A stretch of DNA of 64,000 bases from positions 1,828,936-1,892,935 of the forward strand of contig OZ244560.1 of NCBI GenBank assembly GCA_965217655.1, read 5' to 3'. Shown here piece after piece: positions 1 to 64,000 of this stretch; position 1 is the stretch's first letter; every line of letters starts with the position of its first letter. The notes beneath the pieces are model-generated. The model did not search any database, had not been told where the DNA came from, and saw only the letters and a program-made list of their open reading frames with translations. Made by a program: the position numbers and the translations under genes. The DNA comes from Candidatus Azotimanducaceae bacterium. GTDB lineage: Bacteria > Pseudomonadota > Gammaproteobacteria > Pseudomonadales > Azotimanducaceae.

Positions 1-1017
1 CCGGTTTATGGCCGAGTATACAAGCAGCAGGGGTGCTTCAAAACCCGGTACCAGACGCTTGTAGGAATTGGTGCCGGGATTGGAGAAGGCATTGATTGCT
101 CGGGCGTGTTTGATGATACCACCGATGTAATATAAGGCTTCCTGTGAGAGGTTGCCGTATCCGTTACCGGCAAAGACATTGGTACCGTCCTTAAAGATGG
201 ATTGGTGGCAGTGCATACCATTACCGTTCTCACCCACCAGTGGTTTGGGCATGAACGTCGCTGTTTTCCCGTAGGCGTGTGCTACATTGTGGACGCAGTA
301 CTTGTACATCTGCAGCTCATCAGCTTTTTGTACAAGTGGGTTGAATCGTACACCAATCTCACCCTGACCTGCGGTACCAACCTCGTGGTGGTGTAATTCG
401 ACGGGAAGCCCCATCGACTGCATGGCTGAACACATGGCGTTACGAACATCCAGAAGTGAATCTACCGGAGGTACAGGGAAGTAACCGCCCTTGATTCCAG
501 GACGGTGACCGAGGTTGCCACCTTCAAAGTTGGCGCCCGTCATCCATGCTGCTTCCTGAGACTCGATTTTATAACTGGCGCCGCTCATCTCTACTGAGTA
601 TTTAACGTCGTCAAAAATGAAGAATTCCGCTTCCGGGCCAAAGTAGGCTGTGTCGCCGATACCGGTTGATTGAAGATAGACTTCCGCGCTTTTAGCCAGC
701 GAACGTGGATCACGGTCGTAGCGTTGCAACGTACCCGGATCCAGAATGTCACAGCGCAGGTTAACAGTGGTTTCTTCTGTAAACGGGTCCAGAACCGCCG
801 TTTCATCATCCGGCATGAGAATCATGTCTGATTCGTTGATTGGCTTCCAGCCGGCGATGGAGGAACCATCGAACATTGCTCCAAGCTCAAAAAAATCCTC
901 ATCTATATTGGATGCAGCATTAGTAACGTGTTGCTCTTTACCTCGTGTATCTGTGAACCGCAGATCAACCCAGCTAGCATCAGTTTCATTTATCAGGTTT
1001 AGTGTCTTTTCGGACAT
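1..1017 (-). CDS. glnA: Glutamine synthetase type I, 5' portion (gene continues past the left edge)
   Basis: Not in the ORF track because no stop lies in the window. Manual minus-strand translation from ATG 1017..1015 gives [30 protein letters not shown]...[12 protein letters not shown]...[15 protein letters not shown]...[14 protein letters not shown]...[17 protein letters not shown], the conserved GSI motifs. Confidence 0.93.
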
Positions 1018-1074
1018 TATCAAGTCTCCAGCAGATAGTGGTGTCTAATATGGTGCAATACTGTTCTGAAAGAA

Positions 1075-1091
1075 CAGCAAAGAATGTGCCA
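1075..1091 (-). promoter_or_regulatory. Sigma-54 -24/-12 promoter for glnA
   Basis: The minus strand reads TGGCAC-ATTCT-TTGCT with exact GG-N10-GC spacing, about 58 nt upstream of the glnA ATG. glnAp2 is the classic RpoN promoter. Confidence 0.6.
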
Positions 1092-1173
1092 TGGCAAGAA
1101 TCCCTGAGTACAGGGGTTTTCGGATAATATGAATTTAAAATAGCGCTCTAAAAAAGTGCCTTTCTTTAAAATT

Positions 1174-1190
1174 TGCACCATTATCGAGCA
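1174..1190. promoter_or_regulatory. Possible NtrC enhancer site
   Basis: TGCACCA-TTA-TCGAGCA resembles TGCACCA-N3-TGGTGCA: the left half is perfect and the right half matches 5/7. It lies about 100 bp upstream of the sigma-54 promoter. Another GGTGCA half-site lies near 1275. Confidence 0.3.
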
Positions 1191-1314
1191 TTTATCGCTT
1201 GATTGTACCTATACCAATTGTACGGCGCCAATGCTGGAGTTTCTGTGAGTGGGGTATCCCGTGTCAAGTCCACCGGTGCAAATTTTAAGTGCTACTCTTT
1301 TAGTTGCTGCAAAG

Positions 1315-1713
1315 ACGGCATGGTTGGGAATCTGCGTCTGTTGTCGTAGCAAGGCGGGACGGTTAGCGATTCCGTGTCTGTTGTCGCCGCGAGGTCTGTA
1401 CAGTTGGCGATTCCGTTACTGTTGCCATATCGAGGACGGCACGTTTGGTGTTTCCGTGTCTGTTGTCGTTGCGAGGACAGCATGGTTGCCGATTTCACGT
1501 CGATCGTCGTAACAGGGACGGTATGGTTGGCTATTTCGTGTCTGTTGTCGTAGAGATGACTGTATGGTTGGCTATTTCACGTCGGTCGCCGTAGCGAAGA
1601 AAGCACAGTTGGCTGTTTCGCGTTGGTTATAGAAGCGAGAACGGCACAGTTGGCGATTCTGTGTCTGTTTCCGTCGCGATGACAATACTGCTGGTGATTT
1701 CGCGCCAATAGCC
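1315..1713. repeat. Degenerate tandem array, about 10 units of about 41 bp
   Basis: Hand alignment gives units starting near 1315, 1358, 1398, 1436, 1477, 1518, 1559, 1602, 1642 and 1682. They share the core GGTTGGCGATTTC..GTGTCTGTTGTCG. The ORFs listed here (1249..1512 +, 1292..1498 -) are repeat artefacts. Confidence 0.85.
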
Positions 1714-1714
1714 A

Positions 1715-1972
1715 TTATCTGGCGGTATTGGTGGGTCCCATGGGTGGGTTGACTCGAATGGTGATGACTATTTCGTTATCCCTGTCGTTGGTGTCAATGA
1801 CCTGGTGACCGTTGATCCGGCACCATGCGGGGATATCCTGAAGTACACCCGGGTCAGTGCAGTAAACAATCAGTTCATCACCTGACTGCAGTTCTTTGAT
1901 ACGATCCTGGGTTTTAATCACCGGCATGGGGCACAACAACCGCCGCGCATCCAGCTCATAAGCGCTAGACAT
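1715..1972 (-). CDS. TusA/SirA-like sulfur carrier protein
   Basis: Only the last 85 aa of track ORF 1715..2323 look real: MSSAYELDARRLLCPMPVIKTQDRIKELQSGDELIVYCTDPG carries the CPxP active-site motif of TusA. The ATG at 1972 overlaps the upstream stop (ATGTCTAG). Confidence 0.8.
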   Translation of the reverse strand: MSSAYELDARRLLCPMPVIKTQDRIKELQSGDELIVYCTDPGVLQDIPAWCRINGHQVIDTNDRDNEIVITIRVNPPMGPTNTAR

Positions 1973-3017
1973 ACCAGTGCTGTACAACCTCAGAGGCAGA
2001 CATCGGGGTAACAGAACAACGGCTGATGCTGCCATTGGGTTCACTGATTTCGACTTCCACCTGGTCTGCATCTCGCCCCTGACTGTATCGTGCAACAATA
2101 GCAGCCGCTTCCAGCAGATCATGGTCGGCAGCGGGTCCATCCACCAGCGTGAACGGCCCTTCATGTGAGACCGTTTTGATACTGATGTATTGACGTCGAT
2201 ATCCTGAGAGATAATTGTTTTCGCCTTCTTCCCGGCCGATGATAATCTTGTAATGAGGTTTTGGTCGCAGATGACGGCCGACTTTGAGCAACATGATGTC
2301 GTCCAGTTCATAATCGCGCTCACCCCTTGAACGCCAGAGATCCTGCAATTTCGCCGAGTAGGCTTTGTCGGTCAGGAAACAGCAGCCACCGGCAGGCTGT
2401 GCGAAATCTTCAAATCCGAATTTCCGGGCAAGGGCGATCTGCGGTTTACGATTACGACCGTGAAAGTCATAGAGTTCTTCCCTGTTCACCCAGCCTTCTC
2501 TCTCCGGCAGCGTTTGCGGCAGATTCTTCGCGCAGAGTGGGCGAAGCAGACGATCATCAGCGCCAGATTCCCGGGCGATGACTGGCATGGTATCTTTCCT
2601 TTGAGACATTGGACGTTGTCCTATCACTTCGCCGGTAATAATAAAGTCAAACCGGTTCTCCTCCATCCAGGCCCATGCCTGAGCCTTGTTGACCATGAAA
2701 ATCTTGCAGTCGAGACAGGGATTGAGATTCTTGCCATAGCCGTGCCTGGGATTCAGTACGATATCCTTGTATTCATCAATCACTTCGATGATATGCAGTT
2801 TGATACCCAGTTGCTCCGCTGCCCAGAGTGCGTTATTCCGTTTTTGTTTCTGTCTGTCTTTCCTGCGAATCGCATGGGTATGGCCTTCCACACAGAAACC
2901 CGTGTAGAAATTGATGCCTTCAACGTGGACCCCCTGATTTTGTATGACACGGGCTGCCAGCAGGGAGTCCAGTCCACCGGAAATCAAGGCAACCGCTTTG
3001 CGCTGTGGAGTAGACAT
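1965..3017 (-). CDS. PP-loop ATP pyrophosphatase, ThiI/MnmA-like putative thiolation enzyme
   Basis: N-terminal AVALISGGLDSLLAA is an SGGxDS PP-loop. A CxxC (NPCLDCK) plus GGCCFLTD cysteines are present. The gene is translationally coupled to the TusA-like gene. Confidence 0.75.
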   Translation of the reverse strand: MSTPQRKAVALISGGLDSLLAARVIQNQGVHVEGINFYTGFCVEGHTHAIRRKDRQKQKRNNALWAAEQLGIKLHIIEVIDEYKDIVLNPRHGYGKNLNPCLDCKIFMVNKAQAWAWMEENRFDFIITGEVIGQRPMSQRKDTMPVIARESGADDRLLRPLCAKNLPQTLPEREGWVNREELYDFHGRNRKPQIALARKFGFEDFAQPAGGCCFLTDKAYSAKLQDLWRSRGERDYELDDIMLLKVGRHLRPKPHYKIIIGREEGENNYLSGYRRQYISIKTVSHEGPFTLVDGPAADHDLLEAAAIVARYSQGRDADQVEVEISEPNGSISRCSVTPMSASEVVQHWYV

Positions 3018-3291
3018 TTAAAGATGGGCTGCATTGAAGGGACTGACATTATAGCCGTCCGGGCAAGCAAAATACACTTGGTATCCCACTACTCCCGGAT
3101 CACACAGACAAGAACTGCCATTCGGATTATCATTCATTGTTGCCTTGCTTGTTAATCCATAGTCCTTGTTCCTATGGCTTGGTAGACTAATAAAAGGAAT
3201 CCTTGGGATTAGCAGTAATGATTCATTACCTGGCAGAGCACTGGCGGGAGATTCAGCAACTAATCAACAATAACAGTCAAAACCCTGATCG

Positions 3292-5283
3292 GTGATTTGC
3301 ATGACAAAGGAACCAGCCTTGAACTTCATCGACCTATGGTGGCGTAAGCCAGTGAACGCCCGGAAAATAAACGACGAAAGTCAAAGTTCTTGCAGCAGGT
3401 GGCTGGCAACAGCCTGGTGTCGTTACAGATTTCGTTGTCTGGTAATAATTGGCCTGGTGGCCATTGCGTTCCCTGGCATGTCCGCGTCTGCGAACGGCGC
3501 AGTTACACTCGAAGTACCACGAGTCGTTCTTGAAGGCTTGCCCTTTGAAGTCGCGGTAAACGGTGATGTACCGTCCGGCCTGTCTCTGGAAGCCGGCAGC
3601 ATCAGATATAAGCCTCTGGAGACTACTTCTGGTGTTCAATTTTCTCCTCTGACGATGCCTTCCGGGAATATGGTCCTGGTGCTGCGTGGCTCTGACGGCG
3701 AAGCGATTGATCGTGTCGAAAAGTGGGTACTGCCGGGTTGGCTTTCCCTGCTGCCACCGATCTCGGCGTTCGCTCTCGCCCTGGTGTTGCGGCAGGTAAT
3801 CCCTGCCCTGTTCGTCGGCATCTGGCTCGGAGCTTTCCTGATCGCGGGACCGTCGATAAAGAGCATCTGGCAGGGCATGCTGGATGTTGTCAGTGAATAC
3901 ACCGTCAAGGCGATAATCGATCCCGGCCACGCCATGTTGATTGTTTTCACATTCACCATGGGAGGGCTGGTGGCCATCTTGTACCGCAATGGCGGCACAC
4001 ACGGCATCGTGGAGAAGTTCAGCCGTTGGACAAACACGGCGCGGCGCGGTCAAGTAGCGACGTTTTTGTTGGGTCTCGCGTTTTTCTTCGACGACTACGC
4101 CAACACGCTCGTGGTCGGCAAGACGATGAGACCCATCTCCGATGCGGTCCGTGTTTCGCGGGAGAAACTTGCTTTTCTCGTCGACTCAACCGCAGCGCCT
4201 GTCGCGACACTGGCGCTCATAAGCAGTTGGATCGGATTTCAACTCGGACTCATTGAAGACGCTGTTGGCAGGATCGACGGGTTCGACGAACATGCCTATG
4301 TGGTCTTCCTGAATGCACTTCCCTACAACTTCTATCCAATCCTGATGTTGTTGTTTGTGCTGGTGGTGGCTTTGAGTGGTCGTGATTTCGGTCCGATGTG
4401 GAAAGCAGAGCACCGGGCAAGGAGCGGGGAGAACCCGGATGATCCGGGTCGAGTAACCGCAAGTGAGGATTTCAATGTGAAGATCGGCGCGCCGCATCGT
4501 GCTTTGAATGCCTTGCTGCCACTCGGCACACTTCTGTTCGCCATGCTGGCGGGACTCTATGTCACCGGAGTGGCGGCAGCAGGCGCTGGCGCCAGCCTGC
4601 GTGACATCATCGGTAGCGCAGACAGCTACCTTGCACTGCTTTGGGCAACAGTAACGGCCGTCATGGTCGCTGCGTGCCTGAGCATAGGGCAACGCATTCT
4701 TTCGGTCTCCGAGACGGTGGATGCCTGGTATTCGGGCAGCCGGTCCATGCTGTTTGCAGTGATCATACTGGTGCTTGCGTGGGCATTATCGAACGTTAAC
4801 TCGGAATTGCACACCGCGGAATATCTCGCCGCACTCCTTGGCGATTCACTGGACGCACGACTGCTACCTGCCGCGGTATTCATACTGGCCGCGCTGACAG
4901 CATTTGCCACCGGCACGAGTTGGGGAGTGATGGGCATTCTGATGCCTCTGGTGATCCCGCTGGCGTGGACGAGTATGCAATATCAGGGACTTGAGGGTGC
5001 CGAACACCTTCTGTATGCATCCGTATCCGCCGTGCTGGCCGGCGCTGTCATGGGCGATCATGCTTCGCCAATTTCGGATACCACAGTCCTCTCCTCAGCC
5101 GCTGCATCCTGCGACCACATCGAACACGTACGAACCCAGGTTCCCTACGCGCTTACTGTAGGCGCCATCTCGATCACCGTGGGTTCGGTCCCATCAGCGT
5201 TTGGCGTGCCCTGGTGGGTGTGTCTGATCGTTGGCGCGGTATGCGTCATTGCAGCCGTTCGCTGGTTGGGTCGCCCAGTTTAA
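3292..5283 (+). CDS. NhaC-family Na+/H+ antiporter-like membrane protein with an N-terminal extracytoplasmic extension
   Basis: 663-aa polytopic ORF. FFFDDYANTLVVG and the C-terminal GDHASPISDTT are typical of the NhaC family. The start is uncertain (GTG 3292 or ATG 3301). Confidence 0.75.
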   Translation: MICMTKEPALNFIDLWWRKPVNARKINDESQSSCSRWLATAWCRYRFRCLVIIGLVAIAFPGMSASANGAVTLEVPRVVLEGLPFEVAVNGDVPSGLSLEAGSIRYKPLETTSGVQFSPLTMPSGNMVLVLRGSDGEAIDRVEKWVLPGWLSLLPPISAFALALVLRQVIPALFVGIWLGAFLIAGPSIKSIWQGMLDVVSEYTVKAIIDPGHAMLIVFTFTMGGLVAILYRNGGTHGIVEKFSRWTNTARRGQVATFLLGLAFFFDDYANTLVVGKTMRPISDAVRVSREKLAFLVDSTAAPVATLALISSWIGFQLGLIEDAVGRIDGFDEHAYVVFLNALPYNFYPILMLLFVLVVALSGRDFGPMWKAEHRARSGENPDDPGRVTASEDFNVKIGAPHRALNALLPLGTLLFAMLAGLYVTGVAAAGAGASLRDIIGSADSYLALLWATVTAVMVAACLSIGQRILSVSETVDAWYSGSRSMLFAVIILVLAWALSNVNSELHTAEYLAALLGDSLDARLLPAAVFILAALTAFATGTSWGVMGILMPLVIPLAWTSMQYQGLEGAEHLLYASVSAVLAGAVMGDHASPISDTTVLSSAAASCDHIEHVRTQVPYALTVGAISITVGSVPSAFGVPWWVCLIVGAVCVIAAVRWLGRPV

Positions 5284-5355
5284 AACCTGGTTGAATCCCC
5301 TGCGGTCGGAACTGGAAACACTAGTGTCTATGACCCGGGGTTTGTTGAGTAAAAT

Positions 5356-5446
5356 GGGGTCGGAGTAAAGTGCCGGAGTAAAACTACCCATAACTACACG
5401 ATCAGGTCAGATGTAAAGATTTACTCCGGCACTTTACTCCGACCCC
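5356..5446. repeat. Palindromic MITE/REP-like element (GGGGTCGGAGTAAAGTGCCGGAGTAAA arms)
   Basis: Perfect 27-nt inverted arms surround a 37-nt centre. A near-identical copy lies at 6900..6990. Confidence 0.85.
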
Positions 5447-5469
5447 AATATTTCAGGTATCATGAGCAA

Positions 5470-6435
5470 ATGTTCCCGCTGTATCCAGAAATCAAACCCT
5501 TCGCCCGTTATCGCCTTAAAGTGGATGATGTGCATGAATTATACGTGGATGAAAGCGGTAACAAGGAAGGCATACCCGTATTGTTTATCCATGCCGGCCC
5601 GGGATCGGGTTGTGAGTTTGACAGTCGATGTTTTTACAATCCGGAAAAATATCGAATTGTGTTATTTGATCAACGCGGCGCGGGTCGTTCTACGCCAAAC
5701 TGTGAACTACGCAACAACACAACGCAGGATCTGGTATCCGATATGGAAAAGATTCGCAATTTCCTTTCAATCGACAAGTGGGTTCTGTTTGGCGGGGGAT
5801 GGGGTTCGACACTTTCTCTGGTATATGCCGAAACGCACCCGGACAGTGTCCTGGGTCTTGTCCTGCGGGGAATATTCCTTGGACGGCGCAAAGACATCGA
5901 CTGGTTTTACCAGGAAGGAGCCAGCAGATTTTATCCGGACCACTGGGCAGACTATATTGAACCTGTACCCGCCAGCAACAGGGACAACCTGTTGGCTGCT
6001 TATCATCGCATCATTACCGGTGAGAACGAACTTGCAAGAATGGGTGCGGCAAAGTCCTGGTCGGCATGGGAAGCCCATTGCTCCAACCTGCATCCCAATC
6101 AACGGCTGATCAGACATCTGTCGGATTCCCACAGATCACTAGCCCGCTGCCGGATCGGTACGCACTATCTGGTAAACGATTGTTTTCTGGAGCAAAACCA
6201 GATTATCAACCAGGCCGGAAATCTGCGGGATATTCCCGGGATTCTTGTACACGGGCGATTCGATACGATCTGCCCCCTGGACAATGCTCATGATCTGCAC
6301 GTTGCCTGGCCGGACTCACAGTTGTTTATCGTTCGTGAAGCCGGCCATTCTGCTACTGAACCAGCGTTGACTGATGCGTTGATCAGGGCAACCCGTGACA
6401 TGGCAATCCGTTTTGAAGCAGACTTCGGGGTCTGA
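5470..6435 (+). CDS. pip: Proline iminopeptidase (prolyl aminopeptidase)
   Basis: MFPLYPEIKPF..., HAGPGSG, FDQRGAGRSTP and GGGWGSTLSL (nucleophile elbow) are typical of Pip. Confidence 0.88.
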   Translation: MFPLYPEIKPFARYRLKVDDVHELYVDESGNKEGIPVLFIHAGPGSGCEFDSRCFYNPEKYRIVLFDQRGAGRSTPNCELRNNTTQDLVSDMEKIRNFLSIDKWVLFGGGWGSTLSLVYAETHPDSVLGLVLRGIFLGRRKDIDWFYQEGASRFYPDHWADYIEPVPASNRDNLLAAYHRIITGENELARMGAAKSWSAWEAHCSNLHPNQRLIRHLSDSHRSLARCRIGTHYLVNDCFLEQNQIINQAGNLRDIPGILVHGRFDTICPLDNAHDLHVAWPDSQLFIVREAGHSATEPALTDALIRATRDMAIRFEADFGV

Positions 6436-6440
6436 AAATC

Positions 6441-6875
6441 ATGCTGGGCCTCATTCAGAGAGTGTCCATGGCATCAGTGGAAGTGGCAGGACAAGTCGTA
6501 GGAAAAATTGACATGGGTCTGCTGCTTCTGCTGGGTATTGAGAAACAGGATACCAGCAGGAACGTTGAACGACTGCTCAACAAGGTCGTCTCTTACAGGG
6601 TGTTCCCAGATGAGAGGGGCCACATGAATCTGAGTCTGCTGGATGTAAAAGGAGCGTTGTTGATCGTGTCCCAGTTCACGCTGGTCGCGGATACAGGAAA
6701 AGGACTGAGGCCATCTTTCTCGTCCGGTGCGCCACCGGCAAAAGCCCGTCAGCTTTATGATGAATTCGTAGCCGCATCGAGTACCCTGTGCCCCACCAGT
6801 AGTGGTGAGTTCGGAGCCGATATGAATGTGCACCTGGTCAACAGTGGACCTGTGACGTTTATTCTCCAGGGTTAG
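6441..6875 (+). CDS. dtd: D-aminoacyl-tRNA deacylase
   Basis: 144 aa. MLGLIQRV..., the SQFTL motif and SGPVT near the C-terminus are present. Confidence 0.9.
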   Translation: MLGLIQRVSMASVEVAGQVVGKIDMGLLLLLGIEKQDTSRNVERLLNKVVSYRVFPDERGHMNLSLLDVKGALLIVSQFTLVADTGKGLRPSFSSGAPPAKARQLYDEFVAASSTLCPTSSGEFGADMNVHLVNSGPVTFILQG

Positions 6876-6890
6876 TTCCCGGTTTAATAA

Positions 6891-7038
6891 AGGAACTTTG
6901 GGGTCGGAGTAAAGTGCCGGAGTAAAACTACCCATAACTGCACGATCAGGTCAGATGTAAAGATTTACTCCGGCACTTTACTCCGACCCCAATGTTAAAA
7001 GTTTTACTCCGGCACTTTACTCCGACCCCAAAGTTCCT
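6891..7038. mobile_element. MITE-like insertion of the same repeat family, with flanking direct repeat
   Basis: 36-nt terminal inverted repeats: AGGAACTTTGGGGTCGGAGTAAAGTGCCGGAGTAAA at 6891 and its reverse complement ending at 7038. An extra internal arm lies at 6964..6990. GGTTTAATAA flanks both ends (6881-6890 and 7039-7048). Confidence 0.75.
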
Positions 7039-7769
7039 GGTTTAATAAATCGCGAAAATATAATGCCGAGTTCAAACAGCACCCACATGGGAACTGCCAG
7101 CAGTATCTGTGAAATAACGTCTGGTGGAGTCAACAACATGCCCACTACGAAACATCCAACAATGACGAATGGGCGTTTTCTCCTCAGGCTCTTCACATCA
7201 GTTGCACCTGTCCAAATCAGCAGCATGGTGGCAATCGGAATTTCAAAGGCAAGGCCGAATGCGAAAAACAGTTTCAGCACAAAATCAAGATAACGATTGA
7301 TGTCTGTCATCATCGCCACACCTTCCGGTATCACACTGGTAAAGAATCCGAACATCAGCGGAAAGACAACGTAGAAGGCAAAGGACATACCCGCATAAAA
7401 CAGCAGGACGCTGGATAAAAGCAATGGGAAAGCGATCTGTTTTTCATTGGCATAAAGCCCCGGAGCAATGAATCGCCATACCTGATGCAATATGTAAGGC
7501 ATTGCACAGAACAAAGCCATGAACAGACTCAGCTTGAATGGCGTTAGAAAGGGTGATGCCACCTCCGTTGCAATCATGGAGGTCCCTTCCGGCAAAAAGG
7601 CTCTCAGGGGTTCAGAAATATAGGCATAGATTTCATTGGCAAAATAGAACAGGGGCAAAAAAATGATAACGACGGCGCCAAGACAACGCAGAATCCGGTT
7701 GCGCAGTTCAATCAGATGTTCAATTAGAGGCTGTCCTTCATCCTCATTCAGATTTTTTTTGGCTGACAT
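7017..7769 (-). CDS. tatC: Twin-arginine translocase subunit TatC
   Basis: 250 aa, 6-TM profile, LIEHLIELRNRIL at the N-terminus, and synteny with tatA and tatB. The last codons and the stop are supplied by the MITE. Confidence 0.92.
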   Translation of the reverse strand: MSAKKNLNEDEGQPLIEHLIELRNRILRCLGAVVIIFLPLFYFANEIYAYISEPLRAFLPEGTSMIATEVASPFLTPFKLSLFMALFCAMPYILHQVWRFIAPGLYANEKQIAFPLLLSSVLLFYAGMSFAFYVVFPLMFGFFTSVIPEGVAMMTDINRYLDFVLKLFFAFGLAFEIPIATMLLIWTGATDVKSLRRKRPFVIVGCFVVGMLLTPPDVISQILLAVPMWVLFELGIIFSRFIKPGTLGSE

Positions 7770-8106
7770 TTTTCCGGTTGCTTAACGATTTATCCAGTTG
7801 ATCAACCTCCTCTTTCATATCATCTCCGGCTGAGTTGACCAGTTTGCCTGTATCGTGGATAGTTTCCTTGATGATGGTCCTGGACTCCTCAAGTTCCTTC
7901 ATGATCTCTTCATTGCGCAGTTGTGCGCGGATCTCGTCAGCACCAATTTCATTTTCTATCTCGTTTCTCAGTTTGGCATAACTGCGTCTGATCCTGCCAA
8001 CCCACAGGGCCATGGTGCGGACAGCGTCAGGCAGCCGCTCCGGTCCCAGGATGAGAAGAGCCACGATGCTTATCAGCACCAGCTCCGGAAAACCGATATC
8101 GAACAT
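7744..8106 (-). CDS. tatB: Twin-arginine translocase subunit TatB
   Basis: MFDIGFPELVLISIVALLILGPERLP. Confidence 0.9.
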   Translation of the reverse strand: MFDIGFPELVLISIVALLILGPERLPDAVRTMALWVGRIRRSYAKLRNEIENEIGADEIRAQLRNEEIMKELEESRTIIKETIHDTGKLVNSAGDDMKEEVDQLDKSLSNRKNVSQKKSE

Positions 8107-8297
8107 CAGGTCTGATCGGTTTTTTTCTCGTTGACTTTTTCTGCGGCTTTCTTGGATGCCTCATCGTCGGTGACCGCGGATCTGAATCCCTTAATAGCAG
8201 ACCCCAGGTCTGAACCGATGGATTTGAGCTTGGTTGTTCCAAAAAGCAGAAGCACGATGACCATGATTATGATCAGTTCTGTAATACCGAATGACAT
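8106..8297 (-). CDS. tatA: Twin-arginine translocase subunit TatA
   Basis: MSFGITELIIIMVIVLLLFGTTKLKSIGSDLG. Confidence 0.9.
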   Translation of the reverse strand: MSFGITELIIIMVIVLLLFGTTKLKSIGSDLGSAIKGFRSAVTDDEASKKAAEKVNEKKTDQT

Positions 8298-8309
8298 AGG
8301 ATTCCTCCT

Positions 8310-8657
8310 TTAATTCCTGGCGGCGTTTGATTCAGACCGTGACTTTTTTTCTGCAAATCCCGAGGTTCCGAAACGCCGTTCCAGTTCTTTCAATATACTG
8401 TCCAGTGAGACATCAAGGTGGTCTGCCATGACCATTGTGTGAAACCACAGATCAGCGGTTTCATGTATGAGGTCGCCTCTTTTACCGGAAACCGATGCGT
8501 CCTTGGCCGCAATGATTGTTTCCGTGGCTTCTTCACCGATCTTCTCCAGTATTTTATTAATTCCCTGCCGCTGCAGGCTGGAGACATAGGAGTCCGCAGG
8601 ATCGGATGTTCTCCGGTCCCGGATCGTTTGTTCAAGACGCAACAGGATGTCACTCAT
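8310..8657 (-). CDS. hisE: Phosphoribosyl-ATP pyrophosphatase
   Basis: 115 aa. [19 protein letters not shown]...ETADLWFH. It overlaps hisI by 8 nt. Confidence 0.88.
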
Positions 8658-9051
8658 TTGGGTATATCTCGTCTGGGTCTTTAATCACCGGATCGACAGT
8701 CTGCCACACGCCATCCTTCAAAACTCTGAAAAAACACGAGTTACGACCAGTATGGCAGGCGATATCAGCCGTCTGGTCCACTGCCAATATTAACACATCG
8801 CCATCGCAGTCGAGACGGACTTCATGGACTGACTGGAAATGCCCGGAAGCTTCACCTTTGCGCCAGATTCTGTTACGCGAGCGGGAATAATAAACCGCCA
8901 TGCCGGTTTCCACTGTCTCTTGCAATGATTCTCTATTCATCCACGCGGCCATCAGAATCCTGTTCGTAGACCTGTCCTGGGCAATGGCCATGATCAATCC
9001 GTTTTGATCGAATGTGATCTCATCAAGCCATTCAGGTATTTGACTTTCCAT
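8650..9051 (-). CDS. hisI: Phosphoribosyl-AMP cyclohydrolase
   Basis: 133 aa. [18 protein letters not shown]...DCDGDVLIL...CHTG. Confidence 0.9.
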
Positions 9052-9090
9052 GAATGTACTCGTGGTGCGGGGGTAGTTCAGAATACCATG

Positions 9091-10731
9091 TCAGGATTGG
9101 ATATACATCCAATAAATACCCAGGCTGCCCAGGATAGAGGTGCCTATCAAGGCCTCCGGAATGGAAGCATAACCGCTTAACGGCAGTAACGATGCCAGGA
9201 CCGCTGCGATCAGCGCAACCCCGCCAATACGGGTATATCTGACTGTGCGTGACTGCCGGTGGAGTGCCTGTTTGATATCGTTCAACAGTCTGGTCTGTTG
9301 CTGCGTGTGCTCTCCCAGAGAATTGAGTTCCGATAACGCTCCGAGTGCGAGCTCAGGAAGTTGGGGCAACTGTTGCAGCCATCGTGGTGCATTTTTCTCG
9401 AATTCCCTGAAGATACCCTTGATCCCCATCCTTGCTTGCATCCATTCTTCCATATACGGTGCAGCGGTTTCCCAGAGATCCAGCGCCGGATAAATCTGGC
9501 GACCCATGCCTTCAATGTTCAGCAATGTCTTTTGCAGCAGAACCAGTTGGGGCTGAACTTCCATTTCGAACTGGCGGGCAGTTTTGAAAAGGCTGACCAG
9601 CACTTTTCCAAACGAAATTTCCGAGATCGGTTTTTGAAATATCGGCGCACAAACACTTCTGATGACTGATTCAAAAGACCTTACATCAGTATCATCGGGT
9701 ACCCACCCACTGGCAACGTGCAGTTCCGCGACTTGCCGGTAATCCTGATGGAAGAAGGCAAGCAGGTTTTGCGCCAGATAATTTCTGTCTGCATCGGTCA
9801 GCGATCCGATGATGGCGCAATCCAGTGCGATATAAGTCGGGTTTTCCGGATCGCTGATGTCAACATAGACATTGCCGGGGTGCATGTCTGCGTGGAAGAA
9901 ATTATGTTCAAAAACCTGGGTGAAGAAAATGTCCACACCGAGGTGGGCCAGTTTCCTGAGGTTGACGCCATTCTCCTTCAAAACTTCGAGATCCGTAGCG
10001 CGTACACCATGGATTCGTTCCATGACCATGACATCTGTGGAACAGTAATCCCAGTGGACTTCCGGAACATAGAGCATGTCACTGCCGAGCCAGTTCTTCC
10101 GCAATACTGCCGTATTGGCCGCTTCCATAAGCAGATTGAGTTCGTTGAGAATAGTTTGTTCGTAGTCTTTGACAACTTCTATGGCATGCAGCCGTTTCCC
10201 ATCCTGCCAGAAGCGTTCGACGATACCTGCCAGAAAATACATGACCTGCAGGTCCCGATTAATCAACTTCCGGATGCCGGGTCGGATGATTTTAATGACT
10301 ACTTCTGCACCGGATTGGAGGTTTGCGGTATGTATCTGGGCGACAGATGCAGAGGCGAGAGGGATATCCTGAAAATCGATAAATACGGAGTCCACGGAAT
10401 CATCCAGGCTGGCCTCAATGATACTGCGTGCCTGCGTTGCAGGAAATGGCGGGACCTGATCCTGTAATTTCTCCAGTTCCAATGCAAGTTCACCCGTCAG
10501 GAGATCTTTTCTGGTAGACAGTATCTGGCCGAATTTGATAAAGACCGGGCCAAGCTTCTCTACTGCCATGCGCAATGACACCGCGGCCGAACTGGCGGGT
10601 GTCGGGAACAGCCGCAGTATTGACATCGGGTATTTCAGCCAGAACGGGATAATCAGGTCTTGCGGGATGATGCGGTCCAGTCTGTAACGGACGATGACCC
10701 CCAGGATCCGAAGGAGTCTAAACACATGCAT
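9091..10731 (-). CDS. ubiB: Ubiquinone biosynthesis protein kinase-like UbiB
   Basis: ABC1/UbiB motifs are present ([19 protein letters not shown]) with C-terminal TM helices. I chose the ATG at 10731 ([11 protein letters not shown]), which overlaps the ubiE stop by 14 nt. The track ORF begins at 10812. Confidence 0.88.
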
Positions 10732-11485
10732 TGTCAGAAACCTTACGGCCAACATGAATCGCCGCCACACCATTGAAAATATTGTGATACTCCACCTGTT
10801 CATATCCGGCATCTGACAACATCTGGCGAAGTTCTTCCTGGGGGGGATGCATCCTGATCGACTCTACAAGGTATTGATAACTTTCCCTGTCACCTGTGAT
10901 GAACCTGCCCACTTCCGGCCACAGGCGGGAATATGAATCATAGAGGTTGCGAACGATGGGATTCTCTGGCCGTGAAAATTCAAGGATAACCAGTTTGCCT
11001 CCCGGTTTGAGTACGCGTTTTGTAGCGTTGATGGCGGCTTGTTTATCGGTGAAATTGCGCAATCCAAAACCAATAGTGATTGCATTGAATGTGTTATCCG
11101 GGAATGGCAGTACTTCCGCATCCGCCTGAACGAAGGTGACGTTGTTGCTGATGCCGTTGTTCAGCAGTCTGTTCCTGCCGTGAGTCAACATGGAATCATT
11201 GATATCGCAGAGAACAACCTGGCCGTGGTCACCCACTATCGAAGATAATCTGCATGCCAGATCGCCGGTGCCACCAGCCAGATCGAGAATGCAATGGCCA
11301 GGCCGGGCAACTGTATACTCAACAGCAACCTGTTTCATCAGGCGATGGGTACCGAGCGACATCACATCGTTCATGATGTCATATTGGCTTGCCACGGAAT
11401 GGAATACACCCGCCACCTGTTCGGCTTTTTCCCTTGCAGGGATTTTTTGGAAACCGAACCAGGTTGTTTTATCGTCTTCTGACAT
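10718..11485 (-). CDS. ubiE: Demethylmenaquinone/ubiquinone C-methyltransferase
   Basis: [21 protein letters not shown] and LDLAGGTGD are present; 255 aa. Confidence 0.92.
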
Positions 11486-11487
11486 GT

Positions 11488-11652
11488 CTAGGAGGCTGTC
11501 CGAGAACAGACTGACCTACTGCGGACAAGCCTGATTGGCCATATTTTCCGCTTATTTTCGTTTAATATGTACAATATTTGCCTCAAAAAACCAAAAAATA
11601 TGACTCAATCAGTCTCGCCCTCGCTACGGTCGCAGTTCTCGGACAGCCTCCC
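11488..11652. repeat. Small MITE-like element with 17-bp perfect inverted ends
   Basis: GGAGGCTGTCCGAGAAC at 11491-11507 and its reverse complement at 11635-11651. The left 32 nt (11488-11519) recur exactly, inverted, at 17268-17299. Confidence 0.7.
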
Positions 11653-11703
11653 AGAGACAACCGATCGAAGTCACGGGTTACAGTATAGCTGATGTAAAGC
11701 GGG

Positions 11704-12084
11704 TCAGTCTCCCGAGTGGCGTATTTCAATAAACCGGGAATCACGGCTTTTCCCGGCATTCGCCAGACGTTCCAGGTAGCTGGCCCAGTTGGATTCCTGA
11801 TTAATAGCCAGTTCATACAGGTATTGCCAGGAGAAAATACCCGAATCATGACCATCGGAAAAAATCAGTTTGAGGGCATAATTACCCTGTGGTTCCACGT
11901 CTCTGAACTGTACATCCCGCTTGCCAGACTGCAGCACCGCCTGGTCGGGTCCATGTCCCTGAACTTCTGCGGAAGGTGAGAAAACCCTGAGATATTCCGC
12001 ACTCAGGGTGAATGTGGAATTTTCACTGTAAACGAGTTCCAACTCGGCGGATTTTTTATGTATGTTGATTTTTACAGGGATCAT
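11704..12084 (-). CDS. DUF971 family protein (gamma-butyrobetaine hydroxylase-like N-terminal domain)
   Basis: 126 aa. Pattern LELVYSENSTFTLSAEYLRVFSPSAEV...GNYALKLIFSDGHDSGIFSWQYL. Confidence 0.7.
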   Translation of the reverse strand: MIPVKINIHKKSAELELVYSENSTFTLSAEYLRVFSPSAEVQGHGPDQAVLQSGKRDVQFRDVEPQGNYALKLIFSDGHDSGIFSWQYLYELAINQESNWASYLERLANAGKSRDSRFIEIRHSGD

Positions 12085-12087
12085 GTT

Positions 12088-13407
12088 TCAGAGAATGTAA
12101 CGACTGAGATCCTCGTCTCCTGCCAGATTCTCCAGATGTTTATTGACGTAATCCGCGTCTATAACAACTTTTTGGGTTTCCATGGATTCACCGGCATTAA
12201 ATGAAATTTCTTCCAACAGCCTTTCCATCACGGTATGCAATCGACGGGCGCCGATATTTTCAGTGGATTCGTTCACCTGCCAGGCAATCTCGGCAATCCG
12301 GGTAATACCCTCCGGGGTGTATTCCAGTTCCAGACCTTCTGTCTGCATCAGCGCATGATATTGCTCGGTCAATGAAGCGTCCGGTTCCGTCAGTATCCGC
12401 TCAAAGTCACGGGAGTCAAGGGCATTGAGTTCGACTCGAATCGGCAATCGACCCTGCAACTCCGGAATCAGGTCGGACGGTTTATTCAGGTGAAAGGCGC
12501 CAGAGGCAATAAACAGAATATGATCAGTACGAATCATCCCGTACCGGGTGGTGACATTACTCCCTTCGATCAGTGGTAACAGGTCCCGTTGCACACCCTC
12601 GCGGGAGACATCCGCACCGCTGCGTTCCGACCGGTTGGTAATCTTGTCCATTTCATCAATAAAAACGATGCCTGTCTGCTCCACTGCCTCGACAGCCTGT
12701 AAACGAAGGTCATCCTCATCGATGAGACGGTTCGCCTCTTCATCGGTCAACTGTTTCAGAGCGTCCTTGACTTTGATGTTCCTGCGTTTTGTCTTTTCGG
12801 GTGACAGAGAAGAAAACATGTTCTGTAATTGACTGGTCATCTCCTCCATCCCGGGAGGCGCCATGATTTCCACGCCTACAGATGGTGTCTGTATCTCGAT
12901 TTCAATTTCCTGTTCGTCGAAGTCACCTTCCCGCAGTTTTTTTCTGAATACCTGGCGGGTGCCGGTATTTCGGGACTCTTCTTCGCCCCTGGCCGGTGTC
13001 AATAATGCGTCCAGTATCCGCTCTTCCGCTGCATCGACAGCTCTGGGTCCGGCTCTCTGAACCTGGGCTTCGCGCAGGAGTTTCACAGCGGCTTCAACCA
13101 GGTCCCTGATGATGGATTCCACGTCCCGGCCCACGTATCCCACTTCTGTGAATTTGGTTGCTTCCACCTTGATAAAAGGTGCGTTTGCCAGACGAGCCAG
13201 TCGTCTTGCAATTTCTGTTTTACCGACACCCGTTGGTCCGATCATCAAGATGTTTTTAGGTGAGATCTCGGCCCTGAGATGCTCATCAAGCTGTAATCGC
13301 CGCCATCGATTGCGCAACGCAATAGCGACCGCGCGTTTGGCATCGATTTGTCCAACAATGTGCTTGTCAAGATCGTGTACGATCTCTCGGGGTGTCATAT
13401 TCGACAT
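12088..13407 (-). CDS. hslU: ATP-dependent protease ATPase subunit HslU
   Basis: [17 protein letters not shown], Walker [16 protein letters not shown], and FIDEMDKI. Confidence 0.95.
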
Positions 13408-13410
13408 GGG

Positions 13411-13950
13411 TTAGTACGCAATCTCTTCAACGGTTGTCTGATGATTGGAGTAAACGCAGATTTCAGCAGCGATGTACAGGCTCTGCTCCACAATTTCCCT
13501 TGCGCTCATCCCGGTATTGGCAAGCAGCGCTACTGCCGCGGATTTTGCATACTGCCCGCCAGAACCAATGGCCAGTATACCATCGTCAGGTTCAATGACA
13601 TCTCCATTACCGGTTACCAGAAGGGAATCATTCTTGTCTGCAACGATAAGCAGTGCCTCGAGACGCCGCAGTGCGCGGTCGGTCCGCCAGTCCTTGGCGA
13701 GTTCGACTGCAGACCTGACGAGATTTCCCTGATGTTTTTCAAGTTGTCCTTCAAATCGTTCGAACAGGGTGAACGCGTCTGCTGTACCACCGGCAAACCC
13801 TGCAATCACCTGCTCCTTGTATAATCGCCGCACTTTTCGGGCGTTGCCTTTCATCACGGTGTCGCCCATGCTGACCTGTCCATCACCGCCGACAACCACT
13901 GCATCTCCCCGGCGTACCGACACAATAGTAGTTCCTCGAAATTGTTCCAT
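13411..13950 (-). CDS. hslV: ATP-dependent protease subunit HslV
   Basis: GTTIVSVRR (Thr nucleophile context), [10 protein letters not shown] and GSGG. Confidence 0.95.
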
Positions 13951-14022
13951 CGTTAACTTTCCCGGATATTCAAATAGTAGTTCCTCGAAATAGTTCCATC
14001 GTTAACTTCCCCGGATATTCAA
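13925..14022. repeat. Tandem duplication (2 x 49 bp, 47/49 identical) spanning the hslV start
   Basis: Copy A is 13925-13973 and copy B is 13974-14022. Both contain the leader, the ATG and the first 8-9 codons. Confidence 0.85.
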
Positions 14023-14105
14023 ACTGCAGAAATGGGGTTGATCAGAACGATTTCAAGGTAAACCCGTATCTGTTTATGCATGAAACTGCCTCAAGATTCA
14101 GGATG

Positions 14106-14624
14106 TCATTGATTGACCCGAAAGGGAATTGCTGAAATACGGGCCCGGGACAGTTTATCCTGGACCTGATTCAGTGCTGCCTGATCAGGTAATGGTCCCA
14201 CGATAACACGGTGCCTGACAGAGCCGTTCACTTCCACCTCTCTTACAAACACATCCAACCCCATCAGCAGGAGTTCAGCGCGCATTTCATCAGCATCTTC
14301 CGGGGTAGTAAAGGAACCTGCCTGCAATATGTAGGTAAAACCCTCTTCTACCCTTATCACGCTTTTGTCATCGTAGTCTGCATCGATAGGGACTTCTGTT
14401 GAGGGGAATATCTCGTAGAAGTCGAAATCCCACGGTTGTTCTTCAACCAGAGGCCGGGGTACGGGTTTTGCCAGTTTATCTTGTTCTGTTATCTCTACAG
14501 GCATGGAAATCCACAGGTAAACCAGCAGGCCACCACAGGCAAGGCCGATAATGAACCAGATTATTCTGGACAATTGGGGTTCCGTTGGTTTAGTTGCATG
14601 GTTTTTAGCGAAGTCCCGGGGCAT
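14106..14624 (-). CDS. ftsN: SPOR-domain cell division protein (FtsN-like by position)
   Basis: N-terminal TM segment and C-terminal SPOR-like ILQAGSFTTPEDADEMRAELLLMG...HRVIVGPL. It lies between priA and hslVU, as in E. coli. Confidence 0.6.
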   Translation of the reverse strand: MPRDFAKNHATKPTEPQLSRIIWFIIGLACGGLLVYLWISMPVEITEQDKLAKPVPRPLVEEQPWDFDFYEIFPSTEVPIDADYDDKSVIRVEEGFTYILQAGSFTTPEDADEMRAELLLMGLDVFVREVEVNGSVRHRVIVGPLPDQAALNQVQDKLSRARISAIPFRVNQ

Positions 14625-14687
14625 CGGAAGGTAACTATCTGTTTTTCCCTGGATTGTATCACTATCACCTTCCTGGATTAACGGTAT

Positions 14688-16880
14688 TCAATACAGGTCC
14701 ACAGGGTCTACATCAATTGACCAGCGAACCTTCTTGGCAAGTTTACTGTTTTCAGCAAACTTTATCCGCAAATCAAGTTCATCATGCAAAATCCTTCTGG
14801 AAGTGCTGGAAAAAAGCAGCTGGGCCCGGTAAAAGCCTTCTCTTTTTTCCATGGTGGAAGGCACAGGTCCCAACAAGTCGACCCTTGGAGAAGAGCGCTC
14901 GTTTGCACTCAACTCCTCCAGAAACTCCAGTGCCCGGGTTCTGGATGTACTTTCTGCACGGATCAGTGCCTGATGGCAAAACGGTGGCAGATTATTGTCA
15001 CGTCGTTCCTGCAGCAGGTTCTTTGCAAATTGAGTGTATCCCTCCTTAATAAGTTGTTTCAATACAGGCTGATCAGGAAAATGCGATTGAATGACTACGT
15101 TACCGGCTTTGCCACTTCTTCCGGAACGCCCGCCAACCTGCAGGATGAGTTGTCCCATCCTTTCCATTGCCTTGAAATCCGTGCTATAGAAGCTGGAATC
15201 AATATCCACGATGACTGATAGCGTCACTTCAGAAAAGTGATGCCCTTTTGCAATCATCTGTGTCCCCACGAGGATCAACGGTTCACCGGAAGCGAGTTCC
15301 GCCAGCATGCTGTTGAGAGAACCTTTTCGACGAGTGCTGTCCCGGTCTATTCTCAGCACGCGAACCCCGGGAAACAGGATCTTCAGCCTGTCCTCAATCT
15401 TCTGGGTTCCAATACCCAGCAACAGCAAATTTCCGGCATGACATTGTTCGCAATACTGTGGCATTGGATTTTCATTGCCACAGTGGTGACAGAGGAGCCG
15501 TTGTCCGGGAAGATGAAACGTCATGCGTGCATCACACCGGTGGCAATTGGCAGTCCAATGGCATTCCGGGCAGTGCAGAACAGGTGCAAATCCCCGTCGA
15601 TTAAGAAATACCAGAACCTGGCTCCCGGTCTGCAGATGTTGCTCAATGAGTCTGATCAGAGGTTTTGAGAAGCCATCGCGTGTTTCCCGGTTTCTGAGGT
15701 TGATAATCTGATAACTCTCTTTTGCAATGTCGACAGGACGATGTCTTAATTGAACACTCGCATATTTACCGGTCCAGGCATTGTTGAGGCTTTCCAGCGA
15801 AGGTGTGGCGGACCCGAGCAGAACAGGTATGTGCTCAAACTGCCCCCTGAGAACGGCGAGGTCCCGTGCTGAATATCTGAATCCGTCATGCTGTTTCAGC
15901 GAAGCGTCGTGTTCTTCGTCAACGACAATCATGCCTGGCCTTGCCAGGGGTGTAAAAACCGCGGACCTCGTCCCGATGACAATGCCTGCCTGTCCCGATG
16001 ACGCCATTCGCCAGGCAGTTAATCTCTCCTGATTGGTGAGTCCGGAATGCAGCAGCACAACCGGGACGTCAAATCTGTTTGAAAAACGCTGGACCGTTTG
16101 CGGCGTCAGACCGATTTCGGGTACCAGAACCAGTGCCTGAAAATTTTTCCGCAGAATTTTTTCAATTGCGCGCAGATAGATCTCTGTCTTGCCACTTCCC
16201 GTAATACCCTGGATCAACCAGGTTCCATGATCACCGATACTGTTCAGGGCTACTTCCTGTTCACTGGTCAGTGATATGTTTTCACTATTGACCGTATTGA
16301 GACTGAATGCCGTCACCGGGTCCGTCATTTCCTGCCGGCGGACAAGACCTTTTCTGATCAGCGCCTGTATCGTGGCCGATGAGATTCCGGCTGATTTGAG
16401 TTGTTTGCGGTCATATCCGTTCAATTGGCGAACCAGCAGGGTCAGTGCTGCTTTCTGCAGGGGTGCGCGTTGCAGTGATGACTGCTCAGTTTCCTTTCCT
16501 TTCTTTGTGGCAATAAGTCGATGCGTCACCTGCTGACCGGGTTTCCCCTTTCTGAGTAACACAGGTATTGCTGATGCCAGAACATCGCCAACGGGATGGT
16601 GATAGTAATCAGCAGACCACAGGCAGAGTTTTAGAATGGTTTCAGGCAGGATGGGTTTGGGGTCCAGCAGTTTTTCTGCCCTGCGAAGCTTTTCCAGGGG
16701 AGTGTTGGATTCTTCTGTATACCCGATGAGAATGCCAATCAGGGATTTACTCCCGAATGGAACCCGAAAGCGGCACCCCGGTTTTGTATCCGCTGGTAAT
16801 TCATCCGGCGGCAGGTAATGAAAACTACGGCGAAGGGGAGTTGGAACTGCGATTTCCAAAAGTCGTTCCGACGAATGCAT
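14688..16880 (-). CDS. priA: Primosomal replication protein N' (PriA helicase)
   Basis: 730 aa. [14 protein letters not shown] and the Cys-rich zinc insert [20 protein letters not shown]...LLCHHCG. Confidence 0.95.
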
Positions 16881-17032
16881 GTGGCTCCAGGCGGGATTGC
16901 AACGATCTTATGGTGCCAAATTCAGGCGACAGAGTAAAACCTGTCCGTATTAAAATGTCATGGGCATATACCCCTTGCGAATTACTCTTTCTCTGGTATG
17001 ATGCGCCTTCTTTCCTATCTCGGTTTCAACCC

Positions 17033-17260
17033 ATGAAAGCGGATATTCACCCGGAGTACCAGGAGATTACAGCAACATGCAGTTGCGGTAATGTCATCAC
17101 AACCCGGTCCACTGTCTGTGAGGATATTCACCTTGAAGTTTGTTCACAATGTCATCCGTTCTACACAGGAAGACAGAAAGTGATCGACTCCGCCGGTCGA
17201 ATTGATCGATTCAACAAGCGTTTTGGCAATATGGGCAGAGGTTCCCGGAAACAGGCTTGA
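17033..17260 (+). CDS. rpmE: 50S ribosomal protein L31
   Basis: [20 protein letters not shown]...[10 protein letters not shown]. This is an internal start within track ORF 16757..17260. Confidence 0.93.
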
Positions 17261-17267
17261 ATTGGGG

Positions 17268-17299
17268 GTAGGTCAGTCTGTTCTCGGACAGCCTCCTAG
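17268..17299. repeat. Solo 32-nt REP-like copy
   Basis: Exact reverse complement of 11488-11519. It sits in the rpmE/mrcA convergent gap and overlaps the mrcA stop. Confidence 0.8.
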
Positions 17300-19719
17300 A
17301 ATATTTCCTGAATGGGTTGGGAGCGATCTTCCTCCTGATGGAGAACGCTTGAATCCGGTATATACTCCTCCCGGAAATACTCATACTTTCCATGAGGGTC
17401 ATCCGGAGTAGTCCGCAAGCCGGTATCACGATTAATTCGCACCTGGACCAGTCCATCCGGCGTGGGCAAGCTTATTGTTTCGCTTTCTGGTGGCAGCGCC
17501 TCAGCCATGAAAGCAGCCCAGGTCTCAAGTGGTACTGTTGACCCCCACTCATTACTTCCAACGGGGCTGTTATCGCTGAATCCTGCCCAGGCAGTCGCCA
17601 CAAGATCGGCAGTATATCCCGAGAACCAGATGTCAGCATCGTTGGTAGTGCCGGTTTTACCTTGCAGGTCATCACGTTCCAGTAACTGTCTGGCCTTTGT
17701 ACCTGTCCCGCTTCTGATCACGTCTCCCAGAATAGTGTTCATGATATAGGCCACTCTCGGTTCAATGATGACCGGTGCAGGATTGACTCCGTTACAGTCA
17801 TCGATACATACAACGTCGGGAGAAGCTTGCCAGAGCGTGTCTTCGTTAATCGAGTCTACCCGTGTTACCAGATAAGGAGTGACTTTATAGCCGCCGTTGG
17901 CAAAACTGGCATATCCTGTGGCAATTTCAAGCGGTGTCAACGCAATGGTGCCGCCCCCGAAAGCCAACTGAACATTATTGGGGAAATTGCTGGTATCAAA
18001 ACCAAAACGTGCTACATAATCAATCGCGTTTTGTGGACCATAATCCAGTATGACTCGAAGCGAGACCAGATTGATAGATCGATACAAGGCTTCTCTTAAA
18101 TTGATTTTACCGCGGTACCGGTCACCGGAATTTCTTGGCCGATAGTATTCTTCCAATTCACCACCTGGCAGTGTGATGGGTGCGTCATTGTATATGGTTG
18201 CCGCGGTGAGCCCGTTTTCCAGGGCGCCGGCATAGAAGAACGGTTTGAAATTTGAACCAGGCTGGCGTCTTGCCTGGGTCACATGATTAAATTCCAGTTC
18301 AGTAAAGTCATATCCCCCTGACAATGCCTTGACAGCACCATCGAATGGAGAGAGTGCAACCAGGGCACCCCTTATCTCCGGAATCTGGCCAAGACGCCAT
18401 TGGTCAGCCTCCTGTTCTATATAGATGAAGTCCCCGACTGAGAGAATATCACTTGCTTTTCCAGGCGCCCTGCCCCGCACATCGGTATTGATATACGGTC
18501 GAGCCCATTTAAGTCCATCCCAGTCTATGGTGAAAACCTCCTGATTACGTTTAAGCACCGTAACCGATTGATCCTCAACGGTGGTCACAATAGCCGGATG
18601 CTGGTTGCCATGAATACTGGCATTATTCAGAGCCTCGATCCATTCTGGGGGATAGCCGTATTCCGGTGCAGCAAGAAAATCTTCGGTTCCCTGGACCCTG
18701 CGGTATTTTGGGCCCCGATACCCATGCCGCCGGTCATATTCTTCCAGCTTGGTTTTGAGTGCCCTGTCCGCGGCAAGCTGCATTTTACTATCGACCGTTG
18801 TGTAAGCGACCAAACCGCGTGTATAGGCGTCCAGTCCAAACTGGTCAATCATTTCTCGGCGGGCCATTTCGGCAACATAGAGTGCCTGAAGCTCTATTGG
18901 ACGCTTGTGTACCTGTGCTGTAATAGGAGCGTTAACAGCAGTCTCATAGGCCTGCTGGTCAATTGATCCCTGTTCGAGCATACGTCGCAGCACAAGGTTA
19001 CGTCTTTCCAGCGCCCACTCGGGTCCATTAATGGGATTTCCTGCCTCGGGCTTTTTTGGAATACCTGCCAACATTGCCAACTGGGCAAGATTCAATGAAT
19101 CAATATTTTTACCATAGTAAGTATTGGAGGCAGCCTGAATGCCAAAGGCATGTTTGCCGAACGGGATGATATTGAGGTATAGCGACAGTATTTCCTTTTT
19201 CGTCATTTCCCGTTCTATTTTGACCGCAAGCAACATTTCCTTGAACTTGCGAATGAACCGGATCTGGGATTCACCCGATATGTTCTTTACCAGTTGCATT
19301 GTAATGGTACTCGCGCCTGATTGAATGGCGCCGCCGGAACTGATGAGCTGCCAGGTTGCATTCATCAGTGTAACCAGATCGATCCCGCCATGCTCAAAAT
19401 AGCGTTTGTCTTCGGTGTCCAGAAGTGCACGGATAAACAGGTCTGGTATCGCTTCGTAAGGAATTGGCGTCAGACGTTCGCCAAATTCCTGAATCAGCTT
19501 TTGGTCACTGGAGTAAATGCGCAAAGGCGCCTTGATGGTGACTTTACTGAATGTACTGGTATCCGGGATCTGTGGATTGAGATAGAGGAACGCTGCGGAA
19601 AGGACGAGCACCATGCCACTGGTCAGTGAAGCTGTGAACCAGATGATGATCTTTCCTGCAAATCTGAGCTTTTGGACCAATGCTGCATCAATCCTGGACA
19701 ATGTCTGCACTTTAAACAC
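17296..19719 (-). CDS. mrcA: Penicillin-binding protein 1A (bifunctional glycosyltransferase/transpeptidase)
   Basis: 807 aa. EDKRYFEHGGID, the GASTITMQL glycosyltransferase motifs, and transpeptidase-like motifs (GSNFKP, KTGTTND). Confidence 0.93.
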   Translation of the reverse strand: MFKVQTLSRIDAALVQKLRFAGKIIIWFTASLTSGMVLVLSAAFLYLNPQIPDTSTFSKVTIKAPLRIYSSDQKLIQEFGERLTPIPYEAIPDLFIRALLDTEDKRYFEHGGIDLVTLMNATWQLISSGGAIQSGASTITMQLVKNISGESQIRFIRKFKEMLLAVKIEREMTKKEILSLYLNIIPFGKHAFGIQAASNTYYGKNIDSLNLAQLAMLAGIPKKPEAGNPINGPEWALERRNLVLRRMLEQGSIDQQAYETAVNAPITAQVHKRPIELQALYVAEMARREMIDQFGLDAYTRGLVAYTTVDSKMQLAADRALKTKLEEYDRRHGYRGPKYRRVQGTEDFLAAPEYGYPPEWIEALNNASIHGNQHPAIVTTVEDQSVTVLKRNQEVFTIDWDGLKWARPYINTDVRGRAPGKASDILSVGDFIYIEQEADQWRLGQIPEIRGALVALSPFDGAVKALSGGYDFTELEFNHVTQARRQPGSNFKPFFYAGALENGLTAATIYNDAPITLPGGELEEYYRPRNSGDRYRGKINLREALYRSINLVSLRVILDYGPQNAIDYVARFGFDTSNFPNNVQLAFGGGTIALTPLEIATGYASFANGGYKVTPYLVTRVDSINEDTLWQASPDVVCIDDCNGVNPAPVIIEPRVAYIMNTILGDVIRSGTGTKARQLLERDDLQGKTGTTNDADIWFSGYTADLVATAWAGFSDNSPVGSNEWGSTVPLETWAAFMAEALPPESETISLPTPDGLVQVRINRDTGLRTTPDDPHGKYEYFREEYIPDSSVLHQEEDRSQPIQEIF

Positions 19720-19796
19720 TTGATTTACGGTGTCTCATGTAAGTTATTTCCCGAAGCCCTGTCCTCGACAGCCATTATAATGACTTCCCTTGTATT

Positions 19797-20900
19797 TTGC
19801 GCTTTACCCTGGACAAGACAAGGGGACAGGAAGTGTCAGGTTACCTGAAAAGGATTCTGAAAAAAGATTCAGGCAGCATGTTGGGTCTGGATATCAGTTC
19901 TACATCGGTCAAGCTGCTTGAACTCAGTCGATCAGGTAGTGCATTTCGGGTAGAAAATCATGGGTTGGAACCATTGCCGGAAAATGCTGTTGTGGAAAAA
20001 AGTATCAACGATGTGACTGTTGTCGGGGAAGCGATCTCACGGTTGGTCAGTCACTGCAATACCAGGGTTAAATCAGCTGCTGTCGCTGTTGCCGGTTCAG
20101 CCGTCATTACCAAAACCATCGAGATGCCTGCAGAGTTGGATGATGATGAACTGGAAAGTCGATTCCGCACTCTGTCAGGCCAGCATATCCCTTTCCCGTT
20201 GGAAGATGTTCTATTCGACCTGGAAGTCCAGGGACCAGCGCCACACAGTGAGGGGCAGGTTGAGGTTTTGCTTGCGGCATGCCGAAGGGAAAACGTTGAA
20301 ATGCGCTCCGAAGCACTGACTATCGGTGGTTTGAATGCCAGGATTGTGGATATCGAGTCAAACTGTATGCAGCGTGCGTTTGGTCTCATCGAAGAGCAGT
20401 TTAAGGAAGATCAGGTCATCGCAATCATCGATATCGGGGCAACCACGACCACACTCAGCGTATTGCCATGTTCAGGAATACCGTATTCCCGGGAGCAGCT
20501 ATTTGGCGGAAAACAACTATCTGAAGAGATTCAACGCCGGTATGGACTATCCCTTGAAGAGGCAGCCCTGGCGAAGCGGGAGAATGATTTGCCGGATGAT
20601 TATGAAACAGAAGTGTTACAGCCGTTCAAGGAAGCAGTTATAGGGCAGGTCATTCGATCTTTACAGTTTTTCCAATCGGGGAATACCGGCAACGAGGTTG
20701 GACATATTGTTCTGGCGGGTGGCACTGCCTCCATTTCAGGTCTGGCAGAGAGGGTGACGGCAAGCCTGGGGCTTCCGTGTTCAATAGCCAATCCATTCAG
20801 AAATATGACAATGTCTCCCGATGTCAGTGTAATCAATCTGGCGAAGGATGCACCAGCGATGATGATTGCCTGCGGGCTTGCATTAAGGCGCTTCGATTAG
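19797..20900 (+). CDS. pilM: Type IV pilus assembly ATPase-like protein PilM
   Basis: LGLDISSTSVKLLEL and an actin-like fold pattern. The true start is probably downstream (near MLGLD at about 19878). Confidence 0.85.
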   Translation: MRFTLDKTRGQEVSGYLKRILKKDSGSMLGLDISSTSVKLLELSRSGSAFRVENHGLEPLPENAVVEKSINDVTVVGEAISRLVSHCNTRVKSAAVAVAGSAVITKTIEMPAELDDDELESRFRTLSGQHIPFPLEDVLFDLEVQGPAPHSEGQVEVLLAACRRENVEMRSEALTIGGLNARIVDIESNCMQRAFGLIEEQFKEDQVIAIIDIGATTTTLSVLPCSGIPYSREQLFGGKQLSEEIQRRYGLSLEEAALAKRENDLPDDYETEVLQPFKEAVIGQVIRSLQFFQSGNTGNEVGHIVLAGGTASISGLAERVTASLGLPCSIANPFRNMTMSPDVSVINLAKDAPAMMIACGLALRRFD

Positions 20901-21502
20901 TGGTGCAGGTATCAGTGCAATCCGGAGTACGGTGGAGAACGGTCAACTACAGGATCAATCTTCTTCCCTGGCGTGAAGAACGCCGGATGGAGAAAAAGAA
21001 GACATTCCTGCAAGTGCTTGCCGGGGTTTTTGTTGTTGCTGTTGTGATCATCATCGGTTGTGACCGTTACTTCAATGTCGCGATAGATTCACAGAAGGCT
21101 CGTAACAGCTTTTTATCCCGTGAGATCAAGGAGTTGGAATCCCAAATCAGTGAAATCAGTCAACTTCGGGAAAACCATGAGAAATTGTTGGCCCGCATGA
21201 CCGTTATTCAGAACCTTCAGGGTAACCGGCCGATTATCGTCAGATTGTTCGATGAAATGGCAAAGCAACTGGCCCCCGGGGTTTTTTTCACCTCCCTCGA
21301 ATTACAGGGAAAAGTCCTCACGATAGAAGGAATCGCAGAATCCAATACACAGATTTCCACGCAGCTGAGGAACTTTACGGACTCGAACTGGTTTGACAAA
21401 CCAAACGTAACCAAAATACTCTCAGACCAGCGTTATGGCCGGCAGGCCAGCCGGTTTGTTCTGAGTGTAGAACAAAGCGTACCGCGGAAATCGGATAGTT
21501 GA
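20900..21502 (+). CDS. pilN: Type IV pilus assembly protein PilN
   Basis: INLLPWREERR followed by a TM segment. No ATG is available, so I chose the GTG at 20900 overlapping the pilM stop. The track ORF 20777.. starts inside pilM. Confidence 0.75.
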   Translation: MVQVSVQSGVRWRTVNYRINLLPWREERRMEKKKTFLQVLAGVFVVAVVIIIGCDRYFNVAIDSQKARNSFLSREIKELESQISEISQLRENHEKLLARMTVIQNLQGNRPIIVRLFDEMAKQLAPGVFFTSLELQGKVLTIEGIAESNTQISTQLRNFTDSNWFDKPNVTKILSDQRYGRQASRFVLSVEQSVPRKSDS

Positions 21503-22134
21503 TCATGGCTGCAGCAGACCTGATGAAGAGCCTGCGTAACTTTGACATGGGTCAGTTGAATGACTTTAACAGTGTAGGGTCCTGGCCATCAGCAGTAAAA
21601 ATCATTATCTGGATACTGGTATTCTTTGGCTGTCTGATGCCGGGTTACTTCCTGCATATCACCGACCTCAAGAGCGAACTCAACGGGGTTCGGAGCGTGG
21701 AGGGTCAACTACGTTCTGAATTTGAGGAGAAATTCTTCACAGCAGCTCATCTTGAATTCTTTCGGCTGCAACAGCGTGAAATGGAGGAATCCTTCCAGAC
21801 AATATTGGAACAGTTACCTGGTGATACTGAAATTCCCGGATTACTGGAAGATATCAACCAGGTTGGGACAAGAAACGGGCTGACTTTCCAGAATATTGAT
21901 TTGCAACCCGAGGTCAGACACGAATTCTACATAGAGAAGCCGATTACCATCATCGTATCCGGTAGATATCATGATCTTGGCTCCTTCGTCAGCGATGTGG
22001 CTGATCTTTCACGGATTGTAACGCTGCACAATTTCTCCATCAGGCCGAAATCCGGCGACCAGGGTGATCCAGGCACAATGTTGACAATGTTGATTGTCGC
22101 CAGGACCTACAGATATAACAATGAGCAGGGATAG
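21499..22134 (+). CDS. pilO: Type IV pilus assembly protein PilO
   Basis: 211 aa, N-terminal TM segment, coiled coil, and its position in the pilMNOPQ operon. Confidence 0.8.
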   Translation: MIMAAADLMKSLRNFDMGQLNDFNSVGSWPSAVKIIIWILVFFGCLMPGYFLHITDLKSELNGVRSVEGQLRSEFEEKFFTAAHLEFFRLQQREMEESFQTILEQLPGDTEIPGLLEDINQVGTRNGLTFQNIDLQPEVRHEFYIEKPITIIVSGRYHDLGSFVSDVADLSRIVTLHNFSIRPKSGDQGDPGTMLTMLIVARTYRYNNEQG

Positions 22135-22137
22135 CAG

Positions 22138-22737
22138 GTGAACTCCCGGGGTTTCTGCAATTTTCGGCTGCGTGCATCTGTGAGTCTGTTTATACATCTG
22201 ATAGTCATCGCATTACTGTTTCTGCCGGGCGGTTGCAGTCGCAGTGATCAAAATGCCGGTATCCGTGCTTTTATGGAAGAGGTCGGGCGAAAACCGAAAA
22301 GTTCGATGGCGACAATGCCAGAGTATGATTCCTATCAGGCGTTTACATACAGCGCGGCTGACAGAAGGTCTCCTTTTGAACCGCCAGTCGTGGTTTCAAA
22401 AAGCGATGTCAAACAGAAAAAACCAACAGGAGTAAAACCTCCCGGGAATCATGTCAGGCAGGAACTGGAGCAATTCAACCTGGCTTCACTCTCCATGGTA
22501 GGCACAATACAACAGAACAATGCGACATGGGCACTGATCAGGGATGTGTCCGGAAACATCCATCGCGTCGAAGTGGGCGATTATCTGGGAACACAGTGGG
22601 GCCGTGTCGAAAGTATCAATGATACACAGATCGATATTATGGAAATTGTCAGTGACGGCGCACTGGGTTACCTGAGAAGACCACGTACGATCGAACTGAA
22701 TGGAATCCAGTCTTCAGAGGTCAGTCATGGAAATTAG
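22138..22737 (+). CDS. pilP: Type IV pilus assembly lipoprotein PilP
   Basis: Signal peptide with LPGGC lipobox-like Cys. PilP-like C-terminus (WALIRDVSGNIHRVEVGDYLG). Confidence 0.8.
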   Translation: MNSRGFCNFRLRASVSLFIHLIVIALLFLPGGCSRSDQNAGIRAFMEEVGRKPKSSMATMPEYDSYQAFTYSAADRRSPFEPPVVVSKSDVKQKKPTGVKPPGNHVRQELEQFNLASLSMVGTIQQNNATWALIRDVSGNIHRVEVGDYLGTQWGRVESINDTQIDIMEIVSDGALGYLRRPRTIELNGIQSSEVSHGN

Positions 22738-24145
22738 GGGAATAAAGAAGTCGCATTCCATGATTCAGACTGTAATTCGGCGTGGTCTGGTTTTGCTCTG
22801 TTTAGCCTGGATGGCGCCGTTGACGGCTCCTGCGCAGGAGATGACGCCGGATGAAAATTTTCCGTACCGGGGTGAAACACTCTCATTAAACTTCCAGGAC
22901 ATCGAAATAAGATCGGTATTACAGTTGATTGCGGATTTTACAGGTCTGAATCTTGTCGCGAGTGATACGGTGGAAGGCAGAATCACTCTGAATTTGAACG
23001 ATGTTCCCTGGGACCAGGCGCTGTCGATCATCATGAAGACGAAAGGACTGGACAAGCGTCAGGTTGGAAATGTTCTGATGGTAGCCCCGGCAGATGAACT
23101 GGCAGCCAGAGAAAAACTGGAGATGGAAAATCAGTCACAGTTATCTGAACTGGCTCCTCTGCATACTGAATACATTAAAGTGAGATACGCTAACGCACAG
23201 AATATCTTCAACCTGTTCCAGTCGACCGGTGAGAGAATGGGAGTGCTTTCTGGCCGTGGCAGTGTAATGGTTGATGAGCGCACCAACTCAATCATAATGA
23301 CGGAAACCTCAGAAAAAATTAAAGAATTCCGCGACGTGCTGGAGAAACTTGATATCCCTGTAAGGCAGGTACTCATCGAAGCCAGAATCGTTACTGCCAG
23401 TACAAACTTCAGTGAGGCCATGGGTGTCAGATGGGGGACAATGGGATTCGATGTACACGACAATGGTACCAGGCGAGTTCAGGCAGGCGGTTCACTGGAA
23501 ACCGTTGGGGCGATCAGAGGTGCCGTGGATGCTGATCAATCGCTGGCCTTCCCGGACCAGGATCATCTGGTGGTTGATCTGGGTATTGGCGCCCGGGATG
23601 CGACCGGTTTTGCCCTGGGTATCGTAGACAGGGACTATCTACTGGAACTGGAACTGTCTGCGATGGAGACACAAGGGTCTGCGGAAGTCATCGCTCACCC
23701 CAAAGTCATCACGGCGGATAAACAGCAGGCTTCGATTTCTTCAGGTGTACAGATTCCCTATCAGGAGGCTTCATCCAGTGGTGCAACTGCTGTATCTTTT
23801 GCAAAGGCGGTACTTGGGCTCAATGTCCGACCGCAGATTACACCTGATGACAAAATCATCATGGATCTAACGGTCAGCCAGGATACGGTCGGTGCGGTGT
23901 TCAATGGTGTACCCAGTATCAATACCAACAGCATACAGACTCAGGTTTTGGTTGATAACGGTGAAACTATCGTACTGGGCGGGGTCTATACAACACAGAC
24001 GACCTCGTCTGTCACCAAAACGCCGATTCTTGGAGATCTGCCTTATCTGGGACGATTCTTCCGAAGGGAAACTAAATCAGATGACAAACAGGAACTTCTC
24101 ATCTTTATTACGCCGAGATTAATTCGGGACGGCAGTTCGAGCTGA
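22700..24145 (+). CDS. pilQ: Type IV pilus secretin PilQ (short form, no AMIN domains)
   Basis: N0 domain (LSLNFQDIEIRSVLQLIADFTGLNLV) and a secretin C-domain (VLVDNGETIVLGG...TPILGDLPYLGRFFR...LLIFITPRLI). The start may be the ATG at 22727. Confidence 0.88.
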   Translation: MESSLQRSVMEIRGIKKSHSMIQTVIRRGLVLLCLAWMAPLTAPAQEMTPDENFPYRGETLSLNFQDIEIRSVLQLIADFTGLNLVASDTVEGRITLNLNDVPWDQALSIIMKTKGLDKRQVGNVLMVAPADELAAREKLEMENQSQLSELAPLHTEYIKVRYANAQNIFNLFQSTGERMGVLSGRGSVMVDERTNSIIMTETSEKIKEFRDVLEKLDIPVRQVLIEARIVTASTNFSEAMGVRWGTMGFDVHDNGTRRVQAGGSLETVGAIRGAVDADQSLAFPDQDHLVVDLGIGARDATGFALGIVDRDYLLELELSAMETQGSAEVIAHPKVITADKQQASISSGVQIPYQEASSSGATAVSFAKAVLGLNVRPQITPDDKIIMDLTVSQDTVGAVFNGVPSINTNSIQTQVLVDNGETIVLGGVYTTQTTSSVTKTPILGDLPYLGRFFRRETKSDDKQELLIFITPRLIRDGSSS

Positions 24146-24155
24146 CAGTAGTAAC

Positions 24156-24749
24156 ATGTCCGCGGAATCGTATAGTCAGGAACTTCACAGGGCGCCTTCC
24201 ATGCACATCGACAACAATGTCTATAAAAACGTTTTTCTCGTAGGACCCATGGGCGTGGGAAAGACGATGATAGGCAAGTTACTGGCACAGGAATTGAGCC
24301 TCACCTTTGTAGATTCAGATCTGGAAATTGAGTCTCGGGCAGGCGCTGATATTTCCTGGATTTTTGACAAAGAGGGTGAGGCCGGTTTTCGGGTGCGGGA
24401 GAGTAAAATGATCGAAGAGTTGACCCGGAAGGAAGGCATTCTGCTGGCTACGGGAGGAGGTGTCATACTCTGTGAAGTGAACCGTCAACATCTCAGGGAA
24501 CGGGGAGTTGTTGTTTTTCTGGACATGTCACTGGAAGTCCAGATAGAGAGGATCAGGAATGACCGCAAACGCCCACTGTTACAGGGTGTTGATACTGGTA
24601 CTGTGCTGGAAGAAATGAAGACACTGCGCGACCCTCTGTATAGATCTGTCTCCAATATCAGGATGTTTGTTGATGGCCTGGGCAGCAGGAAGGTAGTATC
24701 GGATATTATTGACGCAATGTCCGAACGGGGTTATCTGAGATCATATTGA
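24156..24749 (+). CDS. aroK: Shikimate kinase
   Basis: Walker A VFLVGPMGVGKT, DSD and GGG motifs. Confidence 0.9.
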   Translation: MSAESYSQELHRAPSMHIDNNVYKNVFLVGPMGVGKTMIGKLLAQELSLTFVDSDLEIESRAGADISWIFDKEGEAGFRVRESKMIEELTRKEGILLATGGGVILCEVNRQHLRERGVVVFLDMSLEVQIERIRNDRKRPLLQGVDTGTVLEEMKTLRDPLYRSVSNIRMFVDGLGSRKVVSDIIDAMSERGYLRSY

Positions 24750-24783
24750 CCAGTATCCCGTCATAGCCGCTATGGGACAAGTG

Positions 24784-24903
24784 CCTTCAGCGGGTTACCA
24801 TAAAGAGCCCTCAGCGGGTTACCATAAAGAGCCCTCAGCGGGTTACCATAAAGAGCCCTCAGCGGGTTACCACAGAGAGCCCTCAGCGGGTTACCATAAA
24901 GAG
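24784..24903. repeat. Tandem repeat, 5 x 24 bp (CCCTCAGCGGGTTACCATAAAGAG)
   Basis: Five head-to-tail copies, nearly identical (copies 1 and 4 differ at a few positions), fill the aroK-aroB intergenic region. A single related copy lies at 49309-49334. Confidence 0.9.
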
Positions 24904-24914
24904 CCGGTTAATCT

Positions 24915-26003
24915 ATGGAAAAGTTAAAACTTGATCTCGGAGAGAAATCCAGTTTCATCTATATTGGATCCGGATTGCTTGATCGGAAGGAACTGGTACA
25001 ACAATACGTTACCGGCAACAGTGTGTTCATTGTTACCAATGACATAATCGCTCCCCTGTATCTGGATCGTATGAAATCGGTATTTGCCGGCAGGCAGGTC
25101 GATTATCACATTCTGCCTGATGGAGAAGCACTCAAGACCCTGGAAAGTTGTGGGAAAATCGTTGAAAACCTTCTCCTTGGCCGACACAACAGATCCACAA
25201 CACTGGTTGCCCTGGGTGGTGGTGTCGTTGGTGACATCACTGGCTTCGTAGCGGCGACCTATCAGCGAGGAGTTGATTTTATCCAGGTTCCAACAACACT
25301 GCTGGCTCAGGTGGATTCTTCTGTGGGAGGTAAAACCGCTGTCAACCATCCGCTTGGTAAAAACATGATAGGCGTCTTCCACCAACCAAAAGCGGTTTTC
25401 ATCGATACGGATTTGCTGAAAACTTTACCCCCAAGAGAGCTCTCTGCCGGTCTGGCGGAAGTGATAAAGCATGGCGCACTGGCCGATCAGGATTATTTCG
25501 CATGGATTGAAAAGGAGATGTCCTCATTACTTGCATTGAAACCCGAGGTGATGGCAAAGGGCATCCGGCGCAGTTGCGAGATTAAGGCAGCCATTGTCGC
25601 AAGTGACGAAAAGGAAAAAGGCCCCAGGGCTCTGCTTAACCTTGGGCACACATTTGGACACGCCATAGAACAATCTCTGGGCTATGGTAACTGGTTGCAT
25701 GGGGAGGCTGTTGGTGCGGGTCTGGTGATGGCAGCGGATCTTTCCCATCGCCTTGGACGAATCAGCATTGATGCCGCCCGGCGTATCAAGAGGCTTGTCA
25801 GAGCAGCACATCTGCCGGTTGCCCCGCCACCCGAACTGGGTGTTGACGCTTTTCTGACCAGTATGGCAGTAGACAAGAAGGCGACGGATCAGGGTATTCG
25901 CTTCATACTGTTGAATGCTATAGGTGAAGCGGAAATTGTCGCTGGCGTCGACCGGGAGGTTTTGAAAGAAACACTGCTGGCGGGTGACCTTCTTGCAGAG
26001 TGA
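24915..26003 (+). CDS. aroB: 3-dehydroquinate synthase
   Basis: GGGVVGDITGF, VPTTLLAQVDSSVGGKT and GHTFGHA. Confidence 0.93.
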   Translation: MEKLKLDLGEKSSFIYIGSGLLDRKELVQQYVTGNSVFIVTNDIIAPLYLDRMKSVFAGRQVDYHILPDGEALKTLESCGKIVENLLLGRHNRSTTLVALGGGVVGDITGFVAATYQRGVDFIQVPTTLLAQVDSSVGGKTAVNHPLGKNMIGVFHQPKAVFIDTDLLKTLPPRELSAGLAEVIKHGALADQDYFAWIEKEMSSLLALKPEVMAKGIRRSCEIKAAIVASDEKEKGPRALLNLGHTFGHAIEQSLGYGNWLHGEAVGAGLVMAADLSHRLGRISIDAARRIKRLVRAAHLPVAPPPELGVDAFLTSMAVDKKATDQGIRFILLNAIGEAEIVAGVDREVLKETLLAGDLLAE

Positions 26004-26026
26004 CCTTGCTGGATTCCTGATGCAGT

Positions 26027-27181
26027 CTAACGATCTACCACACTTCTTGCGATCAACTCCTTCATGATCTCGGAGGTGCCTCCGTAGATTCGTTGTATTC
26101 TCGCATCCAGGTAGAAACGGGATATCTTGTATTCGCGCATATACCCGTAGCCGCCGAATAACTGCAGGCACTGGTCAGCAATTCGTCCCTGCATCTCGCT
26201 CGCTGCCAGCTTGCACAAAGATGCTTCGGAAGCGGTAAGTTCCCCGTTCTCAAACCGCTCAATATACTTCTCGGCAAGAGCGCGATTCAACTCGATCTCG
26301 GTCTTCATGTCCGCCAGCTTGTAACGGGTATTCTGAAAATTCGACAACACACCGCCAAAGGCTTTGCGTTCTGTCACATACGCCACCGTAGTGTCAAAAA
26401 TGCCGTCCGCTGCCGCAACACAGCCGACGCCGAGAATGAGCCTTTCACGCGGCAATTCGTTCATCAGATTGGCAAATCCCTGACCCTCACCACCGAGTAT
26501 ATCCGCGGCAGAGACCCGCATGTCCTCAAAGAAAAGCTCGGATGTATCACCTGAGTGCAGGCCCATTTTCTCAAGGTTGCGACCCCGTGTGAAGCCGGGA
26601 AGATGACAATCGACCGTGAACAGGGTCATACCGCGTGCACCTTCACCGGGGTCTGTCTTTGTCGCAAGGACTATGACATCACAATGCTGTCCGTTAGTGA
26701 TAAAGGTCTTCTGGCCATTGATGACGTATTCATCACCAGCGCGCAATGCCTTCGTACGAATACCCTGCAAATCCGACCCTGCGGCAGGTTCCGTCATTCC
26801 AATGGCGCCCACGCACTCACCCGAAGCCATCTTCGGCAGGAAACGTTGCCGTTGTTCTTCTGTTCCAAGATTCAGGATATACGGTGCAACAATGTCAGAG
26901 TGCACGGAAACTCCAGAGGCCAGTGCGCCATATCCTGCACGCGAAAGTTCCTGCGCCACGATACAACTGAACTCAAAGGTCGCCCCTATCCCCCCGTATT
27001 CTTCCGGCACGTCAACACAAAGAAAACCGTTCTCACCAAGCTTCTGCCAGACTTCCCGCGGCCAGATTTCCGCACGCTCCCAGGCGTCGTAGTCCGGTTC
27101 TATCTCCGCTTCCAGAAATCGTCTGACGCTGTCCCGAAACAACTCTTTGTCCGCTGCGTCCAGTAATAATACTTCGCTCAT
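26027..27181 (-). CDS. Acyl-CoA dehydrogenase
   Basis: 384 aa from the ATG at 27181 (MSEVLLLDAADKELFRDSVRRF). GMTEPAAGSD is present and the C-terminal region has IYGGTSEIMKELIAR. The track ORF extension to 27526 looks spurious. Confidence 0.88.
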   Translation of the reverse strand: MSEVLLLDAADKELFRDSVRRFLEAEIEPDYDAWERAEIWPREVWQKLGENGFLCVDVPEEYGGIGATFEFSCIVAQELSRAGYGALASGVSVHSDIVAPYILNLGTEEQRQRFLPKMASGECVGAIGMTEPAAGSDLQGIRTKALRAGDEYVINGQKTFITNGQHCDVIVLATKTDPGEGARGMTLFTVDCHLPGFTRGRNLEKMGLHSGDTSELFFEDMRVSAADILGGEGQGFANLMNELPRERLILGVGCVAAADGIFDTTVAYVTERKAFGGVLSNFQNTRYKLADMKTEIELNRALAEKYIERFENGELTASEASLCKLAASEMQGRIADQCLQLFGGYGYMREYKISRFYLDARIQRIYGGTSEIMKELIARSVVDR

Positions 27182-27378
27182 GTCATTACCCTCAGAAGTC
27201 TGCGAATTGTAGAAGAATAAATCCTGCCGGTCGAGACAACTCTGGCCGAAACGGGGTATGCCATCGACTGGTTGGTGAAAATTGGCTTGTAACTGTACGC
27301 AAAATCTTTTGAGGCGATGCATTGACTGACACGATTCACCTGTTATGTTTATCAGGTCCAAAAAAACGGAAATCCCGG

Positions 27379-28446
27379 ATGACAGAATCCGATCCCGAGA
27401 AACTGAGGCAGTTTTCAGGCATTGTGTGGAACTACAAGATGGGCGAAATGGTATCGTTGATGATCCATCTTGGTGACCGTCTGGGTTTATACAAATCCAT
27501 GCAGGACCTGGGGCCCGTAACAGCAAAGGCTTTGGCGGCAGAGACAGGACTAAAGGAACGCTGGCTGCTGGAATGGCTCAGGGGGCAGGCTGCTGCCCGA
27601 TTACTGGATTACCATCATCCGGATCAGTTTGAATTGAACACCATAGGAGCGCAGGTACTGGCCGAAGAAGATACCGGTACAGCGTTTTCTGCAGGGGCTT
27701 TTGCAGCACCCTCGGCACCAGAGATTGTTGACAAAATAGCAGACGCTTTCCGCACAGGCATCGGTCTTTCCTATGAAGAACTTGGTCCCAATGCCGCTCA
27801 CCGGACTGAGCGAATGCTCGGCCCGTGGGTGAGAGAAAAACTGGTGCCGGAGATCATTCCGGCACTGGATGGCGTGCAAGAAAAGCTTCGATCCGGCGCC
27901 ATGGTGGCAGATGTGGGCTGTGGTGGTGGCATTGCGCTGACGACAATGGCAGATGCCTATCCCAATTCCGTTTTTCATGGCTACGATCCAAATTCACATG
28001 CCATACAAAACTGCGACAGCCGCGCCGCTGATCTTGGCCTGACCAATGTCAAGACCTTCATCAAACGTGGAGAGGAACTGCCGGAAACGCCGATCTACGA
28101 TTTCATTCTTTCATTTGATTGTATTCACGATATGACACATCCCGATCAGGTCATTCGATCCATCCGGCGGAGCCTGAAGGATGACGGTACGTGGCTCATC
28201 AAGGACATTCGCAGTCATGCTGATTTTCAGGAAAATCTGACAAACCCGATGCTGGCGTTGCTCTACGGCTTCTCGGTTACGGCATGCATGTCTTCTGCAC
28301 TCTCCGAACCTGACGGTGCGGGTCTCGGCACACTGGGATTTAATCCAGAAGTCGCACAGCGCATGACGGCAGAAGGTGGCTTCACCATATTCAGACAACA
28401 TGACTTTAACGAGCCCGCCAATCTGTATTACGAACTCAAGCCCTGA
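27379..28446 (+). CDS. Class I SAM-dependent methyltransferase with an N-terminal winged-helix-like domain
   Basis: Motif I VADVGCGGGIAL. The N-terminal LGLYKSMQDLGPVTAKALAAETGL resembles the dimerisation/wHTH domain of O-methyltransferases. The ATG at 27379 is preferred. Confidence 0.7.
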   Translation: MTESDPEKLRQFSGIVWNYKMGEMVSLMIHLGDRLGLYKSMQDLGPVTAKALAAETGLKERWLLEWLRGQAAARLLDYHHPDQFELNTIGAQVLAEEDTGTAFSAGAFAAPSAPEIVDKIADAFRTGIGLSYEELGPNAAHRTERMLGPWVREKLVPEIIPALDGVQEKLRSGAMVADVGCGGGIALTTMADAYPNSVFHGYDPNSHAIQNCDSRAADLGLTNVKTFIKRGEELPETPIYDFILSFDCIHDMTHPDQVIRSIRRSLKDDGTWLIKDIRSHADFQENLTNPMLALLYGFSVTACMSSALSEPDGAGLGTLGFNPEVAQRMTAEGGFTIFRQHDFNEPANLYYELKP

Positions 28447-28526
28447 CCACAATCAAACCCTTCAGTTACCCCAAACCAAAGTTCGACACACAGCAGATGG
28501 CTTTGGGGAATTCAAATATACGCGCA

Positions 28527-29318
28527 TTAGCCCGCAGTTAACCACAACCTTACGATGTCGAGAAGCAGTACCGATAAAATATTTACGAAAATCGGGACCA
28601 GAAACAAGATTGCTACCCAATAAAACGTCTTTTGACCCAGTATATTTCGACCGGAGAGGCGGCCCGTGAACTCTACCGGCGGAAGGTGCTTCTCGATAGC
28701 ATTATATAACCAGAAAGGACCGCCAAACAAACTAAAAATAACCATCACAAATACTATGCCAGTCATTACCAGATACCCGGTCGACATCCGGAACTCAGGT
28801 TGAAGTAGCGCCCACCCATGTAACGCTATATTGAAGACTGAATACACGACCGCTGCACTAAACATACCTACCAAGTACCAAACCCAGATCTTTTCTTTTG
28901 CTAACAGCAGCCACTGGCCGAAAACCTGTCGCGCTGCCAAGTATCTCACAAGATCCCGAAAAAACTGCTCGACTCCGTGGCCTGTGCCCTCAACGGATAA
29001 CAACAAAGAGCCACGCACCTTTTGTGAAAACGGATCGTGTTTATTCGTCAGATCACACGTGAACGGAGCTTTATGGTGGCTATAGGAGATGGCCACGTTC
29101 TTGATGTTCGTAGGCATATCGTCGCTTAAAAAAAAGGTTGGATCGTTGGACTCGAAAGAGTCCTGACCGTCGGCCGTTTCGACCACGATAGTGATTTCGC
29201 CTGGTTCCGTTTCCATTGTGTCTGAGATTCTTCTGGCTAGATATGCCAGGTCCTGCTCACCAAGACAAACGCGAATGAACTCTCTTTGAAATCTTTTCTT
29301 ACGCACAAATTCAGTCAT
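28527..29318 (-). CDS. Hypothetical membrane protein (soluble N-domain plus about 4 TM helices)
   Basis: 263-aa ORF with a hydrophobic C-terminal half. No motif recognised. Confidence 0.5.
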   Translation of the reverse strand: MTEFVRKKRFQREFIRVCLGEQDLAYLARRISDTMETEPGEITIVVETADGQDSFESNDPTFFLSDDMPTNIKNVAISYSHHKAPFTCDLTNKHDPFSQKVRGSLLLSVEGTGHGVEQFFRDLVRYLAARQVFGQWLLLAKEKIWVWYLVGMFSAAVVYSVFNIALHGWALLQPEFRMSTGYLVMTGIVFVMVIFSLFGGPFWLYNAIEKHLPPVEFTGRLSGRNILGQKTFYWVAILFLVPIFVNILSVLLLDIVRLWLTAG

Positions 29319-29541
29319 CTCTTGCTCCTTGCTAGTGCGTTACCCTGAAGTTTCCCACTTGTTATCCTATCTATCCGCGGCCCGAAAACTCATTGGTCTT
29401 TCCCCGCTTCCGTGGATAGTTTATGGCCACAGTATTATTATGTTAACCGGACATTCTCCAAGGGTTGTGATAATTCCGTGACCTGCTCTATGCTACTGGG
29501 CAGGGTGCTCGCTCGGAATGTACCTCACCTCGACGGTTGCA

Positions 29542-29957
29542 TCATCCGCAGGTTGCCACTGTATTCCGTGGCCCATCTTCTTCAATATCCAGTACGACAG
29601 AAAACGTAGTACTCCTCTGATATCCTTGTCTTGTATCAGCTCTCCCTCGCCCTGTGATTTCGACTCGCATATATACCGCGCGTGAACGAATACATTCTCG
29701 TTCCGGGAACAGATCGACTCGATTGTCTGCGGACCGACCCGGCGCCGCAAACTGTCCCGCTTCCAAACGTTTCGACCAGATCCAATAGCCGTCACCATCG
29801 AACGCCAGTACTTTGAGTAGTCTGCGGCGTCGATTCACGAACACAAACCAGTGCCCACCCGTCGGGCCTGCGCCCATGTGGTTGTGCACCATGGCCGACA
29901 GACCATCGAACGAACGCCGCATATCGGTTGCCTGGGTGCATAACCAGATAGGGCCAT
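29542..29957 (-). pseudogene. IS66-family orf2 (TnpB) remnant
   Basis: [22 protein letters not shown]...GHWFVFVNRRRRLLKVLAFDGDGYWIWSKRLEAGQF matches the IS66 Orf2 signature. The N-terminus is truncated by a stop and the C-terminus is degenerate. Confidence 0.7.
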
Positions 29958-29984
29958 CAGTCTACACTGGTATCGAGTCAATTA

Positions 29985-30100
29985 CCGACCAGCGAATGGC
30001 ACGCATCCATCGGCGACACGACCCTGGCTGATGCCATATTAGATCGGTTGATGCACAACGCACACTGAATAGAACTCAAGGGTACGTCAATGTGCAAGTA
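29985..30100 (+). pseudogene. IS21-type IstB-like ATPase C-terminal fragment
   Basis: Manual frame reads [34 protein letters not shown], a typical IstB-like tail with an internal TGA. Confidence 0.6.
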
Positions 30101-30231
30101 AAGGAACAGACTTGACTCAAAGTGAACAAATGAGATAGAAAAGACGAAAAGAAATGCATGAGAGAACCGAGCGTTCATTCATTACCAGTATGAATGTTCA
30201 TTTTGACCGGTATACCCACCAAGGCCATTAG

Positions 30232-31713
30232 ATGAATGATTCTGAGAAATTGGTATCCCTGAGTGAAGGTACTCAAGTTATTCTTCAGAACGGAAGAGTA
30301 GTTCGAATAACTAAAGAACTAGTAAACGCTTTTCGTCCGGGGGATAAGTTGGTTGCTCTCCAAAAAACTGGTGAGATCAAACTGATTCCATCTAGTGAGT
30401 CAATGATTGCAGAAGCAGCGGTTTCTAATGCACTTGACGGCTTTCACAGAATGCGATCAGTATCAAGTCACCAAATAGGACATTTTTTTGATCATGTTGC
30501 TCGACTCTTAGATAACGAGGGAAACTGGCGCCAGATATGTAGAGCAAACAAAGTTGATGTGGATAGAACTGTAGCGAGGAAGCGGCCTGTAGATAGGTTA
30601 TTAACAACCAGCAAACTGCGAAGGTCCATGATATCAGGCGTTAATACATGGAAACAGTTTATTTCTACTCAAGAAATGCCAACGGAAGTTATTAACCACG
30701 CTGAATTTAGAGTTGAGGTTTTCAAGGCGCCGTTGGGGGTGGTCGCCTTCGTTTTCGAAGGTCGACCCAACGTACTTATTGATGCTTGTGGAGTTCTATC
30801 GAACGGAAATTCTGTCGTTTTCCGGATAGGTAGTGATGCTATAGAAACAGCTCGGACCATTATGAACACTGTAATCGAACCGGCTTTGGATCTTTCAGGC
30901 CTTCCTAAAGGGGCAATTACCATGGTTGATAGCACCACCCATGCTTCGGCATGGGCTTTATTTGGAGATGACCGAATTTCCCTTGCAGTAGCTCGTGGGT
31001 CTGGTGAAACGACTATTACTTTGGGAGCGATAGCGATGCAGCAGGGCATTCCGGTTAGTTTGCACGGGAAAGGCGGCGCGTGGATAGTGGTAGGTGAGGC
31101 TATTAACGAAGATGTAGTGGAACACGCAGTATCAAATTCTGTAGATCGAAAAGTCTGCAACACACTAAACACTCTCTGTCTGGTGAGATCGGTAGCCGAG
31201 AAATTTGTCCCAGTCGTGATTAGGGCGTTAGAAAAAAAACATGAAACGTTTAGGATTCATGTGGTACACGGTGGCGAATCCTTTATAAACAGCTCGTTAT
31301 TCAAAAAGAAGGTTGTAGTTACTAGGTTCGGAGTCGATCACGAAGAGTTTCAGGTTGATGCTGTATCTTTGAAATCAGTGGGTACCGAATGGGACTGGGA
31401 GGAAAACCCAGAGATTACTCTTGTTGTGATTGACGATGTTAATGAAGGAATTGAACTTTTTAACAAGTATAGTCCCAAGTTCGTTGCTTCATTACTAAGT
31501 AGCTGTTCTGAAGAACGACAAAACTTTTACGACCGCATCGAAGCTCCTTTTGTTGGTGACGATTATACTAGGTGGGTAGATGGCCAACTTGCCCTCAAAA
31601 AACCGGAACTTGGTTTATCAAACTGGCAGTTAGGAAGGTTATTCTCCCGAGGTGGGATTCTTTCCGGTGATGGTGTTTACACTCTTCGAACGAGATACTA
31701 CAAAAAGTCGTAG
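30232..31713 (+). CDS. Divergent gamma-glutamyl phosphate reductase (ProA)-like aldehyde dehydrogenase with an N-terminal extension of about 60 aa
   Basis: KAPLGVVAFVFEGRPNVLIDACGVLSNGNSVVFRIGSDA aligns with ProA PLGVIGVIYEARPNVTVD..GNAVILRGG. RKVCNTLNTLCLV aligns with the ProA catalytic Cys motif. The C-terminal GLSNWQLGRLFSRGG aligns with the STQKLHARGP region. Confidence 0.65.
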   Translation: MNDSEKLVSLSEGTQVILQNGRVVRITKELVNAFRPGDKLVALQKTGEIKLIPSSESMIAEAAVSNALDGFHRMRSVSSHQIGHFFDHVARLLDNEGNWRQICRANKVDVDRTVARKRPVDRLLTTSKLRRSMISGVNTWKQFISTQEMPTEVINHAEFRVEVFKAPLGVVAFVFEGRPNVLIDACGVLSNGNSVVFRIGSDAIETARTIMNTVIEPALDLSGLPKGAITMVDSTTHASAWALFGDDRISLAVARGSGETTITLGAIAMQQGIPVSLHGKGGAWIVVGEAINEDVVEHAVSNSVDRKVCNTLNTLCLVRSVAEKFVPVVIRALEKKHETFRIHVVHGGESFINSSLFKKKVVVTRFGVDHEEFQVDAVSLKSVGTEWDWEENPEITLVVIDDVNEGIELFNKYSPKFVASLLSSCSEERQNFYDRIEAPFVGDDYTRWVDGQLALKKPELGLSNWQLGRLFSRGGILSGDGVYTLRTRYYKKS

Positions 31714-32103
31714 GAATTTCCAGGTTTGATGATTCTTGACGGTCTTCTTCAATCGCTTAGAGACACTTCTGATAGCATCCATGCGCTTACATCTGAACGT
31801 ATGCCTGCAATAAATTTACCCTAAAGGTCAAAGCGCTTTGTACACAATTGGGATGAATACTCAAGGTCATTTTAAGTGTTGACATCCAATTTTTCCATGA
31901 TACCTTCTTGCTGCGATTGTCTTGTAGAGAGCATTGCCAGTTGTAATAAGTATACAGCCTTACTTCTCTTGCGATCTGAAAAGCCAAGACTATAGTAGTC
32001 CCTTATTTCCAGAGGAGTTCACGCCAAAACAAATGAGAAATGGAGTAAATTCGTTTTGACCCATAGAGTGGGATTGTTTCCATCATGGGCATGAGGCTAT
32101 TTC

Positions 32104-33330
32104 ATGGGCACTAATACCTTAACCTTAATCAATCACTTGAAAAATGGCACGCCTCTTGAGGGGCGTTTCTCCAACATTAAAGTTGTTAATCGTAACGCTA
32201 CCACTGGTGAAATGGATCTTGGACATCAAGGTTCCCTCTCTGTAATATTTCACGCCATCGATGAGACAACTCAAAAAGAGGTCGCGCTAAAATTCTTTGA
32301 CCCAGATCGCCTTGGGCTTAGCGCAAAGTATCGAATGGACCTTTTTGAGCGCGAAGCGAAGTTACTTGGGCAATTCGTAGAAAGGCCCCGATTTTTGCAG
32401 CTAATCAAGCCACTTTCCGAGATAACGATCTCTGCAACTGAAGAGAATGGAAATTCAATAACAGTCCAATGCGCTTATTTTGTTATCGAGTGGTTAGATG
32501 GAGATATAACCAAGTATTTTTTGAGACAAAATGAATATGATGCTCTTGTCAAGCTATCGCTATTTAGACAAATTGTTTTAGGTGTGATTTCGCTACACAG
32601 TGAGAAAGTCGCACACCGGGATATCAAAAGCGACAATTTAAGACAAACGGTCAAAAATAATAGAGAAATGACTATTGCTATCGATTTTGGTACAGCTATC
32701 CAGCTTGATTCAACTCCCATCGGAACAATCAGCGATTATTCATCTGCAGTTGGTGCAAACTGGTTCGCGCCCATTGAAGCCAGGGTAGGACTCGCGGGCA
32801 TTCGCGAAGTTGCTATTTATTCCGACATATACGCAGTGGGCTGCATTCTGCATGATTTATTTAACATCGAATATTTTACTCAAAGACTAAATATGGATGC
32901 TGGATATATAAACTGTTTGGGCTCATGCTTCGGACATATCTCAACAATTCAACAAAACAGCATAAGTGACAAAGACCTTATTAAAGAATTTGAACGTATT
33001 TTAAACCTTACACGAAATCAGGTCGTTTTGCCCGGAATTGATAGTGCCGACACAAGTGTACCTAATGCCGCCAGAGATCAACTAAGCCGTCTTCTCCATA
33101 AACTCACTAACATTGATTACAAACATCGAGAACATAACTTGCAGGGAATATTAAAAATGATTGATTCTGCAACCAGAAGCATAAAAAACGAGCTTATGGA
33201 TCGTAAAAAACTGGATCAACGTAGAATAAAACGAGATCAAAGCAAACTGAAATTGCAACGTAAAAATGCTAGATTAGATGAGTACCTCTCTGAAGGGCAA
33301 GGAGGAATACCACATGCTGGTACCCAATGA
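32104..33330 (+). CDS. Eukaryotic-like Ser/Thr protein kinase (kinase domain plus charged coiled C-tail)
   Basis: G-loop LGHQGSLSV, VALK (Lys63), alpha-C Glu (FEREAKLL), HRDIKSDNL (171-179), IDFGTA (DFG) and WFAPIE (APE-like). Confidence 0.85.
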   Translation: MGTNTLTLINHLKNGTPLEGRFSNIKVVNRNATTGEMDLGHQGSLSVIFHAIDETTQKEVALKFFDPDRLGLSAKYRMDLFEREAKLLGQFVERPRFLQLIKPLSEITISATEENGNSITVQCAYFVIEWLDGDITKYFLRQNEYDALVKLSLFRQIVLGVISLHSEKVAHRDIKSDNLRQTVKNNREMTIAIDFGTAIQLDSTPIGTISDYSSAVGANWFAPIEARVGLAGIREVAIYSDIYAVGCILHDLFNIEYFTQRLNMDAGYINCLGSCFGHISTIQQNSISDKDLIKEFERILNLTRNQVVLPGIDSADTSVPNAARDQLSRLLHKLTNIDYKHREHNLQGILKMIDSATRSIKNELMDRKKLDQRRIKRDQSKLKLQRKNARLDEYLSEGQGGIPHAGTQ

Positions 33331-35158
33331 AACTTCTAAAGTAGAGGAGTTAATGCCGAGGGAAGAACCTTCTGTAGTTGATATAGGTCCAGAAACACAT
33401 CCCAGCAGCCGCGCGACTCTACCCCCGGTCGTTCAGCTTCAGAAAGGCATGCAAAAAGTAACCCCCATGCTTGAAAAAGTTGACTCTGAATTTCAAAGCG
33501 CAATGGAAATGGCGGGAAAGGCAGAACTTGACAGTCTTTTGAGCCGTTATGATGAATTTAAAGATTCTGAAAACTATTTGGCTAAAGTGTCCAGCCTCGC
33601 GGTCGCGTGTGGTCGATTCGATATCGCCCGGGAATATGCACAACAAGCGATGCTCCAGACCGACAAGAACGATAGTTTCAAGTACAGGCTCGCTGAAGTT
33701 GCCATGTATGAGAACGAAATCACAACAGCAGAATCAATTTTTAAGGAACTCGCCAAGTCAGGTCATCTTCTTGCTTGCCTGAGAATGGTCGAACTGTCGG
33801 TCACTAATTCAAAATTAATAAATGCACACGAATGGCTTTTGAAGGCGATTAGAATTGACGAAACTGACTGGAGAGTTCAAATGCTCGCCGGAACGTTGGC
33901 ATTAATTCAGGGGAAATCGGCCAAAGCAATTCGTTATTTTCGCGCTACGCTTGACGAGAGGCCAAGGTCAGTACAACTTTACTATTACATGGCTTTAGGA
34001 CACATCTCCGCTGGACATTCTGGGCAAGCACTAAAGGCGCTCCGTAAAGCTGTTGGCCTGAATCCCTTTGAAAAAAAGGCATTGATGGCATGGACCGATC
34101 TCTGTGTTGATAAAAAGATGGGTCTCGATAACGTATCGATAGCATTATCGCGGTATCTGGAGTTAATTCCCAACGACAAGCCCATGATAGAAAGACTGGC
34201 CTATATCCTGCTTGAGAAAAACGACAAAAGGAATTTAAGAAAGTTATTAGGGGAAGCCCGAAAAAACAATGATGACGCTATTGTTTCAAACAGTTTGGGT
34301 GTACTCGCGTTTAGGTCCAGGAACGTACCACTAGCCGTGCAAGAATTTCGGCGAGCCATCGAATTAGCAGAGGGTTTAATTGATATTGAATACAGTAGAG
34401 TTCGCACAATAGCGACTGCAAATCTTATCAATTCCCTCCTTGACCTTAAAAAATATAAAGATGCAGAGCGTATATCGAGGGCATTTTTAAAATCCCATGG
34501 GGAGAATTATTTACTCAACGATGAATTTGGAAATCGTATAGCAGATGGATTGGTACGTGCGCTATCGAATTTACTCAAACAAGATCAAGCTGTCTCACTT
34601 GCGGAACGATGGATAGCCAAACAAACCCATCCAGACCTCTATATCAGCCTTGCAGAATTTCTAGTTTGCAACTTCACACTTAAAGATATTCAATTGGACA
34701 AAGCTTATCATTACGCCCTTGAGGCATATAAGTTACAATGGACCAAGCCACAAAAAAATTTGGCGAAATTGAATTGGGCACTGAATAATCTAGTATTTAC
34801 ACTGATCGAGATGGACAAATATGAGGAGGCGAAATATTACATTTCGCACTTTAGGTCAGATTCACCTGAACCAAACACTTATGGATATGCGACTCGCGGA
34901 CTTCTAGCAATTCGCCTCGGTCAGGTTGAAAAAGGAGAAAGTCTCTATCGGCAAGCAATGTTAAGAGTACAAGATGACATGAAAGGCACATTTCGACGAA
35001 AACTAAATTGGGAATTAGGCAATCATTTTCTGGACAGGGGGGACGTTCGTAAAGCGAAACGCCATCTTAAGAAAGTCGTTACAGAAAGGGCAGAAAGTGT
35101 TTGGTCCATGGATCATCTACGTGCACAAGCAAAAATCAAACTTGCCAAAATTTCATGA
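33314..35158 (+). CDS. Large TPR-repeat protein
   Basis: The ATG at 33314 is preceded by AAGGAGGAA and overlaps the kinase 3' end by 17 nt. There are many 34-aa TPR-like units (for example AIRYFRATLDERPRSVQLYYYMALGHISAGHSGQALKALRKAVGLNP). Confidence 0.8.
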   Translation: MLVPNETSKVEELMPREEPSVVDIGPETHPSSRATLPPVVQLQKGMQKVTPMLEKVDSEFQSAMEMAGKAELDSLLSRYDEFKDSENYLAKVSSLAVACGRFDIAREYAQQAMLQTDKNDSFKYRLAEVAMYENEITTAESIFKELAKSGHLLACLRMVELSVTNSKLINAHEWLLKAIRIDETDWRVQMLAGTLALIQGKSAKAIRYFRATLDERPRSVQLYYYMALGHISAGHSGQALKALRKAVGLNPFEKKALMAWTDLCVDKKMGLDNVSIALSRYLELIPNDKPMIERLAYILLEKNDKRNLRKLLGEARKNNDDAIVSNSLGVLAFRSRNVPLAVQEFRRAIELAEGLIDIEYSRVRTIATANLINSLLDLKKYKDAERISRAFLKSHGENYLLNDEFGNRIADGLVRALSNLLKQDQAVSLAERWIAKQTHPDLYISLAEFLVCNFTLKDIQLDKAYHYALEAYKLQWTKPQKNLAKLNWALNNLVFTLIEMDKYEEAKYYISHFRSDSPEPNTYGYATRGLLAIRLGQVEKGESLYRQAMLRVQDDMKGTFRRKLNWELGNHFLDRGDVRKAKRHLKKVVTERAESVWSMDHLRAQAKIKLAKIS

Positions 35159-35169
35159 CCTAATTACAC

Positions 35170-35595
35170 GCACGCCACGAGCGCGCCTCGACGGTGTTGA
35201 CGTCGAATAAGGGTTTCGAAGACTGGGGCAGTGTACTTGGGGACGAGGTCATGGCCGCGGCGTTGATTGATCGTCTCCGGCACCACTTCCACATCGTCAA
35301 CATTCGGGGTAACAGCTACCGGATGCGGGCGCATCAGGATCTGCTACGTGTCGGGGCCGAGGAAGACGGTATCCGGGCAGGTGCCACATGAGCAGGTTCT
35401 TACGCTCCGGCGCGCGTTGCGATCTGGACGTCGGACGCTCCGCTCCCTTCGCCCAATGCCATGGGCAGCACTCCCCGCAGTGATCGGACCAGTGATGTGC
35501 ACGGACAGAGGACAGACCAAAAGGGGACATTTTAACTTTGGACAAAAGGGGACATTTTAACTTTGGTTTGACACAATTTTCGATTGACATTGACA
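35170..35595 (+). mobile_element. IS21-family 3' remnant (istB tail plus terminal repeats)
   Basis: TVLTSNKGFEDWGSVLGDEVMAAALIDRLRHHFHIVNIRGNSYRMR is a canonical IstB C-terminus. It is followed by two direct copies of AAAAGGGGACATTTTAACTTTGG (about 35518-35566) and an end ...TTGACATTGACA (reverse complement TGTCAATGTCAA), as at IS21 termini. Confidence 0.75.
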
Positions 35596-35754
35596 GCAAA
35601 TACCACCAACGAATACCATTCTCCTTCCGACTTGGCACCACCGAGAGGCATTTCGAATTCGACGCTGCCCAAAGTCTCGCCGGTCTTCCAAAATTCAATC
35701 AATTTTTACCGCCATTAACTTACAGAGACCCGCCTCCGCTTAGAGAGTCTGATT

Positions 35755-37485
35755 ATGTTGCAAATTGCGTCCGGAAAACTCTTTACCAACGAACCGAGAC
35801 AGCGCAACGAACTACGCGGTGTCCTCCATACAAATCTCTTAATCTTGCCTGGCACCCATATAGAAACTAAGGCTGGCCGACTTTTGCCAACTAATGCCAA
35901 TTCGAAAAACAGTAGCCAATTGATCTACGAATTTACTGAATTGATCGAAGATGAGCCATCTCCAGGTGTGATAGCTTCACATGGAATCGACGCGTATGCT
36001 CACGATTTCGCGGCGGTCGTTTCACTAGGTCTCAATGTAGTGTGTACAGTAGAACCTAATGATACTGATCGATTAATCGGATACCAACGTAGCACGAAGC
36101 TCTTATACTCACCCAGTTCCTTTATCCCAAGGGTGTTTGACCAGGCAGTTTGGCTCAAGCAAGAAGAGATTGAACCGTTTATTCACTTTGTCAATAGCCT
36201 TGTTGCGCTGAATCGTAAAGCCTTCCTTGCTGCTATACGCGCAATTCGCACATACGTTGTCGCTTTGCAAAGGCTCCCGGACGATCCAGATCTAGCTTAT
36301 ACGCTGCTCGTCGCTTCAGTCGAATCATTAGCACAGAAATTCGACAATTTTCAGCCTAAGTGGGCCGACTACAACCATGCGAAGAAGAAAAGCATAGATG
36401 ACGCATTAGTTAACGCTGACCGTGCTACAAAGCAGAGCGTGCGCCAGGCATTGCTAAGAACTGAACATCTGTTATTGGCACGAAGGTTTCGGGAATTTTC
36501 GATCGCACATGTAGGCCCTGACTACTTTCGAGAGGAAGCGCTGAATGTGGAGATGCCAGCCAGTCGCCCCGACTTAGAAGAAGCGTTGCAAGGCGCGTAC
36601 AGGATACGCTCCCGCTTTGTACACAATTTGCGCGAGCTTCCCCGGCCGTTGCTTATTAGTCAAATACAGAGAGATACTACCTGTGTAGAAGGCAAAACGC
36701 TGTTTACATTTCGTGGAATCGCGCGTCTTGCACGGCACGTGATTATAGAATTTATTCAGCGACAACCAAAGGTAGAGAAAGAGAAATACGACTATCGTGA
36801 CGAGCGATATGGGATTGTTAATGTTACCCTAGCGCCACAATATTGGATCGGAAGGCCCGACAGTGTAAGGCTGGATTCTGGCACCAAAAGATTACAAGGT
36901 TTTTTGGAGCAGGTATCTTCTTGTTTCAAAAAAAACAAGGGTGCAGCAATAACCGATCTTCGGCCCATGCTCCAACTGGCGGAAAAACTCTTTGTTTCGC
37001 CAAACCCCAAGCAGCGACGTCCCATGCTTGCCCTCTATTTTCTGTTCAACGGACTGAGACCCAAAGAAGGGCGCATGCCAAACCTCGCAGCCGTTGAGAC
37101 CAAGTATCTTACGGAGATGGAAACTCCTTCAATTGAGGCGATGTTTGTTCACTTGGTTGTACAAGTACGTCCAAACTGGTCCTTAGACACGTACCAAAGG
37201 CTACATGATTGTTACTTTGAACAAAGGAAAAACAAGGACGGACTTATGGTTCCACGCACTTTCGAGGCCGGTATTGCATTAGAATTGGCGGAACGGTATA
37301 GACTTGAAGGTGATTTCAAGGTGGCCAAGGATTCTGTCGCTAACGCAGTTGAATACTTTCCAGAACATAAGCCGCTCCAACTGATGGAAAACAATCTCAA
37401 CCCGGATGACACGATCAATTGGTTCGATGTCATTTTCCCTGACAGCAAAGCAACAATCAAAACTGGCTCTGATACTTCTTCGTAA
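35755..37485 (+). CDS. Hypothetical 576-aa protein with a putative HEPN-like (Rx4H) domain
   Basis: AYTLLVASVESLAQKF and, about 90 aa later, GAYRIRSRFVHNL (aromatic-x2-RSxxxH). This resembles the helix-1 acidic plus Rx4-6H signature of Apea/RiboL-PSP/Abi-type HEPN families. The C-terminal half is unrecognised. Confidence 0.45.
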   Translation: MLQIASGKLFTNEPRQRNELRGVLHTNLLILPGTHIETKAGRLLPTNANSKNSSQLIYEFTELIEDEPSPGVIASHGIDAYAHDFAAVVSLGLNVVCTVEPNDTDRLIGYQRSTKLLYSPSSFIPRVFDQAVWLKQEEIEPFIHFVNSLVALNRKAFLAAIRAIRTYVVALQRLPDDPDLAYTLLVASVESLAQKFDNFQPKWADYNHAKKKSIDDALVNADRATKQSVRQALLRTEHLLLARRFREFSIAHVGPDYFREEALNVEMPASRPDLEEALQGAYRIRSRFVHNLRELPRPLLISQIQRDTTCVEGKTLFTFRGIARLARHVIIEFIQRQPKVEKEKYDYRDERYGIVNVTLAPQYWIGRPDSVRLDSGTKRLQGFLEQVSSCFKKNKGAAITDLRPMLQLAEKLFVSPNPKQRRPMLALYFLFNGLRPKEGRMPNLAAVETKYLTEMETPSIEAMFVHLVVQVRPNWSLDTYQRLHDCYFEQRKNKDGLMVPRTFEAGIALELAERYRLEGDFKVAKDSVANAVEYFPEHKPLQLMENNLNPDDTINWFDVIFPDSKATIKTGSDTSS

Positions 37486-37648
37486 TAACAGCCGACTAAG
37501 TGTCATCTAGAACTGCAATGTAACGAGACGGAATGCATCAATGCTGCTATGGAGTGTGCAGTCAACTGCTTGTTGGCGCCTTACATTGATCTTGTCGAAA
37601 TCACTGGTTCCAGTTGCTGCAGCATTAGTGCATTACCGAAGGCCCTCG

Positions 37649-38035
37649 CTAGTCGTCATCGTTACCAATCACATATAGCGATGTGACAACGACACTATAG
37701 GTCGCAAGCGGCAGCAGCAAGTACCGATAGAACCAGTGGACATCAGTTGGAACCATGTACGCGACGCCCCCAAATAGAGCCGCCAACGCCAAAAAACTGA
37801 ACAACCCATACTGCCAATCCTCCACTCGGCGAACAGCCTCCACAACGCCGATAGTCGATAGAATTAACCAGGGCAACCCCATGATCATAACCAAGGCAAA
37901 TCGGTGTTCGGTGGCTGAGAGAGAAGGGTTGGCTTGAGTCTCCGAAAGAATGGTCGCTACACGATCAACAAGCGAGTCGGCCAGCGGTGCAATCCTTGCA
38001 TCTTCCGAGGAAGATAAACCATCAAGGTCTTTCAA
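37649..38035 (-). CDS. Small hypothetical membrane protein
   Basis: 128 aa with 3-4 predicted TM helices and a TTG start. No motif recognised. Confidence 0.4.
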   Translation of the reverse strand: MKDLDGLSSSEDARIAPLADSLVDRVATILSETQANPSLSATEHRFALVMIMGLPWLILSTIGVVEAVRRVEDWQYGLFSFLALAALFGGVAYMVPTDVHWFYRYLLLPLATYSVVVTSLYVIGNDDD

Positions 38036-38140
38036 TATCGCAGTCGCCCTAGCCCAAGTTTAACAGTCTATTTTAAAACTATATGAATATCAATATGTTA
38101 TGATGACAAAAAAGTTGTTCTGGCACTACAAATGGAAAAT

Positions 38141-39985
38141 CTAGCCTGTTTCTGGTGTTTTTTTCCTCAGTTCGATGACCGCCTTTTGGATCCCACCAGG
38201 TGACTCGCTAATGCCAAGCGCCTGGTAAATCTCGCGTTGTGCAGTCTCGGCGACCGTGGCTTTACGGACATGCAACGCACAGTCATCAGCGCGGCGGAAG
38301 GTTGCGGTAATGCGCTGCTGACCATTCAGGATGCGGCGCAACAGGGTCCAGCTTTCACTTTGCCCGTGCTGCCGCAGTCGGCGTCGTATGACCTGCACGA
38401 GCTGGTAGGCAAGCACGGTGATAAACAGATGACCTTCGGTGCGCAGGGCTTTGTGATGATAGATCGGGCGCAGCCCCAGTTCGGACTTCAATGACCGGAA
38501 CACGGCTTCCAGATCAGTCAGCGTGATGTACGTGCGCCACAGGGTTTCCTCATCCCAGTCGGTTTGGTTGCTGCGCAGGCAGTACACCCCCGGATGGGTC
38601 AGCATGGAGCCGTTGACCGGTTGTCGGCGCCAGTTGATGGCGATTGCCTGGGTACCGTCTTCGCTGCTGGTAACGTCAATATCGTAATGCTGCGCCACCC
38701 CGCGGCTCTTCTCCTTCAGGCGCCCAATGCGTTGCCAGATTTTATCGATGCGTTTTTGTGTACGGGGTCTTGACAGTCCTTCTGAGAGCGTCGTCAGGGC
38801 ATTCTCAAAGCGCTTGGCGAAGCGCTCAGCAATGGCCTTCTCCTTTTGTTCCCGCGCCTCGGAATAGCAATACAGACGGGTCTCCCGGCCATCTTCGGAC
38901 AGCACCTTGTGCAAGTGCACCGGCTGCTGTGTTGCCGTCGTCACCGTCATCGCCGACGCGAGATCAAAGGTGCGCTTGCGCTCGCGGCTCACCACCAGGT
39001 AGCGGTAGCTTTGCGCCGCCAGCCAAGTAATCCGATCCTGTGTGGCGATACCGCGATCCATCACCACCAGAGCACCCTTTGGGGCCTGCAGTGCGCTGAG
39101 CATCTCGGCCAGCGTGTGCGGCTCGCTGACGTTGCCAGCGAACACCTGCGAGCGCCGCACGAAGCCGCTGGCATCCAGCATGAGACCCAGTGTGAGTAGC
39201 GGACAATCACTGCGTTTCTCCTTGGAATGACCACGTTTTGCTTTCTCCTGGGCACCGGCATCCCCCTCAAAGTAGGTATTCGTCAGATCGTACAGCGTCA
39301 CCGTCGGTTGCAGATCGAACAGGGTCATTGCGGCATCAAACAAATGTTCCTCAATCGCCTTCCGATGCACCATCAGCGCGTCAGAAGCCCGGTATAGCTG
39401 CATCAGGCTGTACTTCTCGAAGTCGACCGCCAGCAAGTCGCCCAGCGCACTGGTGTCGCGCAACCAGCGGTACGTCGCACGTTCCGAACCCGGTGCCGCC
39501 AGGCGGCCAATGATCGAACCCATCGCTGCTGCCTGTTGTCTGCTGTTCAGCCCCAACTGCGCCAGTAGCGCCCGCAACCCCACCTGCTCCATCGCCCATA
39601 AAGCAACATGCTCAACCCCCACCGTGCGCGGACGAACCAGTTGCAGTGAGTCCACATCGACGCTCTGCTGGTCGCCGGTCGATGACGTGTCATCAGCGTC
39701 CGGGCTGGTTTCGGCCTGCCGGCTGATCAACTGTGCTACGATGCGTTGCGCGTGGTTATCGACCGCTTCCGGATAGTCCATGAGCGTTGCCTGACCAGCG
39801 AGCAGATCATCCAGACGTTGGTACAGCAGCGGCCACTGTGCTGGCGGCAAATCGAAGTGCGCACCGAGGTTCAACAACGTGCGTTGGCGCACTTTGTTGC
39901 CGATGCGTACGGACTTAACCAGGCGAAAGGTGAAGTAGTGATCCTGGGTACCGACGGTGCGCGTTTTGGTACGTCGAATAAACAT
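38141..39985 (-). CDS. IS1634-family (IS4 superfamily) transposase
   Basis: MFIRRTKTRTVGTQDHYFTFRLVKSVRIGNKVRQRTLLNLG is the characteristic N-terminus. The ORF is full length and GC-rich relative to its flanks. The element ends could not be defined. Confidence 0.8.
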   Translation of the reverse strand: MFIRRTKTRTVGTQDHYFTFRLVKSVRIGNKVRQRTLLNLGAHFDLPPAQWPLLYQRLDDLLAGQATLMDYPEAVDNHAQRIVAQLISRQAETSPDADDTSSTGDQQSVDVDSLQLVRPRTVGVEHVALWAMEQVGLRALLAQLGLNSRQQAAAMGSIIGRLAAPGSERATYRWLRDTSALGDLLAVDFEKYSLMQLYRASDALMVHRKAIEEHLFDAAMTLFDLQPTVTLYDLTNTYFEGDAGAQEKAKRGHSKEKRSDCPLLTLGLMLDASGFVRRSQVFAGNVSEPHTLAEMLSALQAPKGALVVMDRGIATQDRITWLAAQSYRYLVVSRERKRTFDLASAMTVTTATQQPVHLHKVLSEDGRETRLYCYSEAREQKEKAIAERFAKRFENALTTLSEGLSRPRTQKRIDKIWQRIGRLKEKSRGVAQHYDIDVTSSEDGTQAIAINWRRQPVNGSMLTHPGVYCLRSNQTDWDEETLWRTYITLTDLEAVFRSLKSELGLRPIYHHKALRTEGHLFITVLAYQLVQVIRRRLRQHGQSESWTLLRRILNGQQRITATFRRADDCALHVRKATVAETAQREIYQALGISESPGGIQKAVIELRKKTPETG

Positions 39986-40126
39986 GGCGGGGATACTACA
40001 GGGGGTGTCTATAAATGTCAACACCCTAAAATACGATTATGGCACTACATTAGCATTCTGGCGATCCGCTTCAATACAAATCAGCGACTTACGAGCAGAA
40101 AAACTTCAAAAAATTGGCAAAACAGC

Positions 40127-40315
40127 TCATTTAACCACGCAATGTGTTAAACATGGGCTAGCGTATTTTTCGAGAGCGAAGTTCGCTGTCTGAATTTCGA
40201 ATATGACCACGGCCAAGCCACCGAATACTGTACACGCCAGTACTACCCAAAGCATGGGGGGGGTGATTCGTCCGCGAGTAAACCAGTCGAACACTTTGAA
40301 TATAATCTCAAGCAT
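40127..40315 (-). CDS. Small hypothetical TM protein downstream of the RM gene
   Basis: 62-aa ORF, 11 nt after the MmeI-like stop, with one clear TM helix. Coding status is uncertain. Confidence 0.3.
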   Translation of the reverse strand: MLEIIFKVFDWFTRGRITPPMLWVVLACTVFGGLAVVIFEIQTANFALEKYASPCLTHCVVK

Positions 40316-40325
40316 GTGCTTGTCA

Positions 40326-43115
40326 CTACCTCAGGTTCGTGCGCTTTGTCTTCCCTTTGATTCCAACCCCCAGTGGTGAGAGCATTTTATCATAGAGCAT
40401 GAACAGACATTCTATACGCTCACGCTCAGAGGTGAATCCTTTGCGGCTGTATAGCCTGTCCACCGCACGGTCAAGGCGCCTATGCGCTTGGCGCAGGTTT
40501 GGCGGCATGATGTCGGGATCATAGAGATCGGCCAATGTCGCGTCAGGATGTGCGGCTCGGGCATCAAGTACGTCTTGAGCCAGCGGCTCCATTTTCGACA
40601 TGTCAGCGTCTTCCTGTGGGGCCGGGAAGGTATTGTAGACAAGGCCGATGGAATAACGGTAATCGCTCTTTAGCCGACCACCAACATGTCGCAACCAGGC
40701 CATGTGCATAGCAGAGGTCAGTAGCGCGAAGTCCACCAAGGTGGCATTTTCCAGTAAGCGAACGAGGTTGCTCGGGATAACCGGTGGCTCCAACCAGCCA
40801 ATGGGCACATATTCCCGGCGCTCCGAGCTGACTTCTGGAATGACCAGAAACGGCGTGGTAGGTAGAACGTTAACATGATAAATCGCTGGTGTTTCTGCCA
40901 ACTTTTGCGTAGGTCGGCTCCTACTGGCTTTCCGGTATGCTCGGACTGCTGCAATTCGTTCCCGCACACGAGGAAGCCGCGCCAGCAAATTCGGCGGTGT
41001 GTCATGCAGGACTAATATCCAGCGTGCACCGCCTTGCAGATATTCCCGCGCGCCGACATAAGGGTGCAGTAAGGACTCGGCATCTGGTTCGATGTCCAAA
41101 AACGCCGCCCGCTCATCTGCGTCAAAGATGAAATTCCCGCCATCAATTGGCTTCGAGCCGATGATAAGCCTACCCATCCCGTTGATCGGCCTGATTTCCT
41201 CATGCACTGTGAGATGGGGGTTAGCAAGCCCACCTGCGTCGAACAGGTAGGGCGACAGCTTGGCATGATGGCTTTCTTCTGGTTCGCCGTTGATATCGGG
41301 ATAGCTGAACAGGCGTTTGTCTGCTCTCGTGTTTTCATTCTTGTCGAGGCCGACAATCACGACATGTACATGCGCTTTACCGCGTACGTCGGACCCCCAG
41401 TTGAAAGTGCGGTGAGCGAAGGCGATTTCCAGCTGGCAGCGGTCGAACAAGACCGGCCACAGTTGTGCCGCCTGCTCACCCTGACTGATCGAATTGGTCG
41501 CAACAAATCCGATCCGAGCTTTGCTTGTCCTGACATACTCCCCTGCCTTTAGCAACCATGCAGTCACATAGTCAAGCGTGCCGCCGGTCTTGCCGAGCGC
41601 GGCAATCCTTCGCACCTGGGCGCGCTGCACCTCTGTCTGTAACTTCGCGCCCACGAAGGGCGGATTGCCGAATACGAAGGAGCACGCTTCCGGCGGCAGC
41701 AATTCCGACCATTCGGTTTCCAGCGCGTCCCCGTGCATGATGTGCGGTGACGTTCGCAAGGGGATGCGTACATAAATCTGACCAAACTCCAGGCTGAGTC
41801 GATTATTCATGATGTGGTCCATCATCCACATTGCGGTTTCTGCGATGCGAGTCGGGAACTCACCAATTTCAATTCCGTAGAACTGATCGACATCGATCAG
41901 CGATATTGTTTCCGTATACATGCCCCTTTGACGTGAATGGAGAGGATACAGTTCTTTCAGCACTTCGATTTCAAGCGTGCGCAATTCCCGGTAAGCAATG
42001 ATAAGGAAGTTGCCGCATCCGCAGGCGGGGTCGAAGAACCGCATCCGCCCAAGCTTCTCTTGAAGCTGGCGCAACGCTGCTAGACGACGACTATCCTTAC
42101 GGTTTTTAAGCCGCAAGAATTCAGCCTGCAGATCGTCCATGAACAGAGGCTCGATCACCTTCAGGATGTTCTTCTCGGTGGTGTAGTGTGCACCTTGGGC
42201 ACGGCGGACATCCGGGTCCATCACCGATTGAAACAGTGCGCCGAAAATCGCAGGTGAGATGTTCGTCCAGTCAAAGCGGCAGGCGTCGAGTAGCGCCTCT
42301 CGCATGGTCGTGTTGAAAGCCGGGATACGCAAAGGCCCGTTGAACAGGTCGCCATTGATATAAGGGAAGCGTACAAGGTCTTCGTCCAACGTTGCAGTGC
42401 GGTCAACCTCCGGCGTATCCAGTACCTGGAACAGTTGCGATAACAAAGGTCCGAGATCGGCACCGTCTACACTTGTGCGCGTCTCGATGAAATCGAGGAA
42501 GATGTCGCGCGGCTCGAAGATGCCAGTGTCATCGGCGAACAGGCAAAACACAGTTCGAACCAGGAAACATTCAAGATCGTGACCACGGTAACCCGCCTCG
42601 TCGAGGGCATCGTGCAGCCGCCCGACCAATTCGGCAGCCTTGATATTGGCCGGATCCTGGTCGCGGAAGGTCCGTCGTTGTATACCGAGGATGAAACCGA
42701 AGTGCTCTACATGATCTGGCAGATCTTCAAGGGCGAATGCAACCTTCCTGCGCTCGTCAAGATCGTGCAATTCGAAGGTCTGAAAGTCACTCACCAGGAT
42801 GTAGCGGGGACGGTCTCGTTCCGGGAGAGCATCAAAATATTTCCCGGCCTGATCGTAGGCTTTGTCGAGATCGCGCCCGGCGCTCTTCTGCTCTACTATC
42901 AGGACACTCGGCCAGAACAGGTCGATAAATCCCGACCGGTTGTCCAGCTTCGCCACATGCTCTTCGTAACGAGCAACGGTACGGCGCTTTACCCCAAACA
43001 CCTCAAAGAATTCATTATAGAAACTTTGCGTCTCTCCCTTCTCGTATGCAGCATCTTGCCAGTCTGTGGTAAAAACAGAAGCACGGGTGCGAATTTCATT
43101 CCATGAAAGGCGCAT
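40326..43115 (-). CDS. MmeI-family type IIL (type IIG) restriction-modification enzyme
   Basis: The N-terminus MRLSWNEIRTRA...SFYNEFFEVFGV...GFIDLFWPSVLIVEQKSAGRDLDKAYDQAGKYF parallels the MmeI N-terminus as I remember it, including the D-X9-EXK nuclease motif (D65, E75, K77). Methylase motif I is FDPACGCGNFLI and motif IV is FGNPPFVG. 929 aa. Confidence 0.85.
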   Translation of the reverse strand: MRLSWNEIRTRASVFTTDWQDAAYEKGETQSFYNEFFEVFGVKRRTVARYEEHVAKLDNRSGFIDLFWPSVLIVEQKSAGRDLDKAYDQAGKYFDALPERDRPRYILVSDFQTFELHDLDERRKVAFALEDLPDHVEHFGFILGIQRRTFRDQDPANIKAAELVGRLHDALDEAGYRGHDLECFLVRTVFCLFADDTGIFEPRDIFLDFIETRTSVDGADLGPLLSQLFQVLDTPEVDRTATLDEDLVRFPYINGDLFNGPLRIPAFNTTMREALLDACRFDWTNISPAIFGALFQSVMDPDVRRAQGAHYTTEKNILKVIEPLFMDDLQAEFLRLKNRKDSRRLAALRQLQEKLGRMRFFDPACGCGNFLIIAYRELRTLEIEVLKELYPLHSRQRGMYTETISLIDVDQFYGIEIGEFPTRIAETAMWMMDHIMNNRLSLEFGQIYVRIPLRTSPHIMHGDALETEWSELLPPEACSFVFGNPPFVGAKLQTEVQRAQVRRIAALGKTGGTLDYVTAWLLKAGEYVRTSKARIGFVATNSISQGEQAAQLWPVLFDRCQLEIAFAHRTFNWGSDVRGKAHVHVVIVGLDKNENTRADKRLFSYPDINGEPEESHHAKLSPYLFDAGGLANPHLTVHEEIRPINGMGRLIIGSKPIDGGNFIFDADERAAFLDIEPDAESLLHPYVGAREYLQGGARWILVLHDTPPNLLARLPRVRERIAAVRAYRKASRSRPTQKLAETPAIYHVNVLPTTPFLVIPEVSSERREYVPIGWLEPPVIPSNLVRLLENATLVDFALLTSAMHMAWLRHVGGRLKSDYRYSIGLVYNTFPAPQEDADMSKMEPLAQDVLDARAAHPDATLADLYDPDIMPPNLRQAHRRLDRAVDRLYSRKGFTSERERIECLFMLYDKMLSPLGVGIKGKTKRTNLR

Positions 43116-43422
43116 TGTTACATTGCCCGTTTTACATGCACATCTTTCTTGCCCACACTTTTGTGTATGTACCGTACCTCACCTACCAGAGTACGGTTAT
43201 TACCTGCAGTGTGCCGTCTTGGAAGCCGAACCACATTATCGTGCACTTGCCACACATTGATCTTCGCCATCGCATTCTTCCAAACACTTGTCTTCACGTC
43301 AGAATGATACCACGGTGAAATGGTCAATCGTCAGTGACGCATTTGTACATTTGAAACAAGCACCTGCGGGTAAGATTTTCAATCAGAATCCCCAATACCC
43401 CACTAAACATGGTGTTTCTAAG

Positions 43423-43581
43423 TCATGTAGAAGCCGAGTCGCATATTGACGATTCATAATCAGTGGCAGAGACAAACCCATCTAGGATTTTTGCTTTTTC
43501 ACTCCATCTGGCGTCGTGGTACTTCATCTGGACACTTCTCAGTAGCTCCATTCGTGCTGAGAAACACATCATTTTCGTCAT
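43423..43581 (-). pseudogene. N-terminal scrap of an integrase-type (rve) transposase
   Basis: Manual translation gives MTKMMCFSARMELLRSVQMKYHDARWSEKAKILDGFVSATDYES. This resembles the HTH leader (..RY..AS..EK..ILDEF...TGY.RK) of DDE transposases and is truncated after 52 aa. Confidence 0.4.
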
Positions 43582-43835
43582 CTAAATACTCTAATCAGTC
43601 CCAAGATAGTGTGATTTTAGATGAGGCAGCGATCCTTCATTAGTGTGATTTTTAGTGAGTCAATGCGGGGCCTCAGGATTGTCAGAAATATTGCGAGATG
43701 ATAAAAAGTCTAGCATCTCTTGGACGCCTTGGTCATCAAACCCTTGGGCACGAAGGAAGTCTGCGTTTTGTTGTTGAGTCGCCAACCGGATCACGTCTGT
43801 CTCCAGTGATTGGGAAGCGATCAATTCAAGCAAGC

Positions 43836-44306
43836 TTACCTCCCCGACACCCGTTCAACGTACTCTTTCACCAGGAGCAGATTCTCCATTGAACCCTCCA
43901 GCAAAAGGTCCATGGGCGCCTTGCCTTTCAAAACTTTCTGGGGTTCTCTCAGCCATTCGTTCTCAACAGCCTCGTCTCGAAAGAGAGCGGACAACAACTT
44001 TCTGATCTGAAAGAGATGGGCAATTCGGTCTTTTGCATCTCTTCCAGTAAGAGTCTCGTTCCCCTGTAGCACGGCATTCACGTATGGCATCCGAGAAGGT
44101 TCCATTCCCAGCAAAATACAGGCTTTTTCTGCTTCCAATTGCCAGGTAGAGAGCAGTTGATTGACGAACCTGATAGGACCAGTGATTCTGCCACGGTAGG
44201 AGGGTCGTATTGTCGTTTGTGCTTCATCACGGAGTAATGCTGCTTGTTGTAACCCAAGGACAACTAATAGTCGCTGTAGTGATCGATTTATCTCCTGCAA
44301 TCGCAA
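43836..44306 (-). CDS. Xre/MbcA/ParS-type antitoxin (DUF2384 toxin-binding domain), orphan
   Basis: The C-terminal ENEWLREPQKVLKGKAPMDLLLEGSMENLLLVKEYVERV is the DUF2384 signature (W....N..LgG..P..ll.t..G...V...L). TTG start. No RES or other toxin ORF lies downstream. Confidence 0.65.
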   Translation of the reverse strand: MRLQEINRSLQRLLVVLGLQQAALLRDEAQTTIRPSYRGRITGPIRFVNQLLSTWQLEAEKACILLGMEPSRMPYVNAVLQGNETLTGRDAKDRIAHLFQIRKLLSALFRDEAVENEWLREPQKVLKGKAPMDLLLEGSMENLLLVKEYVERVSGR

Positions 44307-44345
44307 ATGAACCTCGCCTAAAAAGATGAAGAGCCCCCGTTTTAC

Positions 44346-44877
44346 TGGACACCCAGTTAAGCACTTTCCTGCTCAAACTGCATCGGAATTTTATTTCCGA
44401 TAGCTGAATGTCTTCTTTTTATCTTTTTCGGTTGTAATATATTTCACCCGACTCATGAGACGAATTGGCCAGGTCTTCTTATGCGCATCAATGAATCGAT
44501 ACCTCAAGATATCGACAGCTATCGCAGTCTTGTACATGATTTTTCCTGCATGAAGAAGACCGACGCTTTCAGGACATCTTTCTCCATCCATAAGCGCCGG
44601 TTTTCAGACTCCAAGTCCCGAATCCTCTTCTGATCCGGAGTCAACTTACCCTGGCCTGGGAACGCATCGCTTCCGTCAGCCTCCAATGCGAGCTGCCAGC
44701 GCCTGATTTGATTTGGGTTTACGTCCAAACTCCGGCCAGCTTCTGCTTTGCTGTAGCCGTGTTCTGTCACCAGACTCTCCGCCTCGCGTTTGAACTCAAG
44801 GGTATATCTTTTTCTTGTGCGTTTGCTCATAGAGCACCTCGTTTTGAATCATTATATAGCTCTTAACCTGGTGTCCA
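44346..44877 (-). mobile_element. Internally deleted IS3-family element (both IRs, orfA, stub of orfB)
   Basis: The ends TGGACACCAGGTTAAGAGC (reverse complement of 44859-44877) and TGGACACCCAGTTAAGCAC (44346-) form an imperfect inverted repeat; 16 of 20 aligned bases match when one flanking base is included. Only about 530 bp lie between them. Confidence 0.65.
44519..44830 (-). CDS. IS3-family transposase OrfA (HTH)
   Basis: MSKRTRKRYTLEFKREAESLVTEHGYSKAEAGRSLDVNPNQIRRWQ...LESENRRL. ORF 44391..44591 carries an orfB stub (YRFIDAHKKTWPIRLMSRV). Confidence 0.8.
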   Translation of the reverse strand: MSKRTRKRYTLEFKREAESLVTEHGYSKAEAGRSLDVNPNQIRRWQLALEADGSDAFPGQGKLTPDQKRIRDLESENRRLWMEKDVLKASVFFMQEKSCTRLR

Positions 44878-45074
44878 GAATTTCGGGGGAAGATCAGCTC
44901 TTAACATTGGACAAAATTGGAAGTGGATTCATTGGCAATCTTCGGATATTATTGATTTTGTGACGTGAACACCACGACAACGGAATTAAGGCGGCTCGAC
45001 GATTGAACGTTTTCGCCATGCGCGGAAACAAAAAAGTCCCAAGGGCCGCCGTCCTATCCAGGGCCGTCCTTGTT

Positions 45075-45866
45075 CTAGGACGGCCCTAAGTATTTTTCAA
45101 CATTTGGTACGAATGTCAGATACTGGCCGAATACACGATATTTCAGGTCCCACAAAGTCTTTTTTGACAGTTTGTTGGGGAACGAAGGTCTGTCACGCGT
45201 AACCGCGTGCTCAGGATCAAGCGTGTCGATCATCGCATGAACCACGATCCCGTAACGAAGGAGTCTCTGGCGTTCAGATGTGTGTCGGGTCCGAAACAGG
45301 GTTTGTGTCAAGTATTTTAACCATCTTTGGGCTTCAGGATTACATTCCATCAGTCGTATGAACTCTATGAACAAAATCGTTTCCTGTTGACCGTCGTTGT
45401 GTCGGGTCATCATAAGTTCTCCGACCGCACGCTGCGATATTCTATCGACGAGCCGAGTCCTGCGAGATGCGATGTGATTCATGAAACTTTGAAGCTGCAT
45501 GCCACGAATATCCTGAGTAATCGATACATACAGCGCTTTGCGGTGAAGTATCTCGATATTAGCCCATAGGTTCACCATCAGGAAAGTAAGGCTGGTGAAG
45601 TCCCTGTTCTCGATGCGTCCAGCTAATGGGTCTACATCGTAGATGCTTTGAAAGTCCTCTTGTGCCAGCGACAGTAGTTTGCCTACTAATTCATCGGCAG
45701 ACTTCAGCAAAGGGTCGAGGTGCTCATCAATGAATCGCTCTGATGTTATCTTTCTCTCGGAACGGCGGCTATAATGCTGGTACAGAATTTCCAATCCTTT
45801 GGCGGAAAAGGCTCCAAAAAAGCCAGCGGAAGCCCCCACTATAAACAGTTTTAACCACTCATCCAT
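45075..45866 (-). CDS. Hypothetical protein with one N-terminal TM helix
   Basis: 263-aa AT-rich ORF (WLKLFIVGASAGFFGAFSAKGL). No motif recognised. A GGGCCGTCCT/AGGACGGCCC hairpin overlaps its stop. Confidence 0.5.
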   Translation of the reverse strand: MDEWLKLFIVGASAGFFGAFSAKGLEILYQHYSRRSERKITSERFIDEHLDPLLKSADELVGKLLSLAQEDFQSIYDVDPLAGRIENRDFTSLTFLMVNLWANIEILHRKALYVSITQDIRGMQLQSFMNHIASRRTRLVDRISQRAVGELMMTRHNDGQQETILFIEFIRLMECNPEAQRWLKYLTQTLFRTRHTSERQRLLRYGIVVHAMIDTLDPEHAVTRDRPSFPNKLSKKTLWDLKYRVFGQYLTFVPNVEKYLGPS

Positions 45867-45972
45867 ACCAAATGCCTATCTATACCACTGCCATCTTCAT
45901 ACTTATTCGAAAGAGTAGGATATGTTTTGACTGCTATTAGTACCTTTTCCCTGGCCATATGTTGTCATTAAT

Positions 45973-46872
45973 CTATAGATTGATGAAGGTTGTTTCCTTT
46001 GGGAGGGTTATTCGTAATTTGTCCGCGATTCTTCCACGATGACACTGGTTATGGGATTCTTCAAAACAGGTTATCGCGATACGACGATTACAGTGGAAGT
46101 CATCCTCCAGTTCCTTAACTTTCTCTATTTGTTGTTCCAATACAGTTCTCTCATATTTCTTGAAAAGTGCATCGTAATCTGATTGTCTGTTCAAAGATTG
46201 CCGGTCATTCGATTCAATCCCCAGCTCTGGCAGATGCTTGTATTTAATAGAAAAATCACTTAGAAGTTTAGACAAGACGGTTTTCGAAAAACCATATTTC
46301 CTGCTAAAGGGATTCTTTCTGACATCAATTAGCATCCTTACATCATTGACAATGAGTTTAGTAAGGTAAGCTTCAATACTTAATCCCTCGTATCCTATTG
46401 TTGCAAACAAGGTTTTATAAAGAAATTTTGGACGGAGTTTGATAACATTTTCAAGGTCTTGACCTGACAGAGTTTCATCCAGTATCTCGCTGTTAATTGC
46501 ATAAAAGGGATAGTTCTTATAGATGTGCCTTACAAGATTCTTTCCTTTCAGTTCACCATATCTTTCTACATAAAGAGCCATTTTTTTGTCATCATTCCTG
46601 CTCAATTCTGATACGTAATTGTTGCCAGTCCGTGTAAGTTTCCAAGCACTGGTATCTTCCAGGTATCCAATGTCAATCAGCTTTCGTTTGTCCTTTACAG
46701 CCTGAAAGGAATAACAACCAAATCGATAGGGAACAAAATCATAGCTTTTCTTGTTTTCGCAAAGTCTTGTATATAGAAAAAGATGTTTTTGAAAATCAGT
46801 AGATGTCAGCACGCCTTCAAAGTGTTGTATCAAGGCGAGGAGTACCTTTTGTCGATAAAACAGCTTTGGCAT
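45973..46872 (-). CDS. DUF488-domain protein with an N-terminal YwgA/Panacea-like winged-helix extension
   Basis: The C-terminal half TIGYEGLSIEAYLTKLIVNDVRMLIDVRKNPFSRKYGFSK...LPELGI and CFEESHNQCHR fit the DUF488 pattern. The N-terminal FVPYRFGCYSFQAVKD...GYL resembles YwgA-like wHTH. The ATG at 46872 is preferred over the TTG at 46884. Confidence 0.55.
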   Translation of the reverse strand: MPKLFYRQKVLLALIQHFEGVLTSTDFQKHLFLYTRLCENKKSYDFVPYRFGCYSFQAVKDKRKLIDIGYLEDTSAWKLTRTGNNYVSELSRNDDKKMALYVERYGELKGKNLVRHIYKNYPFYAINSEILDETLSGQDLENVIKLRPKFLYKTLFATIGYEGLSIEAYLTKLIVNDVRMLIDVRKNPFSRKYGFSKTVLSKLLSDFSIKYKHLPELGIESNDRQSLNRQSDYDALFKKYERTVLEQQIEKVKELEDDFHCNRRIAITCFEESHNQCHRGRIADKLRITLPKETTFINL

Positions 46873-47048
46873 TAAGGCATCCAAAATTGAAATTATAGCT
46901 GACTAGGTATCAAAATCCGCAAAATTAAGAGCATGATTCCACGAATTGGACAGCATTATATGGAGATTTTGCGCTCAATCTCTGTAGGTAAACGACTCTG
47001 TTGTCGTATTACTGTGCCCTTGAGAGCCATCTGCGAACACCCTGATTC

Positions 47049-47135
47049 AAGTAAACTGTCTCTCGAAAAGGAATTTAGTAAACTGACCCGAATAGCGAAT
47101 AGCCCGCTGAATTAAGTAAACTGTCCCCCGAAAAG
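47049..47135. repeat. Three dispersed direct repeats AAGTAAACTGTCyCyCGAAAAG upstream of the GST gene
   Basis: Copies lie at 47049-47070, 47076-47095 (degenerate) and 47114-47135. Copies 1 and 3 are 20/22 identical. Confidence 0.6.
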
Positions 47136-47153
47136 CGATGAGAGGTCAATATA

Positions 47154-47786
47154 TTGAAAATCTATCATGTCAAAGGTACTCGCGGTTTCAGGGTAATTTG
47201 GGCCGCAGAGGAACTTGGCCTGGATTATGAGGTGGTTCCGGTGGATTACTCACCAGCTTACAGAGCCAGTTCCGAATGGCGACGAATCAGTCCAGTGGGC
47301 AAACTGCCAATACTGACAGACGGGGACCTGACCATGTGGGAATCAGGCGCAATGGTCCAGTATCTGGTCGATCGGTACGGAAACGGCCGGTTGCAGCCCC
47401 CGCCAGGTACACTAAAACACGCACTGTATCTACAGTGGAGTTGGTTCGCCGAGGCGACCTTCGCCCGACCCCTGGGTGAAATCGCCAACCATCGACGGGA
47501 ATTCCCCGACGATGCAGAGTTACCCGGTGCAATTCCCGAGATGAAACGTCGTGCCGGACTTTGCGTCAACGCGGTCAATCAGGCTCTGGAAGGAAGCGAA
47601 TTTATACTCGGAGAAACATTCACAGCGGCAGACATCATACTCGGTTATACCGTCATGCTCGCCATTAGAATGCTGGATGAGCCACTGCCACACGACATGG
47701 CAGCGTACTGGCAACGACTGCAGTTACGTCCCGCGTTTCAGGCCTGCCTGCGGGCGGACGAAACTGCAGAAATAACGACAGTATGA
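47154..47786 (+). CDS. Glutathione S-transferase
   Basis: MKIYHVKGTRGFRVIWAAEELGL...GKLPILTDGDLTMWESGAMVQYL. TTG start with a GAGAGG RBS. Confidence 0.8.
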   Translation: MKIYHVKGTRGFRVIWAAEELGLDYEVVPVDYSPAYRASSEWRRISPVGKLPILTDGDLTMWESGAMVQYLVDRYGNGRLQPPPGTLKHALYLQWSWFAEATFARPLGEIANHRREFPDDAELPGAIPEMKRRAGLCVNAVNQALEGSEFILGETFTAADIILGYTVMLAIRMLDEPLPHDMAAYWQRLQLRPAFQACLRADETAEITTV

Positions 47787-47900
47787 ATACAACTCCGCAA
47801 TCCCCCGTCACTGCATGTGGTGACGCAGCGACCTCCCCCACTTCAAGGTACCCTTTGCATACGGAAAGTTCTGCCTTAAGAGATTGACAAGGAACTGGAT

Positions 47901-49238
47901 TTGCTACGCGAATACTGGCGTTTTTTCTGGCCTCTGGCACTGACTGGCATCGTCATGGTGCTTGGCACGCAATTTCAAAACGGCGTGCTCGCAAGGTACC
48001 CGGCGGCAGTCACCGAACTCGCCATTTTTGCTATTGCCAGCAGTATCTTCAGTTTGCTCCATGCCGGTGTCAATTTTCTCTCTCAAATGTCCAATGTCTA
48101 CGCTCGTTCAAGACATGGGCTCATCACAACGCTCCAGTTTGTGGTGCTGATTTCCACGCTCCTGGGGATCATTTTATCGATTCTCGCATTCACACCTGTC
48201 GGGCCGGTGTTAATCGCAAAGGTCTATGCTGTTGATGCAGACATCGTCAGTCGTGTTGTCGTATACATGAAGCTCTTTGTGCCGTTGATTATTATCGACG
48301 GCCTACGTCAGTTTCAAATGGGTTTGCTGGTGCAAAGTCGGATGACTGGCCGGGTATCTATTCTCAATGCAGTGTATCTGTCGACCATCATTGCCAGCCT
48401 GGTGATTGGCTTCAACGCAAGTTTTTCTGCCCCTTTTGTACTCGCAGGTTCACAGATTGTGGCGTCCCTGGTCCATTTCGTATTACTCGCAGTGGTAATC
48501 TTCAGGGATTATCACCTGCCGGTTAAACAGGATCATCAGGATTTACACTTCAGTGAACTGCTTCGATTCTTTATCCCGGTCTCGACGACGGGTCTGATGT
48601 TTGCGATCAGCAGACCAGTGCTGTACGCGTTGATTGCACGCACACCAGAAGCAATCGTCAGCATCGCTGCCATGCGTGTCGGTTTTGACGTGTCATCACT
48701 GTTCCAGATGACTGCCAACCAGTTTCGACATTTTTTTGTCACCTTTGGCGATTCACATCTAAAAGAAAAACGACTGTTTATGGTACTGGTTGGTGCAGGT
48801 ATCACAGTGATTATGTTGTTGATAGCGGCAACACCCCTGAGCACATTTTTACTGTCAAATCTGATTGGTATCACAGGAAATCTGCTGGCCTACTCCAGAG
48901 AAGTACTCCTCATTATGTGTATTCTTCCGGGATTGATTCTGTGGCGGAATTATTATCACGGCCTGTTAATGATAAGGCGCAAGACAACTGGTATGGCTAT
49001 GGGTGGTATTGCCCGTGTACTGGGAATCTATCTGTTCGCACAGGTATTTTATGTGCTGGGTCACCTGAATTACCTGACAGGCGCATCCATCCTGCTGCTT
49101 GGCGTTTTCCTGGAAGCGATCATCGTCATGATGATTTACAGGCGATTTGTAAAACCGGAATCAGTACAGGGTACAGAGCCGCAATCGTACCGGCAAAAAT
49201 CAGTTGCCTCTACAGACAGTTTACCTGACAACGTTTAA
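47901..49238 (+). CDS. Polytopic membrane protein, MATE/MOP-superfamily-like
   Basis: 445 aa with about 12 TM segments. The family call is from overall architecture only. Confidence 0.45.
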   Translation: MLREYWRFFWPLALTGIVMVLGTQFQNGVLARYPAAVTELAIFAIASSIFSLLHAGVNFLSQMSNVYARSRHGLITTLQFVVLISTLLGIILSILAFTPVGPVLIAKVYAVDADIVSRVVVYMKLFVPLIIIDGLRQFQMGLLVQSRMTGRVSILNAVYLSTIIASLVIGFNASFSAPFVLAGSQIVASLVHFVLLAVVIFRDYHLPVKQDHQDLHFSELLRFFIPVSTTGLMFAISRPVLYALIARTPEAIVSIAAMRVGFDVSSLFQMTANQFRHFFVTFGDSHLKEKRLFMVLVGAGITVIMLLIAATPLSTFLLSNLIGITGNLLAYSREVLLIMCILPGLILWRNYYHGLLMIRRKTTGMAMGGIARVLGIYLFAQVFYVLGHLNYLTGASILLLGVFLEAIIVMMIYRRFVKPESVQGTEPQSYRQKSVASTDSLPDNV

Positions 49239-49460
49239 AAAAATTACAGACTATCAGGATTCACGGTGAGCCTTTTCCGAGTTGATGAAAGTCCACCCTC
49301 TGTCATGAGCCTTCAGCGGGTTACCATTAAAAAGCCTCCACACAAGAATTGTCAGACAAATTTTAACTTCAGTTAATATTTTCAAACGTCTATGCTTGCA
49401 GTAACAGGCTAATGAGTCAGTCCCGCTGGTAGGAGTGTCTGTCCCGCTGAAAGGAGAATT

Positions 49461-51017
49461 TTGAAAACAAGCCAAGAATGGATACAACCACAACTGCCGG
49501 ATTATAGAGATTACCAGAGATATTTTGGTCTGGATTTCTACCTGACACCAGTATTCGTGATGTCCAGTATTGTCATTGTGGCCTTTGTCGTTGGTTCTCT
49601 ACTCTTTCAGGAGGATGCGACAAGAGTTTTTGGTGACACCCGCATCTGGCTCACAACGAACCTTGATTGGTTTTTCATGATCACTGCTAATCTTGCCCTT
49701 CTGTTTTGCCTGTTAGTAGCATCCTCTTCTCTCGGCAAGATACGGCTCGGGGGGGCCGATGCAAAACCTGAGTACTCCAACCTGACCTGGCTTTCGATGC
49801 TCTTCGCAGCAGGTGTGGGCATAGGTCTGCTGTTTTTCGGGGTTGCTGAGCCGGTCTATTACTTCTATGCCCCTCCACTCAGCATTACCCCCGAAACAGC
49901 AGAGGCCGCAACCGCCGGTATAGCAGCATCGGTCTTTCACTGGGGTCTGCACGGTTGGGCAATTTATAGCATCGTGGGACTTTCTCTCGCTTTCTTCGCC
50001 TATAACCGGGGACTTCCTCTTACAATACGTTCAGTGTTCTATCCACTGTTGGGAGACCGCATCTGGGGCTGGCCTGGACACATCATTGATACTTTCGCCA
50101 TATTCGCAGGAATGTTTGGCCTTGCAACCTCGCTCGGATTGGGTGTTCAACAGATCACCTCCGGGCTCAATTATCTGTTTGATGTACCTGCGAACAACAT
50201 CACCATGCTGGTGTTGATTACCGTGATTACAATTATCGCTATGATATCGGTACTGACAGGGATTAATGTCGGTATCAAGCGTCTCAGCCAGTTCAACATG
50301 ATTCTCGCGTTCATATTGCTGTTGGCGGTTATAGTATTCGGCCCGACGTTTTACATTTTCCACAGTATCTTTGCCGGACTGGGTGACTATTTCATGAGGA
50401 TTGTGCCACTGAGCAACTGGGTAGGACGTACGGATTCCAGCTTTCTGCATGACTGGACCACGTTTTACTGGGCGTGGTGGATATCCTGGGCGCCGTTCGT
50501 TGGTACATTCATTGCCAGAGTTTCAAAGGGTCGGACGATTCGCGAATTTGTAATCTTTGTACTGCTCTTGCCGACGGTTCTATGTTTGCTGTGGTTTAGC
50601 GCCTTTGGGGGTACTGCGCTACACCAGTACATCACTGACGGCTATACCGGCGTGACGGAGAACGTTGTTGCTTTCAATCTGGAATTTGCACTATTCAAAA
50701 TGTTCGATCAACTTCCTTTGACGTTGCTGCTTTCCTCATTCGCCATGATTCTGACAATCATTTTTTTCGTTACCTCATCTGATTCCGGCTCGCTGATCAT
50801 TGCCACATTTGCAGCTGGCAGCAAGGATGATTCACCAGTATCTCAACGTGTTTTCTGGTGTATTCTTGAGGGGTTGGTCGCCACCGCGTTGCTACTGGGC
50901 GGAGGTCTGGTTGCGTTACAGGCAGCCTCGCTCGCAACCGGCTTCCCGTTCGCCTTTGTTCTATTGGGGATGGCAGTCTGTGTCTGGATAGAGCTTCGCC
51001 ACGAACAACGACTCTAA
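49461..51017 (+). CDS. BCCT-family (betaine/carnitine/choline) transporter
   Basis: The signature WTTFYWAWWISWAPFVGTFIARVSKGRTIREF. TTG start after AAGGAG. Confidence 0.88.
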   Translation: MKTSQEWIQPQLPDYRDYQRYFGLDFYLTPVFVMSSIVIVAFVVGSLLFQEDATRVFGDTRIWLTTNLDWFFMITANLALLFCLLVASSSLGKIRLGGADAKPEYSNLTWLSMLFAAGVGIGLLFFGVAEPVYYFYAPPLSITPETAEAATAGIAASVFHWGLHGWAIYSIVGLSLAFFAYNRGLPLTIRSVFYPLLGDRIWGWPGHIIDTFAIFAGMFGLATSLGLGVQQITSGLNYLFDVPANNITMLVLITVITIIAMISVLTGINVGIKRLSQFNMILAFILLLAVIVFGPTFYIFHSIFAGLGDYFMRIVPLSNWVGRTDSSFLHDWTTFYWAWWISWAPFVGTFIARVSKGRTIREFVIFVLLLPTVLCLLWFSAFGGTALHQYITDGYTGVTENVVAFNLEFALFKMFDQLPLTLLLSSFAMILTIIFFVTSSDSGSLIIATFAAGSKDDSPVSQRVFWCILEGLVATALLLGGGLVALQAASLATGFPFAFVLLGMAVCVWIELRHEQRL

Positions 51018-51763
51018 TTCACATGCGCCATACCACCGTCCACTGCCACGACTTCACCCGTTATGTAGCGCGACGCATCGGACGCAAAGAAAAGCACCAC
51101 GTCCGCAACATCGGCGCCATCGCCCCAACGTTTGAGTGAGATCATTTTTTCCAGGTTCTCAATAAGACCCGGAATATTCCGGCGGTTGTCTTCCCAGATT
51201 GCCGTCGTGATCAGACCTGGACAGATTGCGTTTACCCGAATTCCCCGGGGTCCCCAGTCCGCAGCCAGGGCACGGGTCATGGCATCCACCGCTCCCTTGG
51301 TGCCCGCATAGGCAACCCGGCCTGTGGGACCGCGCAGACTGGCAATGGAAGAGATGTTGATAACCGAGCCGCCGCCACGCTCGATCATGCCGGGTCCCAG
51401 ACCCAGCGTGAGCATTAACAGGGAACGGACATTGATCGAGAACACCAGGTCAAAGTCTTCCTCGGTGACTTCATCCGGTTTACGCCGCATGGGTATACCG
51501 GCATTGTTTACCAGGATGTCGACGCCACCGACCGTATCCAGCACACGTTGCGCAAGAGCCGTACCGGCACGGGGAGGAGAAAGATCAGCTTCCAGGATTA
51601 CCGGATCGTTTTTGAGGTCGGCAGCCACCCGCTCCAGATCTGACAGTGTGCGCCCACTGAGGACCACGCGAGCACCAGCGGCGTCCAGCGCTCGTGCGCT
51701 CGCTTCGCCAATCCCCCGGCTGGCGCCTGTGACAACAGAAATCTTACCGTTCAATTCGTACAT
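51014..51763 (-). CDS. Short-chain dehydrogenase/reductase
   Basis: TGASRGIGEA, NNAG and YAGTKGAV (YxxxK). The ATG at 51763 is preceded by GAGAGGAG. Confidence 0.88.
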   Translation of the reverse strand: MYELNGKISVVTGASRGIGEASARALDAAGARVVLSGRTLSDLERVAADLKNDPVILEADLSPPRAGTALAQRVLDTVGGVDILVNNAGIPMRRKPDEVTEEDFDLVFSINVRSLLMLTLGLGPGMIERGGGSVINISSIASLRGPTGRVAYAGTKGAVDAMTRALAADWGPRGIRVNAICPGLITTAIWEDNRRNIPGLIENLEKMISLKRWGDGADVADVVLFFASDASRYITGEVVAVDGGMAHVN

Positions 51764-51906
51764 ACATAAGCTCCTCTCAAGCACTATCCTGTCTGTTAGC
51801 GCCGATATTCTACAACATGTCAGACCAGGTCTGGTTTACTCCGATGTTTTCAAATGGTGGAGATTTATCTGGAACTGACGGATTGGCACTATGGATATTT
51901 CAATGA

Positions 51907-52326
51907 TCAGGACCCGGGCAGGGTCACCGTTGCAGTACCAAAGACGCGTGTTTCATTCTGTTTGTTCTTGATGGAGAGATCGAGTATCACCTCGTTCTTA
52001 TCTTCATCAATATCGGTAACCACGGCACCGACGATATGTTCATGGTCCGCCAGCATCGGCGCCCTGAATACTGTATCGATCTGTTTGATCGTACCCTTCG
52101 GCGCCCATTCGTGGATCACTTTAGTCAGCAACCCCATTCCCATAATGCCTGGCACCAGTGCACCGGGCAGGCCCTGAGCACGCGCCTTGTCATGATCCTC
52201 GAAACGGCCTCCACCGGAATAACCAACAGCTTCGGCAAAGCGACGTGTGGCTTCCAGTGTGGTATCAGGTTCAACATCGGGTAGATCCATCCCGAATTCC
52301 ACGTCGGAAAGTACCTGTACAGTCAT
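51907..52326 (-). CDS. MaoC-like (R)-hydratase hotdog subunit
   Basis: 139 aa. The motif region DHDKARAQGLPGALVPGIMGMG is typical of MaoC dehydratase. Confidence 0.75.
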   Translation of the reverse strand: MTVQVLSDVEFGMDLPDVEPDTTLEATRRFAEAVGYSGGGRFEDHDKARAQGLPGALVPGIMGMGLLTKVIHEWAPKGTIKQIDTVFRAPMLADHEHIVGAVVTDIDEDKNEVILDLSIKNKQNETRVFGTATVTLPGS

Positions 52327-52781
52327 GCCGGTCTCTCCCGAATCACCTGCCGCGAATCTGTGCTCGCCAGGTGGTTGCCGGCATCATCGTAGAGTTGCAT
52401 GCGGGACACCAGGAATACCATCGTGCCGGAACGCCCACTCTTGGCATATATATCGTGCAGATGGGTTCGTCCGGTCAGGGGCACACCGCACCGGACAGGT
52501 ACAATACTACTCACTGCCTTACCTCCATCCATGGATATTCCGCCCAGTGACGGAAAGTCGATGGGGAGTCGACGTCCTGACGCCAGACTGGCGAGTATGG
52601 GCAGGCACGCCTGAAAATTCGGGTGTGACGGGTCTGTAAACTCTGTTCTTGTCTCACCAAAGGCTGCAGCCACATTGACGGATCTATCCGCTTCGATGAC
52701 AAAGCCGGTACGATCGAATTCCAGGTCCAGAAACTCCGATCGCAATTTTTCGATGTCCGGTATTTCTGTCACTCGATTCAA
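52323..52781 (-). CDS. MaoC N-terminal-like hotdog subunit (non-catalytic partner)
   Basis: 152 aa. It overlaps both the upstream and the downstream gene by 4 nt. The pairing resembles heterodimeric HadAB-type hydratases. Confidence 0.6.
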   Translation of the reverse strand: MNRVTEIPDIEKLRSEFLDLEFDRTGFVIEADRSVNVAAAFGETRTEFTDPSHPNFQACLPILASLASGRRLPIDFPSLGGISMDGGKAVSSIVPVRCGVPLTGRTHLHDIYAKSGRSGTMVFLVSRMQLYDDAGNHLASTDSRQVIRERPA

Positions 52782-53296
52782 TTCGTCAGGATTTCGATTG
52801 CCTGATCGCAGGCTGTTTCTGCACGTCTTTTAATCTCGTCATGAGTCAGGCTGCCAAGCGGATGGTCCAGAAGAGCAAAGGGATAGTCGGGCAAGCCTAA
52901 CATGCGCGCCATGTTCCTGGCTGTGACCTCAAATGGCGAGGTACACAGGACCACAGCCCGCTTACCGGTCTGCTCAAAGGTGATACCGTCGTGCAAACTG
53001 CACGTCGAGCAACTTCCTCAGTCTCCTGATGCGGTAATCAGGTAATCGCACTCCGGCGAGAGATTGGTCAGTATATCCGACGATGCAGGTGCGCTGGCGT
53101 TACCCTTGACCATCATCGGCAAAACCCTGCCGCCGAACCGCGACTGTAATAATGCCGCGGTCTCCGTCAGTAATTTGTCACCGTTGACTTTATGGTTCCA
53201 CAACAGGCCAATGGTCAATCCATCGAGACTGGTGAGTGCCGGAGCCCTTTGCGATTCCTGAATGTTGGCGGGGATTGTTGGATCAACTAGTTTCAT
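52778..53296 (-). CDS. UGSC-motif protein, probable selenoprotein (in-frame TGA at 53020..53018 read as Sec)
   Basis: Track ORFs 53018..53296 and 52778..52996 are in the same frame. Read together they give ...DYLITASGD-U-GSCSTCSLHDGITFEQTGKRAVVLCTSPF.... The downstream ORF has only a TTG start and no RBS. A SECIS-like hairpin follows the TGA. Confidence 0.65.
52986..53020 (-). promoter_or_regulatory. UGA plus bacterial SECIS-like hairpin
   Basis: The mRNA reads UGA-GGAAGUUGC-UCGA-CGUGCA-GUU-UGCACG-ACGG. That is a perfect 6-bp apical stem with a GUU loop, extended by 3 more pairs across an A.A mismatch, starting 9 nt after the UGA. Confidence 0.55.
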
Positions 53297-53319
53297 GGCT
53301 ACTCTCTTATACTAAAGGC

Positions 53320-54360
53320 TCAGCAATCTATGCAGACGCCGATGGACTGCGTCTGCATGATGGAGCCCCTGCCGCGGCTCCAGGACGGTATAAAACACGA
53401 ATGACCACCAGCATCGCCACCGCCTACTGTGATGAGGATATCGTCCGGCACAAGACCGCGGTGGATGTCCTGTCTGTCCTGCTTGTCATTTTTTCTCTGG
53501 ATCTTTCCAAGTCGTTCCATGACCGTTCTGGGCTGCTTCGCCTGTTCGAACAGATATTCCCTGACATCTCCTTTCGTCCAGCCGCTTCGGGCAACAATCT
53601 CGACGTGTTCCGGGGAGAATATGACCACACTTTGTCCCGCACTGATACAGCCGTAGTTGGCCATGGCATCGGCCATGGTATCCAGAATGGCTTCCGGCGT
53701 ATTGCCTCCATGGTTTTCTACATTGCAGAACCCGGCACCCGCGAATACAGTGACCGAACTGACCCCTTCTGGATAACCGAACTCCTCGCACAACAATGGC
53801 CATGGATTCTTATCTGCCCGTTCGGCAATGCAAAAGCTGTATTTCCCGGGGTTCCCCTGCGTCGACTTGTCGGCGATTCCCGGAACGATCTTGAAAACGT
53901 TCATAAGCGTCAGTCGAATGGTGCGGCCGATTGTCGCGTTAGCACGATTACCGGGGCCAAAAAGGTTGACTCCCGCGTTCATGCCGATTTCATCGACAAT
54001 TGGTCCGCTGACAATCAGCAGGTGGCCGGAGCCGCCTGTACTGACTGTGCTGCCGTGGAAATTGAACGGTTCGCGATCCATCGCCTCGAATGCCGCCACA
54101 ATTACTGGAAAGTAATCGGGCAGACAACCTGCCATCACAGCGTTTACCGCTGCGGCGTGAACGGTCAACTCCAGTCCGGTTGCCGGGTGATGCGCCAGGA
54201 CGGTTTCTGCGGGTCTGCCTTCCATCACCATCATGGCTTTTACGCGGCTTTCTTCCGGGGGCACGACGGGCAGTCCATCAGTCCAGCCTTGTTCATAACA
54301 GAAGTCCATGGCCTCTAACAGATCATCTTGAACTTCGTGGATTGACTGTGCTTCTGACAT
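53320..54360 (-). CDS. Conserved-looking hypothetical protein (346 aa), first gene of the UGSC operon
   Basis: Protein-like composition (EQGWTDGLPVVPPEESRV..., ends GVCIDC). No family recognised. The antisense 360-aa ORF 53236..54318 is rejected. Confidence 0.6.
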   Translation of the reverse strand: MSEAQSIHEVQDDLLEAMDFCYEQGWTDGLPVVPPEESRVKAMMVMEGRPAETVLAHHPATGLELTVHAAAVNAVMAGCLPDYFPVIVAAFEAMDREPFNFHGSTVSTGGSGHLLIVSGPIVDEIGMNAGVNLFGPGNRANATIGRTIRLTLMNVFKIVPGIADKSTQGNPGKYSFCIAERADKNPWPLLCEEFGYPEGVSSVTVFAGAGFCNVENHGGNTPEAILDTMADAMANYGCISAGQSVVIFSPEHVEIVARSGWTKGDVREYLFEQAKQPRTVMERLGKIQRKNDKQDRQDIHRGLVPDDILITVGGGDAGGHSCFIPSWSRGRGSIMQTQSIGVCIDC

Positions 54361-54423
54361 GGAATATCTGTGTTAGGTCAAGGTCGCTATGTTACTAGTG
54401 TTCTGGGGGGGTCGTCAATAGTG

Positions 54424-54593
54424 ATGGGGTCAGAGTCAAGGAGTAAATGGGGTCAGAGTCAAGGAGTAAATGGGGTCAGAGTCAAGGAGTAAATGGGGTC
54501 AGAGTAAAATGAATTTTACTCCGACCCCATTTACCCCATTTACTCGCTCTGGCACTTGACTCTGACACCACTCTGGCATTTTACTCTGACCCC
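54424..54593. repeat. Composite palindromic repeat cluster related to the GGGGTC(A/G)GAGTAAA family
   Basis: 3 x 23 bp tandem ATGGGGTCAGAGTCAAGGAGTAA (54424-54492). Then a hairpin GGGGTCAGAGTAAAA..TTTTACTCCGACCCC, followed by reverse-oriented degenerate arms ending TTACTCTGACCCC. Confidence 0.8.
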
Positions 54594-54631
54594 GTGTCTC
54601 CAGATTAATTGAACTACGGAACAACAGTGAT

Positions 54632-55300
54632 ATGAATGCAGTTATTGGTAACAGGGTACCCAACTTTGCGGCTTCGGAATGGGTACAGGGAGCACCTACA
54701 AATTTTGACCAGGAATTGGATCACATCGTTCTGCTGGAAGTCTTTCAGGTCAACTGCCCGGGTTGCTTTTTGCATGGGATACCCGAGGCAATCAACATTC
54801 ACAACAGATACAAGGATGAGGGGGTGCGCGTACTGGGCATGGCCACTGCCTTCGAGGATTTTGACAAGAATACACTGGAGAATTTACAACTGCTTGCCGG
54901 AACCGGCAGGGTTATAGGGGAGACCAGAATGGCACTTGGCATGAATGGGGTGCTCAGAGATGGTGACAGACTGACCTACGGCATTCCATTTCCACTCGGA
55001 ATGGACAACCTTACAAGGACGAGTGGTGAAGTCAGCATGGAGAATATCATGGAGTTCATCTATCAACAGTTTGCTGAGTTTGACTCAAAGCCAGAGAATT
55101 TCAGAAACGAGTTCATTGAAAGAGTACGTAACTACTTGGAATCAAAAGAATACTCGGCAGAGACCTTTGAGAAATTTGAGCTACGGGGAACGCCCTCTAC
55201 AATTCTGGTCGACAGAAAGGGAATCCTCAGGGATGTATCATTTGGACAGCCAGGGCACATTGACGGAATGATTCAAAAACTGCTGGACGAGGTAAAATAA
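54632..55300 (+). CDS. Thioredoxin-fold protein (TlpA/peroxiredoxin-like, CPGC active site)
   Basis: VLLEVFQVNCPGCFLHGIP; 222 aa. Confidence 0.7.
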   Translation: MNAVIGNRVPNFAASEWVQGAPTNFDQELDHIVLLEVFQVNCPGCFLHGIPEAINIHNRYKDEGVRVLGMATAFEDFDKNTLENLQLLAGTGRVIGETRMALGMNGVLRDGDRLTYGIPFPLGMDNLTRTSGEVSMENIMEFIYQQFAEFDSKPENFRNEFIERVRNYLESKEYSAETFEKFELRGTPSTILVDRKGILRDVSFGQPGHIDGMIQKLLDEVK

Positions 55301-55319
55301 ATAAATGGGGTCGATCCTG

Positions 55320-57779
55320 TTACCACTGGTACTGGAGGCGCGCCGCGAAGTGGCGTGGCAACTCGGGCAGCACCACGACGCCACCGAAAAGATTCGGGAA
55401 GTTTGCCCGGAAGTAACGCTCGTCAGTCAGGTTCTTGGCTGTCGCGCTGACTACCCAGTTACCGCTTTCGAACACCAGACCGGCGTTGACCAGTGTATAC
55501 GCAGGCAAGACCACCGAACCGGAGAAGCCGGATGGTGTGGCAGTCACGTCTACGACGCTGGCGCTGGCGGCAAATCCGCGTCCAAAGTTGTAAGTACCTG
55601 TTATGGACCAGATTTTCTCAGGTATGCCGGCACGACGGGCTCCCTGGGTTCCAGGTCGAACCACTGACCCGATCAACCCACCGCCGTAGAACGATTCCGG
55701 CGGGATACCGGGCACATCGTCGGCGCCAATGAAACTGAACCGCTCACCTGCCTGCAATGTATTCAGGTTGACCACTTCGATGTGGGAATAACCCAGCGTC
55801 ACCAGCATCTGATCAGTCATCACCCACCGTAATTCAAACTCCATGCCTTGGGTACGACTGGCCTGGTTGGTAACAGTTTGTTGAGCTGAGTAGTCCGAGC
55901 GTTCCTGTTCGTAGGTAGCCAGTGCAAAATAAAGTTTGTCGTCGAGCATGCTACCCTTGATGCCAAATTCCAGCAGCGTGGAATCGTCGAACGCGGTGCC
56001 GTCGGCAATACTGGCCGTAGCGATCTCCGCACCCTGTCCGGCTATGATAGTCGCCTGCTGCGAAGCGGTGATGTAGGGAACCAATCCGGCAACTGCATAG
56101 CTCAAACTCAATGTCCATGAAACGCCGTCGACTTCGTCCGCTGACTGGGCATCAACGCAAGATGTATCCAGGCAGAGGTTATTGGCACTCGGCAACAGCA
56201 ACTTGTCCACCGGCTGGCGGCTTTCGAGCTCGATGGCGTCGTAGCGTACACCCGCCAGGATATTGATACGCCTCCAGTCCAGATCGACCAGCAGCGCGAT
56301 ACCAAAATCCACGGTTTTGCCAATGTAGTACTCGGTATAGTCGTCGTCGATTCGTGTCGACAGCAATCGCCGTGCCAGAGCACTAGGGGGTAAGGTGAGA
56401 TCCTGGCGGTCGAAATACTCGTTTGTGTAATCGTCACCATGACTGAATCTGGTCACGCGCAGCGAAGGCGATATCTGTACTGCGGCGCGCACATCGTCAA
56501 CATGGAACTCGTTGGCGATGACAAGCTTGTCTTCAAACACCCACGAATCGTGGAACTGGGAGAAGCCGTAGTCGTTCTCGTTCAGATTGTTGTAGGCCTC
56601 GTAGAACGCCTGGTTACGCCACTCCCATTGGCCGACAGTTGAGAGGATCGCATCGAAATACAGCGTTGTTACGTCATTCAGAAGAAGGTCATCCGGACCA
56701 ACCAGCACCAGATCGCCAGTAATCTGTGCGGCGCCAACGGATACCAGTGCGAGCAAGTCGGCATGACAATCGAAAACAGGCGTTGTGCCGATTGCGCAAG
56801 TATCGGGAAACGGCCCCCGGGGTTCCAGTGGCGATGTCCCACCCGGAACCAGACCGGCCGCGAATGGGTTGAAGTCTGTGAACCCGTCTCCATCAAGGTC
56901 GAATTCCGAATGTGAGATGTAACCGTCGCCATTAGCATCCAGGCCGCGGGGTAAACCGGTGATATATGTGCCGTGGTCCACCAGATCCTGCGTCAGCCGG
57001 TTCCAGCCGGCGATCTGATTTCCGGCAAAGTCGTGATACATGCCACCAAACTGAAATTGAACGTTACCGACATCAAGATCAAAAGAAATCTGCAGGAGTT
57101 TCTGCTCGACGTCGCTGTTGCGATAGTAGCTGCCAGAGTCCTCGACCAGTCCGTACAGCCAGTAGCCAAAATCCTGGTCGCCAATCTGTCCCGGTCCGCC
57201 CAGTTCCGCACTGACCACACGCCTGTCCCAGGAACCGATGTCAACGCCGATAGTACCCGTAGCCTCGGTTATGAACTCACCACTCTCTTCGATACGTGCA
57301 GACTTGGGATTGAAGTTTATATAGCCACCGATTTTGGATGGACCATGGATTGGCGATGCCGGCCCGCGCACAATGTCGACACGACTGGAGGCGCCTAACG
57401 GTGTTGGGTAGTTGCCCGGATTATCGAGCCTCCTCACACCGCGAAAGTACGTCTCCCCCGGGGTGCCCCGAATGTCCAGCGTGCCGGCGACGCCAAAAAA
57501 GGACTGCGTAAAGCTGCCCGGAGCCAGTGCTATCATCTCGTCGATATCGCGCACAATGAAGCGATCCATCATTTCCTCACTGACCGAAGAAGCCGAGCGT
57601 GGAGTTTCCAGGAGGGATTTGTTGAAACCGAACATGGAACGCACACCATCGTCTGGCAGACTGTCGAGATCGACGGTAACCACGATCTCCTCAATACTGC
57701 TGTCCTTGTCATCCTGCTCTGTCGCGTACAAAGGGGCAGCAACCGTTAAGACCGCAACGGCGAGTGTGAATCTGCGCAT
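55320..57779 (-). CDS. TonB-dependent outer-membrane receptor
   Basis: Signal peptide MRRFTLAVAVLTVAAPLYA, a plug domain (IEEIVVT...DIRGT...VDIVRGP), a long beta-barrel, and the C-terminal ...AARLQYQW. Confidence 0.88.
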   Translation of the reverse strand: MRRFTLAVAVLTVAAPLYATEQDDKDSSIEEIVVTVDLDSLPDDGVRSMFGFNKSLLETPRSASSVSEEMMDRFIVRDIDEMIALAPGSFTQSFFGVAGTLDIRGTPGETYFRGVRRLDNPGNYPTPLGASSRVDIVRGPASPIHGPSKIGGYINFNPKSARIEESGEFITEATGTIGVDIGSWDRRVVSAELGGPGQIGDQDFGYWLYGLVEDSGSYYRNSDVEQKLLQISFDLDVGNVQFQFGGMYHDFAGNQIAGWNRLTQDLVDHGTYITGLPRGLDANGDGYISHSEFDLDGDGFTDFNPFAAGLVPGGTSPLEPRGPFPDTCAIGTTPVFDCHADLLALVSVGAAQITGDLVLVGPDDLLLNDVTTLYFDAILSTVGQWEWRNQAFYEAYNNLNENDYGFSQFHDSWVFEDKLVIANEFHVDDVRAAVQISPSLRVTRFSHGDDYTNEYFDRQDLTLPPSALARRLLSTRIDDDYTEYYIGKTVDFGIALLVDLDWRRINILAGVRYDAIELESRQPVDKLLLPSANNLCLDTSCVDAQSADEVDGVSWTLSLSYAVAGLVPYITASQQATIIAGQGAEIATASIADGTAFDDSTLLEFGIKGSMLDDKLYFALATYEQERSDYSAQQTVTNQASRTQGMEFELRWVMTDQMLVTLGYSHIEVVNLNTLQAGERFSFIGADDVPGIPPESFYGGGLIGSVVRPGTQGARRAGIPEKIWSITGTYNFGRGFAASASVVDVTATPSGFSGSVVLPAYTLVNAGLVFESGNWVVSATAKNLTDERYFRANFPNLFGGVVVLPELPRHFAARLQYQW

Positions 57780-57986
57780 TTTACTGGTTAACTTCACTTC
57801 TTTCCTACCAGCCACCATAGACGAAAGAACTGCACAAGTCGCTCTTTCAATGCTTCATTTGGGTTACAGGGTCGGGATGCATCATAGCGAGTCTGCAATC
57901 CGGTACAGGCAGATACACTGTCGAATGTTGAATATAGATCCGGCATTTTCTGAACTTAAGTGATAAGTCGATTAGTCCTGCCCAGA

Positions 57987-58388
57987 TCAGGTATTGACAA
58001 ACTTCCGGCAGAGGAATAATCCCAGCCAGGCCATGGGAAGATAGGCGACAATGAGATCCAATGCGGTGAACCAGAAGGGCGCTGGTATCATGAAACCAAC
58101 CGCAATACCGCCGACGAGGAACAGCAAGCCAACCAGCCAGGCCGACCAGGCCCGGTGACTCATCATTACAGCAATCAGGGCGCCTGTTAATGTTCCCAAA
58201 GCATGGGCAAGAAATGGAAACACAAAATGCCTGGCCTCGAACAAATGTATTGATGCTGCCAGTGACGCCATGTCGGCAACATCAACCCCTGCTGGTGGCG
58301 GGATCAGCAACGGTCCAACCGTTACCAGCAACATGTTGACAATACTGCCGGCAATCAGCGCCACAACAATTGCCAGTACATTCCACAT
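57987..58388 (-). CDS. Small hypothetical membrane protein
   Basis: 4 TM helices. The ATG at 58388 (MWNVLAIVVAL) is preferred. Confidence 0.45.
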   Translation of the reverse strand: MWNVLAIVVALIAGSIVNMLLVTVGPLLIPPPAGVDVADMASLAASIHLFEARHFVFPFLAHALGTLTGALIAVMMSHRAWSAWLVGLLFLVGGIAVGFMIPAPFWFTALDLIVAYLPMAWLGLFLCRKFVNT

Positions 58389-58757
58389 ACTTGAAAAACT
58401 CCTTTGTAAATTACAACTCAGGCCTCTGTCCAACCGTTTTCAGTACCATTAAACAGCTCCTGATGGTAACCCAAAATTTTTTCTCTTCATAGGCCCTTTA
58501 ATCCAGCAAGTTATTGTCCAAAAGCGCAAACATACACACTCTTGGAAAATTCTGTGATCAACGCAAAGAAACGGGATTTCATAACCGAACCGATGCCCTG
58601 TTCGAGGATAAGAGAGATGTTATCAGCCCTTAACAGTGTAACCGTGGGCTGACGACACCGGGCTCGATTGAACTCTCCACGACATCGACCAACAGACTTG
58701 ATCGGCAACCGACTATTTCTTATTATCTGTGCTCTATCCCAACCGAGGTCATCAGCA

Positions 58758-61577
58758 ATGCATACGACTGCACTGAATACAAAGAACGATGAATTGGAAA
58801 CCGTCGGGGGAAAAGGCAGATCGCTGGCAAAACTGTCGAATGCAGGATTCAATGTACCGGGCGGATTTCAAGTAACGACTGCGGCTTACCGCAGCTTCGT
58901 TGCCGACAATCACCTGCAGGAAAAAATCGTATCGCTTGCCAAACCTGTCGTCGTAGATGGCCGGGTGTCTTTTGAGCAGGCATCACGCGACATTCAGGCC
59001 CTGTTTATGGACTATGAACCATCGACAGCGATCAGTGAAGAAATCAAAACGACCTACGCGACACTTAACGATTGTCCGGTTGCCGTCCGCTCCTCTGCCA
59101 ATGCTGAAGACCTGCCGGGTTTGTCATTTGCGGGACAACAGGAAACCTATCTCAACGTCAAGGGTGCGGATGAGGTCGTCGCTGCGGTAAGAAGGTGCTG
59201 GGCGTCCTTGTGGACCCCGCAGGCGATCAGTTATCGGCATCAAAACGGCATCGACCAGAACACCGTGGCAATGGCGGTCGTTGTCCAGATTATGGTGCCA
59301 TCAGCAGTATCCGGAATTTTATTCACGGCAAATCCGGCCACCGGGGAACGGGCTGAAATCATTATCAATGCAAGTTTCGGACTCGGGGAAGCGGTGGTCA
59401 GCGGACAGGTCACGCCTGACACTTACATCGTTGACAAAGCGACTTTAACCACCAGGGAGACCATCATCGGGCCAAAGGAACAGCAGATCGTGGCCGATGG
59501 TGATCAAGGTACCAAACTGACTGATGTCGCTACCGGGGACCGCGACCAGTCATCGTTGTCCGATGACATGCTGCAAGAACTCGCGGCAACCGCGGTAGAA
59601 ATCGAACGACTCTACGATGGTGTACCGCAGGACATCGAATGGGCGTTTTCTTATGCGAGCGGCGCCCCTTCGCGCACCTCTGCTGAACGTGAATACGAGT
59701 TGCTGTTGCTGCAGTCACGTCCGATAACAAACCTGCCGGTCCAACCCATCGAGGTCGTTTGGGAACCGACACCACCGGCAAAGATCCTGTATCGACGGCA
59801 GATCGTGGAGAATATGCCAGATCCGATATGCCCGCTGTTTGAGGAGTTATACCTGACAGAAGGTCTCGAGTCCGGTCGCACGGGCCCGAACGAGAGGGTG
59901 GGGGGTGGTCCGGGCTTCGTCACCTGCAACGGATACGCCTACAACCGGGCTGACCATCCCATGAACCATATGGACCCGAATCTGCCGGAAGAGGAGTTAA
60001 AGGCTGCCTTTCTGCGGACGGTCGACGAAATCTGGGAGCGATATGGAGACCTGTCCGACAAGCAGGAACACGACATGGCGCTGTTTCGCTCGGCGTTATC
60101 AACCGAAGAACAGGCGGCGTTCGACGCCGTTGCCGCCGCATACGAAGGTGACAACCTTGCCCATGATCTGACCCTGCCACCTTCCGAAAATCCCACCTAT
60201 GTCGCCAACAACATGACGCAGAACAACGACGCACGCTGGCGGACCTGGCAGGAGGAGGCCCTGCCGCGTCTGGTTGGGACTGCCCGGAAGTGGCAACAGG
60301 TGGACCTCAAAACTGCTAGCGATGAGAAATTGCTGGCGGGTATTCGCGAAATGGGGATCGAGGAAGGCTACTACTGGACCGGCAACACCAGCCACACCTT
60401 TGGCATCGCCAAATCCACCGATGACCAGTTCCAGTGCTTCCTGCATGAGAACCTGCCTGACGATCACTATATAAGCGGTCAGTTTCTCACCGGCCTGGAA
60501 TCGAAATCGATGCTGGCCAACGCCATATTGTTCGAGATCGCCAAACAGATTCGCGCCAGCGAGGAACTGACCTACCTCATTATCGTGACGCCAACGAAGT
60601 TTGTCCTGCAGGCATTACACGACCATCCGGAAGGTGCTCCCATCCTCCAGGCCCTGGACGAGTATTACGAGGTCTATGGGCATCAGGGCTACAGCCTTGA
60701 TTTCATCGAACCGACCCAGGCCGAAGATCCATCAGCGACGTTTGCGTCGTTGAAGTCCATGGTCCAGGATGCCGATTACGATCCGAAGAATCAGGATGCC
60801 CGCGCCACCGCCGTACGTGAGCAAAAGTTCAGCGAAGTGTCCGAAAAACTTGAGGGCCTCACCTACTGGCAGTTCCGGTATCGTTGGTGGTTTGCGCGCA
60901 AATACAATCACATTCGTGAGGAAACCGCTTTCTACTTCGGCTATACATGGTCTGTCCTGCGGCCCATGGCGTTTGAATTGGGCCGGCGACTGGTTGATGC
61001 GGGGACGTTCCTCGATCGCGAAGATACGTTTTTCCTGGTAACCGAAGAACTCACCAGGGCTATCGCGGCGCGCAAGGCCGGTACGAGTCTCCCGGAACTG
61101 GGCAGGCTTGCCGCGGAACGTCGTGAACTGCGGGAGGCACGCAAGCTGCTGCACCCTCCAGGCACCATTCCGGAGGAAGCAAGCAACCTACCGGGAGTCA
61201 GGTTCAAGGAAACCCAAATCAGGAACGACGAATCCGGCGCTTCACTCAACGGTTTCGCGGTCAGTTCCGGAAGAGTTACCGCACCTGCCAGCGTCATCCT
61301 TTCCCAAAACGATTTCGACAAGATGGCGCCAGGATCGATTCTGGTCGCACCCAATACCACACCTGCCTGGACGCAGCTCTTTGCGCACGCAGTCGGTCTG
61401 GTGACGGATATGGGCAGCATCCTCGCACACGGTTCCATCGTGGCACGCGAGTACGGCATTCCGGCGGTACTTGGCGTCGGTAACGGCACAGTACGTATAA
61501 AACATGGACAGATAATCGCCATCGACGGCGACGCGGGCACCGTCCAACTACATGACGAGGAGCAAACTATCGCTTGA
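58758..61577 (+). CDS. PEP-utilizing enzyme family protein (PPDK-N ATP-grasp plus swivel His domain; PEP synthase / rifampicin-phosphotransferase-like architecture)
   Basis: N-terminus VGGKGRSLAKLSNAGFNVPGGFQVT...VAVRSSANAEDLPGLSFAGQQETYLNV. C-terminus TDMGSILAHGSIVAREYGIPAVLGV (phospho-His loop). Confidence 0.82.
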   Translation: MHTTALNTKNDELETVGGKGRSLAKLSNAGFNVPGGFQVTTAAYRSFVADNHLQEKIVSLAKPVVVDGRVSFEQASRDIQALFMDYEPSTAISEEIKTTYATLNDCPVAVRSSANAEDLPGLSFAGQQETYLNVKGADEVVAAVRRCWASLWTPQAISYRHQNGIDQNTVAMAVVVQIMVPSAVSGILFTANPATGERAEIIINASFGLGEAVVSGQVTPDTYIVDKATLTTRETIIGPKEQQIVADGDQGTKLTDVATGDRDQSSLSDDMLQELAATAVEIERLYDGVPQDIEWAFSYASGAPSRTSAEREYELLLLQSRPITNLPVQPIEVVWEPTPPAKILYRRQIVENMPDPICPLFEELYLTEGLESGRTGPNERVGGGPGFVTCNGYAYNRADHPMNHMDPNLPEEELKAAFLRTVDEIWERYGDLSDKQEHDMALFRSALSTEEQAAFDAVAAAYEGDNLAHDLTLPPSENPTYVANNMTQNNDARWRTWQEEALPRLVGTARKWQQVDLKTASDEKLLAGIREMGIEEGYYWTGNTSHTFGIAKSTDDQFQCFLHENLPDDHYISGQFLTGLESKSMLANAILFEIAKQIRASEELTYLIIVTPTKFVLQALHDHPEGAPILQALDEYYEVYGHQGYSLDFIEPTQAEDPSATFASLKSMVQDADYDPKNQDARATAVREQKFSEVSEKLEGLTYWQFRYRWWFARKYNHIREETAFYFGYTWSVLRPMAFELGRRLVDAGTFLDREDTFFLVTEELTRAIAARKAGTSLPELGRLAAERRELREARKLLHPPGTIPEEASNLPGVRFKETQIRNDESGASLNGFAVSSGRVTAPASVILSQNDFDKMAPGSILVAPNTTPAWTQLFAHAVGLVTDMGSILAHGSIVAREYGIPAVLGVGNGTVRIKHGQIIAIDGDAGTVQLHDEEQTIA

Positions 61578-61732
61578 ACTTACGAAACATCCTGCTGTCA
61601 GCGGCGTTCGCTTGTGGAAATGATCGAATAGCGAGCCCCGTTTCAGAGACATTCCAGTGACCTTTCTCTACGATAATGCCTGCCAGTTCCAAAGCTGTGG
61701 CGCCGACATCCAGCATCGCAGTCGGCTCCTTT

Positions 61733-62833
61733 TTACTTAACCGACGTGGGTACTCTTCCCAGTTCGATGAGCGAATTACCGGTATCGCGCAATGTGTCCC
61801 TAGCACTGTAAGGCTTTAATCCGAGCTCATTAATCGCCTTGGCACAGCTGCCTCGGTTGCGTTGATCAGTCGGCTCCGGCCGATAGCCGCCACAGACATT
61901 GTGGTCGGGAAACAGTTCCTGCAGCGTGTCGAGAAACTCGTCGGCTGGCAGTTCGCCGGATTTGTCATGGGCCACCAGACAATATCGCGAGCCATTGGTG
62001 GCAACGTCGCTTTCCGCTGCCAGGCGCTGGGCTTGTGCAATGTCGCGTACATCGATGACGTTCCACAACGTGGTACCGCTTCTTTCCACCTCGCTTTCGC
62101 CCTTGAGCGCAAGGCCGAGGCGATGCTGAAACACCAACGGCGTGTCATGCGGAACACCGAGCAGCGGCCCAAAGACGTGCCAGGGGCATATGGAAATGAC
62201 ATCGATGCCGGTCTCGATGCCGAAGGCGTTACCGGCTTTCTCGGCATCCACCTTGCCCTTGGGGTATGCGCGCGTCTCACTTGTCCAGAGTGTTTTGCCA
62301 TCTTCGCCCATATGACGTTCCTCGAGGGTTTCGTAGCTGCCGCCTGACCAGTCGTCTTCTGTGTACACATAATTCAAAGGCCGATCGGGGGCGCCCGGTC
62401 CTAGCACGGCGGCCGTGGAGGACGTGTAAATCACCCGTTTCACGGTGCCGACTTTCCTGCACGATTCGAGGATAGCGATAGTCATGTCGACCAGACCCTC
62501 GTACAGTTTTTGGGGAGGCATGCGACCATAGGTGGCCGCGTCAGTACCGATATCCGCAGCAACGTGAAATACCACCGAACAACCGGCAAACGCTTCGTCG
62601 TATTCGCCATCCGCGGCTTTGTACAGATCGCAGGAGAAGAGCTTGACGCTGCCCGGGCCTTTTTTGTCGATATCCAGCAGGTAGGAGGTTTTATCCTCGC
62701 GGCTTGAGTCCCGCAGGCAGGCGTGCACGTCGTAGCCATGTTCGACGAGGTTCTTGACAACGTGTGAGCCGACGAAACCCGAGGCGCCGGTCACGGCAAC
62801 GGGGCCATCGGAGGGTCCTGAGATTGATGTCAT
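61733..62833 (-). CDS. NAD(P)-dependent extended SDR (epimerase/dehydratase or aldehyde/dihydroflavonol reductase-like)
   Basis: VTGASGFVGSHVVKNL Rossmann motif and YPKGKVDAE (YxxxK); 366 aa. Confidence 0.8.
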   Translation of the reverse strand: MTSISGPSDGPVAVTGASGFVGSHVVKNLVEHGYDVHACLRDSSREDKTSYLLDIDKKGPGSVKLFSCDLYKAADGEYDEAFAGCSVVFHVAADIGTDAATYGRMPPQKLYEGLVDMTIAILESCRKVGTVKRVIYTSSTAAVLGPGAPDRPLNYVYTEDDWSGGSYETLEERHMGEDGKTLWTSETRAYPKGKVDAEKAGNAFGIETGIDVISICPWHVFGPLLGVPHDTPLVFQHRLGLALKGESEVERSGTTLWNVIDVRDIAQAQRLAAESDVATNGSRYCLVAHDKSGELPADEFLDTLQELFPDHNVCGGYRPEPTDQRNRGSCAKAINELGLKPYSARDTLRDTGNSLIELGRVPTSVK

Positions 62834-62873
62834 GGTGTTTAATCCTTTTTAAATGATTGAGTCTACCGTAAAA

Positions 62874-62968
62874 AAAAGGGGCCAGGTTCACTTTTTAATG
62901 CAGCGAGCACATGGGGTGCATTGTGTTGCAGCGTCTCCCGAACGCAAAAAGTGAACCTGGCCCCTTTT
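62874..62968 (-). terminator. Long-stem intrinsic terminator after the right-hand PEP-utilizing paralog
   Basis: AAAAGGGGCCAGGTTCACTTTTT (62874-62896) pairs perfectly with AAAAAGTGAACCTGGCCCCTTTT (62946-62968). On the minus-strand RNA the stem is followed by a U8 run. Confidence 0.6.
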
Positions 62969-64000
62969 TTATTCCTCTTCATGGATGACAACTGTACCCG
63001 CATCGCCGTCAATGGTGATTGTCTGACCATGTTTTATCCGTACCGTACCGTTGCCGACGCCGAGTACCGCTGGGATGCCGTATTCGCGCGCCACAATGGA
63101 ACCGTGCGCCAGGATGCTACCCATGTCGGTAACGAGTCCAATGGTGTGAGCAAAAAGCTGCGTCCAGGCAGGCGTGGTGTTTGGGGCCACCAGAATCGAG
63201 CCGGGCGCCATCTTGTCGAAATCCGTTTGTGAAAGTATGACGCTCGCCGTTCCAGTTACCGCGCCCGAGCTTACGGCGAAACCGTTCAACGTATCGCTGG
63301 AATCATCGTTCTTGATCTGGGTTTCCTTGAATTTGACCGTGGGAATATTACTGGCTTCTTCGGGAATGGTACCGGGTGGATGGTGCAGCTTGCGCGCCTC
63401 GCGTAACTCGCGTCGCTGGGCAGCGAGAATACCCAGCTCGGGAAGCGCTTTGTTGTCTTTGCGCGCCTCAATAGCTCTGGTTAGCTCCCCGGTGACGAGA
63501 AAGAAGGTGTCTTCACGGTCGAGAAATGTACCCGCGTCTACCATACGCTGGCCAAGTTCGAATACCATCGGTCGCAATTCGGACCAGGTATAGCCGAAGT
63601 AGAACGCGGTTTCGTCTCTGATCTGGTTGTACTTGCGTGCAAACCACAGTCGATAGCGGAACTGCCAGTAGGCAAGCTCGGTAAGGATCTCGGAAACCTC
63701 CTGGTATTTCAGTTCGCGGGTCGCCGCAGCCCTGATTTCCTGATTTTTCGGATCGTAATCCGCATCCTGCACCATGGACTTTAACGTGGCAAGGAGAGCC
63801 GAAGGATCTTCTGCCTGGGTCGGCTCAATGAAATCCAGGCTGTAACCCTGGCGTCCGTAGACTGCCAGGTACTCGTCGATGGCCTCACATACCGGACTGC
63901 CGTTCGGGTGCTGCCGCAATTCCTCCATAAGAAACTTCGAAGGTGTCACGATGACGATATACGTCAGTTCATCATTGGCGCGAACCAGCTTGGCGATCTC
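62969..64000 (-). CDS. Second PEP-utilizing enzyme paralog, 3' portion (gene continues past the right edge)
   Basis: The C-terminal ~330 aa closely parallel gene 58758..61577 (same TDMGSILAHGSIVAREYGIPAVLGVGNGTVRIKHGQ). The ORF stays open to the window end. Confidence 0.85.
   Translation of the reverse strand, partial: EIAKLVRANDELTYIVIVTPSKFLMEELRQHPNGSPVCEAIDEYLAVYGRQGYSLDFIEPTQAEDPSALLATLKSMVQDADYDPKNQEIRAAATRELKYQEVSEILTELAYWQFRYRLWFARKYNQIRDETAFYFGYTWSELRPMVFELGQRMVDAGTFLDREDTFFLVTGELTRAIEARKDNKALPELGILAAQRRELREARKLHHPPGTIPEEASNIPTVKFKETQIKNDDSSDTLNGFAVSSGAVTGTASVILSQTDFDKMAPGSILVAPNTTPAWTQLFAHTIGLVTDMGSILAHGSIVAREYGIPAVLGVGNGTVRIKHGQTITIDGDAGTVVIHEEE

Follow-up and report, generated by a model that had tools for sequence, protein, structure and literature searches.

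What would a bacterium do with a eukaryote-like Ser/Thr kinase whose gene runs into that of a long TPR protein, in an AT-rich block bordered by insertion sequence remnants? The question is raised by a locus in a stretch of 64,000 nucleotides, hereafter called the window. The features at the centre of the locus are the following:

31813-32103, plus strand: conserved 5' leader of the pair, presumed to hold the promoter or regulatory elements; the transferable unit begins here on its left side, as does blastn homology to a related locus (L004)
32104-33330, plus strand: kinase gene, 408 aa
33299-33307, plus strand: Shine-Dalgarno sequence AAGGAGGAA of the TPR gene, within the kinase 3' end, read directly from the sequence
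33314-35158, plus strand: TPR gene, from its ATG, 614 aa

The arrangement of the junction provides the first clue. AAGGAGGAA is followed by a 6-nt spacer and the ATG at 33314, and because the kinase stop codon TGA occupies 33328-33330 the two genes overlap by 17 nt. We prefer this start over an upstream ATG at 33278, since homologues align from M1. Both the sequence and the homologue alignment thus confirm what an earlier inspection of the DNA (the sequence-only reading) had proposed, namely a TPR start with its own ribosome-binding site 17 nt inside the kinase gene, while the protein length given then, 615 aa, is corrected to 614 aa.

The extent of the unit can be read from a blastn comparison with L004, an 85%-identical relative. 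The block that they share around the pair consists of leader, kinase gene and TPR gene alone (31813-35167), and homology stops at 35167, 9 nt past the TPR stop codon. The leader is about 93-94% identical between them. It contains a sigma-70-like match at 31969-31996, but such matches are equally frequent in shuffled sequence; the promoter and terminator scan as a whole is uninformative because its counts equal those of shuffled sequence. The leader, conserved and about 290 bp long, gives no support for a riboswitch or any other structured RNA (fold z = -0.1 and -0.7), and an Rfam search of the window returned no match. Upstream of the pair no small ORF conserved across clades was found, conservation being at the nucleotide level and within subclades.

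Around the unit lie the remains of mobile elements and several other genes:

29955-30089, plus strand: degenerate C-terminal fragment of IstB (IS21 helper) with an in-frame stop, found by tblastn with an IstB protein (E 5e-4); left boundary of the AT-rich block, outside the module
30232-31713, plus strand: divergent ProA-like aldehyde dehydrogenase, 493 aa (Pfam Aldedh 1.7e-11; NCBIfam ProA 134 bits against a cut-off of 289)
35188-35328, plus strand: C-terminal piece of IstB, left from the truncated 3' end of an IS21-family element other than the first (tblastn E 3.5e-8); right boundary of the block
35518-35566, plus strand: two perfect 24-nt direct repeats CAAAAGGGGACATTTTAACTTTGG, found by repeat search
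40326-43115: MmeI-family (restriction) enzyme
43836-44306: Xre/MbcA/ParS antitoxin

GC content falls to 0.41-0.44 between 30 and 35 kb, compared with about 0.49-0.55 on either side, which bears out the earlier impression of a block more AT-rich than the core. The IstB tails described on either side of the pair were recovered by tblastn, and the 24-nt repeats would, in our interpretation, fit the multiple terminal repeats of an IS21-family end. An IS21 composite transposon is ruled out, as the two IstB fragments differ, both are truncated and no DNA repeat links them. The picture of a pair boxed in between IS21 scars holds for the scars themselves, but the box also includes the ProA-like gene, which is outside the conserved unit. 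A role for it as third component was rejected: L004 lacks the gene, as do all other pair loci apart from an identical contig (L011), and the block shared with L004 begins at 31813. Elsewhere in the island, the MmeI-like restriction-modification enzyme and the orphan antitoxin were both recognised again, with no intact toxin ORF downstream of the latter. The label HEPN-like, given earlier to a 576-aa ORF at 35755-37485, found no confirmation: searches against Pfam, NCBIfam, PADLOC and PHROG returned nothing for this ORF.

The upstream gene of the pair encodes a Hanks-type (eukaryote-like) Ser/Thr protein kinase (Pfam Pkinase, PF00069, E 1.2e-19, 71.2 bits against a cut-off of 31.7) with a catalytic loop of the RD type. 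Residues K63, E84, H171-R172-D173, K175, N178, D194-x-G196, E225 and D241 are invariant in 42 kinase homologues, and the motifs that mark membership of the family (K63, E84, H171-R172-D173-x-K175-x-x-N178, D194-F-G196 and A222-P-I-E225) are all present and invariant or near-invariant in the same set. Pfam and NCBIfam reveal no further domain, and the AF2 model (pLDDT 90.4) is without a membrane segment. The earlier description of a kinase with all catalytic motifs and no sensor or TM domain therefore stands in these respects, with the exception of the glycine loop, which is partly degenerate though G43 is retained. Judged by its conserved residues, the kinase looks catalytically competent; it lacks a sensor domain of its own. 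Its C-terminal part is a helical extension followed by a 54-residue basic terminal helix (residues 346-399), and the net charge of the last 65 residues lies between +4 and +13 in 13 of 13 loci. The model is matched in Foldseek by CaMKII, CASK, DCLK1 and SRPK-type kinases.

The downstream protein matches the Pfam families TPR_16 (53.8 bits, cut-off 32.7), TPR_2 (46.2, cut-off 27) and TPR_14 (37.7, cut-off 23.5), as well as TPR_19, and has 41 full-length homologues. Its AF2 model (pLDDT 87.3) comprises about 30 helices in hairpins, with a small N-terminal beta element (residues ~19-55) preceding some 15 TPR-like hairpins. No enzymatic domain (Pfam, NCBIfam) and no DNA-binding domain (Pfam) was found in it, and neither protein contains a P-loop/STAND NTPase domain (Pfam, NCBIfam, PADLOC). 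Occasional variants have a nuclease-like domain fused to the TPR protein. Foldseek matches are confined to generic long TPR scaffolds or superhelices such as Ctr9, Ski3 and OGT, and PDB sequence searches with the pair gave only generic eukaryote-type kinases and TPR scaffolds. Since the Foldseek matches of both proteins are merely generic, structure adds no functional specificity. The idea that the basic tail of the kinase is matched electrostatically by the TPR protein is unsupported, the net charge of the latter ranging from -9 to +12. A weak PknG_TPR Pfam match below the cut-off (E 0.043) was also observed in the pair.

We next consider the distribution of the two genes. In other assemblies the kinase gene lies directly upstream of a gene for a TPR protein of about 600 aa in 14 of 14 kinase-bearing loci (the named pair loci are L001-L005, L007-L009, L012-L014, L017 and L021), at kinase identities from 100% to 28% and with a spacing of -17 to +14 nt. 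Furthermore, the pairwise divergences of the kinase and TPR genes correlate with r = 0.99 over 78 comparisons. This adjacency and parallel divergence answer the earlier proposal to test whether homologous pairs are conserved as neighbours, and on such comparative grounds the kinase and TPR genes are an obligate, co-inherited two-gene unit. A TPR gene without a kinase occurs at one locus (L006), and no orphan kinase was seen. The TPR family numbers at least 225 clusters at 50% identity (E<=1e-30), all of them metagenomic and without names. The distribution is patchy, the pair being carried by only 3 of 185,579 GTDB species representatives. A scan of JGI metagenomes yielded two further near-identical fragments only. 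Searches of viral contigs (IMG/VR), phages (INPHARED) and plasmids (PLSDB) revealed no relatives of the pair, and matches in PHROGs were limited to one generic family for the kinase and a weak one for TPR. In a distant branch, the same overlapping operon contains an additional XRE-type HTH gene, which matches the PADLOC regulator models HTH_VI and capH; the clade of the window has no DNA-binding component.

Such tight linkage could point to a toxin-antitoxin-like addiction module, in which the TPR protein restrains a growth-arresting kinase stoichiometrically and the pair stabilises the islands and mobile elements carrying it, whether or not it also serves in phage defence. Tight translational coupling is indeed kept in all loci, several copies lie within or next to mobile elements (an integrative element in L013; remnants of IS in L002, L008, L012 and the window), and the XRE HTH gene of the distant branch resembles an autoregulator. 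Kinase toxins also exist, for example HipA-family DS-6/HipAD (PMC13092281). However, the putative antitoxin would be a downstream 614-aa solenoid without a DNA-binding domain, unlike the small labile antitoxins of type II systems, the XRE HTH being limited to the distant branch and missing from the clade of the window; in addition, the component found on its own is the TPR protein and not the kinase. We regard an addiction module as quite unlikely.

The rate of evolution provides a further line of evidence. Relative to L004, dN/dS is 0.45 for the kinase gene and 0.40 for the TPR gene. In the same genome pair, flanking core genes reach 0.05-0.10, and the MmeI enzyme and a transposase 0.16-0.19; the values for the kinase and TPR genes, which rest on two close relatives (L004 and, for the TPR gene, L019), are 4-9 times those of the flanking core genes. 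Relaxed constraint could account for this elevation.

We examined the genomic contexts of the pair in about 13 lineages. Some five independent complete-pair lineages, together with the orphan-TPR locus, fall in defence islands with Hma, Thoeris, Wadjet, pAgo or restriction-modification systems of types I, III and IIL. HmaA is encoded immediately downstream of the pair in L005, with HmaB nearby; in L013 ThsB/ThsA lie near the pair, which adjoins integrase-AlpA-GPA genes that appear to belong to an integrative element; L021 has Wadjet JetBCD, a reverse transcriptase with HTH and type I HsdS/M; and in L001 a type III Mod gene is found immediately upstream. The window and L004 have MmeI and PDC-S31, and the orphan TPR gene of L006 resides within a pAgo/type I restriction-modification island. 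In about half of the independent lineages (L003, L009/L010, L007 and L014-L016), by contrast, the surroundings of the pair are housekeeping or metabolic. The idea that the pair would be found near known defence genes is accordingly true of part of the sample: it recurs beside defence systems and mobile elements, but with several lineages in housekeeping surroundings, and with plain counts from a small sample, the association is suggestive and unproven.

The housekeeping contexts raise an alternative scenario, that of an ordinary cellular signalling pair, in which the TPR protein is an adaptor setting the substrate, localisation or activity of the kinase in host physiology (stress response, envelope, development). 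These positions appear stable, as the POR-[pair]-GAPDH-UvrC arrangement shared by L003 and L009/L010 illustrates, along with the non-defence contexts of L014-L016 and L007. The generic structure matches also count in its favour, and bacterial signalling proteins such as PknG are known to combine a kinase with TPR, in keeping with the weak PknG_TPR match. Set against this are the extremely patchy spread, the recurrence in defence islands and by mobile elements, the elevated dN/dS, the atypical GC with flanking IS scars, and an operon without a phosphatase, FHA or receiver partner. Taken together, we consider ordinary signalling rather unlikely, if less so than addiction.

A third scenario is suggested by the organisms concerned. 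The two proteins might form a host-interaction pair in animal-associated (sponge) bacteria, manipulating host cell processes. Both of their domains are typical of the eukaryote-like proteins of sponge symbionts. One pair locus (L002) indeed comes from a Mycale hentscheli sponge metagenome (PMC7157528), and a large ankyrin-repeat protein is encoded near the pair in L009/L010. Nevertheless, both N-termini lack a recognisable signal peptide, genes for secretion systems are not linked to the pair, and its close pairing and coupling point to a complex inside the cell. Moreover, the scenario leaves the defence-island contexts unexplained, and sample origin is known for a minority only. This explanation is the most improbable of the three, and we hold it to be highly unlikely.

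As a conserved and fast-evolving unit often found beside known anti-phage systems in uncultured bacteria, the pair is a good candidate for a new immune module. We put forward, as a tentative reading that falls somewhat short of an even chance, that it represents a self-contained two-gene conflict module, most likely anti-phage, with the kinase as effector and the TPR protein as sensor. In its favour also count the intact catalytic residues of the kinase, the matches to defence models in PADLOC, the HTH regulator of the distant branch and the patchy distribution; against it weigh the housekeeping contexts of about half of the lineages, the small context sample and the lack of copies in the viral, phage and plasmid collections. 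Leader (about 290 bp), kinase gene and TPR gene make up the unit, and through translational coupling both proteins are made together. We infer that they form a complex, in which the TPR solenoid would serve as ligand-binding sensor and regulator, possibly gripping the conserved C-terminal extension or the basic helix of the kinase. Binding of an invader-derived protein or peptide to the TPR surface might then release or activate the Hanks-type kinase, which would phosphorylate host and/or phage proteins, and infection would be halted by abortive infection or by direct inhibition. A bolder proposal, possible but doubtful, is that the pair founds an unrecognised family of two-component immune modules (at least 225 clusters at 50% identity), in which a stand-alone TPR solenoid of about 600 aa is a pattern-recognition receptor for phage proteins and directly gates a dedicated Hanks kinase through the conserved C-terminal extension and basic helix of the latter. 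If so, sensing would proceed without an NTPase switch, the effector would act by phosphorylation, and one branch would be under XRE-type transcriptional control.

To our knowledge, phage defence based on kinases is known from few systems only (Stk2, PD-T4-6, KKP, and PglW and mad6 components), and how these kinases sense infection is largely unclear. A separate TPR receptor hard-wired to a kinase would, if true, offer a tractable model for the activation of a bacterial immune kinase, and a prokaryotic parallel to the repeat-receptor-plus-kinase signalling of eukaryotic innate immunity. The family is of considerable size, its members agree in length and architecture, and none is annotated; almost all come from uncultured, partly sponge-associated bacteria, and standard pipelines would tag them only as 'protein kinase' or 'TPR protein'. 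Should the pair turn out to serve ordinary signalling, a clean two-gene family and its boundaries would still have been defined.

How does the pair compare with known systems? A literature search found no named or described defence system made of a kinase plus a separate TPR protein. The sequence-only reading had predicted that PADLOC would return no match; instead, both proteins match the two components of a single candidate, PDC-M71A/B, in a partial, repeat-level fashion. PDC-M71, a predicted candidate of PADLOC-DB v2.0.0 on which a literature search found no paper, likewise consists of two genes, for a protein kinase and a partner with TPR-like repeats, and the adjacency of such genes on one strand is seen here too (17-nt overlap, plus strand). 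The kinase matches PDC-M71A with E 1.9e-13 and 48.5 bits (residues 110-345 on profile positions 104-319 of 352, 61%), with generic kinase models scoring higher, and its C-terminal extension alone has no PADLOC match. PDC-M71B is the sole match of the TPR protein in the PADLOC database (E 1.4e-16, 58.4 bits), but the profile is covered only at ~378-482 of 515 (~20%), and because two different TPR segments (~283-386 and 489-560) map to this one stretch, the similarity is at the repeat level. The same partial coverage of PDC-M71B is seen in distant branches. Among TPR-containing defence models, 34 of 34 TPR homologues match only PDC-M71B, and 9 of 9 kinases match PDC-M71A. Bona fide membership of PDC-M71 is thus rejected at component B, and the candidate is the nearest named entity to the pair, by a partial match only.

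The best PADLOC match of the kinase is PD-T4-6 (E 2.4e-20, 71 bits, residues 42-253), with mad6 and MkoA also matched; the 25 best of its 32 PADLOC matches do not include the Stk2 model. PD-T4-6 of E. coli and Stk2 of Staphylococcus likewise have a Hanks-type Ser/Thr kinase domain, a likeness confined to the catalytic core. They are single-gene systems, whereas the kinase of the window belongs to a family followed by the gene for a ~600-aa TPR protein in 14 of 14 loci. These stand-alone kinases reportedly stop infection by phosphorylating host or phage proteins, and defence by phosphorylation is also the logic proposed for the pair. PknG-type kinases similarly combine a Hanks kinase with a TPR domain, but on a single polypeptide with a short TPR and in housekeeping or virulence signalling, whereas the pair has two genes, a much longer solenoid, and surroundings of mobile elements and defence genes.

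In architecture, the pair recalls BcTir/Tpr of Bacillus cereus, a two-gene anti-phage operon for an enzymatic domain and a separate TPR-containing protein (bioRxiv 10.1101/2023.05.26.542521). There the partner is a TIR/NADase instead of a kinase, and BcTpr has an N-terminal catalytic domain of its own, which the TPR protein of the window does not. Finally, TPR-sensor STAND NTPases (Avs/AVAST-type) also couple a long TPR array, the presumed ligand sensor, to an effector; they place a P-loop STAND NTPase between effector and repeats, whereas the pair dispenses with an NTPase and would distribute sensor and effector over separate polypeptides.

The sequence-only reading had described a Ser/Thr kinase gene overlapped by a gene for a long TPR protein, in an AT-rich block between IstB remnants, and that arrangement is indeed what the window holds:

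32104-33330, + strand, kinase ORF, 408 aa
33314-35158, + strand, TPR ORF, 614 aa

The junction agrees to the nucleotide with the claimed 17-nt overlap of the TPR start with the kinase 3' end: AAGGAGGAA at 33299-33307 is followed by a 6-nt spacer and the ATG at 33314, and the kinase TGA lies at 33328-33330. We place the TPR start at 33314, not at the upstream ATG at 33278, because homologues align from that methionine. Judged from its sequence, the first ORF encodes a kinase of the Hanks type (Pfam Pkinase, 71 bits, E 1.2e-19), in which K63, E84, HRDxKxxN (171-178), DFG (194-196), APxE (222-225) and D241 do not vary among 42 kinase homologues down to ~25% identity. The second ORF matches TPR only, across its length in Pfam, and neither Pfam nor NCBIfam detects a further domain in either protein.

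Both genes recur together well beyond the window. A search with the TPR protein retrieved 41 full-length relatives (39-96% identity), all from metagenome assemblies and none with a functional name. With each GTDB species represented by a single genome, a scan gave only three loci, all in gammaproteobacterial MAGs, each with a kinase 46-47% identical to that of the window directly upstream of the TPR gene; further loci came from context look-ups seeded with TPR or kinase homologues. A gene for a ~600-aa TPR protein follows the kinase in every kinase-bearing locus (L001-L005, L007-L009, L012-L014, L017 and L021), at kinase identities from 100% to 28% and intergenic spacings of -17 to +14 nt. Pairwise identities of the kinase and TPR genes are correlated at r = 0.99 over 78 comparisons. 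Among 1.84 billion cluster representatives, a profile search at E<=1e-30 returned 225 clusters, at least 138 of them collinear full-length proteins of ~580-630 aa; the sampled members are metagenomic, and the few names present are generic, such as 'TPR repeat protein'.

Among relatives on long contigs L004 is the closest; it carries the pair at the same chromosomal site with 84-85% protein identity. Homology between the two genomes begins at 31813, leaving 291 bp before the kinase ATG, and ends at 35167, 9 bp beyond the TPR stop, and we therefore take these positions as the unit boundaries. In this comparison the kinase has a dN/dS of 0.45 and the TPR gene one of 0.40; in the same genome pair the flanking acyl-CoA dehydrogenase and methyltransferase have 0.05 and 0.10, MmeI has 0.19 and the IS4 transposase 0.16. 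The raised values point to diversifying pressure or else to relaxed constraint, with both genes still intact and all catalytic residues kept. The pair is a genuine, conserved and rapidly evolving accessory module. As a separate observation, one 8.7-Mb contig holds both a complete pair (L021, 10001-13095) and an orphan TPR gene (L006, 10001-11794) with a PfkB gene upstream and no kinase within 10 kb.

In the window, GC content falls to 0.41-0.44 across 30-35 kb, against ~0.5 or more in both flanks, within a wider island that follows the core pilMNOPQ-aroK-aroB cluster and extends from ~28.5 to 47 kb. Its features are:

29955-30089, left IstB C-terminal remnant
30232-31713, + strand, divergent ProA-like (glutamate-5-semialdehyde dehydrogenase-like) aldehyde dehydrogenase, 493 aa, with an N-terminal extension
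35188-35328, right IstB C-terminal remnant, truncated and different from the left one
40326-43115, - strand, complete five-domain MmeI-family type IIL restriction-modification enzyme
43836-44306, - strand, Xre/MbcA/ParS-type antitoxin
elsewhere in the wider island, an IS66 orf2 fragment, an IS4-type transposase and an IS3 HTH fragment

Some 190 nt downstream of the right IstB fragment, two perfect tandem 24-nt direct repeats (CAAAAGGGGACATTTTAACTTTGG) lie at 35518-35566 (+); in our view they resemble the right end of an IS21-family element, with its multiple terminal repeats. The counterpart of the MmeI-family enzyme in L004 (14213-16990, ~89% identical) stands in another order relative to the IS4-type transposase; the island has been rearranged between these close relatives. 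The 720 bp downstream of the antitoxin contain no intact toxin ORF, and it appears to be an orphan or decayed TA locus. The restriction-modification enzyme and orphan antitoxin had both been recognized from sequence; the one part of that observation left unconfirmed is the HEPN-like label of a 576-aa ORF to the right of the IS21 remnant (35755-37485, +), which matches nothing in Pfam, NCBIfam, PADLOC or PHROGs and probably owed the label to its RSRFVH (Rx4H) string. Further uncharacterised cargo of the island lies at 45075-46884 (-), where a 263-aa ORF matching no family adjoins a 303-aa protein with DUF488 only in its C-terminal 120 residues. The ProA-like gene (134 bits against an NCBIfam cut-off of 289; uncharacterised phage family phrog_13417, E 5.9e-18) was considered as a member of the unit and rejected: it shares the AT-rich block, yet no other genome has it next to the pair.

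The genes around the pair or its TPR gene are listed here, the known defence genes among them being confirmed by PADLOC models:

Window: MmeI-family enzyme
L001: type III Mod methyltransferase (497 bits) directly upstream of the pair
L004: PDC-S31 and MmeI
L005: HmaA (549 bits) directly downstream of the pair; HmaB also present
L006 (orphan TPR gene): island with pAgo, type I RM and Dcm/Vsr
L013: ThsB (248 bits) and ThsA; pair beside integrase-AlpA-GPA genes of an apparent integrative element
L021: Wadjet JetBCD, reverse transcriptase with HTH, type I HsdS/M; DUF433 and HIRAN genes in the same island

Known defence genes thus adjoin the pair in several independent lineages, and its association with defence islands and mobile elements is recurrent. 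As a raw tally of loci, the association with defence islands is frequent but not universal, since other lineages carry the pair in IS-rich regions (L002, L008, L012) or in housekeeping contexts (L003 and L009/L010, between POR and GAPDH-UvrC; L007; L014-L016). Those housekeeping contexts speak for an ordinary signalling pair, a reading that we hold unlikely; the defence neighbourhoods speak against it. Searches of IMG/VR, INPHARED phages and PLSDB plasmids turned up no relative. At least one carrier genome (L002, WLWT01000001.1) comes from the metagenome of the sponge Mycale hentscheli (PMC7157528), and another (L009/L010) encodes a large ankyrin-repeat protein near the pair, a hint that the family centres on animal-associated marine Gammaproteobacteria. 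That the two proteins act as a symbiosis-effector pair seems very improbable.

Variant architectures also occur. In a distant branch (L012 9715-12909; L014 542-3733; L015; L016) an overlapping three-gene operon encodes an XRE-type HTH protein (100-108 aa), a kinase (368-371 aa, 28-32% identical) and a TPR protein (592-600 aa). The HTH protein matches the PADLOC regulator models HTH_VI and capH, which would fit a regulated stress or defence operon; the HTH gene also speaks for a TA-like addiction module, a reading that we judge decidedly improbable. In one subclade the TPR protein continues in-frame into a C-terminal Uma2 (PD-(D/E)xK nuclease-like) domain (P0027, 816 aa; L008 10001-12451), and another homologue (P0033, 785 aa) bears a different, unrelated extension; such proteins may be genuine effector fusions, or a downstream gene may have been read through.

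The AlphaFold model of the kinase (pLDDT 90) has a canonical bilobal fold with a conserved helical C-terminal extension (~255-345). Its top Foldseek matches are CaMKII, CASK and DCLK1-type kinases, among them autoinhibited forms with C-terminal regulatory helices, a likeness that is suggestive but generic. Residues 346-399 (nt ~33139-33300) are predicted to form a single 54-residue Lys/Arg-rich basic helix at the C-terminus, and the last 65 residues have a net charge of +4 to +13 in 13/13 loci, distant branches included; docking, dimerisation and nucleic-acid binding are possible roles of the helix. The TPR model (pLDDT 87) begins with a small N-terminal beta element, continues in ~30 helices and resembles long scaffolding solenoids (Ctr9, Ski3, the OGT TPR domain), and conservation over all branches is strongest C-terminally (NNxxF ... 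ATRGLL ... G ... LY). We infer that the solenoid might serve as sensor and gate and the RD-type kinase as effector, phosphorylating host or phage targets; the precedents are two defence kinases, Stk2 and PD-T4-6, and the TPR sensors of other immune systems. This sensor-kinase defence model is our tentative preference, possible though short of an even chance.

The kinase matches PD-T4-6 (2.4e-20), mad6, MkoA and PDC-M71A (1.9e-13) in PADLOC-DB, and the only match of the TPR protein is PDC-M71B (1.4e-16), a pattern repeated in 34/34 TPR relatives, 9/9 kinases tested and the distant branches. The expectation that PADLOC would return nothing was therefore wrong, as both proteins match, shallowly, the two components of one candidate. 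PDC-M71 was nonetheless rejected as the family of the pair and kept as the closest catalogued architecture, because the TPR protein covers only positions ~378-482 of the 515 in the PDC-M71B profile, two separate parts of it map to one profile stretch, and the kinase-specific C-terminal extension searched alone has no match. PDC entries are computational candidates with a mixed record of validations and failures; PDC-M71 occurs in no searchable paper, and literature searches returned no described system of a Hanks kinase with a separate large TPR protein. The pair is well delimited and makes a solid candidate for experiments, not a surprise. In logic its nearest analogue is the BcTir/Tpr operon, and it fits best among kinase-based candidate defences, sharing its architecture with PDC-M71, itself a candidate.

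Follow-up and report, generated by a model that had tools for sequence, protein, structure and literature searches.

A probable UGSC-family selenoprotein gene, its predicted SECIS hairpin and a conserved partner gene in a Candidatus Azotimanducaceae bacterium

Organization of the locus

The window analysed here is a 64,000-nucleotide stretch of contig OZ244560.1 from a Candidatus Azotimanducaceae bacterium, and it contains a gene of the UGSC family with an internal TGA codon, flanked by an unannotated gene on one side and two hotdog-fold genes on the other. The features of the locus, given in window coordinates and all on the minus strand, are as follows.

53320–54360, minus strand: partner gene, coding for a 346-residue protein of an unannotated family that ends ...GVCIDC; its stop precedes the start of UGSC by 23 nt
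53302–53308, minus strand: Shine-Dalgarno-like AAGAGAG, 5 nt upstream of the ATG at 53296, identified from the sequence
52778–53296, minus strand: UGSC-family selenoprotein gene (PF24696 match), with ATG at 53296–53294, predicted selenocysteine (Sec) at codon 93 and its own TGA stop at 52780–52778
53018–53020, minus strand: UGA codon 93, the U of the U-G-S-C motif, probably read as Sec; the column is TGA in all 80 close orthologues
52984–53011, minus strand: whole predicted SECIS with lower stem (A.A mismatch, C13-G33, G14-C32, and U9-A36/G10-U35/C11-G34), from the RNAfold centroid of 42 nt
52990–53004, minus strand: predicted SECIS upper stem-loop CGUGCA-GUU-UGCACG, nt 17–31 counted from the U of the UGA, indicated by the MFE hairpin, frozen synonymous sites and covariation
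51907–52781, minus strand: two hotdog-fold (HadA/HadB-like) ORFs, 52323–52781 and 51907–52326; local operon context, not conserved

The UGSC gene is a single reading frame from the ATG at 53296 to the stop at 52780–52778, and its sole interruption is the TGA at 53020–53018. The joined frame has 173 codons including the stop and encodes 172 residues, reading ...ITASGD*GSCSTCSLHDG... across the TGA at codon 93. The ORF lister cuts this gene in two, reporting 53018–53296 (92 aa, from the ATG) and 52778–52996 (72 aa, from an internal TTG), and neither the window sequence nor the ORF list offers the segment 3′ of the UGA a start signal comparable to the AAGAGAG/ATG pair. All of the sequence-level statements of the original prediction hold when read against the window: the TGA lies in frame within one gene that continues beyond it, the ORF track splits that gene, the downstream ORF has neither an ATG nor a ribosome binding site of its own, and the joined reading ...ITASGD-U-GSCSTCS... 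matches the translated frame.

The first of the two hotdog-fold ORFs (52323–52781) has a TTG start overlapping the stop codon of UGSC, and the pair is shared only with one ~96%-identical locus. Clustering of locus ORFs together with Pfam searches of 127 flanking ORFs found no conserved third gene, and the surroundings of UGSC genes are heterogeneous: the 127 neighbours fall into 91 Pfam families and have no more than a diffuse catabolic theme in common. Genes for CoA-transferases, enoyl-CoA hydratases, amidohydrolases, TauD and transporters are scattered among them and hint at a role in the catabolism of small organic acids or osmolytes.

Family membership and conservation across the TGA

Judged by its sequence, the window gene is a new member of the already known UGSC selenoprotein family. 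It matches the Pfam UGSC profile PF24696 over essentially its entire length (residues 3–171 against profile positions 2–171 of 172; E = 6e-51, 173.4 bits where the cutoff is 25), and with U written as C it scores 123.7 bits (E = 5.7e-36) against NCBIfam NF041046, 1.3 bits below the cutoff of 125. The latter is the family that NCBI names ‘UGSC family (seleno)protein’, as stated in the original prediction, and the UGSC-containing family mentioned there from marine metagenome surveys is the one described by Zhang & Gladyshev and known since 2007 (PMC1976440, PMC2398784). The window protein shares with this family the full-length profile match, the U-G-S-C column, a length of ~170 aa and aquatic proteobacterial hosts, and we see no essential difference between them. 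UGSC ranks as a major selenoprotein family of aquatic environments, the GOS data containing 255 Sec and 21 Cys sequences (PMC2398784), and reviews from 2022 and 2026 still list its function as unknown.

Homologues cover both halves of the joined protein. By tblastn, 80 genomic orthologues from Gammaproteobacteria, Alphaproteobacteria and Chloroflexota align over residues 1–170 or more, straight across the TGA, and every one of them has TGA at the codon-93 column. Altogether TGA is found at this codon in 115 independent sequences, and distant homologues (P0003 and P0124–P0160) have a cysteine codon (TGC or TGT) in its place, reading GDCGSC; both states that had been suggested for this column, TGA and Cys, are thus present. 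Among the orthologues, identity is higher after the TGA (74%) than before it (56%), and 52% of the codons for identical residues in the C-terminal half differ synonymously. Because the segment past the TGA is more conserved than the one before it and yet abounds in synonymous changes, it appears to be under purifying selection as a translated sequence.

A conserved partner gene and the predicted fold

The gene at 53320–54360 is the one consistent neighbour. It adjoins the UGSC gene in 80 of 80 genome loci; among 81 divergent metagenome loci it does so in 72, and the remaining nine are contig ends. Overall the two genes are neighbours in 155 of 164 loci, with the gene order inverted between subfamilies, and the partner is also found near Cys-form UGSC genes. 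Full-length fusions of the two occur among natural proteins, and one such fusion (L084) has an in-frame TGA. A fusion of UGSC with ‘Unknown_1’, which may be the family of 53320–54360, was noted in 2008 (PMC2398784). The partner family is large, with about 8000 homologues and at least 5602 clusters at 50% identity. The partner has two family-conserved cysteines, C79 and C177; members of this subfamily also end in a C-x-x-C tail, which is not conserved elsewhere in the family. The window protein has no Pfam or NCBIfam match at E ≤ 1, 64 diverse members have none in Pfam at E ≤ 10, and phmmer and two profiles found no match in the PDB. An AF2 model of the partner is poor (pLDDT 64), and Foldseek comparison of it with the PDB gave nothing below E = 1.

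For UGSC itself we used an AF2 model built on P0001, a Sec-type orthologue with 53% identity in which W is recorded at the Sec position. The model (pLDDT 92.8) has five beta-alpha units with five parallel strands; by Foldseek its best matches in the PDB are to flavodoxin, lumazine synthase and the C-terminal domain of catalase, with TM scores of ~0.45. Searches of the PDB by sequence and profile gave insignificant matches only, among which an Asp/Glu racemase came first (E = 0.15). The predicted fold is thus a flavodoxin-like alpha/beta one and not thioredoxin-like, and as such it would correct the literature, in which the UGSC fold was described as ‘likely Trx-like’ (PMC2398784). UGSC does resemble the CxxC/UxxC oxidoreductases of the thioredoxin fold (Trx-, Prx- and DsbA-like) in having U/C-x-x-C at a helix N-terminus and in exchanging Sec for Cys, but no thioredoxin-like structure is among the best PDB matches and UGSC members have no match to a Trx-family Pfam entry even at E ≤ 10. 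In the model U93-x-x-C96 would lie where strand 3 meets the next helix, and the other family-invariant polar residues N34, K36, N38, K64, D92 and H145 would cluster at the same sheet edge, as read from the predicted strand positions.

These observations bear on whether UGSC could be a free-standing, general thiol/selenol oxidoreductase of the thioredoxin-like kind, its linkage to the upstream gene being mere synteny. Redox proteins of the thioredoxin-like kind typically have a UxxC motif, such a fold was the guess of the 2008 GOS paper, and the other flanking genes are diverse. We nonetheless consider this improbable: the model is flavodoxin-like, the adjacency spans phyla, Sec and Cys forms and both gene orders with no other neighbour conserved, and natural single-chain fusions exist. 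A physical complex between UGSC and its partner is likely.

Decoding of the internal UGA

Taking the sequence comparisons together, UGA codon 93 (53020–53018) is almost certainly decoded as selenocysteine. TGA is the commonest stop in the window, ending 17 of 37 genes, which excludes a reassigned code and makes any recoding dependent on context. A scan of the whole window for in-frame TGA codons gave no further plausible selenoprotein. ARAGORN predicts no tRNAs in the 64-kb window and hence no tRNA-Sec, Pfam scans of 43 ORFs in it show no selA, selB or selD, and ARAGORN found no tRNA-Sec in 60 flanking loci; the Sec-decoding capacity of the genome is therefore assumed.

An alternative is that Trp or Cys is inserted at the UGA, through near-cognate suppression or because the code is reassigned (code 4/25). 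It gains something from this assumption and from two database homologues (P0001 and P0002) that carry W at the Sec position. The W is most simply explained by a gene caller translating TGA as Trp. Such a reading is highly unlikely given that both the UGSC gene and its partner are among those that end in TGA, that the organism is a gammaproteobacterium of the Pseudomonadales, and that the column pairs with the redox cysteine of a CxxC in the classic Sec/Cys exchange. In addition, of 99 distinct TGA forms 98 have a SECIS with a G23-U24 loop, as against none of 17 Cys forms.

The predicted SECIS hairpin

In the standard bacterial mechanism a SECIS hairpin brings SelB.GTP.Sec-tRNASec to the ribosome. 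The stretch UCGA-CGUGCA-GUU-UGCACG-ACGG, which begins 9 nt past the UGA, is the predicted MFE structure here, with a 6 bp upper stem and the apical loop G23 U24 U25 at 52996–52998 on the minus strand. The 23-mer folds at -9.4 kcal/mol (z = -3.1, with 2 of 200 shuffles as good), the 42-nt stretch at -11.6 kcal/mol and the bare 17-mer at -7.4 kcal/mol. In wider contexts the folding energy is no better than that of shuffled sequences (z = -0.45 for 66 nt and -0.89 for 42 nt), so that stability alone is not above chance and we rely on the comparative evidence and not on energy. Rfam searches left the element unmatched, both in the whole window at gathering thresholds and in 52900–53100 at E ≤ 10.

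We compared the hairpin with the bSECIS consensus model, using the criteria of Fig. 2 in PMC13188914. That model has a loop of 3–9 nt, an upper stem of 4–16 bp, 16–37 nt from the UGA to the loop, an MFE of -7.5 kcal/mol or lower, and a G at loop position 1 or 2 that is usually followed by G or U (PMC13188914). The window hairpin has a 3-nt GUU loop on the 6 bp CGUGCA/UGCACG stem, opens its loop with G-U, places 19 nt (offsets 3–21) between the UGA and the apical loop, and folds at the energies given above for 23 and 42 nt; compensatory changes across Sec forms add covariation. Like the SECIS of E. coli fdhF, it lies in the coding sequence directly after the UGA and has a small apical loop with G23-U24 in equal register. 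It departs from the fdhF/bSECISearch type in its triloop, which becomes a 5-nt loop should the A22-U26 pair open. It also differs from fdhF in its short and poorly conserved lower stem, and in lacking the bulged U17: a C at position 17 pairs with G31, and no bulge interrupts the upper stem. The bulged U17 is a requirement of E. coli SelB that lies outside the general bSECIS model (PMC13188914).

The two parts of the hairpin fared differently. The 6-bp stem with its G/U loop, 9 nt after the UGA, is upheld by the MFE structure and by conservation, and the 3-bp extension that was proposed with it gained no independent support. In this subfamily C13-G33 and U12-G34 of the extension are fixed by Ser and Gly codons, and of 99 distinct Sec-form sequences only 65 can form the G14-C32 pair; with its pairs only partly conserved, the lower stem is weakly supported.

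In the upper stem, 99.3% of cells are paired across the 99 distinct Sec-form sequences, and the loop is GUN in 98 of the 99 compared with none of the 17 Cys forms. Divergent Sec forms vary the stem and keep it paired, as CGUGCA/UGCACG, CGUGGA/UCCACG and CGGCCA/UGGCCG. Five of nine SECIS pairs have double compensatory changes, 39 cells are altered on both sides where 12.6 are expected, and the covariation score of 0.186 exceeds that of shuffles (0.093; 0 of 500 as high) and of all slid controls. The hairpin is thus conserved among TGA-bearing orthologues through compensatory change, and the recoding of a UGSC-family gene by a bacterial SECIS that was proposed for this locus is supported by the TGA/Cys column, by homology on both sides of the TGA and by this conservation.

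The hairpin also leaves its mark on the codons. At codons 98–101, and only there, synonymous sites are frozen in the 80 orthologues, with third-position entropies of 0.17, 0, 0 and 0 and with ACG in 78 of the 80 and AGU and YUG in every one; elsewhere in the gene the third positions of Thr, Ser and Leu codons have entropies of 1.1–1.8. Because the hairpin sits within codons 98–103, it would dictate both the codons and the residues T-C-S-L-H-D. One could argue the reverse, that conservation after the UGA reflects protein constraint on GSCSTCSLHDG alone and that the hairpin is a by-product and no functional SECIS: the residues of this stretch are invariant among close orthologues, the stem itself is nearly unvarying within them, and the folding energy in longer contexts is unremarkable. 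We regard this as extremely unlikely, since four- and six-fold degenerate third positions are frozen beyond the reach of protein constraint. Furthermore, other Sec subfamilies encode different residues here (SWS[VI]H or AASVA) and yet keep the pairing and the AGU loop, and the Cys forms retain C-x-x-C, are free of both constraints, and have lost the AGU/GU loop and the TCSLH residues.

Finally, that the TGA is a true stop, in a pseudogene or between two small genes with the downstream frame untranslated, is scarcely credible: it agrees with the two ORFs of the ORF lister, with public gene callers that also split homologues (e.g. L084, as 93 aa + 443 aa) and with the lack of Sec machinery in the 64-kb window, but it does not fit a post-TGA part that is the better conserved one, carries many synonymous changes and has no ATG or ribosome binding site of its own, nor a TGA that recurs at one codon in so many independent sequences and is replaced by Cys in distant homologues.

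Proposed function and significance

The overall explanation that we favour, and think very probable, is that of one UGSC selenoprotein gene with Sec at UGA 93, a SECIS immediately downstream, and a product that would belong to a two-component enzyme with that of the adjacent gene. The two-component proposal follows from the adjacency of the partner in 155 of 164 loci and its fusion to UGSC in some proteins. UGSC would be the selenol/thiol (U-x-x-C) subunit and the product of 53320–54360 the other component, supplying the substrate site and two conserved cysteines. The flavodoxin-like UGSC domain would offer the Sec or Cys nucleophile in a G-D-U-G-S turn resembling a ‘nucleophile elbow’; Sec might attack either a substrate or a disulfide on the partner, and Cys96 might then resolve the intermediate as a selenenylsulfide. 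On balance we lean slightly towards UGSC and its 346-residue partner being an obligate two-subunit selenoenzyme of an undescribed kind, sometimes present as a single chain; any specific chemistry for the pair is doubtful.

There are precedents for such an arrangement. PrdB of D-proline reductase and GrdB of glycine/betaine reductase are small subunits containing Sec, and each functions only together with a dedicated partner subunit whose gene lies next to its own. Both share the UxxC motif with UGSC (GOS Table 2, PMC2398784), but the UGSC partner is of an unrelated unannotated family, and the hosts are aerobic aquatic bacteria and not Stickland fermenters. None of 28 UGSC members matches PF07355 (GRDB) at E ≤ 10, and similarity to PF09338 is likewise undetectable; we therefore reject membership of UGSC in the GrdB/PrdB group, and the comparison is one of analogy only.

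Naive ORF calling cuts the UGSC gene in two, and spotting this is a routine annotation matter. The SECIS is a clean example of dual coding, in which an AGU serine codon always gives the G23-U24 loop, and the three alternative stems and the hairpin-free Cys forms provide natural controls for it. The pairing or fusion of UGSC with one large unannotated family is a concrete handle on function. If the two-component proposal is true, it would point to a selenium-dependent reaction that is widespread among aerobic aquatic bacteria, as few selenoproteins are as abundant as UGSC in metagenomes from the ocean and from fresh water.

A single recoded gene

The UGSC selenoprotein gene (172 codons) lies on the reverse strand directly downstream of a gene whose product we refer to as the partner, with the following features:

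53296-52778 (-): UGSC gene, a single frame from the ATG at 53296 to the TGA stop at 52780-52778, by direct sequence reading
53020-53018 (-): internal UGA, in the same frame as the ATG at 53296 and the final stop
53308-53302 (-): Shine-Dalgarno-like AAGAGAG ahead of the ATG at 53296
53320-54360 (-): partner gene, 346 aa, with 23 nt between its stop and the UGSC ATG

A mechanical ORF list cuts the UGSC gene into ORFs of 92 and 72 aa, the second of which starts at an internal TTG and is without its own start signal; the joined product reads ...ITASGD-U-GSCSTCSLHDG.... The original prediction, that one TGA is in frame with both ORFs and that the downstream ORF lacks an ATG and ribosome binding site, is confirmed in full, and its interpretation as selenocysteine (Sec) recoding in a UGSC family protein is supported by the comparisons that follow.

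A homologue scan of one genome per species identified 242 relatives, and the best 80 of these were used for orthologue comparison. They align across UGSC residues 1-170 or more, spanning both halves of the gene, and are from Pseudomonadales/Azotimanducaceae, other Gammaproteobacteria, Alphaproteobacteria, Dehalococcoidia and Chloroflexota. All 80 have TGA at the Sec codon (including that at locus L047, where the motif is U-G-R-C), and Cys takes its place (GVGD-C-GSC) in distant homologues, many of which are actinobacterial. Amino acid identity among the 80 is 74% after the UGA versus 56% before it, and in the downstream half 52% of the codons for identical residues differ synonymously, which argues for selection on the translated sequence. 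Reassignment of TGA is excluded in the source organism, since 17 of the 37 window genes, UGSC and its neighbour included, terminate with it. The window is ~96% nucleotide-identical to the Pseudomonadales MAG chromosome OY762456.1. The alignments thus demonstrate, at the level of sequence, a single gene whose UGA would be translated in a SECIS-dependent context, and a predicted Sec/Cys-x-x-Cys centre in its product; that codon 93 specifies Sec is very highly probable. There are no genes for tRNA-Sec, selA, selB or selD within the 64-kb window or adjoining UGSC in 60 other loci, and the window shows no sign of a second selenoprotein gene.

Two database homologues (P0001 and P0002) carry Trp in place of Sec (GDWGSCSTCS). 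A pipeline translating TGA as Trp is the presumed cause, and entries of this type mask selenoproteins as apparent full-length W-forms.

The recoding hairpin

The hairpin beginning 9 nt past the UGA (UCGA-CGUGCA-GUU-UGCACG-ACGG) is the minimum-energy structure: the 23-mer folds at -9.4 kcal/mol (z=-3.1) and a 42-nt stretch at -11.6 kcal/mol. Set in longer sequence, it has an ordinary energy (z=-0.89 over 42 nt and -0.45 over 66 nt), and thermodynamics alone leaves it within chance. Codon choice is constrained here: in the 80-sequence codon alignment, third-position entropy at codons 98-101 is 0.17, 0, 0 and 0 (ACG in 78/80, and TGC, AGT and YTG each in 80/80), versus 0.66-1.88 for all other invariant Thr, Ser, Leu, Gly, Ala, Pro and Val codons of the gene, and these frozen codons coincide exactly with the upper stem and loop.

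Divergent Sec forms were added by a metagenome scan seeded with divergent UGSC members, and these encode other residues while retaining the helix through compensatory change. Thus the stem CGUGCA/UGCACG of the window sequence is replaced by CGUGGA/UCCACG where SWS[VI]H is encoded, and by CGGCCA/UGGCCG where the residues are AASVA. Pairing holds in 99.3% of cells for the six upper-stem pairs across 99 distinct Sec-form sequences, and a G-U-N loop is present in 98 of the 99 versus none of 17 Cys forms. Five pairs are changed on both sides, and 39 such cells were counted where 12.6 would be expected; for covariation the alignment scores 0.186 versus 0.093 in shuffles, with none of 500 shuffles as high and slid controls all far lower. 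The stem-loop originally proposed therefore stands, being the minimum-energy structure as well as conserved and covarying in TGA forms. The alignment lends no independent support to its lower 3-bp extension: Ser and Gly codons fix two of these pairs, and 65 of 99 sequences can form the third. Cys-form proteins have S-A-S-A-V-A where the window subfamily has an invariant T-C-S-L-H, and this peptide is evidently imposed by the RNA hairpin.

Published bSECIS criteria specify a loop of 3-9 nt with G within its first two positions, a stem of 4-16 bp, a minimum free energy ≤ -7.5 kcal/mol and a location 16-37 nt from the UGA (PMC13188914), and the UGSC hairpin agrees with all of them (3 nt, GU, 6 bp, -9.4/-11.6 kcal/mol, 19 nt). 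The SelB-contacting bases of the E. coli fdhF SECIS share their numbering (from the U of UGA) with loop positions G23 and U24, although the fdhF bulged U17 is absent. No Rfam family matches the hairpin. By these comparisons the element appears to be an ordinary, if minimal, bacterial SECIS, and SelB.GTP.Sec-tRNASec would bind the G23-U24 loop as the ribosome nears the UGA, following the standard bacterial pathway.

An odd Sec form at locus L150 (~1954-2007) reads GH-U-GSSTPW, with no Cys at +3, and in place of the usual hairpin has another one, displaced downstream by a few nt (CCGCG-CGUGA-CGCGG). Among the Sec forms it alone departs from the GUN-loop rule.

Family and predicted fold

With U written as C, the protein matches Pfam PF24696 (UGSC family; E=6e-51) over the entire profile, and scores 123.7 bits against NCBIfam NF041046, 'UGSC family (seleno)protein', versus a curated cutoff of 125. 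The family was reported in 2007 by Zhang and Gladyshev from Hyphomonas neptunium, an Olavius symbiont and Pacific metagenomes (PMC1976440). In abundance it ranks with the leading selenoprotein families in the Global Ocean Sampling (GOS) data, where 255 sequences have Sec, 21 have Cys and the motif is UxxC (PMC2398784); the marine family and NCBI name given in the original prediction are therefore correct. Reviews of 2022 and 2026 give its function as unknown. The locus is a genuine member, and adds one to a family whose recoding mechanism is already known. What is new relative to the literature consulted is the universal partner linkage, the large partner family without annotation, and the flavodoxin-like fold.

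AF2 modelling used P0001, a 53%-identical Sec-type orthologue, with 29 family sequences, rather than the window's own UGSC protein. The model has five beta-alpha units (pLDDT 92.8), with the Sec position at the start of the helix after strand 3, and Foldseek against PDB returns flavodoxins, lumazine synthase and the flavodoxin-like C-terminal domain of large catalases (TM ~0.45, E ~1e-4). The predicted fold is generic flavodoxin-like, whereas a thioredoxin fold had been guessed in 2008 (PMC2398784). From predicted strand positions, the family-invariant polar residues (N34, K36, N38, K64, D92 and H145-P146) would lie at the C-terminal edge of the sheet near U93 and C96, an arrangement more suggestive of a true pocket than of a simple redox dithiol.

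A partner gene accompanies UGSC

The partner has no match in Pfam, NCBIfam or PDB, and its AF2 model is mediocre (pLDDT 64) with no structural match. It adjoins UGSC in all 80 genome loci (from the best 80 of 242 relatives) at 65-98% identity, mostly upstream on the same strand and sometimes convergent. It also adjoins UGSC in 72 of 81 divergent metagenome loci, mostly in the order UGSC then partner, the remaining nine being contigs ending within 700 bp. Both genes are present in 155 of 164 loci overall, and the partner is also found near Cys-form UGSC genes (Microbacterium and other contigs).

The two are also fused. Seven proteins of 540-590 aa (P0222, P0229, P0231, P0248, P0267, P0285 and P0254) have a full N-terminal UGSC domain, and two of 410-450 aa (P0176 and P0181) begin with just the last ~60 UGSC residues. 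In the DNA encoding P0181 (locus L084), positions 1568-3235 are one frame reading ...GVGD-U-GGCTAWSVHD... into the partner domain, which public gene calls break at the in-frame TGA into genes of 93 and 443 aa. The short remnant on P0181 is thus a gene-calling artefact, and L084 a putative Sec-containing fusion with its own version of the hairpin; many 410-450-aa database 'partner' proteins starting in the last ~60 UGSC residues are probably the same artefact. A possibly equivalent 'UGSC/Unknown_1' fusion was mentioned in 2008 (PMC2398784). These counts, fusions included, establish a genetic coupling that is, as far as gene order can tell, obligate.

The partner family has ~8000 word-index matches, all named 'hypothetical', and 5602 clusters at 50% identity (E≤1e-3). 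Near-invariant across it are D-G-L-P-x-x-P-P, N-A-x-M-A-G-C (C79), R-A-N-A-x-x-G-R, C177-I-A-E and G-G-G; the C-terminal C-I-D-C is invariant solely within the subfamily of the window protein. Six proteins of ~710-740 aa (P0166, P0171, P0177, P0183, P0185 and P0216) have tandem partner domains, seen as two matched stretches, and P0166 has no Pfam domain at all.

Genomic surroundings

There is no conserved third gene, the 127 flanking ORFs being spread over 91 Pfam families, led by CoA-transferase III (7), luciferase-like monooxygenase (6), carboxylesterase (5), TctC (5) and TauD (4). In the window, a hotdog-fold ORF pair (HadA/HadB dehydratase subunit-like; 51014-52781 region, reverse strand) has a TTG start overlapping the UGSC stop (TTGA), and is followed by an SDR and a convergent BCCT transporter (49461-51017). 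Only L001, a ~96%-identical genome stretch, shares this arrangement, which is therefore local context outside the conserved module. Other features are:

54441-55317: ~880-bp segment with ORF 54632-55300 (+), a 222-aa thioredoxin-like protein with VNCPGCF and weak ResA/AhpC-TSA matches
57781-61722: 3.9-kb segment, 62 bp instead in L001, with a 969-aa PPDK_N + PEP-utilizers ORF (58668-61577)
43536-47027: 3.5-kb segment, 294 bp instead in L001, with a DUF488 ORF
within 38141-43115 (-): MmeI-family type IIL restriction-modification enzyme, 929 aa, with all five MmeI domains
within 38141-43115 (-): DDE transposase, 627 aa, adjoining the MmeI-family enzyme
32104-33330: Ser/Thr protein kinase, in a low-GC stretch
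33278-35158: TPR protein, in the same stretch
28527-29318 and 35755-37485: low-GC stretch ORFs without Pfam matches

The ~880-bp segment is absent from L001 and is thus a strain-specific insertion; its thioredoxin-like ORF is divergent and just upstream of the partner-UGSC operon, and may be connected with the selenoprotein module. The operon surroundings are a patchwork of such insertions. GC content dips to 0.44-0.47 at 28000-36000, versus ~0.50-0.56 elsewhere in the window, and this stretch may be a horizontally acquired island.

Proposed function

UGSC could be the selenol subunit of a two-component enzyme, with U93 acting as nucleophile or redox centre, C96 resolving a selenenylsulfide, and the partner providing the other half-reaction through its conserved cysteines and a substrate pocket. 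A physical complex of the two proteins is likely, and any specific chemistry is doubtful. UGSC somewhat resembles PrdB and GrdB, which are likewise Sec subunits needing a dedicated neighbour-encoded partner, although homology to them is not detectable. The partner is the feature of this locus worth pursuing.
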